Of a stretch of DNA of 64,000 nucleotides, positions 1-64,000 are shown in pieces. The notes below the pieces were generated by a model. That model searched no databases and was not told the origin of the DNA. It worked only from the letters and a program-made list of their open reading frames with translations. Both the position numbers and the translations under genes were made by a program. Source of the DNA: an uncultured Thermodesulfobacteriota bacterium (GTDB lineage Bacteria > Desulfobacterota > B13-G15). The stretch is from NCBI GenBank assembly GCA_964543765.1, contig CAZIZI010000001.1, forward strand, positions 170,475-234,474, given 5' to 3'. Positions within the stretch are counted from its first letter, which is position 1. Each line of letters opens with the position of its first letter.

Positions 1-168
1 AAAAGAGCCGGTTTTTCCGTAGCACCAGCGGATGCTTCTCAGGAGGCTCGTGAGATAGCCGATTACGTGACCTCAGTGGGAGGAGGGATGGGTGTGGTGA
101 GGGAGGTGGCGGAGTTTATCCTCAAGGTCCAGGGCAAATGGGAAGAGATAATCGATAAGGTTTTTTGA
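1..168 (+). CDS. KdsC-like HAD phosphatase (3-deoxy-D-manno-octulosonate-8-phosphate phosphatase family), C-terminal fragment; gene begins upstream of window
   Basis: Frame 1 translates to ...SVAPADASQEAREIADYVTSVGGGMGVVREVAEFILKVQGKWEEIIDKVF*, matching the conserved C-terminal GG-G-VRE motif region of KdsC-type HAD phosphatases; stop TGA at 166-168 overlaps next ATG. Confidence 0.45.
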   Translation, partial: KRAGFSVAPADASQEAREIADYVTSVGGGMGVVREVAEFILKVQGKWEEIIDKVF

Positions 169-1379
169 TGCCTAAAAGGCGTACCATCCTATTAGGCGCT
201 TGTTTAGATACAAAAGGGGAAGAGGCGGAGTATCTTTATGAGGTGCTGAAAGATCTTGGTAATGAGGTTCTCGTGATAGATGGTGGCATTAAAGGAGTTC
301 CTTTTTTTGAACCTCATATTAGACGAGAAGAAGTAGCTCGAGCCGCGGGGATTTCTCTTCAGGAGATACAAGGGATACCTCATGAAGGTGAAGTCCTTAT
401 GTTAATGGCTCAAGGAATTCAGAGGATAACAGAAGAGCTAATAAAAGAGAAGAAAATAGAGGGGATGATCGGTTTCGGGGGAAGCATGGGGACTTTGCTC
501 TGGGGAACTGTTATGCAAGGCCTTCCCCTTGGTTTCCCTAAGGTTCTAGTAAGTACCCAAGCTTCAAACCCTGAAGTTATAAAAAGGGTCGTCAGAGGGA
601 AGGACCTTTGTCTCTTTAATAGTCCTGTGGATCTTGCGGGTTTAAACCCTCTTACCAAATCGATCCTTTTGAGGGCGGCTTGGGCCATAAGTGGGATGGT
701 CCAGTGCGAATTTGAGGCGATGGAGGAAAAGACAGTAGCCCTTTGCGCCAAAGGAAACGTAGAAGGCCTTACGGCTTTAGTGAGAAAAAAACTTCTGGAG
801 AGTGGTTTTACACCCATAACCTTCCACGGATGGGGGTACGGTCCTCTGAGCCTTGAAGAGGCAATAAAAGAAGGACTTATTACCGCTGGGGTGATTGAGC
901 TTTCAAATGATTATCTGGAATACCTTTGTGGGGGAACTTCTTATCCTCCGGAAGATAGGTATGAAAATGCCATAAAAAAAGGACTTCCTTTAATTTATGT
1001 CCCAGGTTCTTGCGACATAATTGCAACTTTACCTGAAGACGAAAGATTTAAAGAAAGAAAATATGTAAAACATAATCCTTCTGTTTGGAGTTATAGAACA
1101 ACAAAGGAAGAATTATACGATTTTGCTATCAAAATTGGAGAAAAATTAAAGAATGGAGGGAAAAAAATAACGGTTCTTATACCAGAAAAAGGGTTTTCAA
1201 TATATGATGGTGAGGGAAAGATTTTAGATGATGAAGAAGCACGAAAAGAGTTTATCAAAGGTATAAAAAATTTTGATAAACTAATAACGGTAAAGGTATT
1301 GCCATATCATATTTTAGATGCTAAATTTGCTGAAGAAGTAGTGAATGAATTTTTAAGGCTTTACAAAAGTATGCAATAA
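168..1379 (+). CDS. UPF0261 / Tm-1-like ATP-binding domain protein
   Basis: N-terminus RRTILLGACLDTKGEEAEYLYEVLKDLG matches the UPF0261 consensus (I-G-LDTKGEE); ~400 aa as typical; ATG at 168 (ORF track begins 3 nt earlier at TTG). Confidence 0.65.
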   Translation: MPKRRTILLGACLDTKGEEAEYLYEVLKDLGNEVLVIDGGIKGVPFFEPHIRREEVARAAGISLQEIQGIPHEGEVLMLMAQGIQRITEELIKEKKIEGMIGFGGSMGTLLWGTVMQGLPLGFPKVLVSTQASNPEVIKRVVRGKDLCLFNSPVDLAGLNPLTKSILLRAAWAISGMVQCEFEAMEEKTVALCAKGNVEGLTALVRKKLLESGFTPITFHGWGYGPLSLEEAIKEGLITAGVIELSNDYLEYLCGGTSYPPEDRYENAIKKGLPLIYVPGSCDIIATLPEDERFKERKYVKHNPSVWSYRTTKEELYDFAIKIGEKLKNGGKKITVLIPEKGFSIYDGEGKILDDEEARKEFIKGIKNFDKLITVKVLPYHILDAKFAEEVVNEFLRLYKSMQ

Positions 1380-1383
1380 GGAG

Positions 1384-2838
1384 GTGGAAGAAGTGGCTTA
1401 TAAGTATTTTATCGACAATAGAGAGTATATTAAGGCATTGAGAAAAAGTGGTGATCTTGTTGACATTATGCAAGAAGTTGATTGGGATTTGGAATTGGGT
1501 GCAATTGTAAGAAGAGTATGTGAAAAGAAGGGGCCCGCTCCGTTCTTTCACAAAATAAAGGATTATCCAGAGTTTAGGGCTTTGGGAGCTCCCATAGCTA
1601 CTTGGAGAAGGCTCGCGGTGGTTTTGGGATTGAGTCCTGAGGCTTCTATTCCTGATATTGTTGAAGAGTGGAGGAGAAGGACGAGTGGGCCAGTTTATAA
1701 ACCTGAAATAGTGGATAAGAAGGATGCTCCCTGTAAGGAAATGGTCATTATGGGGGATGAGGTGGATGTGTTTGAGCTTCCTGCTCCTATGGTTCATGAT
1801 GGTGATGGGGGCAGGTATGTTGGGACATGGCATTTTGTGGTGGCCAAAGATGAAGAGACGGGTTTTGTAAACTGGGGGATGTATAGACTTGCCATATTTG
1901 ATGAGAAGACGCTGGTTGGTCCGGTTCTGCCATTTTCCGATATGGGGCGGATCTTTTATCAAAAGTACGAGCCTTTTAACAAACCTATGCCCGTAGCCAT
2001 TGTCATAGGGCCTGACCCATTGAGCGCCTTAGCCAGTTTAGCACCTACCCCTTTACCTGAACCCGAATTTGCCGGTCAGCTTATGGGAGAGCCGGTTAAG
2101 CTTGTTAAGTGCGAGACCTGTGATTTGTATGTTCCAGCTACAGCGGAGATCATTTTAGAAGGAGAACTGCTGCCAAACGTTCGCTTAGAAGAGGCTCCGT
2201 TTGGGGAATATACGGGTTATAGGACAAGCCCCAGGGATAAGAGGAACGTCTATAGGATAAAGGCCATTACCATGAGAAAAGGCGCTATATTGACCGTTTC
2301 TAATATGGGGGTTCCAGTTGATGAAGGGCAGCTGTTAAGGTCCTTTACCTTGGCGATGGATATGGAGCAGCTGCTTAAAAGTCAAGGTTTGCCCGTTACT
2401 GGGGTTTACATGTGGCCAGAGTCCACGCATCACCTTTTGGTAATAGGAGTAAAACCGGTTTATTCCAACATCGCCCAGCAGGTTGGTTCCTTGGTTTTAG
2501 GAAGCAAAGCTGCTCCCTGGTTTCACATAGTGGTAGTTGTGGATGACCAAACGGATGTCTACAGTTTAGATGACGTTATTCATGCCATTTGCACCAAATG
2601 GCATCCTGTAAGGGGTACCATTTTGATGCGCGAAGGGGTAGGGACCCCTCTTAATCCCTTTGCTAGCCCTGAGGAGCGGTTTTCTCAAAGGGCTCCAAAG
2701 GTGATTTTGGATTGTACATTTCCTCTTGATTGGCCTAAACCCCTTGTACCCATAAAGGTAAGTTTTAACAACGTTTATCCCGAAGAAATTAGGAAGAAAG
2801 TTCTTGAAAACTGGAGAGCTTATGGTTTTAAGGATTAA
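1384..2838 (+). CDS. ubiD: UbiD-family (prFMN-dependent) decarboxylase, paralog 1 (full length, 484 aa)
   Basis: GTG start after AAGGAGG RBS; conserved UbiD core GGRYVGTWHFVVAKDEETGFVNWGMYR and EYTGYR; length typical of UbiD/PpcA-type. Confidence 0.85.
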   Translation: MEEVAYKYFIDNREYIKALRKSGDLVDIMQEVDWDLELGAIVRRVCEKKGPAPFFHKIKDYPEFRALGAPIATWRRLAVVLGLSPEASIPDIVEEWRRRTSGPVYKPEIVDKKDAPCKEMVIMGDEVDVFELPAPMVHDGDGGRYVGTWHFVVAKDEETGFVNWGMYRLAIFDEKTLVGPVLPFSDMGRIFYQKYEPFNKPMPVAIVIGPDPLSALASLAPTPLPEPEFAGQLMGEPVKLVKCETCDLYVPATAEIILEGELLPNVRLEEAPFGEYTGYRTSPRDKRNVYRIKAITMRKGAILTVSNMGVPVDEGQLLRSFTLAMDMEQLLKSQGLPVTGVYMWPESTHHLLVIGVKPVYSNIAQQVGSLVLGSKAAPWFHIVVVVDDQTDVYSLDDVIHAICTKWHPVRGTILMREGVGTPLNPFASPEERFSQRAPKVILDCTFPLDWPKPLVPIKVSFNNVYPEEIRKKVLENWRAYGFKD

Positions 2839-2859
2839 CTCAAACAAAGGGGGTTAAAA

Positions 2860-3105
2860 ATGGCTGAATATGATATCTTTATCAATAAGAACTTTGAGGA
2901 CTTAAAGGACGAAGAGGAAATAGTAGGAGTTATAAGGGATCTTAGTCCTGGAAAAAAGAAGTACAAGTGTCTATGCGCCAAATTGATCATCTCGAAGGAT
3001 CCTGATAAATACCCGGATAGACTCTGGGTAAGGCTCGGAAGAGGACAACTCGTTAAGGATCATCCTTGTTCGGTAAAGATAGTGGAGATATTGAAACCTT
3101 ATTGA
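2860..3105 (+). CDS. small (81 aa) hypothetical protein embedded between UbiD paralogs
   Basis: ORF with RBS GGGGG upstream, tightly spaced between ubiD-1 stop and ubiD-2 start (2-nt gap); no recognisable motif. Confidence 0.4.
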   Translation: MAEYDIFINKNFEDLKDEEEIVGVIRDLSPGKKKYKCLCAKLIISKDPDKYPDRLWVRLGRGQLVKDHPCSVKIVEILKPY

Positions 3106-3106
3106 G

Positions 3107-4393
3107 ATGAGGCTTCGGGAATTTTTGAAAACCGCTGAAGAAAAAGCTTTTTTAAAGGAAGTGAAAGAAGAAGTAGAAAGAGAGGAGCTTCCTCAGTTAA
3201 TAGAAGATTTATCGAAGGAAAATAAAATTTTGATTTTCCAAAACGTAAAAGGTTATAAGGCAAAAGTGGTGGCTAATCTTTTACCTACAGAAGAGGTATG
3301 GGAAATCTTTTGGGGCGAAAAGCCTTCAGAGGAGTTTTTGAAAAGAATTGAAAAACGTGGAGAGAAAATAAGTTCGCCACAAAAGATGGATGAATATGAG
3401 GAGATTGAGGTAAAAGAGTTTCTTGAGATTCTTCCGATCCTTCATCATTACGAAGAGGATTCAGCACCTTACATAACTACTGGTGTCGCTTCTTCTTGGG
3501 ATCCTCAAAAAAAGACGGTGGGACGTGGGGTCTATAGGATGGAATATCGAGGCGGGAACGAACTAGGTATAGCTCTTCTGAATCCACCCTTAAAGGACAC
3601 ATTGGAGCTTTATCGGGAAAAGGGAGAAAGTATGCCCATAGTGATCACCATTGGACATCATCCCCTGGTTTTTTTAGCCATGGCCATGAGGATCCATGAA
3701 GGGATCGATAAACTGGAAGTGGCCTCTTCCCTGTTGGGAAAGGGAATAGAAGTGATGCCTTCTTTTTCCTTTCCCCAAATAGACATTCCTTCCGGCTGTG
3801 AGGTAATCCTCGAAGGGCACATTGATCCTAAAGACGAGAGAAAAGATGGCCCCCTTGGAGAGGTAAGTGGGTTCTATCACACGGTCGAAAAAAGTCCTAC
3901 CGTGAGGATAAAGAAGGCTTTTTTGAAAAAACCCTTTTATTACTATCACGCCCTTTTACCCACTGGTTGGGAAGCGGATACCTATCTTACTTTTGTAAGT
4001 AAGGCTTTTTTAGAAAAAAAGCTTAAAGAGAATTTCCCTTTTGTGATTAACATAAGGTTTATAAAAAAGACTTTTGGTTCATCGGTGCTTATTCAGGTTA
4101 AAGAAGTAAAAGAAAGACCGTTAATTACTAATTTAATACTTTTTGTTCTGTCAAATCCAATGATAAAAAAATGTGTAGTAGTGGATGATGATGTTAACTT
4201 ATCGGAATTAGAAGATGTTGAATGGGCTATCATTACACGATGTTGGGCAGATGAGGATGTAATAATTATTTCTTATTCTAAGGCTCAACAAATAGATCCT
4301 GAAGCAAAAAGAGGATACTCTTCAAAAATTGGTATAAATGCAGTTAAGCGAGAGGATATAAAAAGAGCAATTATAAAAAGAAAAAGGAGTTAA
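3107..4393 (+). CDS. UbiD-family decarboxylase, short paralog 2 (428 aa)
   Basis: UbiD N-terminal LREFLKTAEEKAFLKEV, core APYITTGVASSWDP...GRGVYRMEY, EVSGFYH; ends KIGINAVK like paralog 3. Confidence 0.75.
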   Translation: MRLREFLKTAEEKAFLKEVKEEVEREELPQLIEDLSKENKILIFQNVKGYKAKVVANLLPTEEVWEIFWGEKPSEEFLKRIEKRGEKISSPQKMDEYEEIEVKEFLEILPILHHYEEDSAPYITTGVASSWDPQKKTVGRGVYRMEYRGGNELGIALLNPPLKDTLELYREKGESMPIVITIGHHPLVFLAMAMRIHEGIDKLEVASSLLGKGIEVMPSFSFPQIDIPSGCEVILEGHIDPKDERKDGPLGEVSGFYHTVEKSPTVRIKKAFLKKPFYYYHALLPTGWEADTYLTFVSKAFLEKKLKENFPFVINIRFIKKTFGSSVLIQVKEVKERPLITNLILFVLSNPMIKKCVVVDDDVNLSELEDVEWAIITRCWADEDVIIISYSKAQQIDPEAKRGYSSKIGINAVKREDIKRAIIKRKRS

Positions 4394-4395
4394 AT

Positions 4396-5061
4396 ATGAA
4401 ACTTCCAGTTAATAGATTAATCATCGGTATTTCAGGAGCAACAGGTGCAATTTATGGTATTAAACTATTGGAAGTGTTAAAGCGCTTAGGTATTGAAAGT
4501 CACGTTGTAATTACCGATCCTGCAAAAAGAACTATCCTTTATGAAACTGATTATAGTTTAGATCAAGTTAAGTCTTTAGCTACTTATTATTATGATATAA
4601 ATAATATTGGTGCTGCCATTGCAAGTGGTACATTTAAAGTGGATGGAATGGTAGTTATTCCGTGTTCGATAAAAACGCTTTCAGCTATTGTTAACTCTTA
4701 TAATGTTAATTTGTTAATCAGAGCAGCAGATGTAACTTTAAAAGAGAAAAGAAAGTTAATTTTAGTAGTAAGGGAAGCTCCTCTTCACAAAGGGCATTTG
4801 GAGTTGATGATGAAGGCGTGTGATCTGGGGGCGATTATATTACCTCCTATGATGGCTTTTTATTTTAGACCTAAGACGTTGGAGGAAATGATCGATCATT
4901 TGATAGCCAAGGTGTTAGGACTTTTGGGAATTGAGTATTCGAAGTTTCAAGGTTGGGGGATAAAGGAAGGAGAAGAGATAGAGAGGTTGGAGATAAATGA
5001 CGTTGAGAGAGTGGGTAGAGTTCCTCAGAGAAAAAGGGAGGCTTATATCCCTAAAAGATGA
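4396..5061 (+). CDS. ubiX: flavin prenyltransferase UbiX (prFMN synthase)
   Basis: N-terminus RLIIGISGATGAIYGIKLLEVLK is the classic UbiX/Pad1 flavoprotein signature; the last ~20 codons overlap the true N-terminus of the next UbiD gene in another frame. Confidence 0.9.
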   Translation: MKLPVNRLIIGISGATGAIYGIKLLEVLKRLGIESHVVITDPAKRTILYETDYSLDQVKSLATYYYDINNIGAAIASGTFKVDGMVVIPCSIKTLSAIVNSYNVNLLIRAADVTLKEKRKLILVVREAPLHKGHLELMMKACDLGAIILPPMMAFYFRPKTLEEMIDHLIAKVLGLLGIEYSKFQGWGIKEGEEIERLEINDVERVGRVPQRKREAYIPKR

Positions 5062-6378
5062 AATTTCTCCTCAGTGGGAGATTTCGGCAGTCTTAAAGAT
5101 TTTTCAAAAAGGCAGATAAAAAAGGGGGTTCTTTTCGAAAGAATCAAAGGTTATGAGGCTTATCGAATAGTTGGGCACTTATTTTTGGAAGAAGATTATT
5201 TTTTGAGTCCGGAAAGCGGCATTGAAGATATAAGTGATTGGTATGAAAAAAGAAGGGGTAAGCCTATTCCCCCTGTTTTAGTTAAATGGGGACCGGTGAA
5301 AGAGGTGAGAATAAATGGTAAAGGGCTCGAGCTTAAGAAGGAGATTCCGGCTTTAGTTCATCATGAAGAAGATGCAGGCCCTTATCTTACTGCAAGTGTA
5401 GTAATCGCTAAAGATCCAGAAACAGGCCGAAGGGGAATGGGAATACATCGAATCCAGATCGTGGAAGAGAACCGAATAAGGATCTTTATCGCTAACCCTC
5501 CCCTCTCATTGTTCGTAAAAAAAGCTGAAGAACTAAAAAAGCCTTTAGAAATAGCTATCATTAACGGACTTGATCCAATAACGATTTTTTCGGCCATCCT
5601 TCCTTTACCAGAAGAGGATAAACTGGCAATCGCGGATGCCCTCAGAAACAAAACCATTCCATTGGTCGAAGCAGAAATAATAGAGTTACAAATCCCTGCC
5701 GAAGGAGAAATAGCCTTAGAAGGGCTTCTTTATCCTGATAAAAAGGAAATAGACGGTCCCTTTGGTGAAAATACTGGTTATTACTTCACTAATGAAAGCT
5801 ATGTGAGTATTATCAAAACATTAACCCGTAGAAAAGATCCAATTTACCACGTAATACTTCCATTTTCTTCTGAAGTCGAAAACCTTATCAATTTGGCTTG
5901 GGAGGTTGAAGAATTTAAAAAACTTAAAAACAAATTTAATTTTGTGAAAAAAGTAAAATTTTATCAAACCAGAATGTTAGCCGTAATTCAAATACAAAAG
6001 GAAAGTGAGGAACAAGTGTCTTTAATAATTGATTATTTTTTAAATCAACCAATAATCAAAGGAGTTATAGTTGTTGATGAGGATGTGAATGTGAATGATT
6101 TAAACGAAATATTTTGGGCTTTAATGACGAGAGTTAATTTTGAAAAGAGTATCTTTTTAAGAAGAGAAAAACCCGGTTGTCCTATTGATCCTACGGCAAA
6201 GATTTATTATAGAGAAGAATCGCAATTTTACGGACTTTATCCTAAGACTACTAAAATTGGAATTAATGCTACAAAACCCCTCGATGGAAAGGAACGTTTT
6301 AAAAAGGTGGAGGTGCCTCTATCTGTAGCGAAAAGATTAAAAGGAGTGTTAGGAATTGATAGGGGAAATAACTTTTAA
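4997..6378 (+). CDS. UbiD-family decarboxylase, short paralog 3; N-terminus (from ATG 4997) and body (ORF 5074-6378) are in different frames: frameshift or sequencing indel near 5100-5115
   Basis: Frame from 4997 encodes MTLREWVEFLREKGRLISLKDEISPQWEISAVLKIFQKGR*, the canonical UbiD N-terminus; body frame continues KKGVLFERIKGYEAY...DAGPYLTASVVIAKDPETGRRGMGIHR...ENTGYY; switch lies in a tttttcaaaaagg run. Confidence 0.6.
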
Positions 6379-7342
6379 AGCTAACTTTTTGAGCGGCGTT
6401 GGGAAAGGTGCTTTTTTTGTGAATATCGATTGGGTTAAAGAGGGCATTCGTAAAAAATTTGGCTTTTTGCCTTTTCCTGGAACGTTGAATTTAAAGGTTA
6501 AGAAGGAGGATTTTGAAAAATTGCAAAAAATAATCCCGAAAGGCTATGTTTTGATTCCTCCTGCCTCCTCTTTTTGTGTAGCGCGTTTCCTGAAGGGTAA
6601 GGTGGGTGAGGTGGAGGGAGTTTTTGTCTTTCCAGAAGAAAGGGTTTGGCTTCACAGGAACGTATTAGAATTTATTGCTCCTTATAAGGTTAAAGAGAGG
6701 ATGGAATTGAAAGAAGGAGACCAGGTTGAATGCGCTGTGTTTTTTAAATTCACGCCTGACGCAGTAATATTCGACCTTGATGGGGCATTGGTTGATCCAT
6801 CGGAGGCTTATGAGGAGATCTTAAAAATAATAAGCCAAAAGTTTAAATTATTGCCTCCTTCTAAAGAAGAAATAAAAAACCTCATCAAAGGGAGAAAAGA
6901 TCCATGGAGTTTCATTTTTTCAACCTTGGATAAAGAAAAACTCGAAGAAGCAAAAAATTTGGATAAAATGCTTTTACCTCAAATATATCCTAAAAAGACA
7001 AAACTACTGCCTTATGCAGTTGAGCTTATAAAAGAATTAAAGAAGAAAGGAATAAAACTCGCAATATGTACCAATCAATTAGAGTTGAGCAATGAGATAC
7101 ATGAATTGCTTGAAGAAAAGGGAATAAAGGATTTTTTTGATTTGATAATTGTGCGTAGATTGGGTGAATATTTTGATAAAAAAGAAGCAATAAAAATTTG
7201 CTGCGAAAAATTTGGAGTCGATATTTTATTTTCGGTATATGTAACTGATGACAAAAAAGAAGCAGAATTATGTAAAGAAATTGGAATACAATGTATAATT
7301 GTGGAAAATCTGGAAGAAATTGCTCAGATACTTTGGAATTAA
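6356..7342 (+). CDS. CTP-dependent (archaeal-type) riboflavin kinase domain fused to a C-terminal HAD-superfamily phosphatase domain
   Basis: N-terminal SGVGKGAFFVNIDWVKEGIRKKFGFLPFPGTLNLKV matches the MJ0056-type RibK motif (G-G-G...GF-P-GTLN); C-terminal half has HAD motif I FDLDGALVD, motif II Thr (ICTNQ), motif IV VTDD; TTG start with AAAGGAG RBS. Confidence 0.7.
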   Translation: MIGEITFKANFLSGVGKGAFFVNIDWVKEGIRKKFGFLPFPGTLNLKVKKEDFEKLQKIIPKGYVLIPPASSFCVARFLKGKVGEVEGVFVFPEERVWLHRNVLEFIAPYKVKERMELKEGDQVECAVFFKFTPDAVIFDLDGALVDPSEAYEEILKIISQKFKLLPPSKEEIKNLIKGRKDPWSFIFSTLDKEKLEEAKNLDKMLLPQIYPKKTKLLPYAVELIKELKKKGIKLAICTNQLELSNEIHELLEEKGIKDFFDLIIVRRLGEYFDKKEAIKICCEKFGVDILFSVYVTDDKKEAELCKEIGIQCIIVENLEEIAQILWN

Positions 7343-7344
7343 AA

Positions 7345-8343
7345 ATGGACGAAAGGAGTTTAAAGGACAAGCAAATAGAGATTTGTCTCAAAGAAAAAGT
7401 TGAGGATGAAGGTGATAATGGTTTTGATTTTTTTAAATTAGAGTATCAAATTCCAGATTTTTCTTTTGAGGAAATAGATATTTCTTTAGAATTGTTAGGG
7501 AAAAAATTAAGTTTTCCCTTGATTATTGCTCCTTTAACTGGGGGAGGACATAAGTCATTAGAGATCAATAAACGATTAGCTGAAGCTGCCGAGATTATGG
7601 GCATAGGGATGGCTCTTGGTTCTCAGAAGTTAATGGTTAAGTATCCGGAGTTGAAGGTTACGTATTATGTAAGGGATGTGGCTCCTTCCATATTGTTATT
7701 CAGTAACTTGGGCTTAGTGCATCTTAATTATGGAATAGGGTATGATGAGTGTATGTATGTGGTTGAGGAAGTGGGGGCAGATGGTCTTATGTTGTATGTA
7801 AATCCGTTGCAGGAGGTATTTCAAGAGAATGGAATGGTGAATTTTAGTGGAATTTTGAGGAAGTTAGAGGATCTTTGTAAGCGTTTTCCTTATCCTATTG
7901 TGATAAAAGAAATAGGGTATGGGATATCGCGTGATTTCATGTTGAAGTTAAAGGGGGTCGGAATATGGGGTATTGATGTGGCGGGACGAGGGGGTACAAA
8001 TTGGGTAAAGATTGAGTGTTTGCTTAGATCAAAAGAGGTACCCGCAGGTTTTGAAGAAATGGGCGTTTCTACTGCTTTGGCCCTTAAGGAGGCTTCTGAG
8101 ATTATAAAAGATAAAGCGATTTTTGCCTCTGGAGGCATAAGAAAGGGCAGCGAGATAGCTAAAGCCATTGCTTTAGGAGCAAAGGCGGTGAGTATAGGGC
8201 TTCCTTTTCTCAGATGGGCTTCTCAAGGCGTTGAAGCGATACTTAAAGGAGTGGAGACCCTAAAGGAAGAACTGCGATTTTGGATGTGGTATACTGGATC
8301 TAAGGATCTTAAGTCTCTTCAAGGAAAGATAAGGGAAAAATGA
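7345..8343 (+). CDS. fni: type 2 (FMN-dependent) isopentenyl-diphosphate delta-isomerase
   Basis: MDERSLKDKQIEICLK...FPLIIAPLTGGGHKSLEINKRLAEAAEIMGIGMALGSQ aligns with IDI-2 (Fni) N-terminus including the GGG loop; start placed at ATG 7345 right after the previous stop (ORF-track start 7291 overlaps the upstream gene). Confidence 0.85.
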   Translation: MDERSLKDKQIEICLKEKVEDEGDNGFDFFKLEYQIPDFSFEEIDISLELLGKKLSFPLIIAPLTGGGHKSLEINKRLAEAAEIMGIGMALGSQKLMVKYPELKVTYYVRDVAPSILLFSNLGLVHLNYGIGYDECMYVVEEVGADGLMLYVNPLQEVFQENGMVNFSGILRKLEDLCKRFPYPIVIKEIGYGISRDFMLKLKGVGIWGIDVAGRGGTNWVKIECLLRSKEVPAGFEEMGVSTALALKEASEIIKDKAIFASGGIRKGSEIAKAIALGAKAVSIGLPFLRWASQGVEAILKGVETLKEELRFWMWYTGSKDLKSLQGKIREK

Positions 8344-8888
8344 CAATTTACTTCTCCAAAAGAGTATCAGGCGAAGGTTGGATAAGTTTCGAAAGTGATC
8401 CTTATTTGTCTAAAACCAAAAGAAGAATTTATGAAAAATGTTTGCCTTGTCTCGAAGAATTCCTCCAACAGTTAGAAGAAGGAAAACGAGAAATAGATCT
8501 TGGGCCTGCTTATGATTGTTGGAAATTGACTGTTGTCCTTAATGACTTTGAAGAATGTTTGAAATTATTAAATGCCTTTAGCGAATTATATCCTAATGAA
8601 TATGTAATAGGAAAATTTGGAACAGGAACTCTCGAGAAGCCTACTAAAGCCGTGGTTTTTCATGTAGATGAGAAAAAGGCATTAAAAGGATTAGTAAAAA
8701 AAGTACGGGAAACATTACGGAAACTAAATTTGTCTTCTAGCATAAAGATTACGCGAGGTTGTTCTAATCCTTATGAATATCTTTTTGGTCCTTCCAAAAA
8801 ATGGAGAAGGACAATTAATCCTCTTTATCCTGAGAGAATTCCTGAAGTGATAAGAAGAGTAAGGAGGATGATCTATTTTTCGAGCTAA
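8340..8888 (+). CDS. hypothetical protein (182 aa), translationally coupled to fni
   Basis: ATGA overlap with fni stop; no recognisable family motif. Confidence 0.4.
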   Translation: MTIYFSKRVSGEGWISFESDPYLSKTKRRIYEKCLPCLEEFLQQLEEGKREIDLGPAYDCWKLTVVLNDFEECLKLLNAFSELYPNEYVIGKFGTGTLEKPTKAVVFHVDEKKALKGLVKKVRETLRKLNLSSSIKITRGCSNPYEYLFGPSKKWRRTINPLYPERIPEVIRRVRRMIYFSS

Positions 8889-9466
8889 AAAATCCTCGGT
8901 TCTTGTCCAACGATTAGGCGTTTAATGTTTGAAAAGTGGCGGATAATTATAAAAGAGGAAAGGAGGAGGGTCAAAGAAAAAAGAGATGGCGGTTCTACTT
9001 TTAATAGATAAAGAAAACAAGGTATACTTAAAGCTCCCGAGATGGAACCCAAAGAAACCTTTCTAGTGATAAGAAGGACAATCATAAAAATCCCCAAGCT
9101 TAAAACCAAAGGAAGTGGGGTAATTACCAAGTATAACCCGGTAGCAGTGGCTACGCCTTTTCCCCCTTTAAATTTAAGAAAAAGCGGAAAAAGATGACCG
9201 AAAAAGGCAGAAAGCCCAAACAAAAACCCCCATTCAGGTCCGTAAAGGCTTTTACCCACAAAGGCTGGTACACCCCCCTTGAGGAGGTCGCTTATTAAAG
9301 TCAAAAGGCCCATAGTTTTACCGGCGGTTCTCATCACATTTGTAGCTCCTATATTTCCGCTTCCCCCTTTTCGGGGATCTACGCCTTTCATTTTGGCGAA
9401 TAAGAGACCGAAAGGGATTGATCCCAAAAGGTAAAAGGAAAAAAGGAAAAATACCCGCCACCCCAT
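8885..9466 (-). CDS. plsY: glycerol-3-phosphate acyltransferase PlsY
   Basis: MGWRVFFLFSFYLLGSIPFGLLFAKMKGVDPRKGGSGNIGATNVMRTAGK is the PlsY signature. Confidence 0.9.
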   Translation of the reverse strand: MGWRVFFLFSFYLLGSIPFGLLFAKMKGVDPRKGGSGNIGATNVMRTAGKTMGLLTLISDLLKGGVPAFVGKSLYGPEWGFLFGLSAFFGHLFPLFLKFKGGKGVATATGLYLVITPLPLVLSLGIFMIVLLITRKVSLGSISGALSIPCFLYLLKVEPPSLFSLTLLLSSFIIIRHFSNIKRLIVGQEPRIF

Positions 9467-9479
9467 TTTTACCTATTAA

Positions 9480-9556
9480 TGGTCGGGATGACTGGATTTG
9501 AACCAGCGACCCCCGCGTCCCGAACGCGGTGCTCTACCAGGCTGAGCCACATCCCG
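9480..9556 (-). tRNA. tRNA-Pro (anticodon CGG), CCA encoded
   Basis: Reverse complement reads CGGGATGTGGCTCAGCCTGGTAGAGCACCGCGTTCGGGACGCGGGGGTCGCTGGTTCAAATCCAGTCATCCCGACCA; 7-bp acceptor stem CGGGATG/CATCCCG, D-arm GCTC...GAGC, anticodon loop TTCGGGA (CGG), T-arm GGTTCAAATCC; very similar to E. coli tRNA-Pro. Confidence 0.85.
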
Positions 9557-9608
9557 ACCTTTGTTAAAATTAACCAAAAATCGGTTATATGTCCAGAGGG
9601 AGGGGGGT

Positions 9609-10154
9609 TTGGAGGAAGAAAAGTACATTTACCTGTTTTTCTCAGAAGGAATAAAGGAGGTGGATTTCGAAAAAGTGAGATTTCAAATACAAAAAGAGTT
9701 CTTTCTGAAAACAATAGCTCAAATAAAAAAACTGGATCTTCGTCCTTATTATGAGAAGGGAAGAAAGCAATTTTATTCCACCTTGATCCTCAAAGAACTT
9801 CTCAAAAAACTCCCAAAAGATGCGGAAAAAGCCCTGCTCATCGTGGACGTTGATCTTTTTATACCTATTCTCACTTTTGTCTTTGGAGAGGCTCAACTAG
9901 GAGGTAAAGTTGGGATAGTATCATTAACCCGTTTAAGGCAAGAGTTTTATGGGCTTCCTTCAAACGAAGAGATTCTTCAGCGCAGGTTGATAAAGGAAAT
10001 AAAACACGAACTAGGACACACCTTTGGGCTTCTACATTGTTCATCCAGGGAATGTGTCATGTCCTTTGCTCCTAATATTTTAGCAGTCGACCAAAAGGGC
10101 ATGACCTTTTGCGCCTCTTGTAAGGATTTTCTTCTTAAGAATTTGATGCGTTGA
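9609..10154 (+). CDS. archaemetzincin-like zinc metallopeptidase (Amz family)
   Basis: C-terminal HELGHTFGLLHCSSRECVMSF...(16 aa)...CASC fits the archaemetzincin signature HExxHxxGx3Cx4CxM...CxxC; start set at TTG 9609 after GAGGGAGGGGGG RBS (ORF-track start 9561 is a TTG directly abutting the tRNA). Confidence 0.65.
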   Translation: MEEEKYIYLFFSEGIKEVDFEKVRFQIQKEFFLKTIAQIKKLDLRPYYEKGRKQFYSTLILKELLKKLPKDAEKALLIVDVDLFIPILTFVFGEAQLGGKVGIVSLTRLRQEFYGLPSNEEILQRRLIKEIKHELGHTFGLLHCSSRECVMSFAPNILAVDQKGMTFCASCKDFLLKNLMR

Positions 10155-10253
10155 AAAATTCAACAGAAGCGTTGAAAAAGCCAACGCATCTTTGACCCCC
10201 GGTTTTGACCCACTTCCCAAAAGGCTCCATATTTATTCACCTTTTTCTTTCTC

Positions 10254-10273
10254 GCTTCGGCATGCAAGTTGCT
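10254..10273 (+). promoter_or_regulatory. candidate sigma54 (-24/-12) promoter upstream of the GcvH-like / HybA-NrfD-c3 / two-component operon
   Basis: cGGCATgcaagTTGCTt matches TGGCAC-N5-TTGCW at GG (10259-60), CA, and TTGC with exact 12-nt GG-to-GC spacing; lies ~40 nt upstream of the first ORF start; an NtrC-type sigma54 activator is encoded in the same gene string. Confidence 0.3.
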
Positions 10274-10311
10274 TTTAAATAAGTGGACTTTATAAAAAGG
10301 AGGTGAAAGAG

Positions 10312-10521
10312 ATGGCAGCAGTAAAGATAGCGATACTTATAGCGGTGGGAGTTTTGGCCATAGGTTTTGTAGGGCTTGTGATCTTTTATCCTTTGCTGAA
10401 GACGCTTCAGGGTTGGCTTGAGGGCTTTAAGGTTTGGGCTTTTGGAAAAGAGGTGCCTGTTGAAGTGGGTTTAACCATAGCTGATGGAGGTGAAGAGGCT
10501 AAAGAGAATAAGGAAGAATAA
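10312..10521 (+). CDS. small single-pass membrane protein (hypothetical)
   Basis: ATG 10312 follows GGAGGTG RBS; AAVKIAILIAVGVLAIGFVGLVIFYPLL hydrophobic helix then acidic tail. Confidence 0.45.
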   Translation: MAAVKIAILIAVGVLAIGFVGLVIFYPLLKTLQGWLEGFKVWAFGKEVPVEVGLTIADGGEEAKENKEE

Positions 10522-10537
10522 GTAAGGAGTTAAAAAG

Positions 10538-11464
10538 ATGGAGAGGTTTCTGAACAAAAAGTGTCCATTCCTTGGGGAGGAGAAAGTGCTTATTTGTAGG
10601 GCATTTCCTCTTAAAAAGCCCATTCCCCTGGATAAAGTTTATGCCCAGGAGAACTTTTGCCTAAAAGGCAATTACCAGAAATGTCCCGTATATCAAGAGG
10701 TGGCAAAAGAAAAGGAGAAAAGCCCTCATGGAGTATGTCCCTTTGTGGAAGTTGAAAACGTGAGTTTTTGTAAGCTGTTTCCGGCTAAGAAACTCTCTGT
10801 TTCGGGTGTTTATGAGCTCGGAAACCCTTGTACTACTGAGAGGCATCAAGAGTGCATTCTGTTTCTTACAGTTAGTAAAGGTGATCTAAGTTTATCAACG
10901 GAAGGAAGGCCTTATGTGGATTCTAACCGTCAATATCTAAAGGGACATTTTTGGATCAAAGAGGAAAGTGAAGGATTTAAAGTAGGCCTTGATGATTTCG
11001 CCCAGTTTTTGCTCGGTTCCATAAAAAGAATCACTTTACCTCCGGAAGGAACCATCCTGAAAATAGGAGAAGAGTTTTTAACGCTTGAAACCGAAAAAGG
11101 CACTTTTCAATTGCTTTCCCCTTTGGAGGGCGAAGTACGAAGACTCAACCTTGAACTTCTCGAGCATCCTGGCCTTTTAAATGAAGAACCCTATGGGAAG
11201 GGTTGGATTTTGATCATGAAAATTTCTGGTATTCCACTTACTTTAATGTCCCCTGAAGAAGCGAAGCAAGAGCTTTCCCATAAGTTACAATGGCTTTCGA
11301 GGTTCTTGGGTTCGGAAGACACAATGGCAGATGGAGGGGAGATAACATTCGAAAGCCTTAAAACATTAGATCGTGAAAAACAGAGGGTTTTGATCGAGGA
11401 ATTGCTTTTAAAAGAAATTAGGAAGGAGGTAAAGGATGGAGCTTTATCAGTATCAATGGGTTGA
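10538..11464 (+). CDS. GcvH-like (lipoyl-carrier-type) domain protein with N-terminal duplicated 4-Cys motif
   Basis: C-terminal GHFWIKEESEGFKVGLDDFAQFLLG...LETEKGTFQLLSPLEGEV mirrors GcvH (GITDFAQ..LG; ESVKA...SPVSGEV) with the Lys retained; N-terminal has two ~45-aa repeats CPF..(9-10)..C..(19)..C..(7)..C. Confidence 0.6.
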   Translation: MERFLNKKCPFLGEEKVLICRAFPLKKPIPLDKVYAQENFCLKGNYQKCPVYQEVAKEKEKSPHGVCPFVEVENVSFCKLFPAKKLSVSGVYELGNPCTTERHQECILFLTVSKGDLSLSTEGRPYVDSNRQYLKGHFWIKEESEGFKVGLDDFAQFLLGSIKRITLPPEGTILKIGEEFLTLETEKGTFQLLSPLEGEVRRLNLELLEHPGLLNEEPYGKGWILIMKISGIPLTLMSPEEAKQELSHKLQWLSRFLGSEDTMADGGEITFESLKTLDREKQRVLIEELLLKEIRKEVKDGALSVSMG

Positions 11465-12134
11465 TTTCTTCGCCACCAAGGGTCTCAAGTATCTGTTGAT
11501 CTTGGGCTTTTGGCTTGCCCTTTTCCCCTTCTGGAGGCTCCTTATGGGACCAGTTGGCAGAGTTTCCCTTCTTGTTTCCAGGGCCATAGAGGCGCTTTAT
11601 GGATGGTTCAACTTCCCCCAGACTCTTTACTACCATCAGGGTCACACTTGGGCAAAGGTGGAGGATGGTTTGGTAAAGGTGGGGCTTGATGACTTCGCTC
11701 AGAAGCTTTTGGGAAGGCCCGATGCCATAGAACTTCCCCTTATCGGAGGAAAGGTCAGACAAGGCGATATAGGTTGGAGGATAAGGATAGAGGAGAAGAT
11801 CTTAGAGATGCTTTCTCCGGTAAGTGGAGAGGTTTTGGCCATAAACAAGAAGGTCCTTGAGGATCCAAGTCTAATCCTTAAGGATCCCTATGGAGAGGGA
11901 TGGCTTTTGAAGATTAAGCCCGATAACCCTAAGGTTGACCTTCGGAACCTCCTTAAGGGTGAGGCCTTGAAGGGATGGATCCAAGGGACCCTTGATAGGT
12001 TAAGGGAGAGGCTTGGGGGAGAGCTTGGGCTTATGTATCAAGACGGTGGTCTTCCGGTGAACGGATTTGTCCGAATGATAGATCCCCAAAACTGGGACCA
12101 AATAGCAAGGGAATTCTTAATACCTGAGGGATAA
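11436..12134 (+). CDS. membrane-anchored GcvH-like (lipoyl-carrier-type) domain protein
   Basis: N-terminal TM helix LKYLLILGFWLALFPFW; then HQGHTWAKVEDGLVKVGLDDFAQKLLG...IEEKILEMLSPVSGEV (GcvH fold signature, Lys retained). Confidence 0.6.
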   Translation: MELYQYQWVDFFATKGLKYLLILGFWLALFPFWRLLMGPVGRVSLLVSRAIEALYGWFNFPQTLYYHQGHTWAKVEDGLVKVGLDDFAQKLLGRPDAIELPLIGGKVRQGDIGWRIRIEEKILEMLSPVSGEVLAINKKVLEDPSLILKDPYGEGWLLKIKPDNPKVDLRNLLKGEALKGWIQGTLDRLRERLGGELGLMYQDGGLPVNGFVRMIDPQNWDQIAREFLIPEG

Positions 12135-12283
12135 AGGCAAAAACGAGATGTCTCCTCGTTATTACCAAAGGGAAGGTTTCGGTTTTAAACTAAGTGTTTT
12201 CTTAAGTTATCAAGAAACTTGTGCAAATTTTCACTTATGCTAAATTCTCTATATGGAAGGCTATTAAGGCATGGGAGGGGGTT

Positions 12284-13126
12284 ATGAACAGAAGGGACTT
12301 TTTAAAAGCTTTAGGGATAGGGTTAATAAGCATTGGTGTTCGGCCTATTTTGGGTAGAGCGGAGAACGAAGAGTTTACGGAGTTTATGGGAATCCTGGTG
12401 GATACAACTCGGTGTATAGGATGTAGGGCTTGTGAAGCGGCTTGTGCCGAGAGTCACGGCCTTCCCGTTCTTGATATAAATGATACCAGCGTGTTTAAAA
12501 CCCCAAGAAAACCTTCTACCCAGCAACTGACAGTGGTCAATCGTTTTGAAACGGAAAAGGGAGAGGTATTTGTCAAAACCCAATGCATGCATTGTAATCA
12601 ACCCGCTTGTGTGGCAGCTTGTTTGGTTAAGGCTTTTAAAAAACAACCGAGTGGCCCTGTTACCTGGGATAAAAACTGCATAGGTTGTAGGTTTTGCATG
12701 TACAGTTGTCCATTTGACGTTCCAAAATTTGAATATGAAAAGGCCATTCCAGAAATAAAGAAATGTGACCTCTGTTGGGATCGTTTAAAGAAGGGTATGA
12801 TTCCCGCTTGTGTAGAAGCCTGTCCCCAGGAGGCTTTGATATTTGGTAAAAGAAGGGATCTTATCCATGAAGCAAAAACAAGAATTTATAAGGATCCCGA
12901 CAGATATTATCACCATATTTACGGTGAAAATGAAGTGGGGGGCACATCTTATTTATATCTTTCTAAAGTGCCTTTTGAACAAATTGGATTCCGTACCGAT
13001 TTGGGTTATACCCCTTACCCTGAATATGCAAAGATATTCATAGAAAGTGACGATCTCGTGTACATATTATGGCCCGTTGGCATGTGGTTGGTATATGAAC
13101 TCACTAAAAAAGGAGGTAGCCAATGA
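12284..13126 (+). CDS. Tat-exported 4x[4Fe-4S] ferredoxin-type subunit (HybA/HmcB/DsrO/PsrB-like)
   Basis: Twin-arginine signal MNRRDFLKALGIGLISIGVRPILGRA; four Cys clusters (CIGCRACEAAC, CMHCNQPACVAAC, CIGCRFCMYSCP, CDLCWDR...CVEACP); start ATG 12284 after GGGGG. Confidence 0.8.
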   Translation: MNRRDFLKALGIGLISIGVRPILGRAENEEFTEFMGILVDTTRCIGCRACEAACAESHGLPVLDINDTSVFKTPRKPSTQQLTVVNRFETEKGEVFVKTQCMHCNQPACVAACLVKAFKKQPSGPVTWDKNCIGCRFCMYSCPFDVPKFEYEKAIPEIKKCDLCWDRLKKGMIPACVEACPQEALIFGKRRDLIHEAKTRIYKDPDRYYHHIYGENEVGGTSYLYLSKVPFEQIGFRTDLGYTPYPEYAKIFIESDDLVYILWPVGMWLVYELTKKGGSQ

Positions 13127-13204
13127 GCCAGAGAAGGAAAGAAGTAATAAGCTTTATATTTATCCGAACTTAAACCCAAAGGCCCGATCTTTACCCCATT
13201 TAAT

Positions 13205-14320
13205 ATGATAACAGCTCCTATCATTCTTATAGGATTAATCATAATTGCCATTAGGTTTTTTAAAGGACTAGGAGCAGTAACAAACCTTTCCCAAGAATTC
13301 CCATGGGGTTTGTGGATAGCTTTCGATGTAATGACAGGGGTTCCTTGGGCCGGTGGGGCTTTCTGTTTATGCTTTGTAGTGTACGTGGCACACTTTGAAA
13401 AATACAAGCCCATCTTGAGGGCTGCTATCCTTTCAGGGCTTTTAGGATATTCTTTTTACGCTGGAGCGTTAGTGCTTGATTTAGGTAGATGGTGGAATGC
13501 TTTTAATCCATTTATAGGAAATAAATTCGGATTTCAATCAGCTCTATGGTTGGTGGCCATCCATTTCTTACTATATACGATCTGTGAATTTATTGAGTTT
13601 TTACCTGTAGTAGCAGAGTGGTTAAACTTCCAGAGATTTAAACAATTTTTGCATTCAATTGCCTTGCCGGTTGTTATCTTGGGCATTACTTTGTCAACTC
13701 TTCACCAAGCTGGATTAGGAGCATTAGCGTTAATGGCGAAAGGTAAAATTCATCCTTTGTGGTGGTCAGAATTTACACCGGTTTTATTTTTCCTCCAAAG
13801 TATATTCGGAGGAATTGCTATGGTTATATTTGAGGGTTCTATAACACATAGAGTATTTAGTTATCGCATTCCCGAAGAAATACATGAAAAGCATTATTCT
13901 ATATTAATTGGATTGGCAAGAGGATGTGCGGGAGCCTTGTTTGCATATTTGGTTTTGAAAATTTTAATGTTCATTCATGTATACGGATGGAATTATGTCA
14001 TCTCAAAAATGGGAATATGGTATCTTATTGAGGTTATTGGTTTTGGTTTTTTACCTCTTTTTATGCTCGTTTCGGGAGTAAGGAATGAAGCTATAAATTT
14101 GATAAAAATTGCAGCATTAATGGCCATGATAGGTGTGGCAATATCTCGATTTAATTACGTGTTTATAGCTTATAAATGGTATTTACCTTTGAGCGAAAGG
14201 TATTTCCCCAGCTGGATGGAGATTTGGGTGACAGCTACCGTCGTTTTGGCTGAGATATGGGTTCTCAGATGGATAATAAACCGTATGCCTGTATATGCGG
14301 TTGAGAAGGAAGAGGAATGA
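13205..14320 (+). CDS. NrfD/PsrC-family integral membrane quinone-interacting subunit (HybB/HmcC/DsrP-like)
   Basis: 371 aa, ~10 predicted TM helices, typical NrfD-family length and hydrophobicity; immediately follows the HybA-like gene. Confidence 0.7.
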   Translation: MITAPIILIGLIIIAIRFFKGLGAVTNLSQEFPWGLWIAFDVMTGVPWAGGAFCLCFVVYVAHFEKYKPILRAAILSGLLGYSFYAGALVLDLGRWWNAFNPFIGNKFGFQSALWLVAIHFLLYTICEFIEFLPVVAEWLNFQRFKQFLHSIALPVVILGITLSTLHQAGLGALALMAKGKIHPLWWSEFTPVLFFLQSIFGGIAMVIFEGSITHRVFSYRIPEEIHEKHYSILIGLARGCAGALFAYLVLKILMFIHVYGWNYVISKMGIWYLIEVIGFGFLPLFMLVSGVRNEAINLIKIAALMAMIGVAISRFNYVFIAYKWYLPLSERYFPSWMEIWVTATVVLAEIWVLRWIINRMPVYAVEKEEE

Positions 14321-14333
14321 AGGGGGTGTGGAA

Positions 14334-14697
14334 ATGGGGCGTACGTCTGTTATTATTTTTGCAGTTATAATGGTAGCGACAGGGGGTTTTGGGTTTAGAT
14401 GTTATAAAAATTGACATCTTGAAAAACCGTTATGAAGGTGTTGAGTTTACCCATGGGGCGCACGTCGATTATGTGGGTGATTGTTCGCGATGTCATCATT
14501 TCAGCCAGGAACAAGTTAGATGCACAACTTGCCATGAGATTATCAAAGTTTATACTTACAAAGGAAGCAAAAGAGGTGCAGGTATTGGCCTCAAGGGCGC
14601 TTATCATGGTCTTTGTCTTGGGTGCCATAGGGAAATGGGAGGGCCCATTGGGTGTGAAGATTGCCATGTGCGAAAGAGGGTGAATCAGACGAGATGA
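14334..14697 (+). CDS. tetraheme cytochrome c3-type protein; signal peptide (ATG 14334) and heme domain (ORF 14389-14697) in different frames: frameshift/indel in a G5T4G3T3 run
   Basis: Frame of 14334: MGRTSVIIFAVIMVATGGFGF then stop at 14412; other frame: four CxxCH (CSRCH, CTTCH, CLGCH, CEDCH) plus His ligands; removing one base near 14385-14395 joins a Sec signal peptide to the heme domain. Confidence 0.6.
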
Positions 14698-16283
14698 GAT
14701 TTAAGTGGAAAGAGAGCTTAAGCTTTAAATTAATCATATGGGTTAGCACGGTAACCACTATTGCAATAGGGGGATTAACTTACGTTAATCTTCAAACAAA
14801 AAAGAAATATCTTATGGAAGAAGTAACCTCGCGTACTGAGCAATTAAGTGATGTGATAGTGCGAGGTCTTTGGTATGATATGTTGCACAATTACCGCGAT
14901 GCTTTATATCACTCGATAAAAGTAATAGGTGAACAAGAAGGTATAGTAAGAGTAAGAATTTTTAACAAAGAGGGCATTATCACCTATTCTTCGGATCGCA
15001 CTGAAATAGGCCATCAAGTAGATATGAAAGCTGAAGCGTGCTATGTTTGCCATGCGAGGGATAAACCTCTGGAGAGGTTAGATCTTCCAAAACGTACCCG
15101 CATTTTTAAGACTCCTCAGGGGCGAGTTCATGGGATGATAACGCCAATTTATAATGAGCCAGCTTGTTGGCAAGCTCCTTGTCACGCGCATCCGCCGGAA
15201 AAAACAGTTTTGGGAGTTCTTGACGTGGTGCTTTCCTTGAACAAGACCGACGAACGGATAAAACGCTTATTTTACAGGACTGTCCCATGGGCTGGGGTTA
15301 CCGTGGTTTTAATCTCGGTGATAATAAGCCTTTTCTTACGCGAATACGTTTATAAACCCACAAAAAGACTTTTAGAAGGGACAAAAAGGATTGCCGAGGG
15401 AGATTTTGATTATCGCATTCCTGTAACGTCGAAGGACGAATTAGGTGAGTTAACATTGGCTTTTAATGCGATGGCTAAAAGATTAAAGGAGGCAAATTTA
15501 GAGATAAAGGAACTGGTGGAGACATTGGAGACAAAAGTACAAGAAAGGACAAGGGAACTCGAGGAGATTCATAAGCAACTGTTACAAACAGAAAAACTCG
15601 CTGCCTTAGGAAAACTTGCTGCAAGTGTAGCTCACGAGATAAATAATCCATTAAGTGGAGTACTTACTTACATAAGATTAATGCAGAAAAAGCTTAATCA
15701 AACTGATGATCATGTATATTCTAAATTCAATCAATACCTTTCAACAATGGAAAGGGAAATTGAACGTTGTAGTACTATTGTGAAAAATCTTCTTGATTTT
15801 GCTCGAAAGAGGGAACCAAGTTTAAAAGAAGGCGTGGATATTAATGAGGTAATTGAGGAAACTGTAAAGCTAATTTCTAATAGGTTAAGTTTGCAAAACA
15901 TATATCTTGAAAAAGATTTGGGAGAACTTCCTCCTATTGTTGGTGATCCTGCGCAATTGCGTCAAGCTTTTTTAAATCTTATAATAAATGCTGCTGAAGC
16001 GATTCAAGACTCAACAGGTAAGATTACCGTAAGGACACGATATTTGCCCGATGAGAAAATGGTGATGGTGGAGATTTCTGATACTGGCGTAGGTATAAAA
16101 GAAGAGAATCTCAACAAGATTTTCGATCCGTTTTTTACCACAAAGGAAAAGGGCACGGGATTGGGGTTATCGGTGGTTTACGGTATAATAAGTGCTCATA
16201 AAGGACATATTTCAGTGAAGAGCAAAGTGGGTGAAGGGACGACTTTTACTATAAAACTACCGCTTGGGTTTAATGAGGCATGA
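14694..16283 (+). CDS. sensor histidine kinase with periplasmic heme-c-motif sensor domain, HAMP, HisKA, HATPase
   Basis: TM1 LIIWVSTVTTIAIGGL, periplasmic region with CYVCH and CWQAPCH (CxxCH and Cx4CH), TM2 VPWAGVTVVLISVIISLFL, HAMP, H-box AHEINNPL, N/G boxes (LIINAAEA, DTGVGI, GTGLGL); ATGA overlap with the c3 gene. Confidence 0.8.
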   Translation: MRFKWKESLSFKLIIWVSTVTTIAIGGLTYVNLQTKKKYLMEEVTSRTEQLSDVIVRGLWYDMLHNYRDALYHSIKVIGEQEGIVRVRIFNKEGIITYSSDRTEIGHQVDMKAEACYVCHARDKPLERLDLPKRTRIFKTPQGRVHGMITPIYNEPACWQAPCHAHPPEKTVLGVLDVVLSLNKTDERIKRLFYRTVPWAGVTVVLISVIISLFLREYVYKPTKRLLEGTKRIAEGDFDYRIPVTSKDELGELTLAFNAMAKRLKEANLEIKELVETLETKVQERTRELEEIHKQLLQTEKLAALGKLAASVAHEINNPLSGVLTYIRLMQKKLNQTDDHVYSKFNQYLSTMEREIERCSTIVKNLLDFARKREPSLKEGVDINEVIEETVKLISNRLSLQNIYLEKDLGELPPIVGDPAQLRQAFLNLIINAAEAIQDSTGKITVRTRYLPDEKMVMVEISDTGVGIKEENLNKIFDPFFTTKEKGTGLGLSVVYGIISAHKGHISVKSKVGEGTTFTIKLPLGFNEA

Positions 16284-17635
16284 AAGAAAAGGTTAACATA
16301 CTGGTTGTAGACGATGAGGAGATCGTCAGGGAGTCGCTTGTAGAATGGTTAAGGGAAGAGGGATATAATGCGGAGGCTGCGGAAGACGCTTTTAAGGCCC
16401 TTGAAAAAATCAAGGAACGGAATTGGGACATAGCTCTTGTGGACCTCAAGATGCCCAAAATGGATGGTTTGGAGCTTTTGGAAAGAATCAAAAAGGAGAG
16501 TCCAGATACACAGGTCATTATATTTACCGCTTATGCCACGGTTCATACGGCCGTTCAAGCTATAAAAAAGGGGGCTTACGATTACTTGGTTAAGCCATTG
16601 GATCCGGAGGAGGTTTCGCTTTTAATAGAGCGACTTTTAAAGAGTCAAGAGCTTTTAAAAGAGGTTTCCTTTTTAAGGAAAGAGCTTACCAAACAATATC
16701 GATTTCACGATCTGGTGAGCAAAAGTCCCAAAATGCAGAAGATTTTTGAGCTTGCTCGTACGGTTGCAAAAAGCAACTCCAATATCCTCATCCTTGGAGA
16801 GAGTGGGACGGGGAAAGAACTTTTGGCCAGAGCCATTCACAACGAAAGCCCTCGGGCGAATGGTCCTTTTGTGGCTGTTTCATGTGTGGCCATACCGGAT
16901 ACGCTTTTAGAAAGTGAGCTCTTTGGCCATGAGAAAGGCGCCTTTACCGATGCCATATCTCAGAAGAAGGGGAAGTTTGAGCTTGCTCACGGAGGTACCC
17001 TCTTTTTAGATGAGATAGGTGATATAAGCCCGAAGATGCAGCTTACCCTTTTGAGGGTATTGGAAGAGAAAGAATTTACCCGGGTTGGAGGCACAAAGCC
17101 CATAAAGGTGGATGTGAGGATCATCGCGGCTACTAATCGCGATTTACAAAAGGCAGTCCAAGAAGGACGCTTCCGCGATGACCTTTACTATAGGCTTAAT
17201 GTAATTACCATTCATTTACCGCCTTTAAGGGAACGTAAAGAGGATATCCCTCTTTTGGTTCAACATTTCATAGAGAAGTTTAACCTTCAGATGGGGAAGA
17301 AAGTAGAACGTATAAGTGACGAGGCTTTGAGAATGCTCATGCAATATGATTGGCCCGGTAACGTGAGGGAACTTGAAAATACCATCGAAAGGGCTATGGT
17401 AATTACTAAGGGAAAGGCGATAACGCCTGAAGATATTGAAATTCCAAGCCTTCAGAAGAACTTCCCTACGGAGGAAAGCGGAAAGACGCTTGAAGCTGTT
17501 GAAAGGGCGCACATTTTGAGGGTCCTAAACGAAACCGACTGGAATATCCAACGATCGGCCCAGATTCTGGGTATCGATAGGACTACTCTTTACAACAAGA
17601 TCAAGAAATACAACTTAAAAAAGCCCGAAGATTAA
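16280..17635 (+). CDS. sigma54-dependent response regulator (NtrC family: REC + AAA+ + Fis-type HTH)
   Basis: ILVVDDEE...DLKMP receiver; GESGTGKE Walker A; GAFTGA sigma54-interaction motif; C-terminal HTH ...RSAQILGIDRTTLYNKIKK; ATGA overlap with the kinase gene. Confidence 0.9.
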   Translation: MKEKVNILVVDDEEIVRESLVEWLREEGYNAEAAEDAFKALEKIKERNWDIALVDLKMPKMDGLELLERIKKESPDTQVIIFTAYATVHTAVQAIKKGAYDYLVKPLDPEEVSLLIERLLKSQELLKEVSFLRKELTKQYRFHDLVSKSPKMQKIFELARTVAKSNSNILILGESGTGKELLARAIHNESPRANGPFVAVSCVAIPDTLLESELFGHEKGAFTDAISQKKGKFELAHGGTLFLDEIGDISPKMQLTLLRVLEEKEFTRVGGTKPIKVDVRIIAATNRDLQKAVQEGRFRDDLYYRLNVITIHLPPLRERKEDIPLLVQHFIEKFNLQMGKKVERISDEALRMLMQYDWPGNVRELENTIERAMVITKGKAITPEDIEIPSLQKNFPTEESGKTLEAVERAHILRVLNETDWNIQRSAQILGIDRTTLYNKIKKYNLKKPED

Positions 17636-18240
17636 TCTTCATATCCCAAAATCATTGCCTTGAAGTGTGAGAAGAAAGTATGCCCGAGTGTGGCTAAGTA
17701 TATGTGGGCGATAACAAAGGCGAAGAAAGTATAGGCCAACAAGAGATGAACGGCCGCTATGACTTTGATTCCCCCGAGGAAGTTTATTACTTCCTTAAAA
17801 GTAAGGGGATCCCACAGGAATAAACCCGTGAGAATTTGGAGGGGCAACAGGAGGAACATAAGCATGAAGTAAATGATTTTTTGCAAAGAGTTAAACTTAT
17901 CGTCAGGTTTGGGCGTGAAAGGATGGGGTTCCCCAAAAAAATAACGAATAAAATAGTAATTGGCATAAATGGGAACCTTCTTAAGATCCTCCGAACGCGG
18001 TAAATAGACCTTCTGGAATTTCCCGGTGAGTACGTAATAGGCTCCAAGGATGAAGAAAGTAAAAAGTACTAAAAAACCACAAAAATTATGAACTTTAACG
18101 GATCCTTCAAATGAAAACATCTTAAGGGCTTCGGTAAAACGCATTTGAAAACCTGTAAAAATCAAAACCACAATACACACCGCATGTACCCAATGGCAAA
18201 TTCTTACCACTAAAGGATGCAATATTTCCCTCTTTCCCAT
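17632..18240 (-). CDS. membrane di-heme cytochrome b (Ni/Fe-hydrogenase b-type / cytochrome b561 PF01292-like)
   Basis: HPLVVRICHWVHAVCIVVLIFTGF and later His-containing TM helices typical of the PF01292 family; 4 TM; directly downstream of the multiheme cytochrome c gene. Confidence 0.65.
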   Translation of the reverse strand: MGKREILHPLVVRICHWVHAVCIVVLIFTGFQMRFTEALKMFSFEGSVKVHNFCGFLVLFTFFILGAYYVLTGKFQKVYLPRSEDLKKVPIYANYYFIRYFFGEPHPFTPKPDDKFNSLQKIIYFMLMFLLLPLQILTGLFLWDPLTFKEVINFLGGIKVIAAVHLLLAYTFFAFVIAHIYLATLGHTFFSHFKAMILGYED

Positions 18241-18241
18241 A

Positions 18242-19315
18242 TTACTCCTCCTCGTGTTTCTTACGCCATTTGATAGTTAAAATCCTCAATATCCCATGGA
18301 GGCCGACAAAAAGTATGGCTCCAATCAAGAATATGTATCCCAGTATATCAAGCCACCGCCATCCTATCTTAAATAGAACGCTTTCAAACTTTTCTGGTTC
18401 TTTTTCATTTATTAAGTCCTTCAAGTTTAGTAAAGTAAAACGATCGGAACCGATGGGATAAAAATTGAAGAGCCTCGTTAAGATGGAAGGATCCGCTTCC
18501 AAAGGACTTTCTTCATCTGAAAGGAGTAAAATGGGCCTTTTAGTTAATAATCTTGGCGAATGACAAGTGAGACAATCTTTTGCTTCTTCTTTGACTGCAT
18601 AATTATGAGAAACATTCAGCGGTAAAAGTTCTGCTTCAATTTTAACCTTCGCTCCTTCCTTTTTAAGTTTAGAAAGGTATGATTTAAATTCCTCATAACT
18701 CACAAATCCGTCGCCGTTAATGTCGACTTTTTTCCCTTTAGCGGTTTGCCCTTTTACAAATAAAAAAATCCTACTCTCACCTTCCGCATTATGACAAGCG
18801 GTGCAGGAAACTTTTTCTCCTAAGATATGTTTACAGTGGGGGTAACCTTTAGAAAGAAGCTCCTTTTTTTCGTGACAATTTAGACAGGGCAGGTTTCTAT
18901 CTTTAACCTGAACTTGGAGCGTAGGTTTAACGTAGTGAGGGTCATGACATTGATAACATAAGGCCGGATGGCCGCTTGATTCGTATGCTTCTGCTACCTC
19001 CTTGTGGCATAAACTACAGTCAACTCTTCCAAGCTTTTGAGGATGGGGAACATCTGATATGTCATTGTGACAATCCAAGCAATTAAATCCTCCGTGAGAA
19101 GAGGAGGCAAACCGCTTCGGATCTATGTAGAGGGAAGAAAGCCCTCGAGGCAATTCCTCTTTTTTTTCCGATGGGATTACCATTTGATTTCTTTCTTCTG
19201 GTGACATGGATAAGATTTCCGGTTTACCATGACACTCGAAGCAGGCCTCTTTTTCTAAGGCCGATGAAAAAAAGGGGAAACATAACAAAAATAAGAAAAT
19301 TACAAAGCTTCGCAT
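18242..19315 (-). CDS. membrane-anchored multiheme (7x CxxCH) cytochrome c with internal EF-hand-like motif
   Basis: Signal peptide MRSFVIFLFLLCFPFFSSA (ATG 19315 after GGGAG RBS); CFECH, CLDCH, CSLCH, CYQCH, CLNCH, CTACH, CLTCH; DINGDGFVSYEEF matches the EF-hand loop DxNxDGxxxxxE; C-terminal TM helix FLIGAILFVGLHGIL. Confidence 0.75.
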   Translation of the reverse strand: MRSFVIFLFLLCFPFFSSALEKEACFECHGKPEILSMSPEERNQMVIPSEKKEELPRGLSSLYIDPKRFASSSHGGFNCLDCHNDISDVPHPQKLGRVDCSLCHKEVAEAYESSGHPALCYQCHDPHYVKPTLQVQVKDRNLPCLNCHEKKELLSKGYPHCKHILGEKVSCTACHNAEGESRIFLFVKGQTAKGKKVDINGDGFVSYEEFKSYLSKLKKEGAKVKIEAELLPLNVSHNYAVKEEAKDCLTCHSPRLLTKRPILLLSDEESPLEADPSILTRLFNFYPIGSDRFTLLNLKDLINEKEPEKFESVLFKIGWRWLDILGYIFLIGAILFVGLHGILRILTIKWRKKHEEE

Positions 19316-19382
19316 ACCCTTACTCCCGCTAAGGATTAGATTAGCGATGAATTTTGAAACACAAAAATTACCCCTTGTCAAG

Positions 19383-19625
19383 CTACAAGGTGATAACTAT
19401 CGCTCCAAAAGGACATTCCGTCACACAAGTGTAACAACCATGACAACGGCTTGAATCTAGGGAGGGGATTTCGCCTGGATCCAGTTGGATCAAGGCCTTA
19501 CTCTTACAAGCTTTAAGGGCGAGACATTTCTTACAAGCTTTACATAAAGCTGGATCTACCCGAGGCGGCTTATGGGCTTGAAGGTTAATGCTTCCCATCG
19601 ATTTATAGGGCATAAATACCCACAA
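19383..19625 (-). CDS. 2x[4Fe-4S] ferredoxin
   Basis: CKACKKC...C and CHGCYTCVTECP cluster motifs; 80 aa. Confidence 0.7.
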   Translation of the reverse strand: MWVFMPYKSMGSINLQAHKPPRVDPALCKACKKCLALKACKSKALIQLDPGEIPSLDSSRCHGCYTCVTECPFGAIVITL

Positions 19626-19684
19626 GCCCCCTTCTAACGCAAGGGGGCTTGGGGGACCCTTGGTTGAACTTAGCCCTAATCCAC

Positions 19685-19900
19685 TTATTTGCTCTCGGGA
19701 GCCTTTTGGGTTGCGGGTGCTTGAGTCTGGTTCTCGGCAGGGGCAGGCTGTGTTTGATTTTCAGAAGGAGCCGGAGCAGGTGCCGTGACGTTTTCAGAAG
19801 GAGCCGGAGCAGGTGCTTCCTCTTTTTTCTTACACCCATATCCAAAACCTATTGCACCAGCCAGGATAAGACTCAATACAATGCCCCCTACTTTTTTCAT
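19685..19900 (-). CDS. small lipoprotein with Pro/Ala-rich repeat linker
   Basis: Signal peptide plus lipobox GFGYGC, then APAPAPSEN(V/Q)T repeats encoded by a ~33-bp tandem DNA repeat. Confidence 0.55.
   Translation of the reverse strand: MKKVGGIVLSLILAGAIGFGYGCKKKEEAPAPAPSENVTAPAPAPSENQTQPAPAENQTQAPATQKAPESK
19757..19816. repeat. tandem direct repeat (2 copies, ~33 bp: ttttcagaaggagccggagcaggtgc) inside the lipoprotein gene
   Basis: Exact 26-nt core repeated at ~19757 and ~19791; encodes the PAPAPSEN repeat. Confidence 0.7.
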
Positions 19901-19938
19901 CGTTCCACCTCCTAAGGTTAAATATTTTTAAGATGACA

Positions 19939-19979
19939 ATCATATGTCCTATTTAAGATAAGTGTCAAGAGGGTTGACT
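19939..19979. promoter_or_regulatory. divergent sigma70-like promoter region (minus-strand TTGACA-18-TATGAT for the lipoprotein/cytochrome operon; plus-strand TTGACT for mltD)
   Basis: Minus strand: TTGACA (19968-19963) and TATGAT (19944-19939); plus strand TTGACT at 19974-19979 followed by TAAAT ~17 nt downstream. Confidence 0.3.
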
Positions 19980-19992
19980 TCTTTAAAAAGGT

Positions 19993-21384
19993 TTGATAAA
20001 TGATCCCATCATGATATGGAGAACGTTGGGGATAGTTCTCCCACTGATTTTCTTTTTTTCTTGTTCTTTATACGATAGAAAGACAAGCCAAGTGACAAAA
20101 CCTCCCGAAGAAGTGGCGAATGTTTTTCTAAAAGAAGCGGAAACTGCTTCTGACAAAAATATCTATGCAAATGAATTTGTAGCAGAAGGAATAAAGGAAG
20201 AAGCTCCTATGGAAATGGAGGGAGCAAACTTTGATATTCCCATTGTGATAAACGATCGGGTTCAATATTTTATCAAGTTTTTCCAAACTGTTGTGAGGGA
20301 TAGGTTTGCTCAATGGCTTAAGCGATCTGGGCGTTATATCCCCATAATGAGGGATGTTTTAAGAGAACACGGTCTTCCAGAGGACTTGGTGTATTTAGCG
20401 ATGATAGAAAGTGGTTTTAACCCCACTGCCCGGTCATACCGACAGGCGGTTGGACCATGGCAATTTATAGAGGGCACAGCCCTTAAGTACGGCTTGAGGG
20501 TGGATTGGTGGGTAGATGAGAGGAGGGATCCGATTAAGTCAACAATTGCGGCAGCAAGGTATCTTAAAGACCTTTATGATCAGTTCCGATGTTGGTACTT
20601 AGCCGCCGCTTCTTACAACGCAGGTGAAGGGGCGGTAAGTAGGGCAATGAGGAGATATCAAGTTGAAGATTATTGGCAACTTATAGAATATCCCGGTTTA
20701 AAGCAGGAGACCAAAGAATACGTGCCTAAAATGATCGCCGCGGCGCTAATCGCCAAAAATCCTGAGAAGTATGGCTTTAAGGATATAGAATACGATCCTC
20801 CTTTGGAATGGGATGAGGTGGTCCTTCCTCCGGGGACAAGCCTTGAAGCGGTAGCCATGTGTGCTAACACAAGCCTTGAAGAGGTAAAGAATCTCAATCC
20901 CCATTTGCTTAGACAGTCTACCCCTCCGGATACCTCCTATCCTGTTAGGATTCCGAAAGGTAGGGAAGCCATCTTTTGGGAATGTTTTTTGGCTCTTCCG
21001 CTTCCTAAGAAACAGCTCATGTTCGTGAAAGTGAAAAGTAATCATTTGAGGAAATATAAAGTTCAAAAAGGTGACACTCTCTTCAAAATCTCTAAACGAT
21101 TTGGGGTGAGCCTACAAGAATTGAAGGTAGTAAACCACATAAAAGATTCTTCTAACCTTAAGATCGGACAAGAGCTTCTTATACCCGAAAAAGAGCGAAA
21201 TGGGGTCAAAACCGTATCGAAAGGTCGAACTAACAAAAAAGTGGTTCACGTGGTAAGGGAGGGCGAGACTCTTTGGCGCATTGCTAAAAGTTATGGGGTT
21301 TCGGTTGAAGACTTAAAAAGGTGGAATAAACTGGAAGGTAAGACCATCCGTCCCCACGAGAGACTTCTGATTTATACAGATTAA
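19993..21384 (+). CDS. mltD: membrane-bound lytic murein transglycosylase D-like (SLT domain + 2 LysM)
   Basis: SLT motif YLAMIESGFNPTARSYRQAVGPWQF; two C-terminal LysM repeats (YKVQKGDTLFKISKRFGVSLQELKVVN; HVVREGETLWRIAKSYGVSVEDLKRWN); lipoprotein-like signal. Confidence 0.85.
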   Translation: MINDPIMIWRTLGIVLPLIFFFSCSLYDRKTSQVTKPPEEVANVFLKEAETASDKNIYANEFVAEGIKEEAPMEMEGANFDIPIVINDRVQYFIKFFQTVVRDRFAQWLKRSGRYIPIMRDVLREHGLPEDLVYLAMIESGFNPTARSYRQAVGPWQFIEGTALKYGLRVDWWVDERRDPIKSTIAAARYLKDLYDQFRCWYLAAASYNAGEGAVSRAMRRYQVEDYWQLIEYPGLKQETKEYVPKMIAAALIAKNPEKYGFKDIEYDPPLEWDEVVLPPGTSLEAVAMCANTSLEEVKNLNPHLLRQSTPPDTSYPVRIPKGREAIFWECFLALPLPKKQLMFVKVKSNHLRKYKVQKGDTLFKISKRFGVSLQELKVVNHIKDSSNLKIGQELLIPEKERNGVKTVSKGRTNKKVVHVVREGETLWRIAKSYGVSVEDLKRWNKLEGKTIRPHERLLIYTD

Positions 21385-23138
21385 AGGTCAAGTTTGATAT
21401 GTAACTCCTTAAGCTGGGTTAGGTCCACAAAAGAGGGGGCTCCGGTAAGAGGACATACGCCCTTTTGAGTTTTAGGGAATGCTATTACCTCGCGTATAGT
21501 CTCTTTTCCGCAAATTATCATGACCAAGCGGTCGAAACCTAAGGCTATTCCTCCGTGGGGAGGGGCTCCATATTGAAGGGCTTCGAGTAAAAATCCAAAC
21601 CTTCTCTGAGCTTCATCAGGAGGAAGCCCTATTACTTGAAAGATCTTCTTTTGAATCTCAAAGCGGTGATTCCTTATACTTCCTCCCCCTATTTCATGGC
21701 CGTTAAGAACTATATCGTAGGCCCTAGCCTTCACCTTAAGCGGATCAGTTTCCAGGAAGCTAATGTGCTCTTCCTTAGGAGAGGTGAAAGGATGGTGAAC
21801 TGCCACATAACGGCTTTCGGTTTCATCCCATTCGAACATGGGAAAGTCAACGATCCACACGAATTTGTATTTTCCTTCCCTTATAAGTCCTAAGGACCTT
21901 CCTAATCGAAGCCGAAGTTCCCCCATGATTTGGGAGGCCTTTTCCTTTTGATCGGCCAAAAATAGGAGAAGATCACCGGGTTTAAGACCGGTTCTTTCCC
22001 TCAATTTTTCCTTTAAGCCCTCTGGAAGGTATTTTACGGGGGGACCCTGCCAGCCGGTCTCACCGAGTTTTATCCACCCAAGTCCCTTTGCCCCAAGGTT
22101 TATGGCTTGTGAGGTAAGATCGTCCAGCTCCTTCCGAGAGAATTGCGCTCCTCCTTCGATCACAAGCCCTTTTACCTTTCCTCCTTTTTCGAGTTCTCTC
22201 TTTAAAACTTCCAAGGAGGATTCTTGGAAAAGGTCGCTCAGGTCCTTGAGCTCCATTCCAAATCGAAGATCTGGCTTGTCAGTGCCAAATCTCTCTATGG
22301 TTTCATCATAAGGGATTCGGGGAAAAGGAGTCTCCAGTTGGATACCTAAGAGTTCTTTAAAAAGCTTCACAAGGAGCCCTTCTATTAGTTCTTGAACATC
22401 CTCTTCTTGGACAAAGGACATCTCTATATCCACTTGGGTGAACTCCGGTTGCCTATCGGCTCTCAAATCCTCGTCTCTGAAACACCTGGCTATCTGGAAA
22501 TAGCGGTCAATGCCGCTTATCATGAGGATTTGTTTAAAAAGCTGGGGTGATTGGGGAAGGGCATAAAAATTTCCCGGATTCAGCCTTGAGGGAACCAAAA
22601 AATCCCTTGCCCCCTCGGGGGTAGATTTGGTTAAAAAAGGTGTTTCCACCTCAATGAAATTTCTGGAAGAGAGATAGTTTCTTATCAATTGAGCAGCTTT
22701 ATGTCTCAACAAAAGGTTTCGGAACATGGAGGGTCGGCGGAGGTCAAGATAACGATATTTTAACCTCACCGCTTCCCCAATCTCCACTTTATCTTCGATG
22801 GGGAAAACGGGAGGCTTTGAGGTATTGAGTATTTCTAAATAAGTTCCAATGACCTCTATTTGGCCCGTTTTAATTTTTGGATTTTCCGTACCTGGAGGCC
22901 TTTTTTGGACGGATCCCTTTACCACGATGACGTATTCGTCGCTTAACTGTTGAGCGAGCTGGTGAGCTTCTCTAGATACTTCGGGGTTAAAAACCACCTG
23001 AACGATGCCTTCTCTATCCCTCAGGTCAATAAATGTTACTCCTCCGTGGTCCCTTATACTCTGGACCCATCCCATAAGGATTACTTCCCGTCCCACATCT
23101 TTGAGGTCGAGTTCTCCACAGTAACAAGTCCTTTTCAT
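21381..23138 (-). CDS. aspS: aspartate--tRNA ligase
   Basis: Class II aaRS; FIDLRDREGIVQVV anticodon-binding OB region, QSPQLFKQILM, GGGSIRNH, GAPPHGGIALGFDRL motifs. Confidence 0.95.
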   Translation of the reverse strand: MKRTCYCGELDLKDVGREVILMGWVQSIRDHGGVTFIDLRDREGIVQVVFNPEVSREAHQLAQQLSDEYVIVVKGSVQKRPPGTENPKIKTGQIEVIGTYLEILNTSKPPVFPIEDKVEIGEAVRLKYRYLDLRRPSMFRNLLLRHKAAQLIRNYLSSRNFIEVETPFLTKSTPEGARDFLVPSRLNPGNFYALPQSPQLFKQILMISGIDRYFQIARCFRDEDLRADRQPEFTQVDIEMSFVQEEDVQELIEGLLVKLFKELLGIQLETPFPRIPYDETIERFGTDKPDLRFGMELKDLSDLFQESSLEVLKRELEKGGKVKGLVIEGGAQFSRKELDDLTSQAINLGAKGLGWIKLGETGWQGPPVKYLPEGLKEKLRERTGLKPGDLLLFLADQKEKASQIMGELRLRLGRSLGLIREGKYKFVWIVDFPMFEWDETESRYVAVHHPFTSPKEEHISFLETDPLKVKARAYDIVLNGHEIGGGSIRNHRFEIQKKIFQVIGLPPDEAQRRFGFLLEALQYGAPPHGGIALGFDRLVMIICGKETIREVIAFPKTQKGVCPLTGAPSFVDLTQLKELHIKLDL

Positions 23139-23149
23139 CCAACTTCTCC

Positions 23150-23542
23150 TTAGTAAAGGTTTTTTACTTCAAATCCTTCTTGTTTGAGTTTCTTAGCTAT
23201 AAACCATCTATGGCACCTCCAGGGAAATCTCTCACAACAAAAAAAGGCGCTAAGTTCCTTTTGGGCAATTTCCTTAAGCTTTTCGAATCCGTTCTTAAAG
23301 TCCGAGCTTTCCATATAAGCCTCATATCCTCCTTTTCTGAATCCTCCAAGGGAGTCACCCAAGTAGTGATAGGATAACCCCGCGTCTTCAAGGGCTTTCT
23401 TTAGAGCCTCTTGACAAAAATGGGGCAAACGGCTTTTAGGGAATCGACGTATATCAATACCGTTCTTCACCCCATTTTTCTTCAAAAGGTCGATGAACTC
23501 TTCAATTGACCGGGTACTTGTCCCTAAACTATAGATTTTCAT
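23150..23542 (-). CDS. DUF488 family protein
   Basis: MKIYSLGTSTRSIEEFIDLLKKNGV... matches the DUF488 N-terminus (IYTIGHS-SIEEFI-LL). Confidence 0.7.
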   Translation of the reverse strand: MKIYSLGTSTRSIEEFIDLLKKNGVKNGIDIRRFPKSRLPHFCQEALKKALEDAGLSYHYLGDSLGGFRKGGYEAYMESSDFKNGFEKLKEIAQKELSAFFCCERFPWRCHRWFIAKKLKQEGFEVKNLY

Positions 23543-25266
23543 CTTTCGAGACTTTTTAATTCTCTTTCAATTAGCTCTTTTGCCCTTTCTAAGGCCTCGC
23601 TAAGGTTCACCAAGATGACCTCTTTGGTCTTACGGATCCGGATTTCTACCTTCCCTTCTTTGAGGCCTTTTTCCCCTATGGTCATCCTCAGGGGTATTCC
23701 CAAAAGATCGGCGTCTTTAAATTTTACACCGGGTCTTTCTTCTCGATCATCATAAAGGACTTCTATGCCGTTTTCAGAAAAAGCACGATAAAGTTTTTCG
23801 CTTGTTTCTCTTATTTTGGGGTCATCTACATTGATTGGTAAAAGATAAATTTGGAAGGGGGCCATACTCATGGGGAAGATCATGCCGTCTTGATCGTGAT
23901 GTTGTTCGATACAGGCAGCTACAGTCCTTCCGACTCCTATTCCGTAACATCCCATTTCGAAAGGCCTTTCTTTCCCTTCTCGATCCAGAAAGGTGGCCTT
24001 CATGGCCTTACTGTATTTGGTCCCAAGTTTAAAGATGTGTCCTACCTCTATTCCTCGGTAAAGCTCGAGCTTCCCCTTCTCACATTTGGGACAAGGGTCT
24101 CCGGGAACTACCTTTCTTATGTCCGCAAAAAGGTCAACCTCAAAATCCCTTCCCACATTTATTCCCACAATATGAAGGCCTTCCTGATTACCTCCTACCA
24201 CCATTCCTTCGGCTCCTTCCAAATCCCAATCGGCTATTTTCATCAATGGGAGTCCTATAGGTCCTGAAAACCCCCGAGGTCCGCCGGTTAAAGAAAGTAT
24301 GCTCTCTTCATCGCAGAGTTCCGCCATTTTTAAGTTAAGGATCCTTTTTAACTTGGTCTCACTCAATTCGTGATCACCCCGAATTAAGGCAGCAATGGGA
24401 CCTTTGTCGGTTTGAAGGATTAAGGTCTTTATTAATTTTGAGGGTTCCACCCCGAGGAAGTTTGATACCTCTTCGACGGATTTCATCCCAGGTGTTTTTA
24501 CGGGTTTGGGGGTTTGGAAAGTTATTTCTTTTTTACTGAGATTTGCCCTCCGCCTTTGGGCTAATTCAATATTAGCCGCATAAGAACAGGTGTTACAGGT
24601 GACAATGATATCCTCCCCTGTTGAAGCCAAAACCATAAACTCATGAGAAGACTCTCCTCCGATTAAGCCCGTATCCGCTTCCACGACCCTGAAGTTTAAA
24701 CCAAGACGGCGGAAGATCCTCTCATAAGCCTCGTACATTTTGGAATAACTTTCGTCCAGCCCCTTCTGGTCCGCATCAAAACTATAAGCGTCTTTCATGA
24801 CAAATTCCCTTGCTCTCATCACACCAAAGCGAGGTCTTATCTCATCCCTGAACTTCACTTGAATTTGGAAAAGACAAAGGGGCAGTTGCCGGTAAGAGCG
24901 AACTTCTCTTCTCACCAAGTCGGTTACTACTTCCTCATGAGTTGGACCAAGGCAGTAATCCCTTTCGTGTCTGTCTTTAAGCCTCAAAAGTTCCTTACCA
25001 TATTCATCCCATCTTCCGCTTTCCTTCCATAATTCCGCGGGGATAACCACCGGTAATAACACCTCTTGAGCCCCGATCCGTTCCATCTCTTCCCTTATCA
25101 CCTTTTCCGCTTTTCTCATGGTTCTAAGGCCGAAGGGCAAAAGTTCATAAATACCAGAGGCCACTTTTCTGATCATTCCGCTTCGAATCATCAACTTATG
25201 GCTTATTACTTCGGCTTCTTGGGGATCCTCTCTCAAAGTGGGCAATAGATATTTCGAATATTTCAT
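23539..25266 (-). CDS. proS: proline--tRNA ligase (bacterial type with editing domain)
   Basis: MKYSKYLLPTLREDPQEAEVISHKLMIRSGMIRKVASGIYELLPFGLRTMRKAE is the ProRS N-terminus; class II motifs; 575 aa. Confidence 0.95.
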   Translation of the reverse strand: MKYSKYLLPTLREDPQEAEVISHKLMIRSGMIRKVASGIYELLPFGLRTMRKAEKVIREEMERIGAQEVLLPVVIPAELWKESGRWDEYGKELLRLKDRHERDYCLGPTHEEVVTDLVRREVRSYRQLPLCLFQIQVKFRDEIRPRFGVMRAREFVMKDAYSFDADQKGLDESYSKMYEAYERIFRRLGLNFRVVEADTGLIGGESSHEFMVLASTGEDIIVTCNTCSYAANIELAQRRRANLSKKEITFQTPKPVKTPGMKSVEEVSNFLGVEPSKLIKTLILQTDKGPIAALIRGDHELSETKLKRILNLKMAELCDEESILSLTGGPRGFSGPIGLPLMKIADWDLEGAEGMVVGGNQEGLHIVGINVGRDFEVDLFADIRKVVPGDPCPKCEKGKLELYRGIEVGHIFKLGTKYSKAMKATFLDREGKERPFEMGCYGIGVGRTVAACIEQHHDQDGMIFPMSMAPFQIYLLPINVDDPKIRETSEKLYRAFSENGIEVLYDDREERPGVKFKDADLLGIPLRMTIGEKGLKEGKVEIRIRKTKEVILVNLSEALERAKELIERELKSLER

Positions 25267-25318
25267 TTAACCTCCTCCCGGTGGAAGATGGTAAGAGAGG
25301 CATTGAAGGGTGTCAAGG

Positions 25319-26293
25319 CTAAGGAAGAGTTATCTCCTTAACCCAAGATCGATTTTCCAGGTACCATTCTAGTGTCTTCAGAAGCCCCTCCCTAAAGGTC
25401 GTTTTGGGAGTCCATCCCAAGAGCGTTTTAGCCCTATTTATGTCGGCCCAAGTTTCCCTCATATCTGCAGGATGAGGAGGTAAGAACTTTATTCGAGCCT
25501 TTTTCCCCGTAAGTTTTTCAAGTAAATGAACGAGATCCAAAAGGGTTTGGGGATTATCATTTCCGAGGTTTATCACCTGGTACCCCAAGCTTTTAAGACC
25601 CAAGACTGTTCCTTCTGCGATATCTCTTACATAAGTGAAATCCCTTTTTTGAGAACCATCACCGTAAAGCAGAATAGGTTCTCCTTCGACTATCCACTTG
25701 ATGAATTTAAAGTAGGCCATATCTGGTCTTCCCGCAGGTCCGTAAACGGTAAAATACCTGAATATAGTTATATCAATTCCGTAAAGGTGATGATAAGAAT
25801 AACAAAGCGTCTCAGCGGCTTTTTTTGAAGCTGCGTAAGGAGAAAGGGGTTTTGAAGTTGGCATCTCCTCATGGAAGGGCACATTGGCTCCTTCGCCATA
25901 CACACTTGAAGTTGAAGCGAGGACGAATTTTTTCACCCCATGTTTTTGGGCAAGCTCCAAAAGGTTTAAGGTCCCGATGAGATTCGTTTCATAATAGGAC
26001 CAAGGATCAATGATACTATTTCTTACCCCAGCTTTTGCCGCCAGGTTTATTATGGCTGTAAAGGGACCGAAACGCGCAAATATCTCTTCAAGCCTTTTCC
26101 GATTCCGAATGTCGGCCTTGATGAAGGTAAAACCGGGATAGCCATCTAAAGTTTTAAGGCGCCATTTCTTTAGATTAACCTCATAAGCTTCGTCAAGGTT
26201 ATCTATTCCTAACACCTCGTGCCCTTGGTGGAGTAAAAACCTTGAGACTTCAGCTCCGATAAACCCCGCACATCCGCTCAGAAGATACCGCAT
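25319..26293 (-). CDS. NAD-dependent epimerase/dehydratase (SDR family; UDP-sugar 4-epimerase-like)
   Basis: N-terminal GCAGFIGAEV Rossmann motif, YxxxK catalytic pair (YAASKKAAE), 324 aa. Confidence 0.8.
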   Translation of the reverse strand: MRYLLSGCAGFIGAEVSRFLLHQGHEVLGIDNLDEAYEVNLKKWRLKTLDGYPGFTFIKADIRNRKRLEEIFARFGPFTAIINLAAKAGVRNSIIDPWSYYETNLIGTLNLLELAQKHGVKKFVLASTSSVYGEGANVPFHEEMPTSKPLSPYAASKKAAETLCYSYHHLYGIDITIFRYFTVYGPAGRPDMAYFKFIKWIVEGEPILLYGDGSQKRDFTYVRDIAEGTVLGLKSLGYQVINLGNDNPQTLLDLVHLLEKLTGKKARIKFLPPHPADMRETWADINRAKTLLGWTPKTTFREGLLKTLEWYLENRSWVKEITLP

Positions 26294-26373
26294 CGTTCCT
26301 CCAAATTAGGTATTGTCAATGGGCAAAGTAGTACTTATTAATAATACTTTGAATGCCTTAAAGGAGGAAAGGG

Positions 26374-28203
26374 ATGGTTGAACTTCGAGGCAGGAAAAAA
26401 AGTGGTTTTTTGACTCACGTGGTAAAGAAGCAGAGGTTTCAACTTGAGGACGTGGATAAACCCGAGTTGTTTAAAGACATATTTCCCTATGAAGAGATCT
26501 GTAGAACCGTATTCGATCATCGGGTTGAGCTTATTGATCCTCCCGACGAGATTTTCATCACGGATACCACCTTTAGAGATGGTCAACAATCAAGGCCTCC
26601 TTACACGGTAGAACAGATGGTAGACCTTTACAAGTTCCTATACCGCCTTGGAGGAGCAGCTGGAGTGATCCGTCAGACCGAGTTTTTCATCTATACCAAA
26701 AGGGACCGGGAGGCGGTAGAGAGATGTCTTGAGCTTGGTTACAAGTATCCGGAGATAACGGGATGGATAAGGGCTAACAAGGAAGACCTGAAGCTGGTAA
26801 AGGAAATGGGCTTAAAGGAGACGGGGATTCTCACTTCCGTTTCGGATTATCACATCTTTCTTAAGCTTGGCAAAAACCGCCGTACGGCTTTGATTGATTA
26901 CTTAAGGGTTGTAGAGGCGGCTCTTGAACATGGAATAAGGCCAAGATGCCATTTTGAGGATGTCACTAGGGCTGATATTTACGGATTTGTGATCCCCTTT
27001 GCTCAAGAGTTAATGAGGCTTTCTGAGGAGAGCGGTATTCCAATAAAGATTCGCCTTTGTGATACCTTAGGCGTAGGGGTTCCTTATCCTGGGACGGTTC
27101 TACCTCGAAGTGTTCCTAAACTGGTCAGGGCCATGGTGGATGAAGCAGGGGTTCCTTCTGAACAGCTTGAGTGGCATGGTCATAACGATTTTTATAAAGC
27201 TTTGATCAATGGAGTTACCGCTTGGCTTTACGGCTGTTCGGCCGTAAACGGAACCCTTTTGGGTATTGGTGAGAGGACGGGCAATACCCCTATTGAGGCC
27301 TTGATAATAGAATACATAAGCCTCACCGGTAACCATCACGGCATTGATACCACCGTAATTACCGATATAAAGAATTATTATGAATACGTAATAGGAGAAA
27401 GAATCCCTAAAAACCAGCCCTTTGTAGGTGCCGAGTTTAACCTTACAAGTGCGGGTATCCATATAGACGGTCTCATAAAGAATGAGGAGATTTATAATAG
27501 CTTTGACACCGAAAAGATCCTTAAGAGGCCTATTGCTATAGCCATTAACGATAAATCGGGAACCGCTGGTATTGCTTATTGGATAAACTCTTACTTCGCT
27601 TTGCCGCCCGAAAAGCGGGTCGATAAACGACATCCCGGAGTTGTAAAGGTTTATAAATGGGTTAAAGAGCAATATGAAAAGGGACGTACCACCAACATTT
27701 CATCTGAAGAATTGGAACGAAAGGTCAGAAAGTATCTGCCTGAGCTTTTCGTTTCCGATTTCGATCGGATAAAACGAAGAGCTTACGAAATGGCTGCCCA
27801 TTTGGCGGAAAAACTTGTGGAGCATCCCGAGATACGCTCAATGGATCCGAAGCGTCAAGAACTCTTGTTGGCCAAAGTGCTTGAGGAGTATCCATTTATA
27901 CAATTCCTTTACGTGGTGAATTTAGAGGGCAAAAAGGTCACTCGCAATATTTGCCATCCGGAAGATAGGGCCAAATACGAAGTGATAGGGCTTGATGAGG
28001 ACTTCTCAAATAGGGATTGGTTCATCGAACCCCTTAAGTCAGGAAAGGTTTATATCTCAAACTTCTATACCTCCAGAATAACCGGTGCCCTATGTATAAC
28101 GGTTTCGGCTCCTATAAGGAACGAGGAGGAGGAGATCGTGGGTATTTTAGGGATGGATTTGAGGTTTGAAGAACTCGTCAAGGTGGAAGAAGAGGAAGTA
28201 TGA
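26374..28203 (+). CDS. DRE-TIM metallolyase (HMGL/LeuA-like, isopropylmalate/citramalate/Re-citrate-synthase family) fused to a C-terminal Cache-like sensory domain
   Basis: FITDTTFRDGQQS; CDTLG; HGHNDFYKALINGV; GIGERTGNTPIEALI (LeuA/HMGL catalytic motifs); C-terminal KVYISNFYTSRITGALCITVSAPIRNEEEEIVGILGMDLRFEEL resembles a Cache/PAS-like ligand-binding module. Confidence 0.6.
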   Translation: MVELRGRKKSGFLTHVVKKQRFQLEDVDKPELFKDIFPYEEICRTVFDHRVELIDPPDEIFITDTTFRDGQQSRPPYTVEQMVDLYKFLYRLGGAAGVIRQTEFFIYTKRDREAVERCLELGYKYPEITGWIRANKEDLKLVKEMGLKETGILTSVSDYHIFLKLGKNRRTALIDYLRVVEAALEHGIRPRCHFEDVTRADIYGFVIPFAQELMRLSEESGIPIKIRLCDTLGVGVPYPGTVLPRSVPKLVRAMVDEAGVPSEQLEWHGHNDFYKALINGVTAWLYGCSAVNGTLLGIGERTGNTPIEALIIEYISLTGNHHGIDTTVITDIKNYYEYVIGERIPKNQPFVGAEFNLTSAGIHIDGLIKNEEIYNSFDTEKILKRPIAIAINDKSGTAGIAYWINSYFALPPEKRVDKRHPGVVKVYKWVKEQYEKGRTTNISSEELERKVRKYLPELFVSDFDRIKRRAYEMAAHLAEKLVEHPEIRSMDPKRQELLLAKVLEEYPFIQFLYVVNLEGKKVTRNICHPEDRAKYEVIGLDEDFSNRDWFIEPLKSGKVYISNFYTSRITGALCITVSAPIRNEEEEIVGILGMDLRFEELVKVEEEEV

Positions 28204-29216
28204 GGGTGGAAGATTTCGATTACGAACTTCCAAAGTCAGCTATTGCTCAAAAACCTGCTCCCGTAAGGGATGCTTCTCGGTTGATGGTCCTCTATAAGGA
28301 GAATGGTAAAATCGAGGAGGCCCTTTTTCGGGATTTGCCGCGCTTTTTAAAGGAGGGGGATGTATTAGCTTTAAATGATACAAAGGTCATAAAGGCGAGG
28401 CTTTTTGGAAAAAAAACGACAGGAGGAAAATGTGAGGTATTTCTCCTGAAAGACCTCGGCGAAGGAAGATGGGAGGCCCTTCTTAAGCCTTCCAGACGTT
28501 TAAAACCAGGTACGGAGATCCTTGTTGGAGAGGCTAAACTTAAGGTTCTCGAAAGGAAAAAGGACGGTACAAAGATCATAGCCTTTCCCGAGGGAAGCGA
28601 TCCTTACGAGATTATGGAGAAATACGGTGAACTTCCTCTTCCTCCTTACATTAAAGAAAAACCCGAGGACCCCGAACGTTATCAGACCATCTTCTCACAG
28701 ACTTTGGGCTCCACGGCTGCTTCAACCGCAGCACTTCACTTTACCGAAAGACTCCTTCAAGAGCTTAAAGAGAAGGGGGTGAAGATCGTCTATTTCACCC
28801 TTCACATGGGACTTGGGAGTTTTAGACCTATAAGAAGTGAGAACGTGGAAGATCATAATGTGCCCCCCGAATTTTACATCATGCCTGAAGAGACCGCAAA
28901 GGAGATAAACTTGGCCAAAAGGGAAGGGAGAAGAGTTATAGCTTGTGGAACAGGAGCCGTGAGAACCATCGAAGGGTGTTCTGATAAAGAGGGGGTTGTA
29001 AAGCCAGGCTGTGGATGGATGGATCTTTTTATCACGCCTGGGTATAGGTTCAAGGTAATAGATGGGATGATCACCAATTTTCATATGCCTCGTTCGAGTC
29101 ATCTTGTTTTGGTCTGTGCTTTTGCGGGGAGGGGGAAAATACTTGATGCCTATAAGGAGGCTTTGAAGAGGGGGTTCAGGTTTTTAAGTTTTGGCGATGC
29201 CATGTTGATAATTTAA
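28200..29216 (+). CDS. queA: S-adenosylmethionine:tRNA ribosyltransferase-isomerase
   Basis: MRVEDFDYELPKSAIAQKPAPVRDASRLMVL is the QueA N-terminus; 338 aa; ATGA overlap with upstream gene. Confidence 0.9.
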   Translation: MRVEDFDYELPKSAIAQKPAPVRDASRLMVLYKENGKIEEALFRDLPRFLKEGDVLALNDTKVIKARLFGKKTTGGKCEVFLLKDLGEGRWEALLKPSRRLKPGTEILVGEAKLKVLERKKDGTKIIAFPEGSDPYEIMEKYGELPLPPYIKEKPEDPERYQTIFSQTLGSTAASTAALHFTERLLQELKEKGVKIVYFTLHMGLGSFRPIRSENVEDHNVPPEFYIMPEETAKEINLAKREGRRVIACGTGAVRTIEGCSDKEGVVKPGCGWMDLFITPGYRFKVIDGMITNFHMPRSSHLVLVCAFAGRGKILDAYKEALKRGFRFLSFGDAMLII

Positions 29217-29231
29217 GAAACGGAGGGGATA

Positions 29232-30263
29232 ATGGTGAGGCTTTTAAAGGCTGGAAGCGTTAAAAGGGTTTATGTGATAAAAAACCCGGATGAGGAAGTA
29301 GGGGAGGGCAGGTTTATATTTACGGACAGCTACTCGGTATTTGATTGGGGTGAGATGCCTCAAGTGATTCCTCATAGGGGAGCGGCCCTTTCGGTTATTG
29401 GGGCCTTCTTTTTCGAAAAACTCCAATCCTTGGGCATAAGGACCCATTATTTGGGTCTTGAAGAGGAGGGGAAAATAAAGAAACTCCATGAATTAAAAGC
29501 CCCTTCTGCGGTTATGGCGGTGAAGCTTGTGAGGATAATAGAGCCCACCTTAAAGGATGGCCAGTATGATTATTCCGTTTTCAAGGGCTTGAAAGGCAAT
29601 TTCCTCATTCCCCTTGAATTTATTTATCGAAATTCCCTGCCCGAGGGATCAAGTGTGTTTCGCCGTTTGAAGGAGGGGAGTCTAAACCTTAGTGACCTTG
29701 GTTTAGAAAGGATGCCTGAAGTAGGAGAGAAGTTAAAAAAGCCTATCCTGGATTTTTCCACAAAGCTTGAAAAGATTGATAGATACTTGACCGGCCGAGA
29801 GGCCAAAGAGCTTGCCTTTTTAAATGACCAGGAATTCGAGGAAATAAAAAGGACAGTATTAAGGATCAACGACCTCATAAACGAGACCCTTAGCCCCTAT
29901 AACTTGGAAAATGAAGATGGAAAAGTGGAGTTTGCTTTTGACGAAAACAGAAACCCTATGGTGGTTGATGTGGTCGGGACACCCGATGAATGCCGATTTA
30001 CTTTCGAAGGGATTCCCTTGAGTAAGGAGATTCTAAGGATCCTTTATAGGAAGACCAAGTGGTATGAAGAGATTGAAAAGGCCAAAAAAGAGGATTCCAT
30101 AAACTGGAAGGAAAAGGTTTCATCCCCTCCACTTCTTCCCGAAAGGGCGATTGAGGCCGTTTCTTATATTTATCAGGCTTTGGCCAATACCATTTGCGGG
30201 AAAAAATGGTTTGATGCCCCTTCGCTTGAAGAGTCGATCCGGATGGTCAAGGAGCTTCTTTAA
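29232..30263 (+). CDS. purC: phosphoribosylaminoimidazole-succinocarboxamide (SAICAR) synthase, long form
   Basis: GSVKRVYVIKNPDEEVGEGRFIFTDSYSVFDWGEMPQVIPHRGAAL matches the PurC N-terminal pattern (GKVR-Y...ATDR-SAFD..MP..IP.KG). Confidence 0.6.
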   Translation: MVRLLKAGSVKRVYVIKNPDEEVGEGRFIFTDSYSVFDWGEMPQVIPHRGAALSVIGAFFFEKLQSLGIRTHYLGLEEEGKIKKLHELKAPSAVMAVKLVRIIEPTLKDGQYDYSVFKGLKGNFLIPLEFIYRNSLPEGSSVFRRLKEGSLNLSDLGLERMPEVGEKLKKPILDFSTKLEKIDRYLTGREAKELAFLNDQEFEEIKRTVLRINDLINETLSPYNLENEDGKVEFAFDENRNPMVVDVVGTPDECRFTFEGIPLSKEILRILYRKTKWYEEIEKAKKEDSINWKEKVSSPPLLPERAIEAVSYIYQALANTICGKKWFDAPSLEESIRMVKELL

Positions 30264-30264
30264 A

Positions 30265-31227
30265 ATGAGGCTTCTTAAAGGTGAAGATCCCTTGGCCATA
30301 AAGGAGGCGGGACGCATAATAAGGGAAGGTGGGATTGTGGTATTTCCCACCGAGACCGTTTATGGCCTTGGAGCAGATGCCTTTAATCCTCATGCAGTGG
30401 CCCGGGTTTTTGAGGTTAAAAAAAGGCCCTATTTTGATCCTTTAATTGTTCACGTAAAGGACCCGAAGGACTTGGAGGAACTATGTGAAGGACTCGATGA
30501 GAGGGCAAAAAAACTAACCAATCGTTTCTGGCCAGGACCTCTTACCTTGGTCCTTCCTAAGAAGGATAAGGTGCCGGATATCGTTACTTCGGGCTTAAAC
30601 ACCGTAGCCGTGAGAATGCCTTCCCATCCGGTAGCCCTTTCTCTTATAAGGGAATCTCGAACTTTTATCGCTGCTCCAAGTGCCAATTCCTTCGGCAAAC
30701 TCAGCCCTACAAGGGTTGAACACGTCTTAAGGGACATTGGGGAGAAGGTCGATCTGATCCTCGACGGAGGCCCCTGTGAAGTAGGTCTGGAATCCACGAT
30801 TTTAGCCTTATATCCAAAACTGACTCTTTTGAGACCTGGGGGGATTCCCTTGGAAGAGATAGAGAAACTAATAGGAAAAGTTGAAATCGCTTCCTCCGGA
30901 AGAAGGCCTCTTGCCCCGGGAGGGCTTTCTAAACATTACAGCCCTCGTACTCCTTTAAGGATAATCCGAGAAGAAGACGAGATCCCTGAAGGGTTAAAGG
31001 TAGGGCTTTTGGCCTTTAGAAGGCCAAGGGAGGGACCTTTTTGGGCGATTGAAGTGCTTTCTGAAAGGGGAGATTTGAGAGAAGCCGCTTCAAGGTTCTT
31101 TGAGGCTTTACACAGGCTTGACAGCCTGGGGCTTGACCTCATTTTGGCCGAGCCCTTTCCTGAGGAAGGTTTAGGGCTTGCCATAATGGACCGTTTGAGG
31201 AAGGCTGAAGGTGATAGAAAGGCTTAA
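30265..31227 (+). CDS. tsaC: L-threonylcarbamoyladenylate synthase (Sua5/YrdC family, long form)
   Basis: MRLLKGEDPLAIKEAGRIIREGGIVVFPTETVYGLGADAFNPHAVARVFEVKKRPYFDPLIVHV is the YrdC-domain signature; start set at ATG 30265 directly after purC stop. Confidence 0.85.
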   Translation: MRLLKGEDPLAIKEAGRIIREGGIVVFPTETVYGLGADAFNPHAVARVFEVKKRPYFDPLIVHVKDPKDLEELCEGLDERAKKLTNRFWPGPLTLVLPKKDKVPDIVTSGLNTVAVRMPSHPVALSLIRESRTFIAAPSANSFGKLSPTRVEHVLRDIGEKVDLILDGGPCEVGLESTILALYPKLTLLRPGGIPLEEIEKLIGKVEIASSGRRPLAPGGLSKHYSPRTPLRIIREEDEIPEGLKVGLLAFRRPREGPFWAIEVLSERGDLREAASRFFEALHRLDSLGLDLILAEPFPEEGLGLAIMDRLRKAEGDRKA

Positions 31228-31954
31228 GGAACTCCTCCTAAATTATAAGGAAGGGAAGGTAACCCTTGAGGAGGTACTGGAAAAACTAAAGATATTGCCC
31301 TTTGAGGACCTTGGGGATCTTAAAATTGACCACCATCGTACTTTAAGAAAGGGGTTTCCTGAAGTCATATATGGTCCAGGGAAGACTTGGGAGCAGATAG
31401 CCAAAGCCATAGAGAGCATTTTAAAAACGGGGGAAAACGTCCTAGTTACAAGGCTTTCTCCTCGCAAAGCCGAAAAGATCCTTTCGCTTTTCCCTCAAGC
31501 CCAATACCATTCTATACCGAGGCTTTTAACACTGAAACAAAAGGAGATTCCTATCCTTGGAAAAGGGGAGATCTTGGTAATAAGTGCTGGGACAAGTGAC
31601 CTTCCGGTTGCCGAAGAAGCTGCTTTATGCGCCGAAATGATGGGGAATCGGGTCGAACGGCTTTACGATGTTGGAGTAAGTGGGGTTCACCGTCTTTTTA
31701 GTCACCTTGAACTTTTGAGAAGAGCCAATGTTTTGATCGTTGTCGCGGGAATGGAAGGTGCCCTTCCAAGCGTTGTGGCAGGTCTTGTGGAAAGACCGGT
31801 TATAGCAGTTCCCACCAGTATAGGATATGGGGTTTCCTTCAGAGGAGTGGCTGCTTTACTGGGGATGTTAACAAGCTGTGCTTCCAATGTGGCAGTAGTG
31901 AATATTGAGAATGGCTTCGGTGCTGCTTATGTAGCAAGCCTTATAAACAGATAA
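31211..31954 (+). CDS. larB: nickel-pincer cofactor biosynthesis protein LarB (PurE-like nicotinic acid adenine dinucleotide carboxylase/hydrolase)
   Basis: LPFEDLGDLKIDHHRTLRKGFPEVIYGPGKTWEQIAKAIE...VLVTRL closely parallels the LarB N-terminal domain (IDLGFAKLD-HR-LRQG-EVVY--GKT); C-terminal PurE-like fold; GTG start. Confidence 0.8.
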   Translation: MIERLKELLLNYKEGKVTLEEVLEKLKILPFEDLGDLKIDHHRTLRKGFPEVIYGPGKTWEQIAKAIESILKTGENVLVTRLSPRKAEKILSLFPQAQYHSIPRLLTLKQKEIPILGKGEILVISAGTSDLPVAEEAALCAEMMGNRVERLYDVGVSGVHRLFSHLELLRRANVLIVVAGMEGALPSVVAGLVERPVIAVPTSIGYGVSFRGVAALLGMLTSCASNVAVVNIENGFGAAYVASLINR

Positions 31955-31957
31955 AAG

Positions 31958-31981
31958 GGAGCCCCAAAGGGGCCCCCTTGG
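31958..31981. terminator. GC-rich hairpin between convergent larB and molybdopterin-oxidoreductase genes (probable bidirectional terminator)
   Basis: GGGAGCCCC-AAA-GGGGCCCCC forms a ~9-bp stem (1 mismatch) with a 3-nt loop, located between two convergent stop codons. Confidence 0.4.
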
Positions 31982-31987
31982 AAATGT

Positions 31988-34036
31988 TTAAGCTTTCCTC
32001 AGGTTACACCTTAGCGCTTTATAATGAGGATACCCAGTTACTGGATCCTTCGGATCAAGACCTGTAAGTAAATTTACGTTAGCTTCTTCCCATCCATGAG
32101 AGATAAGGACCACATTTGGTGATACTTCCGGTACATATTTGGCCTTAATCTTGAGTTCTCCCTTCGGAGTCTCCACAATTACCATCTCTCCGTCATTTAT
32201 CCCATAAGATTTGGCCGTTTCGGGATTTATCTCCGCTACCGGTTCAGGAAAGCCTTTTCTTAAACTTGGGATGGTGCGGAATTGAGTATGAGTGTAATAA
32301 ATGCTTCTCATTCCGGTACTTAGCCACAATGGATATTTCTTCTCCTCCTCTTGAGTTGAGAAGAGGACCTTCGGAGGATCCACCGGTTCAGGAAGTGGAG
32401 AGTAGCCATGCTCAGCCAAAGTATCCGAATAGATCTCGATCTTTCCGGAAGGGGTTCTTACTTTCCCCTTTATCACCATGTCGTAAGTCTTTTGAGCGTA
32501 GAAAAATCCATGAGGATATTCGTCAAGTTTCGAGTAACTCAACCCCATGGGTTCGAGGAAGAAATCAATGATTTCTTCGTCTGTCTTCCATGGAAAGAGC
32601 TCACCATATCCCAATTTCTTTCCTAATTCACTCCAAAACTTCCAATCAGGCCAAGCCTCTCCTACTGGCTCTATAACCTTTCTCCTCAACATGATATAGG
32701 GTATTCCAGATGTAACCGCATAAACATACCCGAGTCCAGGCCTTTCCAGGAACGAACAAGCGGGAAGCACTATGTGAGCCTTTTTGGCTGTGGCGGTCAT
32801 GAACATGTCCATTACCACTAAAAGGTCAAGCTTCTCAAAAGCCTTTTCCCAGGTTTTCGATTCGGGCATGCTCAAAGCAGGGTTACCAGCTACTACAATA
32901 AATGCCTTAACCGGATAAGGCTTCTCTTCAAGGATAGCCTTAGGTAAATAGAGGGTCTGTCCATAAGGAGAAGACCTGCCCCAAAAGCTATAGAAAATCG
33001 GATGTTCTTCCGCTCCAAGGGGTTTTTCCTCTACAGGAAGTCTAAGGTCACCCAAGCGCGGGAACATAACCGAAGCCCAACTGCCTTTAATATCCACATT
33101 ACCCGTAATGGTTTGAAGGATAGCAAAAGCCCTCATAGTCTGAAGGCCATCAACCCTCTGGTCAAAACATGTCCCGGGTATTATGCAAGCGGGCTTATTT
33201 GTGGCAAAGGTCCTCGCGAGTTCCCTGATCTCGGAAGCGGAAAGCCCCGTAACTTCACTGACTTTCTCAGGTGTATATTTTTGAACATGCTCCTTAAACT
33301 GATCAAATCCCTTGGTATACTTCTCTACGAAGTCCTTATCATAAAGGCCTTCACTTATGATCACATTGGCTATACTCAACGCCAAAAAACAATCACTTCC
33401 GGGACGCACCGGGTAATGTTGACCAAGCTCAGCCAAAGGAATCCTCTTTGGATTTATCACGATGATGTTTTTGCCTCCCCCTTGAGCCCTTAAATAATTG
33501 GCCAAATGGGGTCTGGAGTTGTCAGGGTTTGTGGCCCAAAGGACAATGCACTTGGCGTCTTCGGGTTCTTCAAGCAAAAAGGTTCCAAAGGTAAGCTGAT
33601 GGGCTATGATCCTTGAACGATAACACACGCTTTCAACCGAGAGAAGGTTTGGTGTTCCATAAGCGCCTTTAAAACGCTGAGCAAATGCCGCTATTTCTAA
33701 GTTCTCAACCCCTATAGAACCACAAAAGAGAGCAAGAGAATGCGCACCGTACTTATCCTTTATCTCCGCCAGTTTGGAAGAGATGAAATCAAGCGCCTCG
33801 TCCCAACTTATCCTTTTCCACGAGCCATTTTCCCTCTTCATCGGATAAAGAATCCGGTCAGGAGCATAAACCCATTCGGGTAAAGCCTCTCCCCTCGGAC
33901 ATAAATAACCCCTGCTTAAGGGATGCTCAGGTAATCCCTCAACTTTAACAAGCTTCCCCCCTTCCACATGGGCCACCATACCACAAGACCATACACACCC
34001 TATACACACACTCGGTATCTTCTTTACTTCCGCCAT
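31988..34036 (-). CDS. cytoplasmic molybdopterin (bis-MGD) oxidoreductase, formate-dehydrogenase/DMSO-reductase superfamily
   Basis: N-terminal 4Fe-4S motif CIGCVWSCGMV...CPRG; ~680 aa with the MGD-binding domain architecture; no Tat signal; start ATG 34036 after GGAGGTG RBS. Confidence 0.75.
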   Translation of the reverse strand: MAEVKKIPSVCIGCVWSCGMVAHVEGGKLVKVEGLPEHPLSRGYLCPRGEALPEWVYAPDRILYPMKRENGSWKRISWDEALDFISSKLAEIKDKYGAHSLALFCGSIGVENLEIAAFAQRFKGAYGTPNLLSVESVCYRSRIIAHQLTFGTFLLEEPEDAKCIVLWATNPDNSRPHLANYLRAQGGGKNIIVINPKRIPLAELGQHYPVRPGSDCFLALSIANVIISEGLYDKDFVEKYTKGFDQFKEHVQKYTPEKVSEVTGLSASEIRELARTFATNKPACIIPGTCFDQRVDGLQTMRAFAILQTITGNVDIKGSWASVMFPRLGDLRLPVEEKPLGAEEHPIFYSFWGRSSPYGQTLYLPKAILEEKPYPVKAFIVVAGNPALSMPESKTWEKAFEKLDLLVVMDMFMTATAKKAHIVLPACSFLERPGLGYVYAVTSGIPYIMLRRKVIEPVGEAWPDWKFWSELGKKLGYGELFPWKTDEEIIDFFLEPMGLSYSKLDEYPHGFFYAQKTYDMVIKGKVRTPSGKIEIYSDTLAEHGYSPLPEPVDPPKVLFSTQEEEKKYPLWLSTGMRSIYYTHTQFRTIPSLRKGFPEPVAEINPETAKSYGINDGEMVIVETPKGELKIKAKYVPEVSPNVVLISHGWEEANVNLLTGLDPKDPVTGYPHYKALRCNLRKA

Positions 34037-34158
34037 TAATTCACCTCCTTCAAAATTGCTTCTACAAAATAACATACTATTTCAAGTTTTGCAAGATATA
34101 CCGCTGTTCTCCATAAGATAACTTTTTACGACTGCTTTTTGGGTTATAATGTTTACTT

Positions 34159-35019
34159 ATGAGGAGGGTAGAGGTTATAGGGCTTTTGAGTCTGGGGATT
34201 GGTTTGGTTTTGGCAGTTTTGGCCTTTTTGGAGAAATTGAGGGTAGAGGAAGTGGGTTTTGATGTTTGTAGAAGTGAATCTTGTGAGGTTGTTCAGTATT
34301 CCGGGTTTTCGGACCTTTTTGGTTTTCCCATAACGCTATTTGCGATCTTAGCCTTAGGTGGGGTTATCCTTCTTTGGTTTTTGCGGAGAAAAGAAAAGGC
34401 TCTTTTTATTCTGGCCTTTTTGGTTGGGTGTGAAGCTTATTTGACCTTTATTGAGTTTTATTATTTAGAAGGGAAGTGCCCTCTGTGTATAGCTTTTTTA
34501 AGCAGTTTAGTGATAGGGTTTGTTTTTTCGGTTCTTCAAAGGTTTAGACCATCCCTTTTTTGGTTTATGGCCTTAGGGTTTTTGGGATTGCATTTTCTCT
34601 TCTTCTTTCCGAGATTTGATCTCGCTTATACCCCCTATTTTGACCCCAAGGGAAAGGTTATTGAAGTTTTTCTTTCGCCAAGAGAGTCTCGGATCCTCAA
34701 AGAACTTCAAGGCTTTTTAAGCCAGAGAGGTTTTCAATTGTGTCCGAGGTTTGTCCCTCAAGATCCTTCGTCAAGAAGGGAGGCCCTTTTAGAGATGGCC
34801 AAAATGCTGTTTTCTGAACCGAGTGAAGAAGCTTTGAGGGTCTCAGAAAGGACGTTAAGGAGGAATGAAGAGGAGCTTAAAAATTTTAACGGTTCCCTTC
34901 CCCTGTTGGTAGTGAAGGAAAAGGGAGAAGTGAAAAAGGTGATAAGTGGTCCCAATTGGAGAGAGGAACTTGAGGAATACTTCTCTTTGCCCCCTTTGTT
35001 TTTCTTCAGTTCGCCTTAA
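34159..35019 (+). CDS. VKOR (vitamin K epoxide reductase) family membrane protein with C-terminal soluble extension
   Basis: Loop Cys pair CRSESC and membrane-embedded CxxC (GKCPLCIAF) within 4-5 TM helices as in VKOR homologues. Confidence 0.6.
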   Translation: MRRVEVIGLLSLGIGLVLAVLAFLEKLRVEEVGFDVCRSESCEVVQYSGFSDLFGFPITLFAILALGGVILLWFLRRKEKALFILAFLVGCEAYLTFIEFYYLEGKCPLCIAFLSSLVIGFVFSVLQRFRPSLFWFMALGFLGLHFLFFFPRFDLAYTPYFDPKGKVIEVFLSPRESRILKELQGFLSQRGFQLCPRFVPQDPSSRREALLEMAKMLFSEPSEEALRVSERTLRRNEEELKNFNGSLPLLVVKEKGEVKKVISGPNWREELEEYFSLPPLFFFSSP

Positions 35020-37345
35020 GGGATAGCAAAGCCCTTTTGAGTATCACCCTTGTTATTTCGATCTTATAAGCGTTTTTGTTAAGAGGAAGGGTTTCTTTTA
35101 CGGCCATTTTGGCTGCTTCTTCTATTACTAGGTCTTCTAGCTTTTTGTCCTCAAGCCAACTTTCAACTTCCCTTACCCTTAGAGGTACCGGAGCTACCCC
35201 TCCAAGAGCGATGCTAATTTTTTTGACCACTTTTTCGTTTATTTCTGCGACAATTCCTACACTTACGATCGGAAAATCGATAGAATTTCTGAGCCTGAAC
35301 TTCATGAATACTTGAGGGAGATTTGCCATTTCCTTGGGTATTAAAATCTCCGTTAAGATCTCATCGGAAGCCAAATTGCCTCGGACGGAAGTAAAAAATT
35401 CCTCTACTGGAATTACCCTTGTCCCATTGGAAGTGATTATTTTCAATTTTGCCCCTAAGGCCATTAGCGCCACCGCCATATCTGAAGGATTTACCGCCAC
35501 ACAGCCGCAGTTGAAACATCGGTCTGCTTCCTTTTGAATTTCTTCGAACTCAAAGGGCTTTTTTTCTTTGAAACTAGTGAGCCTTTCGATCTTTTTGAAA
35601 GCCTTAATATTAACTTTGTGAAGGGTCTTTTTGGAAGAGGAAGGGCTTTCTTGGGCAAATTCTCCCAGAAGGAACCGATTTATTGAAACTACTGCCTTTT
35701 TCGCAGAAGCTATTGATTCAACTACCGTTGAGGGACCACTTACGAAATCTCCTCCTGCGAATAGGTTTTTCCCCAAAAAGTAAGAGGAATCAATCTTTAA
35801 ATTCCCCTTTTCATCAATGAAGTCCGAGGGCAAAAAGGAAAGATCCGCTCTTTCCCCCACTGCCTTTATCACCGCATCGTACTCTTCCTCGAATTCCGAT
35901 CCGTAAATGGGAAGGGGTGTAGGTCTACCTGATTCATCCTTAGGCCCAAGGCGCATTCTAACGGAGCGAAGGATCAATTTTTCTCCTTTTTTCTCAAGAC
36001 CTATAGGCTGAGTCAAAAATTCAAATTCTACGCCTTCCTCTTTGGCTAATTCCCTTTCTTCCTTCAAAGCCGGCATTTCGTTCTCCGTTCGACGGTAGAG
36101 GATTTTGGGTTTTGCCTTAAGTCTTAAAAGACTTCTTGCTACATCTATAGCCACGTTCCCACCGCCTATTACCGCTACCTTCTTCCACTTAAACTCTTTT
36201 TGATCCAAATTAATGCTTCTCAAAAAATTCAAACCGCTTAATGCCAACTCTTCACCTGGAATGCCCATTTCCCTTTCCTTCCAAGCCCCTATGGCCAAAA
36301 GCACAGCATCATATTGAGCACATAGATCCTCTAAAGTCATGTCCTTGCCCAAATGGACGTTGAATTTAAACCCGATTCCCAAAGCCTTCTTAAAGGCTTC
36401 AACCACTTTGTTTACGATCCTCTTATTGAGCCTAAATGGAGGTATCCCATATCTTAAAAGTCCACCTGCTTCGCTTTCCCTTTCAAAAATTACTACATCG
36501 TGTCCGCTTTTTCTCAAGTAATAAGCGGCGGTAAGTCCCGCCGGCCCGGATCCAACTATTGCCACTTTTTTCCCCGTTTTCTTATCGGGTAAAGAGAGAA
36601 GCTTGGGCAGGTTCTCAAGAATATAATCTCCCAAAAACCTTTCCACTTCCCTTATCGCCACAGGTTCATCGAATTCTTTTCTGGAGCATCTATCCTCACA
36701 AAAACGAGGGCAAATGCGGCCGGTTATAGAAGAAAGGGGATTAATCTCAAGAAGCATCCTAGCTGCTTCGTCGTTTTTCCCTTCTCTTAAGTTTTCCAAA
36801 ATGGAAGATATGTCAGTGTGAACTGGACAGGCATCCCAACAAGAGGTAGGACGATTCGTATGTTTATAGCATCCAAAAATCGAATGGTAATGGTTTTCTC
36901 CAGTTAGAGCGTAACAAGTATCCCCACCCTTTAGATAACAAGTCAAACGACCCCCTATCTGATGGGGATACCAAAAATACCAACATCGTACCTCCTGACA
37001 CAGATTACCCCCGATTGTGCCCATATTCCTTATTTGAGGCGTTCCTACTGAAGAGGCCGCTTCTTTAAGCAGAGGATATTTTTCAAGCTTCCCAGATCTT
37101 ACGATTTCCTCCAATTTCGTTAAGGCCCCTATCTTGATCGCCTCTTCATCTTCTTCGATTAAGGATAATCCCGGTATCTCCTTAAGGTTTATCAAAGCCT
37201 TTGGGTATTCCGGATAAATGTCCTTTTTTAAGGCAGGGATTAAAACTGTGCCGCCTGCTATAAGTTTCGCCTTTCCATTATACTTTTTTAACAAACTAAT
37301 TGCTTCTTCCAATGTATGAGGGGTGAAATGCTCAAATGGCTTCAT
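35006..37345 (-). CDS. xanthine-dehydrogenase-family medium (FAD) subunit with an inserted GltD-like NAD(P)H-dependent FeS flavoprotein module
   Basis: N-terminal CoxM/XdhB FAD-binding domain (KLIAGGTVLIPAL); then GltD/NfnB-like segment (ITGRICPRFCEDRCSR; KKVAIVGSGPAGLTAAYYL; second Rossmann VAVIGGGNVAIDVAR); then CO-dehydrogenase-flavoprotein C-terminal domain; 779 aa versus ~290 aa for a plain CoxM. Confidence 0.7.
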   Translation of the reverse strand: MKPFEHFTPHTLEEAISLLKKYNGKAKLIAGGTVLIPALKKDIYPEYPKALINLKEIPGLSLIEEDEEAIKIGALTKLEEIVRSGKLEKYPLLKEAASSVGTPQIRNMGTIGGNLCQEVRCWYFWYPHQIGGRLTCYLKGGDTCYALTGENHYHSIFGCYKHTNRPTSCWDACPVHTDISSILENLREGKNDEAARMLLEINPLSSITGRICPRFCEDRCSRKEFDEPVAIREVERFLGDYILENLPKLLSLPDKKTGKKVAIVGSGPAGLTAAYYLRKSGHDVVIFERESEAGGLLRYGIPPFRLNKRIVNKVVEAFKKALGIGFKFNVHLGKDMTLEDLCAQYDAVLLAIGAWKEREMGIPGEELALSGLNFLRSINLDQKEFKWKKVAVIGGGNVAIDVARSLLRLKAKPKILYRRTENEMPALKEERELAKEEGVEFEFLTQPIGLEKKGEKLILRSVRMRLGPKDESGRPTPLPIYGSEFEEEYDAVIKAVGERADLSFLPSDFIDEKGNLKIDSSYFLGKNLFAGGDFVSGPSTVVESIASAKKAVVSINRFLLGEFAQESPSSSKKTLHKVNIKAFKKIERLTSFKEKKPFEFEEIQKEADRCFNCGCVAVNPSDMAVALMALGAKLKIITSNGTRVIPVEEFFTSVRGNLASDEILTEILIPKEMANLPQVFMKFRLRNSIDFPIVSVGIVAEINEKVVKKISIALGGVAPVPLRVREVESWLEDKKLEDLVIEEAAKMAVKETLPLNKNAYKIEITRVILKRALLSLKAN

Positions 37346-37349
37346 CCTT

Positions 37350-39635
37350 CTAAGCCTCCTTCCGTTTTCCTAAAGCCTCAAGAATTACCCACGGAGAAGC
37401 GGGATAGGCATTGATCCATTTGCCTATAGCATTTGATATCGCCATAAGAACCGCTGGTGGACCAGGAGAGGTGGCTATCTCGCCCACTCCAACGGCTCCA
37501 AAGCGATGGCTAGAGAAGGGCGTCTCCAAGATGACGTTTTTAATCTCGGGTAAGTCCAAAAAGGAACGCCATTTATAATCAATGAGATTGGTCGTTAAAA
37601 TTCGCCCTATCTTGGGATCAAGAACCGTTTCCTCGAATATGGCTGTATCTATTCCGGCGGATCCCAAACAACCGTTGAGTTGGTTTTCCAAACACAAGGG
37701 GTCTATTATCTGTCCCGCATCGGTGGCATTGACGACCCTTATAAGGTCGACCTTCCCCGTTTCGGTATCCACCTCCACTTCTACGAAACTTATCATGAAG
37801 TTGCAAAGACTATAATCGGGTTCATAATGCCCGTATCCCCATATGGTGTAAGTTGGGCCCATGGCCCTTCTCCAGGTGATTTGCCTTTTGGGGTCGTCTT
37901 TTACGTAAATTATCCCATCCGAGGTCTCAAGCCTTTCAGGAAGTACACCTAATTTTTTGGAAGCCCGTTCGAATAACTTCCTCTTTGCGTCTTCAGCGGC
38001 CTCTATAACCGCACTTCCTATGGCATAAGTACCTCGGGATCCCACCAGTCCGAATTCATAAGGGTTTGTATCGGAATCAGGTGGAGATAAGAACACGTTT
38101 TCCAAGGGTATCTGAAGGACCTCAGCTACGAATTTACAAAGGTTACTCCTCTGTCCCCCTCCTTGTTCGGGAACTGCCACATAAAGGGTGACCCTATGAT
38201 CGGGGTCTATACGGACAAAGGCTTCGGCATCATCCTCCCCAATATCAGCATTGCTGTGAACCCCGACCCCTACGCCTCTCCTTTTCGGTCCATTTACCAC
38301 GGTTGGTTTAAGCCAGCCCTTCCATTTCTCCTTCCACCCAAAGACTTCGGCTCCTTTGTCGATTGTCTTGGTGAAATCCACCACCCTGGAGATCCACCAA
38401 CGTCCGTCTCTCCAATAATAACCTTGGCCATTCTTGATGACGTTTTTCTTGAAGAACTCAACGGGATCAATGTCAAGTTTCGCCATAGCCATATATAAAA
38501 GGGGCAAAAGCACCGACTTGAGCTCCTGTCCTCCAAACCCTCTTATCCAGCTGGAATTATCCCTATTAGTGCAAATCACCTTGGGTCTCAAATCCCAATT
38601 CTCGCATCTTATGACAAGCTGTACTTCTCCTAAACCTACAGCCACTTGTCCCTGGGTTACTGCTGAATAATACCCGGTATTCACCAGCCAATTACCCGAT
38701 ATGGCCGTGACAGTCCCATCCTTTTTCATACCCACTTTTCCTTTGAGGCGCGTTCCCAAACGGATGGTAAAGCTTGTAAGGTGTTCTTCTTTCGTGTAAC
38801 ACAATTTAACGGGTTGCCCAGCGGCTTTAGCCAACACAATGGCATAAATTGCGATAGGGAGAATAGTCCCTTTTGATCCGTAACTTCCACCGCATTGGCA
38901 GGCATGAACTATCACGTTGTATTTTCTCTGCATTATGTAATAAAGGCTTATTTTGTCCATATAAAACCCTTGAGAAGAAAGCCATACGTGAACCGTCTCT
39001 GGGTCTTCCCAATAGGCTATGGCGCCTGGGGGTTCAGGAGGTAAGGGGTTAGCGATGTTTTCATAATAAAATGTCCCCTCCACCACCACATCCGCTTCTG
39101 AAAAGCCCTTTTCCACATCGCCAAGTCGGAGTTCCTTTAATCCTTCTGGAGCCTCAGGGCTTCCAAACCAGGGGTTCCCTAAGGGTAAGATGTTATTGGG
39201 AAATTCGTCGTAAAGCTGAGGAGCTCCCTCCTTTATGGCCTCTTCTGCGTCAAAAACGGCTGGAAGTATCTCATACTCCACTTCGATTAAGTCCAAAGCC
39301 TCTTGGGCGATTTCTTCCGTTTCAGCGGCTACAAGACTCACCGCATCACCCACAAAGCGTACCTTCTGGTCAAGGACGCGAAGGTGAGGCGGTAAGCCCA
39401 TCTTCCAATCTGGAACGTCCTTATAAGTTAAGACTGCTTTAACACCGGGTAAGCTTTTGGCCTTTTCTACCTTTATCTCCTTTATAATCGCATGGGGATA
39501 AGGGCTTCTTAAAACCTTTCCTATGAGCATATTCGGTAACTTCACATCGTTAATGTAAATGGCCTTCCCCGTGACAATAGATAGGGCGTCCTTCCTCGGG
39601 GTTGGTTGACCTATAAACCTATATTTTTTGGCCAT
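37350..39635 (-). CDS. xanthine-dehydrogenase/aldehyde-oxidase-family molybdopterin-binding large subunit
   Basis: 761 aa, a/b-hammerhead plus MoCo-binding domain architecture typical of CoxL/XdhA/HcrA; sits between the 2Fe-2S and FAD subunits. Confidence 0.8.
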   Translation of the reverse strand: MAKKYRFIGQPTPRKDALSIVTGKAIYINDVKLPNMLIGKVLRSPYPHAIIKEIKVEKAKSLPGVKAVLTYKDVPDWKMGLPPHLRVLDQKVRFVGDAVSLVAAETEEIAQEALDLIEVEYEILPAVFDAEEAIKEGAPQLYDEFPNNILPLGNPWFGSPEAPEGLKELRLGDVEKGFSEADVVVEGTFYYENIANPLPPEPPGAIAYWEDPETVHVWLSSQGFYMDKISLYYIMQRKYNVIVHACQCGGSYGSKGTILPIAIYAIVLAKAAGQPVKLCYTKEEHLTSFTIRLGTRLKGKVGMKKDGTVTAISGNWLVNTGYYSAVTQGQVAVGLGEVQLVIRCENWDLRPKVICTNRDNSSWIRGFGGQELKSVLLPLLYMAMAKLDIDPVEFFKKNVIKNGQGYYWRDGRWWISRVVDFTKTIDKGAEVFGWKEKWKGWLKPTVVNGPKRRGVGVGVHSNADIGEDDAEAFVRIDPDHRVTLYVAVPEQGGGQRSNLCKFVAEVLQIPLENVFLSPPDSDTNPYEFGLVGSRGTYAIGSAVIEAAEDAKRKLFERASKKLGVLPERLETSDGIIYVKDDPKRQITWRRAMGPTYTIWGYGHYEPDYSLCNFMISFVEVEVDTETGKVDLIRVVNATDAGQIIDPLCLENQLNGCLGSAGIDTAIFEETVLDPKIGRILTTNLIDYKWRSFLDLPEIKNVILETPFSSHRFGAVGVGEIATSPGPPAVLMAISNAIGKWINAYPASPWVILEALGKRKEA

Positions 39636-39636
39636 T

Positions 39637-40131
39637 TTAAGTTACCCTCCTTTTTATTACGTCACTTACAGCGTGGAGGACATGATAATGGCTTATACAA
39701 CGACAGAAATGTCCGGAAAGGGCTTCCTTTATCTCTTCCTCCGTTGGTGCTTCCTTTCTATCCAGAAGAGCCTTAAGGCTCATGATTATCCCTGGGGTGC
39801 AAAAACCGCATTGAAAAGCCGTATGGTTTATAAAGCTTTCCTGGAGAGGGTGAAGTTCACCTTTTTCGGGATTACCCAGCCCTTCGATGGTCGTTATGGT
39901 TTTTCCATCGCATTCAATCGTGAGGGTTAAACACGATAAAATCGGTTCTCCATCTATCAATACGGTACAAGCACCACAAGCCCCATGATCGCATCCGACC
40001 TTTGTACCTGTGAGGTTTAGGGTTTCTCTTAACGTGTAAGCCAATGTGTGATGGGGAAATACGTCCTTGTTGAGGAGAAGTTCATAGGACTTTCCATTCA
40101 CATTCAAATTGATGACCTTTCGTTCCTTCAT
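39637..40131 (-). CDS. [2Fe-2S]-binding small subunit of the xanthine-dehydrogenase-family enzyme
   Basis: GCDHGACGACTVLIDG...SC (plant-type ferredoxin cluster) and QCGFCTPG (second cluster) motifs; 164 aa. Confidence 0.9.
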   Translation of the reverse strand: MKERKVINLNVNGKSYELLLNKDVFPHHTLAYTLRETLNLTGTKVGCDHGACGACTVLIDGEPILSCLTLTIECDGKTITTIEGLGNPEKGELHPLQESFINHTAFQCGFCTPGIIMSLKALLDRKEAPTEEEIKEALSGHFCRCISHYHVLHAVSDVIKRRVT

Positions 40132-40224
40132 ATATTGACTCTCCTCAATTTTTCAACCACGATTAAGTTATAGCACAAGAAATAATTTATTGAAATTACG
40201 GTACAGGTATATAATTTATACCTA

Positions 40225-42853
40225 ATGGGGTTGAACGAGGCTGATACAAGGGCTATTCTCGTTGAACACAAGCTCAAAGCTGCTGGTTGGACAGATCAAC
40301 AAGTTAGAAGGGAGTTTTTCTATCACCGTGATCATCAGTATACTCCAGGGCGCATAATATTAGTAGGTGATAGAGTCAAACGAGGAAAACCCCGAAAGGT
40401 GGATTATCTTCTACACCTGACTGATGGTTTTGAGATAGCTGTAATAGAAGCGGAACCCGAGGATAGTCCGGCAGAAGCCGGCTTAGAGCAAGCAAAGACT
40501 TATGCCAAAGATTTAGGATTAGCCTTTGCCTATGCTACAAATGGACACAAGATCTTGGAATATGACTTTTTCACTCATACGACAAGAGAACTTGCGAACT
40601 TTCCTCGTCCCGAGAAGCTTTGGTATCGGTGGAAAATAAACACAGGGTTGAGCTCCTTAGAGTTTACCAAGGAGGAACGTTCAGCCTACCTTTCTAAGTT
40701 AGGAGCGGAACGATACCAAAATCCTCTTCTTTATAGCTATTGTTCGGAAAGCCTTTGTGGGAAAAGACCGTTCTATTTTCAGGAAGTGGCGATTCCTGAG
40801 ATTATAAAGCGTATCATGCGCGGACAACGCCGAATTCTTTTAACCATGGCTAAAGGTACTGGAAAGACATTTGTGGCTTTCCAAGTTGTGTGGAAGCTTA
40901 TAAAATCCGGATGGCTTCAAAGGGGGCATCCTAATAAGCCCACACGTGTTTTATTTTTGGCCGATCGGATTGCCCTTCGTGATCAAGCCTATAACACTTT
41001 TGCACCCTTTGCAGACGGAGTAAACGAACCTCGCTTCAAAATTGAAGGACACCCTCCGAGTTTCACGCGTGACCTTTATTTTGCAATTTATCAGACATTA
41101 TGGAGTCCTAATGAAGAAGGAAAGCGCCTTTTTGAGCTTTACCCACCGGACTTTTTTGACCTGGTGATCATCGATGAATGTCACCGTTCAGGTTGGGGGA
41201 CTTGGCGGGAGATACTCGACCACTTCAAGGATGCCATTCACTTGGGAATGACCGCCACCCCAAAGCAGGATGAAAATATCGATACATACGAATACTTCTG
41301 TCAGGAAGAGCCTGAGGTATTTATTGATCCTGAGCATCCCGAAAAAGGAAAGCGCCTTACTGCTGCTTATGAGTACATCTTGGGGCGAGGCATCGAGGAT
41401 GGATTCCTTGCTACGTATAAGGTGCATCGTGTTCGAACCACGGTGGATAAAGAAGGATTGCGTCTTGAGGATGCCATCGAACAATGAGCTGAGGTTTTCA
41501 TCCCTGAGGATGTAGAACCAAGGGGATATTACACCACTCCTCAATTTGAGCGAGAGATTACCCTTCCAGATCGTACAAAAGCCATGGTCAATCACTTAGC
41601 TAAGCTTTTGCGCAAGTTCGGGTTTTGGGAAAAGACCATGGTTTTCTGGGTGGAAATAGAGCATGCTCGACTCGTGGCTAAATTACTGCAGGATGAATTT
41701 GGTCCGGAAACAGGTTTTGATAACTACGCCGTCCTCATCGTTTCTGAAGAGGGTGCGGAACGCCAGGCGATGGCTTGAAGATTTTGTAAATTCAGAGAAA
41801 GGCGCCATTAGTAGCTACCACGGCGGAGCTTCTCACTACCGGTGTAGATGCTCCGCCTTGTGGAAACATCGTGTTCATGAAGACCTTTTCTTCGCCACTT
41901 CTTTTTAAGCAGATCATAGGCCGGGGAAGTTGCATTGACCCGGCTACAAATAAATACTGGTTTCGCATCATAGATTTTACCAGGGTAACAAAACTTTTCG
42001 ATGAGTGGGATCGTTCCGGGCAAAGAATTATCTAGCGGCCTCAAGGCCCCTTTACTGCTTCTATTTCTGGTCGCGTGTTCCATGCGCAAACGGGTGATCT
42101 CATTGTGGGAGCTCAGGTAAGCGTTCGCACAGGACCCAACACCCAGCAAGGTTCCATTCGTACAGACCAAAATGGCTCTTTATTTTTGAGGAGCTACCAG
42201 CCGAAACCGTTACCCTGATTGTCAGTGTTCCGGGTTTTGTGCGACGTGAATTCAAGGTGGGAACCCTTGCAGATCAAACTGTGGAGATCAATGGTTTCCT
42301 AAAACGTGAGAGCAAAAGAAAATCTAAGATAGAAGTTGAAGGGTTAACCGTAGAAATCGCGGATGAAGCGATTTTTATAATGGAGTCAACTGGGCAACAA
42401 CTCACTTTGGAGCAGTACCGAGATTATACTCCTCGAAAGATCATTCAAGTTGCTCCCACAAGAAAAACTTTGCGCCAGATCTGGATAAACCCAGAAAAGC
42501 GCCAGCATTTCTTAGAAGAGCTTCGTCGGTCTGACATTCATCCTGAGGTTTTTAGGGAAATTCTTAACCAAAATGAGGCGGATACGTATGATCTTTTGCC
42601 CCATCTTGCCTTCGGGGCCCCCATTCGTACAAGAAGCGAACGAACCCTAGCGTTCCGAAATCGCGAGCAAGCATTCTTACAGCGCCACAGCGAGAACGCA
42701 CCTCAAGTCGTCCTCGCGCCTTTGGAAAAATACCGCGTGGGGTTGAGGAATTGCAACCGAAGGTGTTCGGCCTTTCCCCATTCCGGGAGTGGGATGAAGC
42801 TTTTTGCATTCAAAATTGGTTTGGTGGTGCGGAAGGGCTCGCCCGAACCTTGA
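40225..42853 (+). pseudogene. hsdR: type I restriction enzyme R subunit (HsdR), disrupted into >=4 fragments
   Basis: N-terminal MGLNEADTRAILVEHKLKAAGW (HsdR N-domain), DEAD-box IIDECHRS, then stop at 41487; continuation in shifted frames (41584-41908) and EcoEI-R-C-like C-terminal domain ORF 42239-42853. Confidence 0.75.
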
Positions 42854-42926
42854 AGAAATCCAGAAGCGCATTTACCCTGAAGAGGAGGTGGTAGTAAGAT
42901 GAACCGGCCACAGACGAAGGGAAACA

Positions 42927-43907
42927 TTGGCCAATGAAATCTGGAGGGCTTGTAACATCCTTCGCCAAGACAACAACTGCACTGGTATTATGGAATACGT
43001 AAAGCATTTATCCTGGCTTCTCTTTCTTCGTTTTCTGGACGCCCAGGAAGAGGAGTGGGAAACTCAGGCCAAGCTTGAACGCAAAGAGTATCAGCCGATC
43101 ATCGAGCCGCCCTACCGTTGGCGGGATTGGGCTACCAGAGACTGGTCTGCGGAGGAGCTCCTTTCTTTTGTTCATGGCCGCCTTATTCCTTACCTCCAAA
43201 ATCTTGGAGATGATCCCGTTCGCGCGATCATCCGCGGAATTTTCGCTGAAAGAAACGTTATCGTCTGTGCCTCCGGCTACAACCTAAAGGACGTTCTTCA
43301 AATCATCAACGGCATCGATTTCTACTCCCAGGATGACATATTCACCGTATTCCAGGTTTACGAGGAGTTACTTCGTCGCTTAGGCAGTGAAAACTGCCTG
43401 GCCGGAGAATTCTATACTCCAAGACCAGTTGTTCGTTTTATTGTGGAAGTTGTGGACCCCAAAATTGGGGAAACCATCTATGACCCAGCCTGCGGAACCT
43501 GCGGCTTTTTGGCCCAAGCTTATTTACACATGCGCAAATACGAGCAAACCATTGAGGATCACAGGATTCTTCAGGAGCAAACATTTTATGGCCAGGAAAA
43601 GAAACTCATTCCAGTCCTTCTTGGTCTCATGAATATGGTCCTTCACAGCGTGACTATACCCCGCATCGCCCGCCGAAATACCTTGGGAGAAAACATCCGC
43701 CATGTTACCGAACATTATGATGTGATTATGACAAATCCCACTTTCGGCGGGACAGAAGGTATACATATTCAGCATCATTTCCCCATCCGGTCTCAGGCTA
43801 CGGAGCTTCTTTTTCTACAGCACATCATGGAAAAGCTAAAACCCAGAGACGGTGCCCGCTGCGGTATGGTCGTGCCCGAAGGAACCCTTCCATTGTGGAG
43901 GAGCTGA
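42927..43907 (+). pseudogene. hsdM: type I R-M DNA methyltransferase subunit (HsdM), truncated (~326 aa of ~500)
   Basis: HsdM N-domain ANEIWRACNILRQD...HLSWLLFLRFLD, AdoMet motif DPACGTCGFL, catalytic NPTFGG (NPPF-type); ends prematurely after MVVPEGTL; upstream start region also out of frame. Confidence 0.65.
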
Positions 43908-43934
43908 ATGAACTCCTCAGCTCCAATGAGAAGG

Positions 43935-44261
43935 AAAAAAACAATGGATGACATTCGGAGCTTAGCAGAGAAAATACGAACGGACCTAAAGGAACGCTAT
44001 GACTCAAAAGTTCTACAGATCATCCTTTATGGCTCGTAAGCGCGCGGTGAGGCCACTTCTGAATCCGACATGGACCTTTTAGTGGTGGTAGACGATTCTT
44101 TGGATCCATGGGAAGTCCGTCGGAATCTGGACGATTTGCTTTTGGACATACTTCTTAGGGATGGCCGTTTGGTTTCCGTTTTAGTGGTGCCAAAAAGCTT
44201 CTATGAAAGCTACCACTCGCCCTTTTTGAAGCAAGTCCACAAGGAGGGAATTCCCCTGTGA
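43935..44261 (+). pseudogene. MNT-type nucleotidyltransferase (antitoxin of HEPN/MNT pair) with in-frame TAA
   Basis: ILYGS*ARGEATSESDMDLLVVVD: the GSxARGx9SDxD NTase motif is interrupted by TAA exactly where a conserved Tyr (TAY) is expected. Confidence 0.7.
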
Positions 44262-44266
44262 AGTAA

Positions 44267-44619
44267 GTGCAAGATTTTGTCGCCAAAGCTGGGCGTTTTC
44301 TCAAAAGTGCGGAACACCTTTTGGCCCTCGGTGACTACGATTCCTGTGCCTCGAGATGTGATTACGCCATGTTTTTATGGCTGAGACAGCCTTAATGGTA
44401 AAGGAGGTTAGCGCATCCTCTCACCGGGGTGTCATAAGCCTTTTTGGTCAGCACTTTATCCGCACGGGAATTTTCTCGGCAGAATTAGGGCGTGCGTTAA
44501 GTCGGGCTTACGATGTGCGCCTTACAGGTGATTATGCGGTTGGTTTAAGCGTGAGCCGTGAGAAGGCGGAAAACCTTCTGGAAGCTGCCCGGCGGTTTGT
44601 CGCCGAAGTGCGGGCCTAG
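44267..44619 (+). pseudogene. HEPN domain protein (toxin partner), frameshifted
   Basis: N-terminal frame AKAGRFLKSAEHLLALGDYDSCASRCDYAMF and C-terminal frame ...SHRGVISLFGQHFIRTGIFSAELGRAL...RLTGDY together form a HEPN domain; frames switch in a ttttta run near 44375. Confidence 0.6.
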
Positions 44620-44642
44620 CTGGAAAGGGAGGCGGAGAACCG

Positions 44643-45703
44643 ATGACCAAGGGACCCTACAAACTTCCTGAAGGCTGGCGGTGGGTGCGGTTGGGGGAGG
44701 TGTGCAATGTTGAGCACCGAACAATAATTTCTCGTTTACAGCCTCCCTGCCTATGATAAAAACCGGTCCCCTGAGCTACTTAAAAGGGGCTGAGACAGGT
44801 AGTTCAAAGTTAGTCATCAAACCTGGGGTTTGCTTATTTTCAAAACTTAATCCAAGGATTCCCCATGCATGGGCTGTAAAAGGAAATCCGTCCGTTCTCA
44901 ATATACCGTTACTTGCCTCCACCGAGTTCATGTCGTTGCGGCTACATTTCCAAAAGCTCAATTTGGACTATCTACGTCCACTTTTGTTATCCGATATTTT
45001 CCTTAACCAAATTCGTACAAACGTTACAGGATGATCAACTGATAGCAGGCAAAAACTAAGACCCGATAGAGTGCTTGATGCTCTTGTTCCCTCCCATCCC
45101 TTGAAGAATAAAAACGCATTGTGGCGCGGATTGAGGAGCTGATGAGAAGAGTGCTGGAGGCGCGGCGCTTAAGGAAAGAAACAACAAAAAAGAAGCCGAC
45201 CACCTCTGGCAAGCCGTCCTCGCCCAAATCTTCCCCCGCCCCGGCTCGAAACTTCCAGAAGGCTGGTGTTGGGTATGGTTGGGAGAAGTTTTTTCGGTTA
45301 AAAAATGGCAAATTCATCCCGGCAAGTGATCTTGCATCCCAAGGCAAAATTCCTGTTTATGGGTCTAATGGATTACTGGGCTTCACAATTGTACACTTGT
45401 TCACGGAAGGAAAGACAATAGTGATGGGCGTGTGGGCGCTTGTGGTGCAATCAATGTAGTTGATGCACCATTTTGGATATCCGATAACGCCATGTTTGGT
45501 GCTAAATGGCTCACTGAGTGTGAGATAGAGTACATTGCCCTGGTGTTGCGCAGTATAGATTTATCCTCATTTGCTAAAAAGGGACACGACCTTCCATTTC
45601 GTAAGAGATGGTTTACAACGCTCTCGTCCCCCTTCCACCCCTTGAAGAGCAGTGCCGGATTGTGGCACACCTTTACGAGGTGCAGAAAAAAACAAGGCCT
45701 TAA
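44643..45703 (+). pseudogene. hsdS: type I R-M specificity subunit (HsdS), multiple frameshifts/stops
   Basis: MTKGPYKLPEGWRWVRLGEVCNV (HsdS start), TRD-like LFSKLNPRIPHAWAV...LNLDYLRPLLLSDIFLNQIR, central RIEELMRRVLEARRLRKE, second LPEGWCWVWLGEV, C-terminal VPLPPLEEQCRIVAHLYEV, all in different frames. Confidence 0.7.
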
Positions 45704-45749
45704 AAGAAGCCCAAGCCCAAACGGAAGCAGAACTTAAAAGAGCTCTCCG

Positions 45750-46385
45750 AGTTTAAAAGGCTAAGTGAAAAGCTCATGGAACGGGGACCAGAGGCCCTCT
45801 CGGAGGCTGAGCTTTTGGTCATTTTCCTCCGCACAGGGGTGGAAGGAAAAGCGCCCTGGACTTGGCTCACTCCATTTTGGAGAAGGCCAGGCCTGAGCTT
45901 CCTCGCTGGTCCGTAAAGGAACTCGCCCAAATTCCCAGTGTAGGTGTGGCCAAAGCTTGCGAAATCGTGGCTGCCTTTGAGCTTGCCCGCTCTCTTATTC
46001 AAGGAAAACGCCCAGCCATTAACCAAAAGATGTTTTCCCTTTAGCGCAAGATCTTTTGGATAGGAAACAAGAGTATCTCTTCATCCTCTTTCTTATGGGT
46101 GCTAACGAAGTTATCGCAAAGAAGGTCATAAACTGTAGGCTTCCTGGATTCCGCACAAGTGCATCCACGGGAGATATTTGCTGAGGCTATTGCAGATCGG
46201 GCTGCGGCTATTATCCTTGTTCACAACCACCCATCAGGTAAACTTGAACCAAACCCCCAAGACCTTTTCGTTACTCGTCGTTTAGTTGAGGCCGAAAAGC
46301 TTTTTGGAATAGACGGTTTGGCCGTGTGATCGTCGCCAAAACCGGTTGGTTTTCCTTCGTTAAGGAAGAACTTCTCGGGTTAGGA
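45750..46385 (+). pseudogene. radC: RadC-like JAB-domain protein, frameshifted
   Basis: [18 protein letters not shown] / [13 protein letters not shown]...[29 protein letters not shown] and later VHPREIFAEAIADRAAAIILVHNHPSGKLEPNPQDLFVTRRL (JAMM motif HNHPSG) lie in three different frames. Confidence 0.65.
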
Positions 46386-46387
46386 GT

Positions 46388-47542
46388 TTATCCATCTTTT
46401 AGTGATTCCCAAATGACCTTCGTGATATAGGTGACCTTTTTGCCCATCTGGCCAATTTTATTCGTGTAGTTCAGGTTAAAAGTGCAGAAGGGACAAGGGC
46501 TTATTAACTCTTCGGTTTCCGTTTGCTTTAGTAAGGTACTAGCAATATCAAAAGAAAGGTTTTTGAAAGCTGATCTTATCCCTCCGCCCGATCCACAACA
46601 TAATGTTTCTTCCCGTGAACGGGAAAGTTCATAAACATCGATCCCACACAACTTTAACAGCTCTCACGGTTCCTTGGTGTATCTTTCGCCTCGGCCTAAA
46701 CGGCAACTGTCATGATAAGTGACTTTTCTTTCCACTTTTCTTAAAAGGGAAGGGTCCTTCTTTAATTCCTTGTAAATGACCTGAAGCACATGAAAGACTT
46801 CAAAATCGACTGACCCCAAAACTTCCCGATAAAAATACTTGAAACACTTCAACAACCGTTACAAGCCACAATAAGCCTTGTTATACCGAGTTTCTTAAAA
46901 CGATCTGCGTTTTCTCGGAAAAGCCTTTCAGCTATCTGGACTTCGCCGGCTTCATATATATAAGTGCCACAGCATCCTTCATCCTCAAGGATCATGAAAT
47001 CTATCCCCAGTTTTTTAAGCACAAGATAGGAATATACAGCCGCATCTTTAACCAGATAAGAGGGCAAGCACCCCACAAAAAACAAAGTCCGAGACCTTCG
47101 AGGCTCAAAGGGCTCAGGAACCCATCGCAGTCTTTCCGAGGGATCTCCGTTTACGCTGTTTCCCTTTTCTAATATGCCTTGAATAATCTTTTTATGAACG
47201 GGAAGAGGTCCTTTTCCATTTTTCACAATCTTGTTCCTAATGAGAGCAACGATTTTGCTTACTTCAATGTCCTGAGGACAAACCACTTTCACAAGCCGCA
47301 CATTTGGGACAGTTATAAAAAGTGGTGACCATTTCTTCCGTGATTTCACCGCTTTTCATGAGGTTTTTAACGCTTTTTAAACGCCCTTTGGGGGAGAAAA
47401 AGGGATTTTTTGTGGCTATGTAAGTTGGGCAGACCTCCAAACAAGCATCGCAATCATTACATCTTTCAATTCGACTTAGAATCCAATTGTCCTGCATTGT
47501 ATTGTTTAAAGTTATATAACCTAATTCTTTTAGAAGTTGCAA
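46388..47542 (-). pseudogene. HdrD/GlpC/LutA-like FeS oxidoreductase (2x[4Fe-4S] + two CCG domains), split into 4 ORFs
   Basis: Fragment 1: CNDCDACLEVCP + CPKCAAC; fragment 2: first CCG domain (GCCG...ACNGC); fragment 3: YHDSCRLGR; in-frame TGA; fragment 4: second CCG domain (CCGSGGG...CPFC). The TGA sits where homologues have PRELLK (Arg CGA to TGA). Confidence 0.65.
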
Positions 47543-47570
47543 ATTTTTTGTGCTTTCTGGATAATAAAAA

Positions 47571-49028
47571 ATGATGGGAGGAATAAAAGCGAAGTTTTGG
47601 GAAGGAGTTCTTGGAACAGGACTTTTGTTTTTGGATATCGCCCCTTTTCGAGGGTTTTTGCTCCGAAAAATAGAAGGTTACTTATGGCAGAGGATCGTCG
47701 AAGGGGAAAAGGATACTATAAGACCTGCTCAGGAGCTGAAGTTTTATTTTGTAAGGAACCTTTTACGGACAACCGATCACCATCTGAGAAAGGGTTGGCT
47801 TCATAAGGATATTTTCCACCGGATGGTGAAGGTCTTTGTCAGAGGTGTTCTCACCGAGGACATCGAGTATAGGGAGAGGAAAAAGCAAAAAGGAGAGGAT
47901 TATCCTACTCCTTCCTTTATCGTAATAAGCCCCACTCAGGCCTGTAACCTTCAATGTCCGGGTTGTTATGCCTTAAGCGGACCCTCCAGTAAAGTCTCTC
48001 TTCCTTGGAGCGTGGCAAGTAGGATCATCGATGAGAAAGCTAGGCTCTGGCATTCCCATTTTACGGTGGTTTCAGGTGGAGAGCCCTTCATGTGGAAAAG
48101 TGAGGGGAAGGACTTGCTTGATCTTGCCGAAAGGCACAATGACAACTTCTTCATGGTATACACCAATGGGACTCTGATAGACGAAAGGGTTGCCGAAAGG
48201 CTTAGGAAACTCGGGAATTTCACTCCCGTCATCTCCGTTGAGGGGTTTGAAGAAAATACCGATCGCCGCCGAGGCAAGGGCACTTTTAAGAAGATCCTTC
48301 GAACCTTTAAAATCCTTCGCGAATACGGGGTTCCCTTTGGTATTTCGGTTGTGGCGGAAAAGCACAATTGGGACGAGGTCACAAGTTGGGATTTTCTGCG
48401 ATTCTTCTTCGATGAGCAGGGTGCATTTTATGGTTGGCTTTTCCAATACATGCCCATTGGACGGGGTTACACGCTTGAAAACATGGTTGGTCCTGAGGAA
48501 AGGCTTGAGATGTTCCGAAGGAACGTGGAGGCTATTAAGGCCGGATATAACTATATCGATTTTTGGAATGAGGGTCCGATGACCGACGGTTGCTTGGCAG
48601 CGGGTAGGTCAGGGGGTTATCTCTATATAGATTGGAAGGGCGATGTTATGCCCTGTGTGTTTGTACCTTATAAGGTTGACAATATCCTTGAGATTTACGA
48701 AAGGGGTGGAACCATCGATGAAGTGCTGAGTTCGGATTTCTTCAGAAGGATAAGGAATTGGCAAGATCAATATGCCTTAAAGAGACCCCCCAAGGAAAAG
48801 GGCAACCTCATTATGCCTTGCCCGATAAGGGATCATCATGAGTTCATGTGGAGTATTTTGAAGGAGACAGGGGCAAAACCCACGGATGATGCAGCCGAGG
48901 AGGCTCTTTTCGATGAGGCTTACCATCAAGGTTTAATAAAATATGACCAAGCCCTGTCCCTTCTTTTGGACCCAATTTGGGAAGAGGAGTTTTTGAAGGA
49001 CCGTTTTCCCTTAAGAAAACTCCCGTGA
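47571..49028 (+). CDS. radical SAM enzyme with ~120-aa N-terminal extension (family unresolved)
   Basis: CNLQCPGCYA (Cx3Cx2C) at aa ~125-134 with glycine-rich SAM motif region VVSGGEPF; 485 aa; C-terminal region lacks a full 7-Cys SPASM motif. Confidence 0.7.
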   Translation: MMGGIKAKFWEGVLGTGLLFLDIAPFRGFLLRKIEGYLWQRIVEGEKDTIRPAQELKFYFVRNLLRTTDHHLRKGWLHKDIFHRMVKVFVRGVLTEDIEYRERKKQKGEDYPTPSFIVISPTQACNLQCPGCYALSGPSSKVSLPWSVASRIIDEKARLWHSHFTVVSGGEPFMWKSEGKDLLDLAERHNDNFFMVYTNGTLIDERVAERLRKLGNFTPVISVEGFEENTDRRRGKGTFKKILRTFKILREYGVPFGISVVAEKHNWDEVTSWDFLRFFFDEQGAFYGWLFQYMPIGRGYTLENMVGPEERLEMFRRNVEAIKAGYNYIDFWNEGPMTDGCLAAGRSGGYLYIDWKGDVMPCVFVPYKVDNILEIYERGGTIDEVLSSDFFRRIRNWQDQYALKRPPKEKGNLIMPCPIRDHHEFMWSILKETGAKPTDDAAEEALFDEAYHQGLIKYDQALSLLLDPIWEEEFLKDRFPLRKLP

Positions 49029-49591
49029 AAAAAGCCCTAATCCTTCTGTTGATCTTATTGATGGCTTGCTTCCCCAAAAGACCTACGCCTCTTTTTGAGG
49101 CGTGTTTTTCTTTTGAAGAATTACCCAAAATTATGAGAGAAATCTTAGAAAATCCAAAAAGCCTTAAGGGGAATTTTTCCCTTAGAATCTCGGCCAAAGA
49201 AGGGGGTTTTGTGATCCGAGGAAAGTTCGTGTACCGAGAAAAAGAAGGGCTTTGGGCTTTGGGCCTTGATCCTTGGGGAAGTGAACTCTTCAGACTGTGG
49301 ATAAAGGATGATGATCTTTCCCTTTTTTATTCCAAGAGAAACGTGCTTTTTATCAGTAAGTTTAAAGGAGGCAAAATTTGCCTCTCCTTTGAGGAGGGTG
49401 TTGGGGGGCCTTCTAAAATTTTGTCTGGCAAAGTGAGGGGGCTTGATTTCCGTCTCATTTTGACTGAACTCGAAGAGAGTCAAGAGATCCCTCCGCAGAT
49501 GGACGTTTATTCTTATCCTTCTTTTTTCATAAGTGACCTATGGAGTTTATTTTTTGGGCCTTCAGTTGAAGGGAAAGAGGAAGTAGAATAA
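49025..49591 (+). CDS. lipoprotein (LolB/LppX-like fold possible), hypothetical
   Basis: GTG start overlapping upstream stop; signal peptide KKALILLLILLMAC with lipobox LMAC; no catalytic motif. Confidence 0.45.
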   Translation: MKKALILLLILLMACFPKRPTPLFEACFSFEELPKIMREILENPKSLKGNFSLRISAKEGGFVIRGKFVYREKEGLWALGLDPWGSELFRLWIKDDDLSLFYSKRNVLFISKFKGGKICLSFEEGVGGPSKILSGKVRGLDFRLILTELEESQEIPPQMDVYSYPSFFISDLWSLFFGPSVEGKEEVE

Positions 49592-49627
49592 AGTATTAAG
49601 GATTTCCTTTTTCAACGGGAGGTAAGA

Positions 49628-51724
49628 ATGAAGCGGATCGAAAGGGATAAGGTAAGGGTAGTGGGCCTTTTTGGACATTCAAGCGAAGGAAAGACTTCCT
49701 TAGGTGAGGCCATACTTTTTAGAGCAGGGGTGACTCCGAAGTTAGGTAGTGTTGATGAGGGGTCTTCAGTGTTTGATTTCGAGCCCGAGGAGATAAACCG
49801 AAAGATATCCATAAGTACAAGCGTAGCCAGTTATAGATGGGGGGATTGTTTGGTCACTCTGGTGGATACGCCGGGTGATGTCCATTTTGCCTTTGAGGCA
49901 AGAAGTGCCATGGCAGTTGTGGAAGGAGCTATTCTGGTGCTTGGGGCTAACTCGGGTGTTAAGGTTCAGACGGAGAACATGTGGCGGGAAGCTCAAGAAA
50001 GGGGAGTGGTAAGGGTCCTTTTTATCACCAAGTTGGATGCGGAAAACACCCGCTTTTGGGAGGCATTAAAGGACGCGCAAGAGAACCTGGAGGGAAGTAA
50101 AATTCTTCCCCTTCAGTTGCCGATAGGGGAGGAGGTTTCGTTTAGAGGGGTTGTAGACTTATTGAAGAACGAGGCCTATTACTACGAGGATTCGAGCGGT
50201 AAAGCCAAAAAAGGACCCGTCCCCGAGGAGCTTCAAACGAAGGTTCAGGAAGAAAGGCTTAAGCTTATGGAATCCCTTATTGAGGTGAAAGAAGAGCTTA
50301 TGGAAAGGTACCTGGAAGGGGAGGAGATCTCTCAAGAGGAGCTTTATTCCTGTCTTAAGGAGGGTATGCGGAAGGGAGAAGTGGTTCCGGTTCTTTGTGG
50401 TTCGGCCTCTAAGCTCATAGGGATTGACCTTCTCATGGATTTCATAAACCTTTGTCTGCCTTCTCCTCTTGAGAGAAGACCCGCCAAAGGCCTGAACCTC
50501 CTTGGTCAAGAGGAGGAGAGGAAGCCTTCTTTAGAAGAGCCTTTTTCGGCCTATGTCTTTAAGACCCTTGTAGATCCCTTTGCAGGAAGGATCTCGTACG
50601 TGAAGGTACTTTCCGGAAGCATCGGACCCGATGTTACGGTTTTGAATTCCACTAAGAAGACCAAGGAAAAGGTGGGACAGATATTCGGTCTTCAAGGTAA
50701 AAAGCAGGAGGTTGCGGGGATCGCTGAGGTGGGCGACATTGTGGCCTTGATAAAGCTCAAAGATACCCAGACGGGTGATACCCTCTGTGACGAGAAGGCC
50801 CCTATTGTTTATCCACCTGTCATCCCCCCAACGCCCGTTTTATCCTATGCCATAAGGCCGAAAGCCAGAGGGGACGAGGAGAAGATTTCTTCGGCCTTGT
50901 CCAGGATAAAGGAAGAGGATCCGACGATCGTATTGAGTCGGGATGAGCAGACGAAGGAGCTCATAATTTCTTGTTTAGGGCAATTGCACCTTGACGTGAT
51001 AATCGAAAGGATGAAGAGGAAATTCGGGGTTGAGGTTGAGTTGAGTCCTCCCAAGATTCCTTACAAGGAGACCATAAGGAAGGTGGTAAAAGGGGTGATT
51101 TATCGGCATAAGAAACAAACCGGTGGAAGGGGACAATTCGCGGAGGTTCATTTCGACATCTATCCTCTGGAAAGAGGAAAGGGCTTTGAGTTTGAGGAGG
51201 CCCTAACGGGGATGAACGTTCCGAGAAACTTCGTCCCAGCTGTTGAAAAGGGGATAAGAGAAGGGATGGAATCAGGGGTTCTGGCGGGATTCCCGGTGGT
51301 TGACGTGAAGGTAAGGTTTTACGATGGAAAAAGCCATGAGGTTGACTCTTCGGATCTCGCTTTTAAGATCGCCTCTTTTATGTGCTTCAAAAAGGGGCTG
51401 CAACAGGCGGAACCGGTACTTCTTGAGCCCATAATGAAGCTTGAGGTGACGGTTCCTGAAGATGCCCTGGGTGATGTGATGGGAGATTTAAACGGTCGAA
51501 GGGGGAAGATACTGGGGATGGACCGAAGGGGCAAAAATCATGTCATAAGGGCCCTTGTTCCCATGGCAGAGGTATTGCAGTATGGGCCAATTTTGAACTC
51601 ATTGACCGGAGGCCGTGGGAGTTTCACCATGGAGTTTTCCCATTACGAAGAGGTGCCTCCTCATCTGGCCCAAAGGATAATAGAAGAGGCCCGAAAGGAA
51701 AGGGAGAAGGATAAAGAGGATTAA
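49628..51724 (+). CDS. elongation factor G-like GTPase (EF-G paralog, EF-G2 type)
   Basis: G1 GHSSEGKTS, G3 DTPGDVHF, G4 TKLD, and EF-G domains II-V (698 aa); G motifs diverge from canonical fusA (AHIDAGKTT). Confidence 0.8.
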   Translation: MKRIERDKVRVVGLFGHSSEGKTSLGEAILFRAGVTPKLGSVDEGSSVFDFEPEEINRKISISTSVASYRWGDCLVTLVDTPGDVHFAFEARSAMAVVEGAILVLGANSGVKVQTENMWREAQERGVVRVLFITKLDAENTRFWEALKDAQENLEGSKILPLQLPIGEEVSFRGVVDLLKNEAYYYEDSSGKAKKGPVPEELQTKVQEERLKLMESLIEVKEELMERYLEGEEISQEELYSCLKEGMRKGEVVPVLCGSASKLIGIDLLMDFINLCLPSPLERRPAKGLNLLGQEEERKPSLEEPFSAYVFKTLVDPFAGRISYVKVLSGSIGPDVTVLNSTKKTKEKVGQIFGLQGKKQEVAGIAEVGDIVALIKLKDTQTGDTLCDEKAPIVYPPVIPPTPVLSYAIRPKARGDEEKISSALSRIKEEDPTIVLSRDEQTKELIISCLGQLHLDVIIERMKRKFGVEVELSPPKIPYKETIRKVVKGVIYRHKKQTGGRGQFAEVHFDIYPLERGKGFEFEEALTGMNVPRNFVPAVEKGIREGMESGVLAGFPVVDVKVRFYDGKSHEVDSSDLAFKIASFMCFKKGLQQAEPVLLEPIMKLEVTVPEDALGDVMGDLNGRRGKILGMDRRGKNHVIRALVPMAEVLQYGPILNSLTGGRGSFTMEFSHYEEVPPHLAQRIIEEARKEREKDKED

Positions 51725-51725
51725 C

Positions 51726-52175
51726 TTGAGGGCTGTAGTAGAAAGGGTAAAAGAAGCGTGGGTAAAGGTTGAAGGGGAGGAAATAGCACGGATAGGCAAA
51801 GGGTTAATGGTGCTTTTGGGGATCGCCAAGGGGGATGACCATAGAGATTTGGCTTATATGGTCTCAAAGATCCCCAATTTGAGGATTTTTGAGGATGAAA
51901 ATGGTTACTTTAATTTATCCCTTAAAGATGTAGGAGGGGAACTACTTGTTGTTTCGGAATTTACCCTTCTTGGCGATGCCCGAAAAGGACGAAGGCCTTC
52001 CTTTAGCGAAGCGGCTCCCTCAGAAGAGGCCTTAAAGCTTTATCTTCAACTTGTGGAGGCCTTTAAAAAAGAAGGGCTCCAGGTCAAGACCGGAAAATTC
52101 CAAGCTAAGATGGAGGTGGGTCATATAAACGACGGTCCGGTTACGATTCTTCTCGATAGCCGTAGGGCCTTTTGA
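51726..52175 (+). CDS. dtd: D-aminoacyl-tRNA deacylase
   Basis: MRAVVERVKEAWVKV...GLMVLLGIAKGD and SEFTLLGD...NDGPVT motifs of Dtd; TTG start. Confidence 0.85.
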   Translation: MRAVVERVKEAWVKVEGEEIARIGKGLMVLLGIAKGDDHRDLAYMVSKIPNLRIFEDENGYFNLSLKDVGGELLVVSEFTLLGDARKGRRPSFSEAAPSEEALKLYLQLVEAFKKEGLQVKTGKFQAKMEVGHINDGPVTILLDSRRAF

Positions 52176-52201
52176 AGGGATAGCCAGAAGGGGGGTGCCA
52201 A

Positions 52202-53617
52202 ATGCCCAAGGAACCCATCAGGGAATCGGCCATAGCGGGCACCTGGTATCCTGGTGACCCGCGGGTTTTAAGGCAATGGGTTGAGGAATTTTTAAAAAAA
52301 GCCACCGTTCCCCCCTTAGAAGGAAGTATAATCGGGATCATCGCTCCCCATGCGGGTTATATGTACTCGGGACAAGTGGCGGGTTATGCCTATCGCGTCT
52401 TACAAGGAAGGAAGTTCTCCAGGGTGGTGGTAGTTGCCCCGAGTCATTACGCTTACTTTAACGGGGTTTCGATTTATCCGAAAGGCAGTTTCCGGACTCC
52501 CTTGGGGCTTGTTGAGGTGGATGAGGAGATGTGCGAAAGGTTCCTTAAGGCCTCTCCCATAATAAGGGATCTTCCCCAAGCCCATGTGAGGGAACATTCC
52601 CTTGAGATTCAGTTGCCCTTTCTGCAGGTGGTTTTGGGGGATTTCAAGCTCATACCCTTAGTTGTAGGCGAACAGGATGAACTCACCATAAAGGAACTTG
52701 CCCGTGTTCTTTCAGAAGTTATAAGGCTTCGAAGGGATGAGGTGCTTCTTGTGGGAAGTACGGATCTTTCCCACTTTTATCCCTATAATCGGGCTCGAGA
52801 ACTTGATGGGATCATCATAGATTACGTACGCAGTTTTGACCCTGAGGGGCTTTTAAGAGAACTTCGAAGCGGAAGATGTGAAGCCTGTGGTGGAGGGCCT
52901 ATGGTCTCGGTTATGATGGCCTCAAAGGAACTGGGGGCCAATAGGTCTTTGGTACTAAAGTACGCCAACTCGGGGGATGTGACCGGGGATAAAACGAGCG
53001 TTGTGGGTTACCTGGCGGCTGTTTTTTATGAGGAGGGAGGGGACCCTTTGGAAAAGGAGTACCTTAACCTAAATGAAGAAGAAAAACGGACACTCCGTGA
53101 GATAGCCAAGGAGACCATATGGAGAAGGGTTTTGGGTAAACCACTCCCCGCTTTTTCTATTAAATCCCCTAAGCTTCAAGTTCCTCGGGGGGTCTTTGTG
53201 ACGATAAAAAAACACGGTCAACTTCGGGGATGCATAGGCTATGTTCGTCCGGTAAAGCCCCTTTGGGAAGCGGTAATTGACATGGCTCAAGCCGCAGCCT
53301 TTGAGGATCCTCGGTTCCCACCTGTAAGAAAAGAAGAGCTTGAGGACCTTGAGATAGAGATTTCGGTTTTAACTCCCTTAAAGCAGATAAAGGGCAGCCC
53401 TGAGGAGATCCTTAAGAGCATAAAAATAGGAAGACATGGCATCATGATCGAAAAGCCCCTTTACTATTCGGGTTTGCTTTTGCCTCAAGTGGCTACCGAA
53501 TACGGTTGGGATGCCGAAACCTTCTTGGAGGAAACTTGTCTTAAAGCAGGCCTGCCTCCCCGGGCTTGGAGAGATCAAGATTTGAGGATCTATATCTTCG
53601 GGGCGGAGGTCTTTTAA
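52202..53617 (+). CDS. fusion of Memo-like (AmmeMemoRadiSam system protein B) and AMMECR1 (protein A) domains
   Basis: N-terminal AIAGTWYPGDP...IIAPHAGYMYSGQVAGYAY (Memo); C-terminal RGVFVTIKKHGQLRGCIGYVRPVKPLWEAVIDMAQAAAFEDPRFPPV (AMMECR1 signature). Confidence 0.8.
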   Translation: MPKEPIRESAIAGTWYPGDPRVLRQWVEEFLKKATVPPLEGSIIGIIAPHAGYMYSGQVAGYAYRVLQGRKFSRVVVVAPSHYAYFNGVSIYPKGSFRTPLGLVEVDEEMCERFLKASPIIRDLPQAHVREHSLEIQLPFLQVVLGDFKLIPLVVGEQDELTIKELARVLSEVIRLRRDEVLLVGSTDLSHFYPYNRARELDGIIIDYVRSFDPEGLLRELRSGRCEACGGGPMVSVMMASKELGANRSLVLKYANSGDVTGDKTSVVGYLAAVFYEEGGDPLEKEYLNLNEEEKRTLREIAKETIWRRVLGKPLPAFSIKSPKLQVPRGVFVTIKKHGQLRGCIGYVRPVKPLWEAVIDMAQAAAFEDPRFPPVRKEELEDLEIEISVLTPLKQIKGSPEEILKSIKIGRHGIMIEKPLYYSGLLLPQVATEYGWDAETFLEETCLKAGLPPRAWRDQDLRIYIFGAEVF

Positions 53618-54639
53618 TGCTCAAAAGGGTAAAGGCCGAAGAAGCCGTGGGGATGATCTTGGGGTACGATGTGACCCAAGTTATTCCCGGGCTAAAAAAA
53701 GGACCCGTTTTTAAGAAGGGGCATAGGATAAGGGAAGAAGATATAAAGGTCTTTTTGGACACCGGAAACGAGTATATTTGGGTTATAGACCTCAAGGAAG
53801 GAGAGCTTCATGAGGATGAGGCAGCCATGGAGTTGGCCAAATCCATAAGCGGGGAGAACTTAAGGTTTGAAAGCGGAGGAGAGGGAAGGGTTTTGATTAA
53901 GGCCGAACGAGATGGCCTTTTGAAGGTCGAAAGGGACCTTTTGGAAGAGCTGAACCTCAAAGGGGATTTTGTCCTTTCCACTTTGAAAAACAACACTCCC
54001 TGTAAAGAAGGGGATCTGATTGGAGTGGCCAAGGTAATTCCCCTTATAATCCAGGAAGAGGAGCTTAAATGGGTAAAGGAGCGGTTTTCAGAAAGGAGAG
54101 TGATATACCTTAAACCCTATAAGGAAAGAAAGGTAGGAGTTATTGTCACAGGGGATGAGGTTTATTTTGGAAGGATCAAGGACGGGTTTGATCAGCAGGT
54201 GTTACCGAAGCTCAAAGAATACGGCGTTACGGTCTTTAAAAAGCTCGTTTTACCGGATGACCCTCAGAAGATCGCTCAAGCTATAAGGGAACTCGTACAA
54301 GAAGGTTGTGATCTTTTGATCTTAACAGGTGGACTTTCTGTTGATCCGGGAGATGTTACTCGTGAAGGCGTTAAGTTAGCAGGTGCTTCTATTCTAAATT
54401 ATGGAGCTCCAGTTATTCCCGGGACCAATTTCTTATACGCCCTTCTGGATAAGGTGGATATCCTGGGACTTCCGGCTTGTGTTTATTACAATCGAAGGAC
54501 TGTTTTTGATGTAGTATTGCCTCGGATATTGGCTTCGGAAAGGCTTTCCCGGGAGGAGATAAGACGTCTTGGATATGGAGGACTTTGTTTAGGATGTGAA
54601 AGTTGTCATTTTCCCCGTTGTCACTTTGGGATGCCCTAA
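53617..54639 (+). CDS. MoeA/MogA-like molybdopterin-binding (MoCF_biosynth) domain protein with Cys-rich C-terminus
   Basis: N-terminal EAVGMILGYDVTQVIPG resembles MoeA N-domain; central GVIVTGDEV...CDLLILTGGLSVDPGDVTREG is the MogA/MoaB/MoeA cofactor-binding fold; tail CLGCESCHFPRCHF. Confidence 0.55.
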   Translation: MLKRVKAEEAVGMILGYDVTQVIPGLKKGPVFKKGHRIREEDIKVFLDTGNEYIWVIDLKEGELHEDEAAMELAKSISGENLRFESGGEGRVLIKAERDGLLKVERDLLEELNLKGDFVLSTLKNNTPCKEGDLIGVAKVIPLIIQEEELKWVKERFSERRVIYLKPYKERKVGVIVTGDEVYFGRIKDGFDQQVLPKLKEYGVTVFKKLVLPDDPQKIAQAIRELVQEGCDLLILTGGLSVDPGDVTREGVKLAGASILNYGAPVIPGTNFLYALLDKVDILGLPACVYYNRRTVFDVVLPRILASERLSREEIRRLGYGGLCLGCESCHFPRCHFGMP

Positions 54640-55433
54640 TGCCTTTGAGGCTTAAGGTCGTAATAAAAGGAGCGGGTGAGCTCGGAAGTGCTGTCGGTTG
54701 GACCTTGAGAAGGTGTGGCTTTTATGTCCTCTTTACCGAGATCCCTCAACCTCTGGCGGTAAGAAGGAGAGTCTGTTTTAGCGAGGCTGTTTACGAGGGC
54801 GAGCAGGTGGTAGAAGGGGTAAAAGGGGTTTTGATTAAGGATCTTCAAGAGGTGGAGGATGTTTGGAAAAGGGGTGAGGTGGCCGTTATAGTGGACCCTG
54901 AGGGAAATTCGGTTTCTCTCATTAAGCCTGATGTTTTGGTGGATGCCATTATGGCTAAAAGGAACACCGGTACTTCTATGGATCAAGCTACTTTTACCAT
55001 AGGGCTTGGACCGGGGTTTTACGCGGGAAGGGATGTTCATGTGGTTATCGAGACCCAAAGGGGACATAACCTTGGAAGGGTCATTTATGAGGGGGAGGCC
55101 GAACCTAATACCGGTATTCCTGGAGAGATAAGAGGTTTCACCTGGCAAAGGGTATTAAGGGCTCCGAAGGAGGGGCTTTTTAAGCCATTAAAGGATATAG
55201 GAGATTCGGTGAAAAAGGGAGAAACGGTCGCCTTAGTGGATTCGGAACCTGTAACGGCTGCAATAGAGGGGGTTATAAGGGGACTTTTAAGAGAAGGTAT
55301 AAGGGTTCCAAAGGGTGAGAAGGTAGGGGACATTGATCCAAGGGGGATAAGGGATTATTGCTTCACTATTTCGGATAAGGCAAGAAGCGTAGCCGGAGGA
55401 GTCCTAAGAGCTATTCTTGAACGTTTCAATTGA
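54639..55433 (+). CDS. XdhC/CoxI-type Rossmann protein, YqeB/EF2563-like (selenium-dependent molybdenum hydroxylase maturation family)
   Basis: VVIKGAGELGSAVGWTLRRCGFYVLFTEIPQPLAVRRRVCFSEAVYEG matches my recollection of the YqeB-family core (VIRGGGDLASGVA-RL-RAGF-VVITE--QPLAVRR-V-F-EAVY); TAATG overlap with upstream gene. Confidence 0.55.
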   Translation: MPLRLKVVIKGAGELGSAVGWTLRRCGFYVLFTEIPQPLAVRRRVCFSEAVYEGEQVVEGVKGVLIKDLQEVEDVWKRGEVAVIVDPEGNSVSLIKPDVLVDAIMAKRNTGTSMDQATFTIGLGPGFYAGRDVHVVIETQRGHNLGRVIYEGEAEPNTGIPGEIRGFTWQRVLRAPKEGLFKPLKDIGDSVKKGETVALVDSEPVTAAIEGVIRGLLREGIRVPKGEKVGDIDPRGIRDYCFTISDKARSVAGGVLRAILERFN

Positions 55434-56176
55434 TGGTAGAAAAGCTTATAGAGGTACTTGGTTTAAAAAAAGGAGAAGTTATAAGTTTAGTCGGGGGAGG
55501 AGGAAAAACCACCTTAATGTTTCGCTTAGCTCAAGGCCTTACCAAAAAGGGATTCAAGGTAATAAGCACAACCACAACCAAGATAAAGGAACCCTCAAAT
55601 GAAGAGGTTCCCCTTTTACTTCTGGGAGAAGAAGAAAGGCTTTTATCGGCATTAAAAGCCCATCAGGATATTCCCCATATTACTTTAGCCCGAGAAAAAA
55701 CCAAAGAAGGAAAGCTAAAGGGGCTTTCGCCCGAATTCATCGGGGAGCTTTCCCGATGGGCCGATTTAGTCCTAGTTGAGGCCGATGGCTCTAAGGGAAG
55801 GCCCATTAAGGTTCATGGGCCAAATGAACCCGTTGTTCCAGAATGTACAACTTTATTTATAGCCCTTTTGGGAGCGGATGGTTTAGGTAAGCCCTTTTTG
55901 GAACAGTGGGTTTTTAGATTTGAAGAGGCCTTAAAGTTTTTTGACCTTAAGCCAGGCGATTTGATAGGGCCTGAGGTGCTAAGAAGGCTTGTTCTTTATG
56001 AGGAAGGCTTGATGAAGGGAAAACCCGAAGGAGTGAGAAGTTTAGTCTTCATTAACAAAGTGGAAGGAGAGGAACGGTTGGAATTAGCCCTTAGTTTGGC
56101 CTGTGAGCTCAAAAAGGAGGGAATTCGGGTCCTTTTGGGGAGTTTACTGGAAGGAAGCCTTATGGAGGGATTTTGA
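55430..56176 (+). CDS. yqeC: putative selenium-dependent hydroxylase accessory protein YqeC family
   Basis: ISLVGGGGKTTLMFRLAQGL...VISTTTTKI matches the YqeC P-loop pattern (VGAGGKTTL-F-LA...TTTTKM); 248 aa; ATGA overlap. Confidence 0.6.
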   Translation: MMVEKLIEVLGLKKGEVISLVGGGGKTTLMFRLAQGLTKKGFKVISTTTTKIKEPSNEEVPLLLLGEEERLLSALKAHQDIPHITLAREKTKEGKLKGLSPEFIGELSRWADLVLVEADGSKGRPIKVHGPNEPVVPECTTLFIALLGADGLGKPFLEQWVFRFEEALKFFDLKPGDLIGPEVLRRLVLYEEGLMKGKPEGVRSLVFINKVEGEERLELALSLACELKKEGIRVLLGSLLEGSLMEGF

Positions 56177-56601
56177 TGGATAAGGTTTTCTTATATGCGC
56201 TTTTAACGGCCATGTTATGGGGATTTGCCCCATTGTTTGGAAAAGTGGGTCTTAAAATGATGGATCCGCTTTTGGCTTTGGCTATAAGAACTTTTTTCGT
56301 ATTTTTAACAGTAAACTTTTTGATAATCTTTACTGGAAAAATAAAGGAGCTTTTTGCGCTTTTACCTTCACGAGGGGCCTTTTACGTGAGTTGTGAGGCC
56401 ATTTTTGGAGCCATTTTGGGGCAGCTCTTTTATTTTTATGCTTTAAAAGAAGGAGAGGCTTCAAGGGTTGTTCCCATTGCTTCCGCTTTTCCGCTTTTTA
56501 CAGCCTTATTTGCCTTTTTGTTTCTTGGGGAAAAATTTCAGTGGCAAAAGGTTTTGGGAGCCATTTTGATAGTGGGTGGAATGACTCTTTTGAGGAGGTA
56601 G
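56173..56601 (+). CDS. small EamA/DMT-family membrane transporter (4-TM half-size)
   Basis: 142 aa, four hydrophobic helices, [12 protein letters not shown] pattern of the EamA domain. Confidence 0.55.
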
Positions 56602-56603
56602 AA

Positions 56604-57389
56604 ATGGGAAAGGCCTTTAAACTTGCCACTTATAATGTGAATTCCATAAGGTCGCGACTTGAATTGGTCTTGGATTGGTTGAAAAAGGAGAGACCTGATG
56701 TACTTTGCATGCAGGAGACCAAGGTTCCTGATTCGGAATTTCCCAAAGAGGCCTTTGAGGAGATTGGGTATAAGGTTTTTTTCCGAGGCACAAAAGGAGG
56801 GAGTGGTGTGGCGATCGCTACTTCCTCCGAACCTAAGGCCTTGCTCGCGGGCCTTGACGATGAACCAAGGGATGAGGATAGGCTTTTGGGGTGTAAAGTT
56901 CAAGGAATTTGGATTGTGAACACCTATGTACCTCAGGGTCAGAGCCCTGATTCGCCCATGTTCTCTTATAAACTTCAATGGTACGATAGGCTTTTGAAGT
57001 TCTTTCAGAATCATTTTAAACCCGAGGACCCCTTAATCTGGTGTGGGGATTTAAATGTGGCTCCTGAAGAAATAGACGTTCATAACCCAAAAAAGTTACT
57101 TGGACATGTCTGTTTCAGGCCCGAGGTTTGGGAGAAGTTTGAAAGGATAAAAAAATGGGGCTTTGTTGATCTTTTCAGGCTCCATCACCCGGGAGAAGGG
57201 GGGCACTATACCTTTTTTGATTACCGGGTGCCCAAGGCTTTAGAAAGAGGACTGGGATGGAGGGTTGATCACATTTTGGCAACCTCACCCTTAGCTTCTA
57301 AGTGTCGTAATTGTTGGATAGATCTTGAACCAAGAAAGGCCCCAAAACCTTCGGATCATACACCGCTTGTTGCGGAATTTGAGCTTTAG
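56604..57389 (+). CDS. xth: exodeoxyribonuclease III (AP endonuclease)
   Basis: [35 protein letters not shown] and later [25 protein letters not shown] motifs of the Xth/EEP family. Confidence 0.9.
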
Positions 57390-57400
57390 GGAGGAGGAAA

Positions 57401-58801
57401 ATGAGTAAGAAAATCTTTAAAGAACTGGAAAAGGAACTCAAACTTCAACCCAAATCCGTGTGGGATAAATACGATGATACCTTAAGAGAAGAGGCCTTTA
57501 AGTTCTGTGAGGGGTACAAGAAATTCCTCTTTCTGGCCAAAACCGAAAGGGAAAGCGTAGAAGAGATCCGCTCTCAGGCCAAGGAAAGGGGGTTTTCGGA
57601 AGAAGGGCCCAAGAAGTTTTACCTGGTCAACCGGGAAAAGGCTGTAGCTTTAGCCGTAATAGGTAAAAGGCCCATCGAGGAGGGTTTAAGGATCATAGTC
57701 TCTCACATAGACACGCCAAGGCTTGACCTCAAGCAGAATCCCCTTTTTGAGGACTTGGAGCTTGGTTTCTTTAGGACCCACTATTATGGGGGGATAAAGA
57801 AATATCACTGGGTAGGAATGCCCCTTGCGCTTCATGGGGTAATTGTAAAGGAAGACGGAACAAAGGTGAAAATAAGGATAGGCGAAGAGGAAGGCGATCC
57901 GATTTTTACCTGTTGTGATCTTTTGCCACATCTTTCGCGAAAGGTTCAGGAGGAGAAAAAACTAAAAGAGGCGATTGAAGGAGAGAAATTAATAGCTCTC
58001 GTAGGCCATATACCCTTGAAAGGGGATGAAGAGGCAAAAGAAAGGGTGAAAATGGGGATTCTTAAAATCCTCAAGGACAAATATGGGATCAAGGAGGAGG
58101 ACCTTATAAGCAGTGAGCTTCAGCTTGTTCCCGCGGGAAAGGCCGTTGACTTAGGGTTTGACAGATCTTTTGTAGGCGGTTATGGACAGGACGATAGGGT
58201 GTGCGCTTATTGTGCCCTTCAAGCCATCCTTGAGCTTGAGGAGCCTGAGTATACGGTTCTTGTCCTCTTCTTTGACAGGGAAGAGATAGGTTCCGAGGGG
58301 GCCACTGGGGCAAAGTCGAGGTTTTTAGAGGTGTTTTTAGGAAGGATCTTGCGGACTTTGGGCCAAGAAGCTTCGGAGATGGGTTTACGGGAGATCCTTT
58401 ACAAATCGAAGGCCATAAGTGCCGATGTGACAGCGGGGGTTGATCCAAATTGGAAGGAGGTCCATGAGCTTCAAAATAATGCCCGGATAGGTTATGGCGT
58501 TGCCCTTTCCAAGTTTACAGGTGCTGGAGGGAAATACGCTACAAGTGAGGCCTCGGCCGAGTATGTGGCAGAGATAAGGAGGCTTTTGAACCGAAGGAGG
58601 ATAAGTTGGCAGATGGCCGAATTGGGGAAGGTGGACGAAGGAGGGGGAGGAACAGTGGCCAAGTATCTAGCCATTTACGGAATGGACATAATAGATTGTG
58701 GGACACCCCTTTTGGGGATGCATTCGCCCTTTGAGGTGGCCTCGAAGGCCGATATCTATGAGACTTACCGGGCCTATAAGGCATTTTTGGAATGGCAATG
58801 A
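57401..58801 (+). CDS. M18-family aminopeptidase (aspartyl aminopeptidase-like)
   Basis: [19 protein letters not shown] and [11 protein letters not shown]... match the M18 signature (SHTDSP-L-LKP); 466 aa. Confidence 0.8.
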
Positions 58802-59271
58802 GGGTTTCTTCTTCGAAGATAAAGGATCGGGAGGAACTAAAAAGGATCGTTCAAGAGCTAAAACAAGAAGGGAAAAAGATAGTCTTCACCAATGGGTGTT
58901 TTGACCTTCTTCATCCGGGTCATATCAAGTGTTTGGAGGAGGCCAAAAGGCTCGGGGATGTACTTATTGTGGGAGTCAATTCCGATCAGTCGGTAAGAAG
59001 GCTCAAAGGCCCTGAACGCCCCATTATGCCCCTTTGGGGGAGGATGACCCTTTTATGTGCTTTAGAAGCGGTAGATTACGTGGTTTCGTTTGATGAGGAC
59101 ACCCCGTTGGAACTGATAAAAGAACTCCAACCCGACGTTTTAGTCAAAGGAGGAGATTGGAAAGAAGAAGAGGTAGTGGGAAGGGAACTGGTTTCGGAGG
59201 TGAGGATAATAAAATATGAAGAAGGTTTTTCTACGACTTCTCTTATTGAGAAAATCAGGAAGGGCGCCTGA
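58792..59271 (+). CDS. D-glycero-beta-D-manno-heptose-1-phosphate adenylyltransferase (RfaE domain II / cytidylyltransferase-like)
   Basis: [43 protein letters not shown] (HxGH nucleotidyltransferase motif); 159 aa. Confidence 0.8.
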
Positions 59272-60835
59272 AGTATTTTAGAAGCTCCTTTTCGCTTATC
59301 TCCCACAAAAGGGGCCTTCCATGAGGGCAGGTTTTTGGACGGCCAAGTGCATCCCATTCTTTAAGTAAAGCCAAAATTTCTTCCTGAGGAAGGGACTCAT
59401 TGAATTTCCGAGCCCCCTTACAGGCGAAAAGCTTAAGGATTTCTTCAAGTTTCATTTCCAAAATCCCTTCTTGGAGGGAACCGATCTCTTGAAGGACTTC
59501 CTTTACCTCCTCCACCTTCAAAAAACTCGGTATTGACTTTACCCAGAGGCTCTTCGGGCCAAAGGATTCGAACTGAAATCCCAATTCCTCAAGAAACTCT
59601 TTTAAAGCGGATATCTCCTTTATCTCCTCCTCTTCCAACTCCACAATCAGAGGAAAGAGAAGGGGGTTTGAATCGAAACGCTTCTTTTTGCCCCTTTCGT
59701 AAAGGATCCTTTCGTTTAAGGCGTGTTGATCGAAGATCAAAAGCCCGTTTGCGTTCTCCACTAAAAGAAAGCCTTCTTTCAATTGTCCTATTACTTTAAA
59801 GTTATCCTCCAAAGGAAAAGAAAGTGGCTCAAACTTTTCCGATTCGAAAGAGCTTACCCCTTTTCTGAGAAGGCCCTTTAGGGTGTCCTTTATGAAACTG
59901 TAAATCTTCTCCGGCTCAAGAAACCTTACCTCTATTTTTGTAGGGTGCACATTCACATCCACTTCTTCAGGAGGAACTTTAAGGTTCAAAATGACAAAAG
60001 GGTAAGTTCCCCGGGGAATCAGATCCGAGTAAATTTCGTTCAAGATCTGAAGGCCCCCCTTTTCCCTCACAAAACGGTTGTTAACAAAAAAGTAAATCCC
60101 CCGTGTATTTCCCCGATAAAGTTCCTTTCCGATCCAGCCCTCAAGTTTAAGATATCCCTTCTCGGCTTGAACCTCTAAAAGCTTACCCTCCAAGTCCTTC
60201 CCAAAAAGAAGGAGGATCCTCTCCTTTGGAGAAGTGGGAGGAAGAAGTAAGAGCTCTTTTCCTTCGTGACTTAACTCAAAAAACACCTCCGGTTTAGGGA
60301 TGGCTAACCTCACGAGGGCTTCTATACACGCATCAAGTTCGGTTTTTGTGCTTTTTAAAAACTTTCTTCGTACCGGAAGGTTAAAGAAAAGTTCTTGAAC
60401 AAAAACGCTTGTCCCCCTTGGAGCTCCCACAGTCCTTTTCGAGAGAAGTTTCCCGCCTTCCACGTAAAGGCTTACTCCCTCATAACCTTCGGCTTTGGTG
60501 ATCAACGTAAGCTTTGAGACACTTGCTATAGAAGGAAGGGCCTCTCCTCGGAAGCCATAGGTAAGGATTTTTTCAAGATCCTCTTCGCTTCGGATTTTGG
60601 AGGTGGCATGATGCAATAAGGCAAGTTCAGCATCCTCTGGGCTCATGCCCTCCCCGTCGTCCCTCACAATTATGGAACGTTTTCCCCCTTCCTCAAGCTG
60701 AACCACGATCTTTTTGGCACTTGCATCAAGGGCGTTTTCCACAAGTTCCTTTACAACCGAAAAAGGCCTCTCGATCACTTCTCCAGCAGCGATTTTGGCC
60801 ACAAGCTCCAAGGGAAGGATCCTTACTTTTCCCAA
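59255..60835 (-). CDS. mutL: DNA mismatch repair protein MutL
   Basis: [33 protein letters not shown] (GHKL ATPase N-box) and C-terminal dimerisation domain. Confidence 0.9.
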
Positions 60836-62154
60836 CTTTCGATCTCCTCTCTCTCCTTTTCAAAACCCTTTCTGCCGAGTATTCCCCAAGTTAGCCTTTT
60901 ACCTCTTTCAACAGCTGGTTGTGTAAGCGGATCGATTCCGTAAAACTCCCCAAGTAAAAGCACTTCAAACTCCCACAGGAAAAACAGGGCTCCCAAGGCC
61001 TTAATTGAATTTTGGAGGTTTATCCTATAAAAAGGACACCCCCTTTCCTCAAGGACGAATTCGGTAGCCTTCTTTTCACTAAGCAGAATTTCCCCCATCT
61101 CCTTGCCCCAAAGACAATAGGTCTCATCCCTCGGGAACTCCTCAGGAAGTTTAAGGGAGGGGTATTCCTTAAGGCCTAAAACCGTAAAGACCTTATCCTT
61201 GGGGCCTTCAAGCCAGAGCTGAAGCTGGGAATGTTGATCGGTTGTGCCCCTTGAGACCATAGGAGTAGGAGCTAAATCTTCCCGTTTTCCTAAACTTTCT
61301 CCCACAAGCTGATTCCTCCAAAAGCCAAGCGGGAAGAGTCCATCTCCATAAATTAAAGTTATCCATATGGGCTTTCCATAATTTTTATGAAGGAGAAAAA
61401 GGCTCATGGCCACTTCTAAAGCCACTCCTCCCTCTTCTTCCCTTATCCACCGATCTGCCTCTATGGCCCCAAGGAGCAGTTCCTCCCCGTTTATCCCCAA
61501 AGTTACCGAAGGAACAAGTCCCACTGCTGAAAGGGCCGAATACCTTCCCACTACTCCTTCTTCGATGGGGAAGCTCCTTAAGCCCTCTTGTTCGGCCAGT
61601 TCCCTTAGAGGCCCCTTTTTAGGGTCGGTTATTATGACCATGCGCTCCTTCCAGTCTGGGAAACAGTCCTTTAAGGCCTTGAGGAAAAGAAGAAGCTGAG
61701 AAAGGGTCTCAAGGGTTGATCCTGACTTACTTATAGCCAAAACAAGAGGATTTCCCTCTCTTGCCTCCTCAAGGGCCTTTTGGCAAGTTGAGGGGTCCAC
61801 GTTGTCAAGGAAAAAGACCTTAGGCCCATTAGGTCCTGCCTTGCTTTCAAGAAGCATCCATGGGTGAAAGGTGAAATGGGCTATGGCCTGAGGAGCAAGA
61901 CAGGAACCTCCGATACCCAGAACCACAACCGGATCAAACCTCAATGAAAGCTCTTTTGACTTTTCCAAAATCTCTTCAGTGTCCTTTCGATAGGAAAGGT
62001 CCAAAAAAGGTAGCTCCCCTCGGTTTCTTTTAGTTTGTACGTTCCAAAGGGCCCTTTGTCCCTTTGGCCAAAATGAATCAACTTCCTTCCGCTCGATCCC
62101 TCCGGGGTTTAAGTCTTTAAAAAGATGTCTTGTATCAACCTCTATTGCTCTCAA
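60823..62154 (-). CDS. pgi: glucose-6-phosphate isomerase (short bacterial/archaeal type)
   Basis: VVVLGIGGSCLAPQAI (SIS-domain GIGGS-LG motif) and conserved C-terminal catalytic region; 443 aa. Confidence 0.8.
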   Translation of the reverse strand: MRAIEVDTRHLFKDLNPGGIERKEVDSFWPKGQRALWNVQTKRNRGELPFLDLSYRKDTEEILEKSKELSLRFDPVVVLGIGGSCLAPQAIAHFTFHPWMLLESKAGPNGPKVFFLDNVDPSTCQKALEEAREGNPLVLAISKSGSTLETLSQLLLFLKALKDCFPDWKERMVIITDPKKGPLRELAEQEGLRSFPIEEGVVGRYSALSAVGLVPSVTLGINGEELLLGAIEADRWIREEEGGVALEVAMSLFLLHKNYGKPIWITLIYGDGLFPLGFWRNQLVGESLGKREDLAPTPMVSRGTTDQHSQLQLWLEGPKDKVFTVLGLKEYPSLKLPEEFPRDETYCLWGKEMGEILLSEKKATEFVLEERGCPFYRINLQNSIKALGALFFLWEFEVLLLGEFYGIDPLTQPAVERGKRLTWGILGRKGFEKEREEIESWEK

Positions 62155-63103
62155 GGAAAACCCCCATTTTTTTATATTTTTGATAACGCCTTTCTAAAAG
62201 CTCTTCCTCTTTCAATTTTAAAAGCTCCCCTAAATGTCTCGAGATCGCCTCTTTAACGGAGGAGAAACAAACTATCCAATTCCGCTGGGCCCCTCCTAAG
62301 GGTTCGGGTATGATCTCGTCGATTATTCCGAGCTCCTTCAGGTCTTGGGCCGTGAGCTTGAGCTGGGAAGCGGCTTCGGGGGCCTTATCCCGGGTTCGCC
62401 ACAAAATGGCAGCGCACCCCTCTGGTGATATAACCGAGAAGGTGGCATTCTCAAGCATTAAAAGTCTATCGGCCAGACATATGGCCAATGCCCCTCCCGA
62501 TCCTCCTTCGCCTATTATGACTGAAACGATGGGAATTGGAAGAAGGGACATCTCAAGCAGATTAGTGGCTATGGCCTCGGCCTGTCCCCTTTCCTCCGCC
62601 CCTACGCCAGGATAAGCCCCTGGGGTATCCACAAAGGTGATTATGGGCTTTTTAAAACGAGCCCCAAGTTTCATCACCCTAAGGGCCTTTCGATAGCCCT
62701 CGGGGTGGGGCATCCCGAAATTACGGGCCTTAAGTTCGTAGATATTACTGCCTTTTTGTTGCCCAATTACGACGCAAGTTCTTCCCTCAAATTTTCCAAA
62801 GCCCGCAACAATCGCCGGGTCATCCCCAAAACGGCGGTCACCATGTAGTTCGATGAAGTCTTCAAAAAGGGCCTTTATGAAATCCAAAGCATGGGGTCTG
62901 TCTATATGACGAGAAAGCTGAGTTTTTTGCCAAGGAGTGAGGTTCGAATAGACTTCCCGAAGGGCCTTTTGTAATTTCTTCTCAAGCTCTTCAAGCCTCT
63001 TTCTTGCCTTAGGATCATCCGGAAGGGAAAACTGCTTAAGTTCCTCATACTCCCTCTCAAGCTCCATCAAAGGCCTTTCAAAATCAAGGTAATGTCTGAG
63101 CAT
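62135..63103 (-). CDS. accA: acetyl-CoA carboxylase carboxyltransferase alpha subunit
   Basis: MLRHYLDFERPLMELEREYEEL N-terminus and crotonase-fold CT domain (GGALAI, PEGCAAILW); start at ATG 63103 overlapping the dnaE stop. Confidence 0.9.
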   Translation of the reverse strand: MLRHYLDFERPLMELEREYEELKQFSLPDDPKARKRLEELEKKLQKALREVYSNLTPWQKTQLSRHIDRPHALDFIKALFEDFIELHGDRRFGDDPAIVAGFGKFEGRTCVVIGQQKGSNIYELKARNFGMPHPEGYRKALRVMKLGARFKKPIITFVDTPGAYPGVGAEERGQAEAIATNLLEMSLLPIPIVSVIIGEGGSGGALAICLADRLLMLENATFSVISPEGCAAILWRTRDKAPEAASQLKLTAQDLKELGIIDEIIPEPLGGAQRNWIVCFSSVKEAISRHLGELLKLKEEELLERRYQKYKKMGVFLESNRG

Positions 63104-64000
63104 CACTCTACCTCCATCCAAAAGGAATGAGGTCCTAAAAGGCGCTCAAGGTCAGCCCTCAGGTTTTCACTCGCTTTTACCCTTAAAGGATCAGGAAGCC
63201 TCACGACAACTTCCCTTTCCCCATCGATCAAGTGCAGGAGGACCTCGCAGGGGCCTTGGTGTCTTAAAAAGGTCGATTTCAAAGCCTCAAGGTCCTTTAC
63301 CGATAGGGCCTTAAGCTTTATTTTGAGCCGTATTCTCTTAGGCTCCTGCTCGGAAAGGTCTTCATTTATAGCTTTAATCGATTGGACCCTTATCCTCGGT
63401 CTTCCCTCCTCATCCTTCTCCAAGATCCCTTCCACTTTGAGGGGAATTTCTTGAAAGAGTAAATTCGATACTTCTCTAAATAAATCGGGAAAGACCACCC
63501 CTTCGATCCTCCCCGTTAAGTCCTCCAATTCTATTACGGCCATCCGATCGCCCTTACGGGTTCGGATCTCCCTAACTTCACTTATGAGGCCCACAAGCGA
63601 GACTTCTTCTCCTCCCTCCAGGTCTTCAAGGGATCTTATTTGTTTTTTTGAGTGCCTGGTGAGGAGTTCCTCATAGTCCTTTAATGGGTGTCCGCTGAGA
63701 TAAAACCCCAGAACCTCCTTTTCCGCTCGGAGAAGTTCAGAGGTGCTCCAATTGGGTAATGGAGGGAGCTCTTCCGAGGTGTTTTTGAAAAGTGTGACCT
63801 GATTGAGGCTTTTCTTCGCCGATCTTTCCAGTACCCGACCCAAAAGGGCTAAAAGTTTTGATCTTTCGCCAAACTGATCGAAGGCCCCCGCTTTAATAAG
63901 GCTCTCTATGGCTCTTCGGTTTACCTTTCTTCCATCAACCCGAAGGCAAAAGTTGGTAAAGTTCCGGAAGGGCCCCTCTTTTCTCGCCTCCAGAATGGCT
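63103..64000 (-). CDS. dnaE: DNA polymerase III alpha subunit, C-terminal part (gene continues beyond window end)
   Basis: C-terminal OB-fold region ...VSLVGLISEVREIRTRKGDRMAVIELEDLTGRIEGVVFPDLF and the frame stays open to position 64000. Confidence 0.8.
   Translation of the reverse strand, partial: AILEARKEGPFRNFTNFCLRVDGRKVNRRAIESLIKAGAFDQFGERSKLLALLGRVLERSAKKSLNQVTLFKNTSEELPPLPNWSTSELLRAEKEVLGFYLSGHPLKDYEELLTRHSKKQIRSLEDLEGGEEVSLVGLISEVREIRTRKGDRMAVIELEDLTGRIEGVVFPDLFREVSNLLFQEIPLKVEGILEKDEEGRPRIRVQSIKAINEDLSEQEPKRIRLKIKLKALSVKDLEALKSTFLRHQGPCEVLLHLIDGEREVVVRLPDPLRVKASENLRADLERLLGPHSFWMEVE

Follow-up and report, generated by a model that had tools for sequence, protein, structure and literature searches.

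The 64,000-nucleotide stretch of DNA analysed here (the window, from an uncultured Thermodesulfobacteriota bacterium with a genome of ~1.6 Mb) contains a multiply broken 7.3-kb block that is very probably the non-functional relic of a type IB hsdR-hsdM-[MNT-HEPN]-hsdS cassette and a downstream radC-like gene. The block comprises a restriction-modification (R-M) defence system with its toxin-antitoxin pair, plus two genes next to them, and it is a clean, well-documented but ordinary case of gene decay, an event of a known kind. Its chromosomal site is bounded on one side by the 2Fe-2S subunit gene of a molybdo-hydroxylase operon and on the other by an Fe-S/CCG gene. Between 40225 and 46387 the order is hsdR, hsdM, MNT (minimal nucleotidyltransferase), HEPN, hsdS and radC, none of them unbroken. 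An earlier note had described a canonical-order island at 40225-46385 in which every gene is disrupted; the disruption and the gene set stand, whereas the extent does not, since decay reaches 47497 with the neighbouring Fe-S/CCG pseudogene. The radC gene is present as claimed but does not belong to the canonical order: the 42 related cassette loci that were examined all lack it. The whole of 40133-47570 is assigned to the listed genes with no base left over:

40133-40224, + strand: intergenic leader from the host 2Fe-2S subunit gene to hsdR, by high-identity alignment to the sister lineage (L016/L017)
40225-42902, + strand: hsdR pseudogene of the EcoAI/FtnUII (type IB) family with 7 lesions, by Pfam and alignment to L016
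42899-43951, + strand: hsdM pseudogene, by Pfam and alignments to L016 and L040
43944-44261, + strand: MNT pseudogene, 77% amino acid identity to the intact L012 MNT (a PF01909 match)
44258-44646, + strand: HEPN pseudogene, by Pfam HEPN (PF05168) in both halves and alignment to L012, L044, L050 and L054
44643-45737, + strand: hsdS pseudogene, the most eroded gene, by alignments to the HsdS of L012 and of L060/L065/L074
45737/45738, no strand: deletion junction where ~1 kb of the sister lineage is missing (hsdS 3′ end, orf118, orf164 and the start of radC)
45738-46387, + strand: radC (UPF0758/RadC-JAB) pseudogene, by Pfam and alignment to L012
46387/46388, no strand: junction at which the window lacks ~1.3 kb of the sister lineage (a gene for a 358-aa TAT-signal metallo-beta-lactamase-fold protein)
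46388-47497, - strand: host Fe-S/CCG oxidoreductase (TfrB/GlcF-like), a young pseudogene, by alignment to the intact 369-aa gene of L012

Alignment to intact hsd loci, which the earlier note had proposed as a way of counting inactivating lesions, gives about 28 small lesions in the island relative to near-intact alleles (19 frameshift indels and 9 in-frame stops). The Fe-S/CCG gene adds three, for a block total of 31. The reference for this count is a composite of two sister-lineage contigs, L016 and L012, that do not overlap and leave a gap between them; the gene after hsdM in L016 differs from that of the window cassette. Ten lesions in the island and the Fe-S gene are nonsense substitutions whose stop codons are read directly, and small deletions outnumber insertions in the block by about 2:1. 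Three larger stretches of ~0.45, ~1.0 and ~1.3 kb are absent by comparison with the sister lineage. The truncated genes appear to polarise the internal loss in hsdM and the ~1-kb hsdS-radC loss as deletions, while the missing ~1.3-kb metallo-beta-lactamase stretch could alternatively be an insertion in the sister lineage.

The hsdR gene, described earlier as lying in at least four pieces, is found by tblastn in four frames. Its lesions are two stops (G421 GGA->TGA at 41485 and E604 GAG->TAG at 42033, read directly) and five indels from the nucleotide alignment to L016 (+1 at 41761, -2 at 41796, -1 at 42182, -4 at 42737 and -1 at 42848). The pieces match ResIII/DEAD (ResIII, 2.6e-36) and EcoEI_R_C (4.3e-11) in Pfam, so that the motor and C-terminal domain of a type IB HsdR are recognisable in the predicted fragments. 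These are 82-89% identical in amino acids to a related allele, and an intact relative of that allele, L040, reaches 690 bits on NF046051 against a cut-off of 550. The hsdM gene is truncated, as had been noted: codon 6 has a +1 frameshift (42917), and ~453 nt are deleted internally at 43889/43890, approximately reference codons 331-481, with the last 20 codons remaining out of frame. HsdM_N is found in the hsdM piece and the N6_Mtase match is limited to profile positions 8-188 of 311, so the predicted product lacks the complete methyltransferase domain of a type IB HsdM.

The MNT and HEPN genes follow one another with a 4-nt overlap of stop and start codons, and their adjacency in one operon (NTP_transf_2 with G-S-x-A-R-G...D-x-D, then HEPN) has the predicted architecture of an MNT-HEPN pair. 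No intact frame for either gene is present in the window. The sole lesion in MNT is the loss of a Tyr codon that the earlier note had pointed out (TAC->TAA, 44037-44039), within the G-S-x-A-R-G motif and at a position where three homologues have Y and two have H. HEPN carries E3 GAG->TAA at 44264, a -1 frameshift at 44371 and Y121 TAC->TAG at 44617. Neither MNT nor the hsdS pieces have a Pfam match of their own, and both are identified by alignment to relatives. On the NCBIfam model for the MntA/HepT type VII toxin-antitoxin system (NF047752) an intact relative of the MNT reaches 34.1 bits against an equivalog cut-off of 60, and the protein is thus a generic MNT rather than a demonstrated MntA. 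In L044, L050 and L054 the MNT-HEPN arrangement is intact. Like the MNT-HEPN toxin-antitoxin modules described at R-M loci (Makarova et al. 2013, PMC3632139), the pair sits inside a defence operon and has overlapping stop and start codons; unlike them, both window genes are dead.

Erosion is most advanced in hsdS, where eight frame changes (near 44722 and near 44783, and at 45087, 45182 (+2), 45288 (+1), 45424, 45584 and 45692) exceed the minimum of four given in the earlier note. There are also four in-frame stops (44725, 45032, 45109 and 45602), and the 3′ end of ~12 codons is lost to the ~1-kb deletion. The references were L012 for CR1-TRD2-CR2 and L060/L065/L074 for TRD1, the latter only ~55% identical, so the frameshift count in TRD1 may be off by one or two. 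Pieces of the gene show 40-76% amino acid identity to intact HsdS of relatives, and both TRDs and the conserved regions are still recognisable by tblastn, with a TRD1 of a different type from that of the sister lineage. No hsdS piece in the window reaches Methylase_S (Pfam), and an HsdS with two TRDs and conserved spacers in one open frame would no longer be encoded. Lesion density is 11/kb in hsdS and 2.6/kb in hsdR (p=0.002).

Downstream of the ~1-kb junction the radC start codons are gone and the frame is broken four times (-1 at 45843, -4 at 46020, +1 at 46129 and -1 at 46321). The domains expected of a RadC/UPF0758 protein, an UPF0758_N helix-hairpin-helix (PF20582, 3.9e-06) and a RadC-like JAB domain (PF04002, 5.1e-18), are both found, in separate fragments. 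The lost orf118 and orf164 come after hsdS in at least nine related cassettes and represent an uncharacterised, conserved pair of this cassette family. The Fe-S/CCG pseudogene has a +1 at 47290, a -1 at 46853 and R278 CGG->TGA at 46666-46664, and its 93% nucleotide and amino acid identity to the L012 copy equals that of the host flanks.

Nine contigs of the window species (L001-L008 and L011), separately sampled and assembled (ENA megahit, JGI and Logan), are 99.9-100% identical to the window, and the lesions of the island genes and the Fe-S gene are fixed in every contig examined. L011 alone has indels relative to the window, two of a single base each (hsdM tail, 43935; intergenic spacer, 47566), and they restore no frame. 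The window branch carries ~2.5% extra substitutions spread over all three codon positions. In Tajima relative-rate tests with L042 as outgroup, hsdR shows 197 changes on the window branch vs 128 (78 vs 31 at positions 1+2, p=1e-4) and hsdM 70 vs 39 (32 vs 7 at positions 1+2), whereas controls are balanced (73 vs 69 and 131 vs 125). Within the species, SNPs concentrate in the block in L001 (7/8, p=0.0045) and L002 (4/5, p=0.07); the enrichment is absent in L011, with 11 of 26 differences in the block vs 9 expected.

That the stops and frameshifts are sequencing or assembly errors, above all in homopolymers, and the genes truly intact has a negligible probability. A few indels do lie in runs of 4-6 identical bases, but most fall outside long homopolymers, and the agreement of the nine contigs, the ten nonsense substitutions, the three absent stretches beyond the reach of read error and the acceleration at codon positions 1 and 2 all point to real pseudogenisation, as had been proposed. 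Flanking genes of 485-779 aa are, moreover, intact in the same contigs. Repeat tracts drive phase variation of hsdS and hsdM in other bacteria, and one A-run in the hsdM tail is polymorphic (43929-43935; seven A in the window, six in L011). A phase-variable or programmed-frameshift system that functions conditionally is nevertheless next to impossible given 31 independent small lesions and large deletions across all genes, the lack of any frame-restoring variation in the lesions from sample to sample, and the physical absence of half of the HsdM catalytic domain and the hsdS 3′ end. It is also highly improbable, if less so than these two, that the N-terminal 420-aa HsdR fragment, the 326-aa HsdM fragment or both are retained for a new function. 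Both frames are long, open and called as genes in several assemblies, and the HsdM fragment retains HsdM_N and the first half of N6_Mtase. Against this, the HsdR fragment stops in the middle of the helicase motor, the HsdM fragment has neither the start codon region nor the C-terminal half, the destruction of hsdS leaves no DNA-recognition partner, and the excess at positions 1+2 affects both genes. We infer that neither open frame has residual activity, and with the whole locus read as a relic, it is predicted to be without restriction, methylation or toxin-antitoxin activity.

In the sister lineage (L012 and L016/L017) the island occupies the corresponding site; hsdM, MNT, HEPN and hsdS are intact there, hsdR has a single W136->TGA and radC one nonsense codon. 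The sister species (L009/L010) lacks the whole block: its alignment ends at 40132 and a 43-codon stub of the Fe-S gene is kept (E=9e-18). The absence there is a secondary deletion and not a naive empty site, a deletion that may have taken the R-M island with it. Elsewhere the cassette family is widespread and mostly intact, on dozens of unrelated contigs.

The GC content of the island is 47.8% vs 43.7% for the rest of the window, a value reached by 0.2% of equal-sized windows, and the immediate 10-kb flanks have 44.9% and 46.0%; the GC enrichment claimed earlier is therefore real and modest, at about 4 points over the rest of the window. As the earlier note had also observed, no integrase or transposase lies in 40133-47570. 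No flanking direct repeats were found, and no tRNA gene is near the island, the sole one in the window being at 9480-9556. On these features (integrase or transposase, tRNA/att site, direct repeats) the island would not be classed as an integrase-mobilised genomic island. At third codon positions it differs from the sister lineage by 0.30-0.36, vs 0.06-0.22 for the host flanks; divergence of the island alleles is roughly threefold that of the flanks. Identity falls from ~97% to ~78% about 200 nt inside hsdR, stepping down at ~40460, with a probable recombination breakpoint at ~40400-40460. The island seems to have arisen through allelic replacement, by homologous recombination at a fixed site, and not through insertion by an integrase.

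An ancestral, vertically inherited island whose extra divergence is all neutral decay would explain why the site and gene order are shared with the sister lineage, why similarity in the leader and over the first ~200 nt of hsdR matches that of host genes, and why the window branch is accelerated. It is an improbable account of the rest. The hsdR distances at codon positions 1, 2 and 3 are 0.082/0.061/0.346, and divergence mostly at third positions implies that it accrued under purifying selection; a neutral excess of ~2.5% is insufficient to raise a host-like 0.06-0.22 to 0.35. The change in identity within hsdR is abrupt, the TRD1 types differ between the two lineages, and L016 is no more distant from L040 and L041, found in other contexts, than from the window. 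The third-position divergence and the step in identity, together with the intact family elsewhere, the GC content and the acceleration of the window branch, support the earlier proposal of a horizontally acquired defence island that is being eroded.

With allelic replacement as the preferred reading, the island allele would have entered, or been replaced, by homologous recombination with a diverged allele, the breakpoint lying inside the 5′ end of hsdR, and without an integrase. Selection for the system would then have lapsed, with hsdS probably the first to die, given a lesion density four times as high as in hsdR, the measure from which the order of inactivation is drawn. Loss of the S subunit ends restriction and modification together and would be a safe route; the sister lineage would have taken the other, losing R first. 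About 2.5% neutral substitution may then have accumulated, with small deletions about twice as frequent as insertions, and complete deletion as in the sister species would be the endpoint. The three lineages may form a full decay series of one defence island at one orthologous site in which type I R-M is lost by each of the two safe routes, a reading that falls a little short of probable. In the window species the specificity subunit would have died first, switching off restriction and modification together; in the sister lineage W136->TGA in hsdR would leave an apparently intact methyltransferase (M+S) and MNT-HEPN pair; the third lineage would show complete excision. Such a series, if borne out, could serve to calibrate how long pseudogenes last and how strong the deletion bias is in a streamlined genome.

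The cassette shares with EcoAI and EcoEI (type IB, NF046051) the three-subunit hsdR, hsdM, hsdS architecture and an HsdR with a ResIII/DEAD motor and EcoEI_R_C, and the intact related allele exceeds the equivalog cut-off. In contrast to these systems, the window copy has no intact subunit, the HsdR of this clade is 894 aa long with a CarboxypepD_reg-like insertion, and the MNT-HEPN pair is inserted between hsdM and hsdS. In the 'immigration control region' of E. coli and Salmonella, diverged allelic hsd families occupy one site and are exchanged by homologous recombination. The present locus is similar in its fixed site, in alleles far more diverged than the flanks, and in apparent recombination breakpoints at the edges without an integrase. 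It differs in phylum and flanking genes, and here one allele is dead and one lineage is without the locus. Inactive or pseudogenised R-M systems are known in many bacteria, for example Helicobacter pylori strains and host-restricted lineages, and bacterial pseudogenes show a deletional bias. The window block resembles them in its multiple frameshifts and nonsense codons, its excess of small deletions, its larger deletions and the complete excision in a relative. It differs from them in presenting three stages, near-intact, eroded and deleted, at one orthologous site in close environmental lineages.

Between 40225 and 46387 the plus strand of the window holds short open frames only, the remains of a type I restriction-modification island. 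Pfam matches and alignment to intact relatives bear out the gene order proposed in the earlier note, namely hsdR, hsdM, a minimal nucleotidyltransferase (MNT), its HEPN partner, hsdS and radC, and counting lesions against the relatives' alleles shows every one of these genes to be broken. The MNT and hsdS pieces by themselves give no Pfam match; they align with intact relatives at 77% and 40–76% amino acid identity, respectively. The note was right that the island is decayed but ended it too early, as decay continues to 47497, and its radC is present and broken but is not a member of the canonical cassette.

Pieces and lesions of the decayed block (window positions; domain names from Pfam)
hsdR, plus strand: pieces 40225-41487 (ResIII/DEAD) and 42239-42853 (EcoEI_R_C); TGA 41485, +1 41761, -2 41796, TAG 42033, -1 42182, -4 42737, -1 42848
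hsdM, plus strand: piece 42927-43907 (HsdM_N and the first 188 of 311 N6_Mtase positions); +1 42917, internal deletion of ~453 nt at 43889
MNT, plus strand: TAC to TAA 44037
HEPN, plus strand: pieces 44267-44395 and 44377-44619 (HEPN); TAA 44264, -1 44371, TAG 44617
hsdS, plus strand, 44643-45737: frame changes near 44722 and 44783 and at 45087, 45182, 45288, 45424, 45584 and 45692; stops 44725, 45032, 45109 and 45602; 3' end gone
radC, plus strand: pieces 45776-45916 (UPF0758_N) and 46159-46329 (RadC-JAB); start gone, -1 45843, -4 46020, +1 46129, -1 46321
Fe-S/CCG oxidoreductase gene (host, TfrB/GlcF-like), minus strand, 46388-47497: +1 47290, -1 46853, CGG to TGA 46666

The whole block, Fe-S/CCG gene included, carries 31 small lesions, of which 21 are frameshift indels and 10 are stops, about 4 per kb, with small deletions outnumbering small insertions by roughly 2:1. 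Larger losses lie at 45737/45738, where about 1 kb that had carried two ORFs, orf118 and orf164, is gone, and at 46387/46388, where about 1.3 kb with a metallo-beta-lactamase (MBL)-fold gene is absent. The Fe-S/CCG gene, beyond the coordinates of the earlier note, has two frameshifts and one nonsense codon; it is a young pseudogene, since its divergence is host-like (93% identity to the sister lineage). No single continuous intact reference covers the block: L016 and L012, both from a closer sister lineage, do not overlap, and the gene after hsdM differs in L016. L040, a related cassette locus in which hsdR, hsdM and MNT are all intact, served as a bridge over hsdM and MNT; its HsdR scores 690 bits on the NCBIfam EcoAI/FtnUII equivalog (cut-off 550). 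For the first target-recognition domain (TRD1) of hsdS, L012 was discarded as a reference because its TRD1 is non-homologous to that of the window and the stops counted with it are artefactual. Lesions there were recounted against the cassette loci L060, L065 and L074, whose TRD1 is 55–58% identical to the window's.

Broken frames of this kind can arise from faulty sequencing, which comparison of separate assemblies rules out. An exact match to the protein of the 2Fe-2S gene next to the island picks out eight contigs, assembled from different ENA, JGI and Logan samples; these and a ninth (L011) from a further look-up are 99.9–100% identical to the window across the region and carry the same lesions. 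Only L011 has indels relative to the window, both of one base, at 43935 and at 47566; neither restores a reading frame. Sequencing error is excluded by this identity, by the intact flanking genes of 485–779 aa and by the position of most indels outside long homopolymers, so that the pseudogenisation proposed earlier is real. Within the species, an excess of SNPs in the block is significant in L001, another contig of the species, and not in L011, and is suggestive only.

Relatives show the site both near-intact and deleted. In the closer sister lineage, with host flanks 93–97% identical to the window at the nucleotide level, the island occupies the same position. Its hsdR (894 codons, L016/L017) has a sole lesion, W136 TGG to TGA (L016 3946-3980), and hsdM (499 aa) is intact. 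L012, L013 and L015 have intact MNT (108 aa), HEPN (129 aa) and hsdS (365 aa), followed by orf118 (118 aa), orf164 (164 aa) and a radC with one in-frame stop (about 3227-3229 of L012), and also carry an MBL-fold gene with a TAT signal (358 aa) and the Fe-S/CCG gene in intact form (369 aa). Judged from its open frames, this lineage could be in a putative methylation-only state. The two TRDs of its HsdS (L012 839-1936) are nearly identical, pointing to a symmetric target. The ORFs orf118 and orf164 (L012 1923-2279 and 2329-2823) lie directly 3' of hsdS in at least nine EcoAI-family cassettes, among them L012, L050, L055, L057, L065, L071, L072, L073 and L076. PADLOC, Pfam and NCBIfam give no useful match to either, and the two may together form an accessory pair not yet characterised.

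The sister species (L009/L010, on a 1.6-Mb contig, 84–86% nucleotide identity) has about 60 bp in place of window 40133-47378. A naive empty site is rejected, since codons 1–43 of the Fe-S/CCG gene (79% amino acid identity, E=9e-18) persist in the spacer, and this retained stub identifies a deletion; the spacer holds no other island remnant. Elsewhere in these contigs, the FAD/NAD-binding subunit of the molybdo-hydroxylase operon has 628 aa against 779 in the window (window 35006-37345, minus strand), with a nucleotide alignment gap of ~500 nt at 35770-36284. A contig scan with the adjacent radical-SAM protein returned only distant relatives (at most 78% amino acid identity), all labelled uncultured Thermodesulfobacteriota or Deltaproteobacteria and without synteny at the island site. 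The radical-SAM gene is overlapped at its 3' end by a 204-aa ORF (window 48977-49591) for which the contig look-ups list no Pfam family and which keeps its position in the sister lineages.

Tajima relative-rate tests with true outgroups show that the window branch is accelerated, with 197 versus 128 substitutions in hsdR (78 versus 31 at positions 1+2) and 70 versus 39 in hsdM (32 versus 7 at positions 1+2); control comparisons give 73 versus 69 and 131 versus 125. The neutral excess is ~2.5% at each codon position, far above the diversity within the species (roughly 0.1%). Lesion density, 11 per kb in hsdS against 2.6 in hsdR (p=0.002), suggests that the HsdS specificity subunit was the first to go. 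The window species would have lost specificity before the rest of the island; the sister lineage shows the other route, one nonsense codon killing hsdR while the M and S genes stay open.

The island diverges from the sister lineage by 14–20% in hsdR, hsdM, MNT, hsdS and radC and by 11% in HEPN, against 2–10% for host genes. Most of this divergence lies at third codon positions (hsdR 0.082/0.061/0.346; host third positions 0.06–0.22). Identity falls sharply from ~97% to ~78% some 200 nt inside hsdR and recovers to 93% right at the Fe-S gene. The window hsdS is a mosaic whose TRD1 is of another type than the sister lineage's; therefore the TRD swap predates the death of hsdS. The cassette family occurs, mostly intact, on dozens of other metagenomic contigs, and the slot between hsdM and hsdS, holding MNT-HEPN, another small gene or, in many alleles, nothing, is mosaic. 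At L016 1-210, L041 11472-11681 and L069 11472-11681 the place of MNT-HEPN is taken by a small unknown gene, 70 aa long where seen. As noted earlier, the island is GC-richer (47.8%) than the rest of the window (43.7%); window 4001-9000, at 33–38% far under the mean of 44%, may be a further compositionally distinct block. A search of the borders for an integrase, tRNA gene or flanking direct repeats found none, extending the earlier report of no integrase or transposase. Horizontal acquisition stands, by recombination and not by integrase-mediated insertion; it is best read as homologous recombination at a fixed hsd locus that exchanged one allele for another.

The 7.3-kb block should be annotated as pseudogenes, and from its sequence neither type I methylation nor restriction is to be expected. 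The locus is a well-documented but conceptually ordinary decayed member of a known system family and reveals neither a new mechanism nor a new family. It provides a well-resolved natural series from near-intact through eroded to deleted, and illustrates the loss of defence islands after selection lapses, small genome included. The enterobacterial immigration control region is the established case of allele exchange at an hsd locus, and the island resembles it in the proposed replacement of alleles at a fixed site.

What the first reader, a model, noticed from the sequence alone, without database searches (positions are those of the whole stretch)
53617..56176. Selenium-dependent molybdenum hydroxylase maturation genes (YqeB-like, YqeC) plus a MoeA/MogA-like protein
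The YqeB/EF2563-family Rossmann protein and the P-loop protein YqeC are genomic markers of the labile-selenium cofactor system used by some xanthine-dehydrogenase-family enzymes, such as nicotinate dehydrogenase and purine hydroxylase. They are chained by 1- and 4-nt overlaps to a molybdopterin-binding MoeA/MogA-like protein with a Cys-rich tail. The only XDH-family enzyme in the window, the unusual GltD-fused one at 35-40 kb, is the obvious client. No selD is present in the window. My assignment of these two families rests on remembered signature motifs.
Basis: partly seen in the sequence, partly recalled or inferred. Interest (0 to 1): 0.65.

Follow-up and report, generated by a model that had tools for sequence, protein, structure and literature searches.

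The report
Selenium-cofactor maturation genes plus MoeA-like partner
Three tightly chained genes are genuine YqeB and YqeC (the known marker pair for bacteria that put labile selenium into molybdenum enzymes) preceded by an uncharacterised MoeA-like molybdenum-cofactor protein. This is a correct call of a known but mechanistically unsolved system, not a new kind of system.

Summary
Window 53617-56176 (+) carries three genes joined by 1-nt TAATG/TGATG overlaps.

- **MoCF340:** a 340-aa MoeA-like protein with a PF00994 domain and a CxxCxxCx4C tail.
- **YqeB:** TIGR03309, 367 bits against a cutoff of 220.
- **YqeC:** TIGR03172, 191 bits against a cutoff of 73.

No selD, xdhC, mocA/mobA or canonical moeA lies in the window.

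The MoeA-like protein belongs to a widespread, unnamed family of about 1,000 clusters at 50% identity. In 71 of 80 species loci it sits within 10 kb of a Mo-cofactor gene: mobA-like 39, xdhC 29, moeA 29, moaA 29, yqeB 23. Some members are fused to FmdE, MobB or MoaC. It is therefore a general Mo/W-cofactor accessory, not a selenium-specific one.

The proposed client is the XDH-family enzyme at 35-40 kb, whose FAD subunit carries an Nfn/GltD-like insert. This link is plausible but not shown.
- In two relatives the enzyme lies only 6.3 kb from the trio. The window's extra 7.4 kb is a decayed restriction-modification island.
- One unrelated metagenomic lineage has this enzyme type directly followed by yqeB-yqeC-xdhC-mobA.
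- Only 2 of 80 loci of this enzyme type have yqeB nearby.

Whether the genome has selD could not be tested.

Verdict: a new member of a known kind, of moderate interest.

The parts
53617..54639 (+). MoeA-like Mo-cofactor-binding protein ('MoCF340', 340 aa). It has a MoeA-like N-terminal region, a MoCF_biosynth domain and a C-terminal CxxCxxCx4C tail, and lacks MoeA domain IV.
   Evidence: PF00994 at 71 bits. AF2 model pLDDT 91; best Foldseek PDB matches are gephyrin E, Cnx1E and MoeA. hhalign to E. coli MoeA domain III gives 96.8% probability. Invariant C288, C324, C327, C330 and C335. A 100%-identical protein is called with this ATG start in four assemblies.
54639..55433 (+). YqeB (EF2563-type short form, 264 aa): a Rossmann-like N-terminal domain plus a beta barrel-sandwich (biotinyl-like) C-terminal domain.
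   Evidence: TIGR03309 at 366.7 bits, cutoff 220. 46% identity to E. coli YqeB residues 271-524. AF2 model pLDDT 93.6. No solved homologue by sequence or fold. Weak Biotin_lipoyl hit at aa 178-229, E = 0.063.
55433..56176 (+). YqeC (247 aa), a P-loop NTPase with GGGGKT and EADGSKG motifs.
   Evidence: TIGR03172 at 191.2 bits, cutoff 73.05; PF19842 at 150 bits. 32% identity to E. coli YqeC. Only weak P-loop similarity to MobB, CbiA and FtsY.
56176..56601 (+). Single-domain EamA (DMT-family) membrane protein, translationally coupled to yqeC. It is present in some relatives and absent in others, so it is probably not a core part.
   Evidence: PF00892 at 92 bits. TGATG overlap with yqeC. Present in L179, absent in L094.
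52202..53617 (+). Memo-AMMECR1 fusion protein, translationally coupled upstream of the MoeA-like gene. No functional link was shown.
   Evidence: TIGR04336 and TIGR04335; PF01875 and PF01871. TAATG overlap. Also upstream of MoCF340 in L011, L031, L081 and L179.
39637..40131 (-). XDH-family [2Fe-2S] small subunit of the candidate client enzyme.
   Evidence: PF01799 and PF00111.
37350..39635 (-). XDH-family molybdopterin subunit (761 aa) of the candidate client enzyme. The catalytic-Glu motif GVGE is present.
   Evidence: PF01315, PF02738 and PF20256. It falls below the cutoff of every NCBIfam equivalog; best is XdhA at 373 bits against 780. The closest solved structure is 4-hydroxybenzoyl-CoA reductase alpha, 1rm6, at 224 bits.
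35006..37345 (-). XDH-family FAD subunit (779 aa) interrupted by a GltD/NfnB-like module (two [4Fe-4S] clusters, FAD and NAD(P)H sites) at about aa 160-620.
   Evidence: PF00941 is split at aa 3-118 and about 615-775, with PF14691 and PF07992 in between. The insert matches NfnA 9n5u at 370 bits. The architecture recurs in more than 100 clusters.
40225..47542 (.). Decayed island that separates the XDH operon from the operon holding the trio. It contains type I R-M fragments, MNT/HEPN, RadC fragments and a frameshifted CCG/Fe-S gene.
   Evidence: Fragmentary ORFs. Independent assemblies show the same fragments. The island is absent in relatives L094 and L179, where the XDH FeS gene lies 150-260 nt from the radical-SAM gene.

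Best explanation
The three genes form a molybdenum-cofactor maturation module for xanthine-dehydrogenase-family enzymes.

**Shown.**
- Genes two and three are bona fide YqeB and YqeC, the pair whose co-occurrence is the accepted genomic signature of the 'selenium-cofactor trait'.
- Gene one is a member of a widespread, unnamed MoeA-like family. The family keeps the MPT/nucleotide-binding motifs of MoeA domain III, lacks domain IV, and usually ends in a Cys4 motif.
- That family is embedded in Mo-cofactor loci across phyla.

**Inferred.**
- The MoeA-like protein holds or hands over Mo-MPT or its cytosine dinucleotide.
- YqeB (Rossmann plus barrel-sandwich domains) and the P-loop NTPase YqeC use a SelD-derived selenium donor to place a terminal selenido ligand on Mo, in place of the sulfido ligand. 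The cofactor is then inserted into the apo-enzyme.
- The most likely recipient is the neighbouring three-subunit XDH-family enzyme at 35-40 kb, whose FAD subunit carries an Nfn/GltD-like NAD(P)H/[4Fe-4S] module.

The genes appear to be transcribed within a long housekeeping-type operon (EF-G paralogue, Dtd, Memo/AMMECR1 ... ExoIII, M18 peptidase). This suggests constitutive rather than substrate-induced expression.
For: - **Family membership.** Both proteins score above curated cutoffs. They are 46% and 32% identical to E. coli YqeB and YqeC.
- **Literature on the families.** TIGR03309 was found only in selD-positive genomes, and together with TIGR03172 it tracks molybdenum-hydroxylase loci (PMC2276186). 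YqeB+YqeC co-occurrence is the trait's signature (PMC5029168). yqeB and selD are required for xanthine and urate use in C. difficile (PMC11448449). XDH and 2,8-dioxopurine dehydrogenase need SelD (bioRxiv 10.1101/2025.04.24.650524).
- **The MoeA-like protein.** Structure and profile matches to MoeA. In 80 species loci, 71 have a Mo-cofactor gene within 10 kb and 23 have yqeB. Where yqeB is present it is always on the same strand, and in 12 loci it starts within 160 nt downstream. The recurrent order mobA-like / MoCF340 / yqeB / (yqeC) / xdhC is seen in Thermodesulfobacteriota, Syntrophorhabdia and Dehalococcoidia. Family members are fused to FmdE, MobB or MoaC.
- **The client.** This is the only XDH-family enzyme in the window. 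In relatives at 88% and 61% identity it lies 6.3 kb from the trio with no island between. Locus L131 has the same XDH type immediately followed by yqeB-yqeC-xdhC-mobA, and L126 has mobA, xdhC and yqeB about 8 kb away.
Against: - selD, selA/B, tRNA-Sec, xdhC and mocA are not in the 64-kb window. Selenium use by this organism is therefore unverified.
- Only 2 of 80 loci of the Nfn-inserted XDH type have yqeB within 10 kb, 1 has yqeC and none has MoCF340.
- A relative with 69%-identical YqeB keeps the trio while the XDH is absent from this position.
- The XDH-trio synteny in close relatives sits inside a generally syntenic housekeeping block, so it may reflect descent rather than function.
- The Mo subunit is closest to 4-hydroxybenzoyl-CoA reductase, which is not known to need selenium. 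It scores far below the Se-dependent XDH model TIGR03311, at 201 bits against 830.
- YqeC deletion gave no phenotype in C. difficile (PMC11448449).
- No biochemical function is known for YqeB, YqeC or the MoeA-like family. The chalcogen-transfer steps are inference.
Confidence: 0.55

Rival explanations
1. The module is real, but its client is not the neighbouring enzyme. It matures one or more other XDH-family enzymes encoded elsewhere in the genome, or all of them, and the proximity to the 35-40 kb enzyme is inherited gene order.
For: - In C. difficile, yqeB lies far from any XDH cluster (PMC11448449).
- Only 2 of 80 loci of this XDH type have yqeB nearby.
- The relative in L001-L004 keeps the trio without the XDH at this site.
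- The trio sits in a housekeeping operon that is syntenic across relatives.
Against: - L131 shows a direct operon of this XDH type with yqeB-yqeC-xdhC-mobA.
- Linkage is kept down to about 56-66% protein identity.
- No other XDH-family gene lies in the 64-kb window.
Confidence: 0.3
2. In this organism YqeB and YqeC act without selenium, for example in sulfuration or insertion of the ordinary sulfido Mo-cofactor in place of the missing XdhC. The genome may lack selD.
For: - Neither selD nor xdhC is in the window.
- Peng et al. note that YqeB or YqeC homologues occur without a complete trait and may have selenium-independent roles (PMC5029168).
- E. coli YqeB is fused to an XdhC-like domain, and 15 of 22-23 yqeB loci also carry xdhC. 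This points to a chaperone-type job.
Against: - Both markers are present together, which is the accepted signature (PMC5029168).
- TIGR03309 members were found only in selD-positive genomes (PMC2276186).
- Both proteins score as equivalogs, well above cutoff.
Confidence: 0.12
3. The MoeA-like gene is not a functional partner of YqeB and YqeC at all. It is a general Mo/W-cofactor biosynthesis protein, for instance acting with MobA-type nucleotidyl transferases, that merely shares the operon.
For: - 57 of 80 loci of the family have no yqeB.
- It neighbours mobA-like genes (39 of 80), canonical moeA (29) and moaA (29).
- Fusions are to FmdE, MobB and MoaC, not to YqeB or YqeC.
- None of the 80 Nfn-XDH loci has it.
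Against: - When yqeB is present it is always on the same strand as the MoeA-like gene, and most often directly downstream of it.
- There is a 1-nt translational overlap here.
- 44 of 80 loci carry XDH-specific genes (xdhC, yqeB, yqeC or XDH subunits).
Confidence: 0.35

Closest known systems
YqeB/YqeC selenium-cofactor trait of selenium-dependent molybdenum hydroxylases (E. coli b2875/b2876, E. faecalis EF2563/EF2564, C. difficile CD3478/CD2071)
   Same: Both marker proteins are present, adjacent, and above curated cutoffs. An XDH-family enzyme is nearby. YqeB is the short EF2563-type form.
   Different: - The host appears to be an uncultured organism whose closest named relatives are Thermodesulfobacteriota MAGs, not a gut purine degrader.
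- No purine-catabolic genes (ygeW/X/Y, ssnA, hyuA), selD, mocA or xdhC are nearby.
- The genes sit in a housekeeping operon.
- The nearby enzyme is 4-hydroxybenzoyl-CoA-reductase-like and carries an Nfn-type insert.
MoeA / gephyrin E / Cnx1E molybdenum insertase
   Same: The predicted fold matches over about 330-380 alignment columns. The domain III motifs TGxE, PDD and GGxSxxxxD are conserved.
   Different: - No PF03453 (MoeA_N) or PF03454 (MoeA_C) hit.
- Domain IV is replaced by a Cys4 tail.
- The residues aligned to MoeA K275 and K279 are not lysines.
- Canonical MoeA is encoded next to it in 29 of 80 loci, so it is an additional paralogue.
- The NCBIfam MoeA score is 28 bits against a cutoff of 440.
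XdhC (Rhodobacter capsulatus), the Moco-binding chaperone that mediates sulfuration and insertion into XDH
   Same: It has the same logical role: preparing the terminal chalcogen ligand and inserting Moco. xdhC genes neighbour the MoeA-like gene (29 of 80 loci) and yqeB. E. coli YqeB carries an XdhC-like N-terminal half.
   Different: No XdhC homologue is in the window. Neither the window's short YqeB nor the MoeA-like protein matches the XdhC profile.
4-hydroxybenzoyl-CoA reductase (Thauera aromatica HcrCAB, PDB 1rm6)
   Same: It is the closest solved relative of the candidate client's Mo subunit. Its FAD subunit also carries an extra Fe-S insertion for low-potential electron input.
   Different: Identity is only about 30%. 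The score is far below the TIGR03194 cutoff (344 bits against 995). The insert here is a roughly 450-aa Nfn/GltD module rather than a [4Fe-4S] loop. The substrate is unknown.

Membership tests
YqeB (NCBIfam TIGR03309, equivalog) | Full-length match to the family HMM above the curated cutoff | tested here: met
   366.7 bits against 220; model positions 1-255 of 256; E = 6e-110
YqeB (NCBIfam TIGR03309, equivalog) | [quoted passage not shown] | not testable with these tools
   selD is absent from the 64-kb window.
YqeC (NCBIfam TIGR03172 / Pfam PF19842) | Match above curated cutoffs, with a P-loop | tested here: met
   191.2 bits against 73.05; PF19842 at 150 bits against 27.6; GGGGKT motif; 32% identity to E. 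coli YqeC
Selenium-cofactor trait (SelD + YqeB + YqeC + XDH-family enzyme) | [quoted passage not shown] | tested here: met
   Adjacent genes with a 1-nt overlap
Selenium-cofactor trait (SelD + YqeB + YqeC + XDH-family enzyme) | SelD present in the genome | not testable with these tools
   Not in the window. Only 2 of 80 MoCF340 loci in other species have selD within 10 kb.
Selenium-cofactor trait (SelD + YqeB + YqeC + XDH-family enzyme) | An XDH-family molybdenum hydroxylase is encoded | tested here: met
   Three-subunit enzyme at 35006-40131
Selenium-cofactor trait (SelD + YqeB + YqeC + XDH-family enzyme) | Labile, cyanolysable selenium in the enzyme, and selenium-dependent activity | not testable with these tools
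   Requires biochemistry
MoeA molybdopterin molybdotransferase (PF03453 + PF00994 + PF03454; NF007960) | MoCF_biosynth domain (domain III) with nucleotide/MPT-binding motifs | tested here: met
   PF00994 at 71 bits; hhalign to E. coli MoeA residues 170-316 at 96.8% probability
MoeA molybdopterin molybdotransferase (PF03453 + PF00994 + PF03454; NF007960) | MoeA_N (domains I/II) and MoeA_C (domain IV) present; score above the equivalog cutoff | tested here: not met
   No PF03453 or PF03454 hit, even at E <= 10 for aa 1-170. NF007960 scores 28.1 bits against 440. The protein is 340 aa, against about 405 for MoeA. Fold similarity alone extends into the N-terminal part.
MogA/MoaB (TIGR00177 domain) | Score above the cutoff; single-domain protein of about 160-190 aa | tested here: not met
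   58.9 bits against 85.35. The protein has an extra 170-aa N-terminal region.
Selenium-dependent XDH (TIGR03311) or 4-hydroxybenzoyl-CoA reductase alpha (TIGR03194), for the candidate client | Score above the equivalog cutoff | tested here: not met
   TIGR03311 at 200.8 bits against 830; TIGR03194 at 344 bits against 994.6; XdhA NF043082 at 373 bits against 780

The most novel reading that the evidence does not exclude
The Nfn-module-bearing, 4-hydroxybenzoyl-CoA-reductase-like enzyme at 35-40 kb is a new class of selenium-dependent molybdenum enzyme outside purine and nicotinate metabolism, possibly an NAD(P)H/ferredoxin-coupled (de)hydroxylase. The MoeA-like Cys4 protein is the missing platform on which YqeB and YqeC exchange the terminal sulfur or oxygen ligand of the Mo-cofactor for selenium.
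Probability: 0.12. Interest if true: 0.75.

Novelty: new member of a known kind. Interest (0 to 1): 0.4.

Why it matters
How labile selenium is placed on the molybdenum cofactor is the least understood route of biological selenium use. YqeB and YqeC have no solved structure and no known chemistry.

This locus adds three things:
1. An example of the marker pair outside gut purine degraders, in an uncultured lineage whose closest named relatives are Thermodesulfobacteriota MAGs.
2. A recurrent third partner: a MoeA-like, Cys4-tailed family that is tightly linked to mobA, xdhC and yqeB in many anaerobes and could be tested as a cofactor-handling component.
3. A candidate client of an uncharacterised, widespread enzyme architecture, in which an XDH-family FAD subunit is interrupted by an Nfn/GltD module.

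None of this changes the known picture. It supplies testable candidates.

Tried and rejected
- **Exact look-ups that failed or gave too little.** A look-up of YqeB failed because I first used a start codon 3 nt too early. Look-ups of P0001 and of the first window protein returned nothing. The PGI look-up reached only short contigs. As a result I could not walk along the 175-258 kb parent contigs to look for selD.
- **selD in the genome.** I judged a collection-wide SelD search uninformative, because hits could not be tied to this organism, and did not run it.
- **A catalytic cysteine in YqeB.** C241 is invariant among 30 close homologues but is not Cys in E. coli YqeB. I dropped the idea of a universal persulfide/perselenide carrier residue.
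- **Solved structures.** Sequence searches of the PDB gave only noise for YqeB and YqeC. Foldseek gave only domain-level matches for YqeB, with TM <= 0.29.
- **Operon boundaries.** Promoter and terminator scans were at background level and were not used for operon calls.
- **Selenoprotein reading of the split gene.** The split CCG/Fe-S gene at 46.4-47.5 kb is not interrupted by an in-frame TGA. The pieces lie in different frames, so it is a frameshifted gene.
- **Literature on the MoeA-like family.** A search found no description of it. The 'molybdopterin cofactor biosynthesis protein' next to C. difficile yqeC (PMC11448449) may be a member, but I could not check this.

Full report
**Observation.**

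The interval 53617-56176 holds three + strand genes.
- A 340-aa gene at 53617-54639.
- A 264-aa gene at 54639-55433.
- A 247-aa gene at 55433-56176.

The junctions read TAATG, TAATG and TGATG, so each start codon overlaps the previous stop by one base. The same coupling links the upstream Memo/AMMECR1 fusion gene (52202-53617) and the downstream single-domain EamA gene (56176-56601).

Proteins identical or nearly identical to these are called in several independent assemblies, so the genes are not assembly artefacts.

**Identity of YqeB and YqeC.**

Gene two matches NCBIfam TIGR03309 (YqeB) end to end with 366.7 bits against a curated cutoff of 220. Gene three matches TIGR03172 (YqeC) with 191.2 bits against 73.05, and Pfam PF19842 with 150 bits. 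They are 46% and 32% identical to E. coli YqeB (residues 271-524) and YqeC.

Neither has a solved relative by sequence. An AlphaFold model of YqeB (pLDDT 93.6) shows a Rossmann-like N-terminal domain and a beta-rich C-terminal domain. Foldseek matches to the model are domain-level only. They include the C-terminal domains of aspartoacylase-type proteins, biotin carboxyl carrier proteins, and Rossmann-type dehydrogenases. A weak Biotin_lipoyl hit at aa 178-229 agrees with the AccB similarity noted by Johnstone and Self (PMC11448449).

YqeC has a GGGGKT P-loop and only marginal similarity to MobB-type NTPases.

**The first gene.**

It carries one Pfam domain, MoCF_biosynth, at aa 174-304. It falls below the cutoffs of all NCBIfam models, with MoeA at 28 bits against 440.

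- *Conservation.* An alignment of 30 homologues at 46-88% identity shows a conserved 170-aa N-terminal region and an invariant TGGLSVDP(D/G)DVT motif. Cys288 is also invariant, as is the C-terminal C324-x2-C327-x2-C330-x4-C335 motif.
- *Structure.* The AlphaFold model (pLDDT 91) finds gephyrin E, Cnx1E and MoeA as best PDB matches over about 330-380 alignment columns, with E down to 5e-11. Global TM is low (about 0.35), which suggests a different domain arrangement.
- *Profile comparison.* hhalign places it on E. coli MoeA domain III at 96.8% probability. The TGxE, PDD and GGxSxxxxD motifs are kept. The residues aligned to the MoeA KPGKP lysines are not lysines.

It is therefore a MoeA-like paralogue that lacks domain IV, not a MoeA or a MogA.

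**What that family does, judged from context.**

A scan of one genome per GTDB species returned 80 loci at 41-61% identity. They come from Thermodesulfobacteriota, Clostridia, Fusobacterium, Dehalococcoidia, Phycisphaerae and others.

Iterated profile searches of their ORFs show that 71 of 80 have at least one Mo-cofactor gene within 10 kb:

| Neighbour within 10 kb | Loci (of 80) |
|---|---|
| mobA/mocA-like | 39 |
| xdhC | 29 |
| canonical moeA | 29 |
| moaA | 29 |
| yqeB | 23 |
| XDH Mo subunit | 15 |
| yqeC | 11 |
| selD | 2 |

- In C. perfringens the order is moeA / mobA-like / this gene / moaA / MOSC.
- In Thermodesulfobacteriota, Syntrophorhabdia and Dehalococcoidia the order is mobA-like / this gene / yqeB / (yqeC) / xdhC.
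- yqeB is always on the same strand as this gene where present. In 12 loci it starts within 160 nt downstream.

An exhaustive profile search of 1.84 billion representatives found 1,017 clusters at E <= 1e-30. Some lack the Cys tail. Some are fused to FmdE (with its zinc finger), MobB or MoaC.

The family is therefore a general Mo/W-cofactor accessory, additional to canonical MoeA. It has a marked but not exclusive association with XDH-specific maturation genes, which occur in 44 of 80 loci.

**The candidate client.**

The only XDH-family enzyme in the window is encoded on the - strand: FeS subunit 39637-40131, Mo subunit 37350-39635, FAD subunit 35006-37345.

- *Mo subunit.* It is below every equivalog cutoff. 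It is closest to 4-hydroxybenzoyl-CoA reductase alpha among solved structures (224 bits), and it has the GVGE catalytic-Glu motif.
- *FAD subunit.* It is split by a roughly 450-aa GltD/NfnB-like module, whose best match is NfnA 9n5u at 370 bits. This architecture is common in databases, at about 780-800 aa, in Desulfobacterota/Thermodesulfobacteriota, Bathyarchaeia and gut metagenomes.

*Evidence for a link to the trio.*
- In relatives whose MoeA-like protein is 88% identical (L094) and 61% identical (L179), the XDH operon lies divergently about 6.3 kb upstream of the MoeA-like gene. The genes between are a radical-SAM gene, a small ORF, an EF-G paralogue, Dtd and Memo/AMMECR1.
- The additional 7.4 kb in the window (40.2-47.5 kb) is a decayed type I R-M / HEPN / RadC island plus a frameshifted CCG gene. 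It appears with the same fragmentation in independent assemblies.
- In an unrelated metagenomic contig (L131) the same XDH type is followed directly by yqeB, yqeC, xdhC and a mobA-like gene. In L126, mobA-like, xdhC and yqeB lie about 8 kb away.

*Evidence against a link.*
- Among 80 loci of this XDH type, only 2 have yqeB within 10 kb, 1 has yqeC and none has the MoeA-like gene.
- A relative with 69%-identical YqeB keeps the trio while ProRS abuts the EF-G paralogue, so there is no XDH at this site.
- The conserved synteny lies within a generally syntenic housekeeping block.

I rate the client assignment as plausible, not established.

**Selenium.**

No selD, selenocysteine tRNA, xdhC, mocA/mobA, canonical moeA or moaA is present in the window. 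I could not reach the remainder of the parent contigs.

The link to selenium therefore rests on published work on these families:
- TIGR03309 is restricted to selD-positive genomes (PMC2276186).
- YqeB+YqeC co-occurrence is the trait signature, with the caveat that single homologues may have selenium-independent roles (PMC5029168).
- yqeB and selD, but not yqeC, are needed for xanthine and urate use in C. difficile (PMC11448449).
- Clostridial XDH and 2,8-dioxopurine dehydrogenase are SelD-dependent (bioRxiv 10.1101/2025.04.24.650524).

The same sources state that the mechanism of selenium insertion is unknown.

**Mechanism proposed, and how far it is supported.**

*Shown:* family identities, domain content, gene coupling, and context statistics.

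*Inferred:*
- The MoeA-like protein binds Mo-MPT or its dinucleotide.
- YqeB and YqeC, using a SelD-derived donor, install a terminal selenido ligand.
- The cofactor is delivered to the neighbouring XDH-family enzyme.

*Main rivals:*
- The client lies elsewhere in the genome.
- YqeB and YqeC play a selenium-independent, chaperone-like role in an organism that lacks XdhC nearby.
- The MoeA-like protein is merely a co-located general biosynthesis factor.

**Novelty and score.**

YqeB and YqeC are annotated equivalogs of a described, though mechanistically open, system. The locus is a new member of a known kind.

The modest new points are:
- The recurrent MoeA-like partner family.
- The occurrence in an uncultured lineage whose closest named relatives are Thermodesulfobacteriota MAGs (record titles).
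- The candidate client of an uncharacterised Nfn-inserted XDH architecture.

Interest is 0.4.

Noticed in passing
window 40225-47542: A decayed island holding hsdR in at least two pieces, a truncated hsdM, an MNT/HEPN pair, hsdS-like and RadC fragments, and a CCG / 2x[4Fe-4S] gene broken by frameshifts. Independent assemblies show the same fragments. Two relatives (L094, L179) lack the island.
   Followed up: partly
window 35006-37345 (with 37350-40131): The XDH-family FAD subunit is interrupted by an Nfn/GltD-like module. The architecture is widespread (more than 100 clusters of about 780-800 aa, including Bathyarchaeia and human-gut metagenomes). 71 of 80 metagenome loci have the Mo subunit gene beside it, mostly in the order FeS-Mo-FAD(Nfn). 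Its substrate and electron partners are unknown, and it may couple NAD(P)H with low-potential electron transfer.
   Followed up: partly
L001-L004 10764-12140; L179 11788-13152: In relatives, YqeC is fused to an N-terminal SAM-dependent methyltransferase domain (454-458 aa). The window's YqeC (247 aa) lacks it. Any link to selenium methylation is pure speculation.
   Followed up: no
proteins P0452, P0455, P0468, P0487, P0492, P0396, P0425 (FmdE or its zinc finger); P0390 (MobB); P0423 (MoaC): Members of the MoeA-like family occur as fusions with FmdE (usually with its treble-clef zinc finger), with MobB, or with MoaC. This ties the family to Mo/W-cofactor handling in general.
   Followed up: partly
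window 165-8343: A cluster of a UPF0261 protein, three UbiD-like (de)carboxylase genes, a UbiX-like flavoprotein, a CTP-dependent riboflavin kinase-HAD fusion and an FMN-dependent dehydrogenase. It resembles prenyl-FMN-dependent aromatic (de)carboxylation clusters. This may fit with the 4-hydroxybenzoyl-CoA-reductase-like enzyme at 35-40 kb.
   Followed up: no
window 52202-53617 and 47571-49028: A Memo-AMMECR1 fusion (AmmeMemoRadiSam system proteins B and A) is translationally coupled to the MoeA-like gene. A radical-SAM/SPASM gene lies upstream in the same direction. It did not match the AmmeMemoRadiSam radical-SAM model among the best 25 of 60 NCBIfam hits listed. Memo/AMMECR1 also lies upstream of the MoeA-like gene in L011, L031, L081 and L179.
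   Followed up: no
window 26374-28203: An unusual fusion of an HMGL-like (pyruvate carboxyltransferase-type) domain with a C-terminal dCache/PDC sensor domain.
   Followed up: no
window 31988-35019: A DMSO-reductase-family molybdopterin oxidoreductase (FdhA-like, with no in-frame stop codon) lies next to a VKOR-family membrane protein whose gene overlaps the 3' end of the XDH FAD-subunit gene.
   Followed up: no
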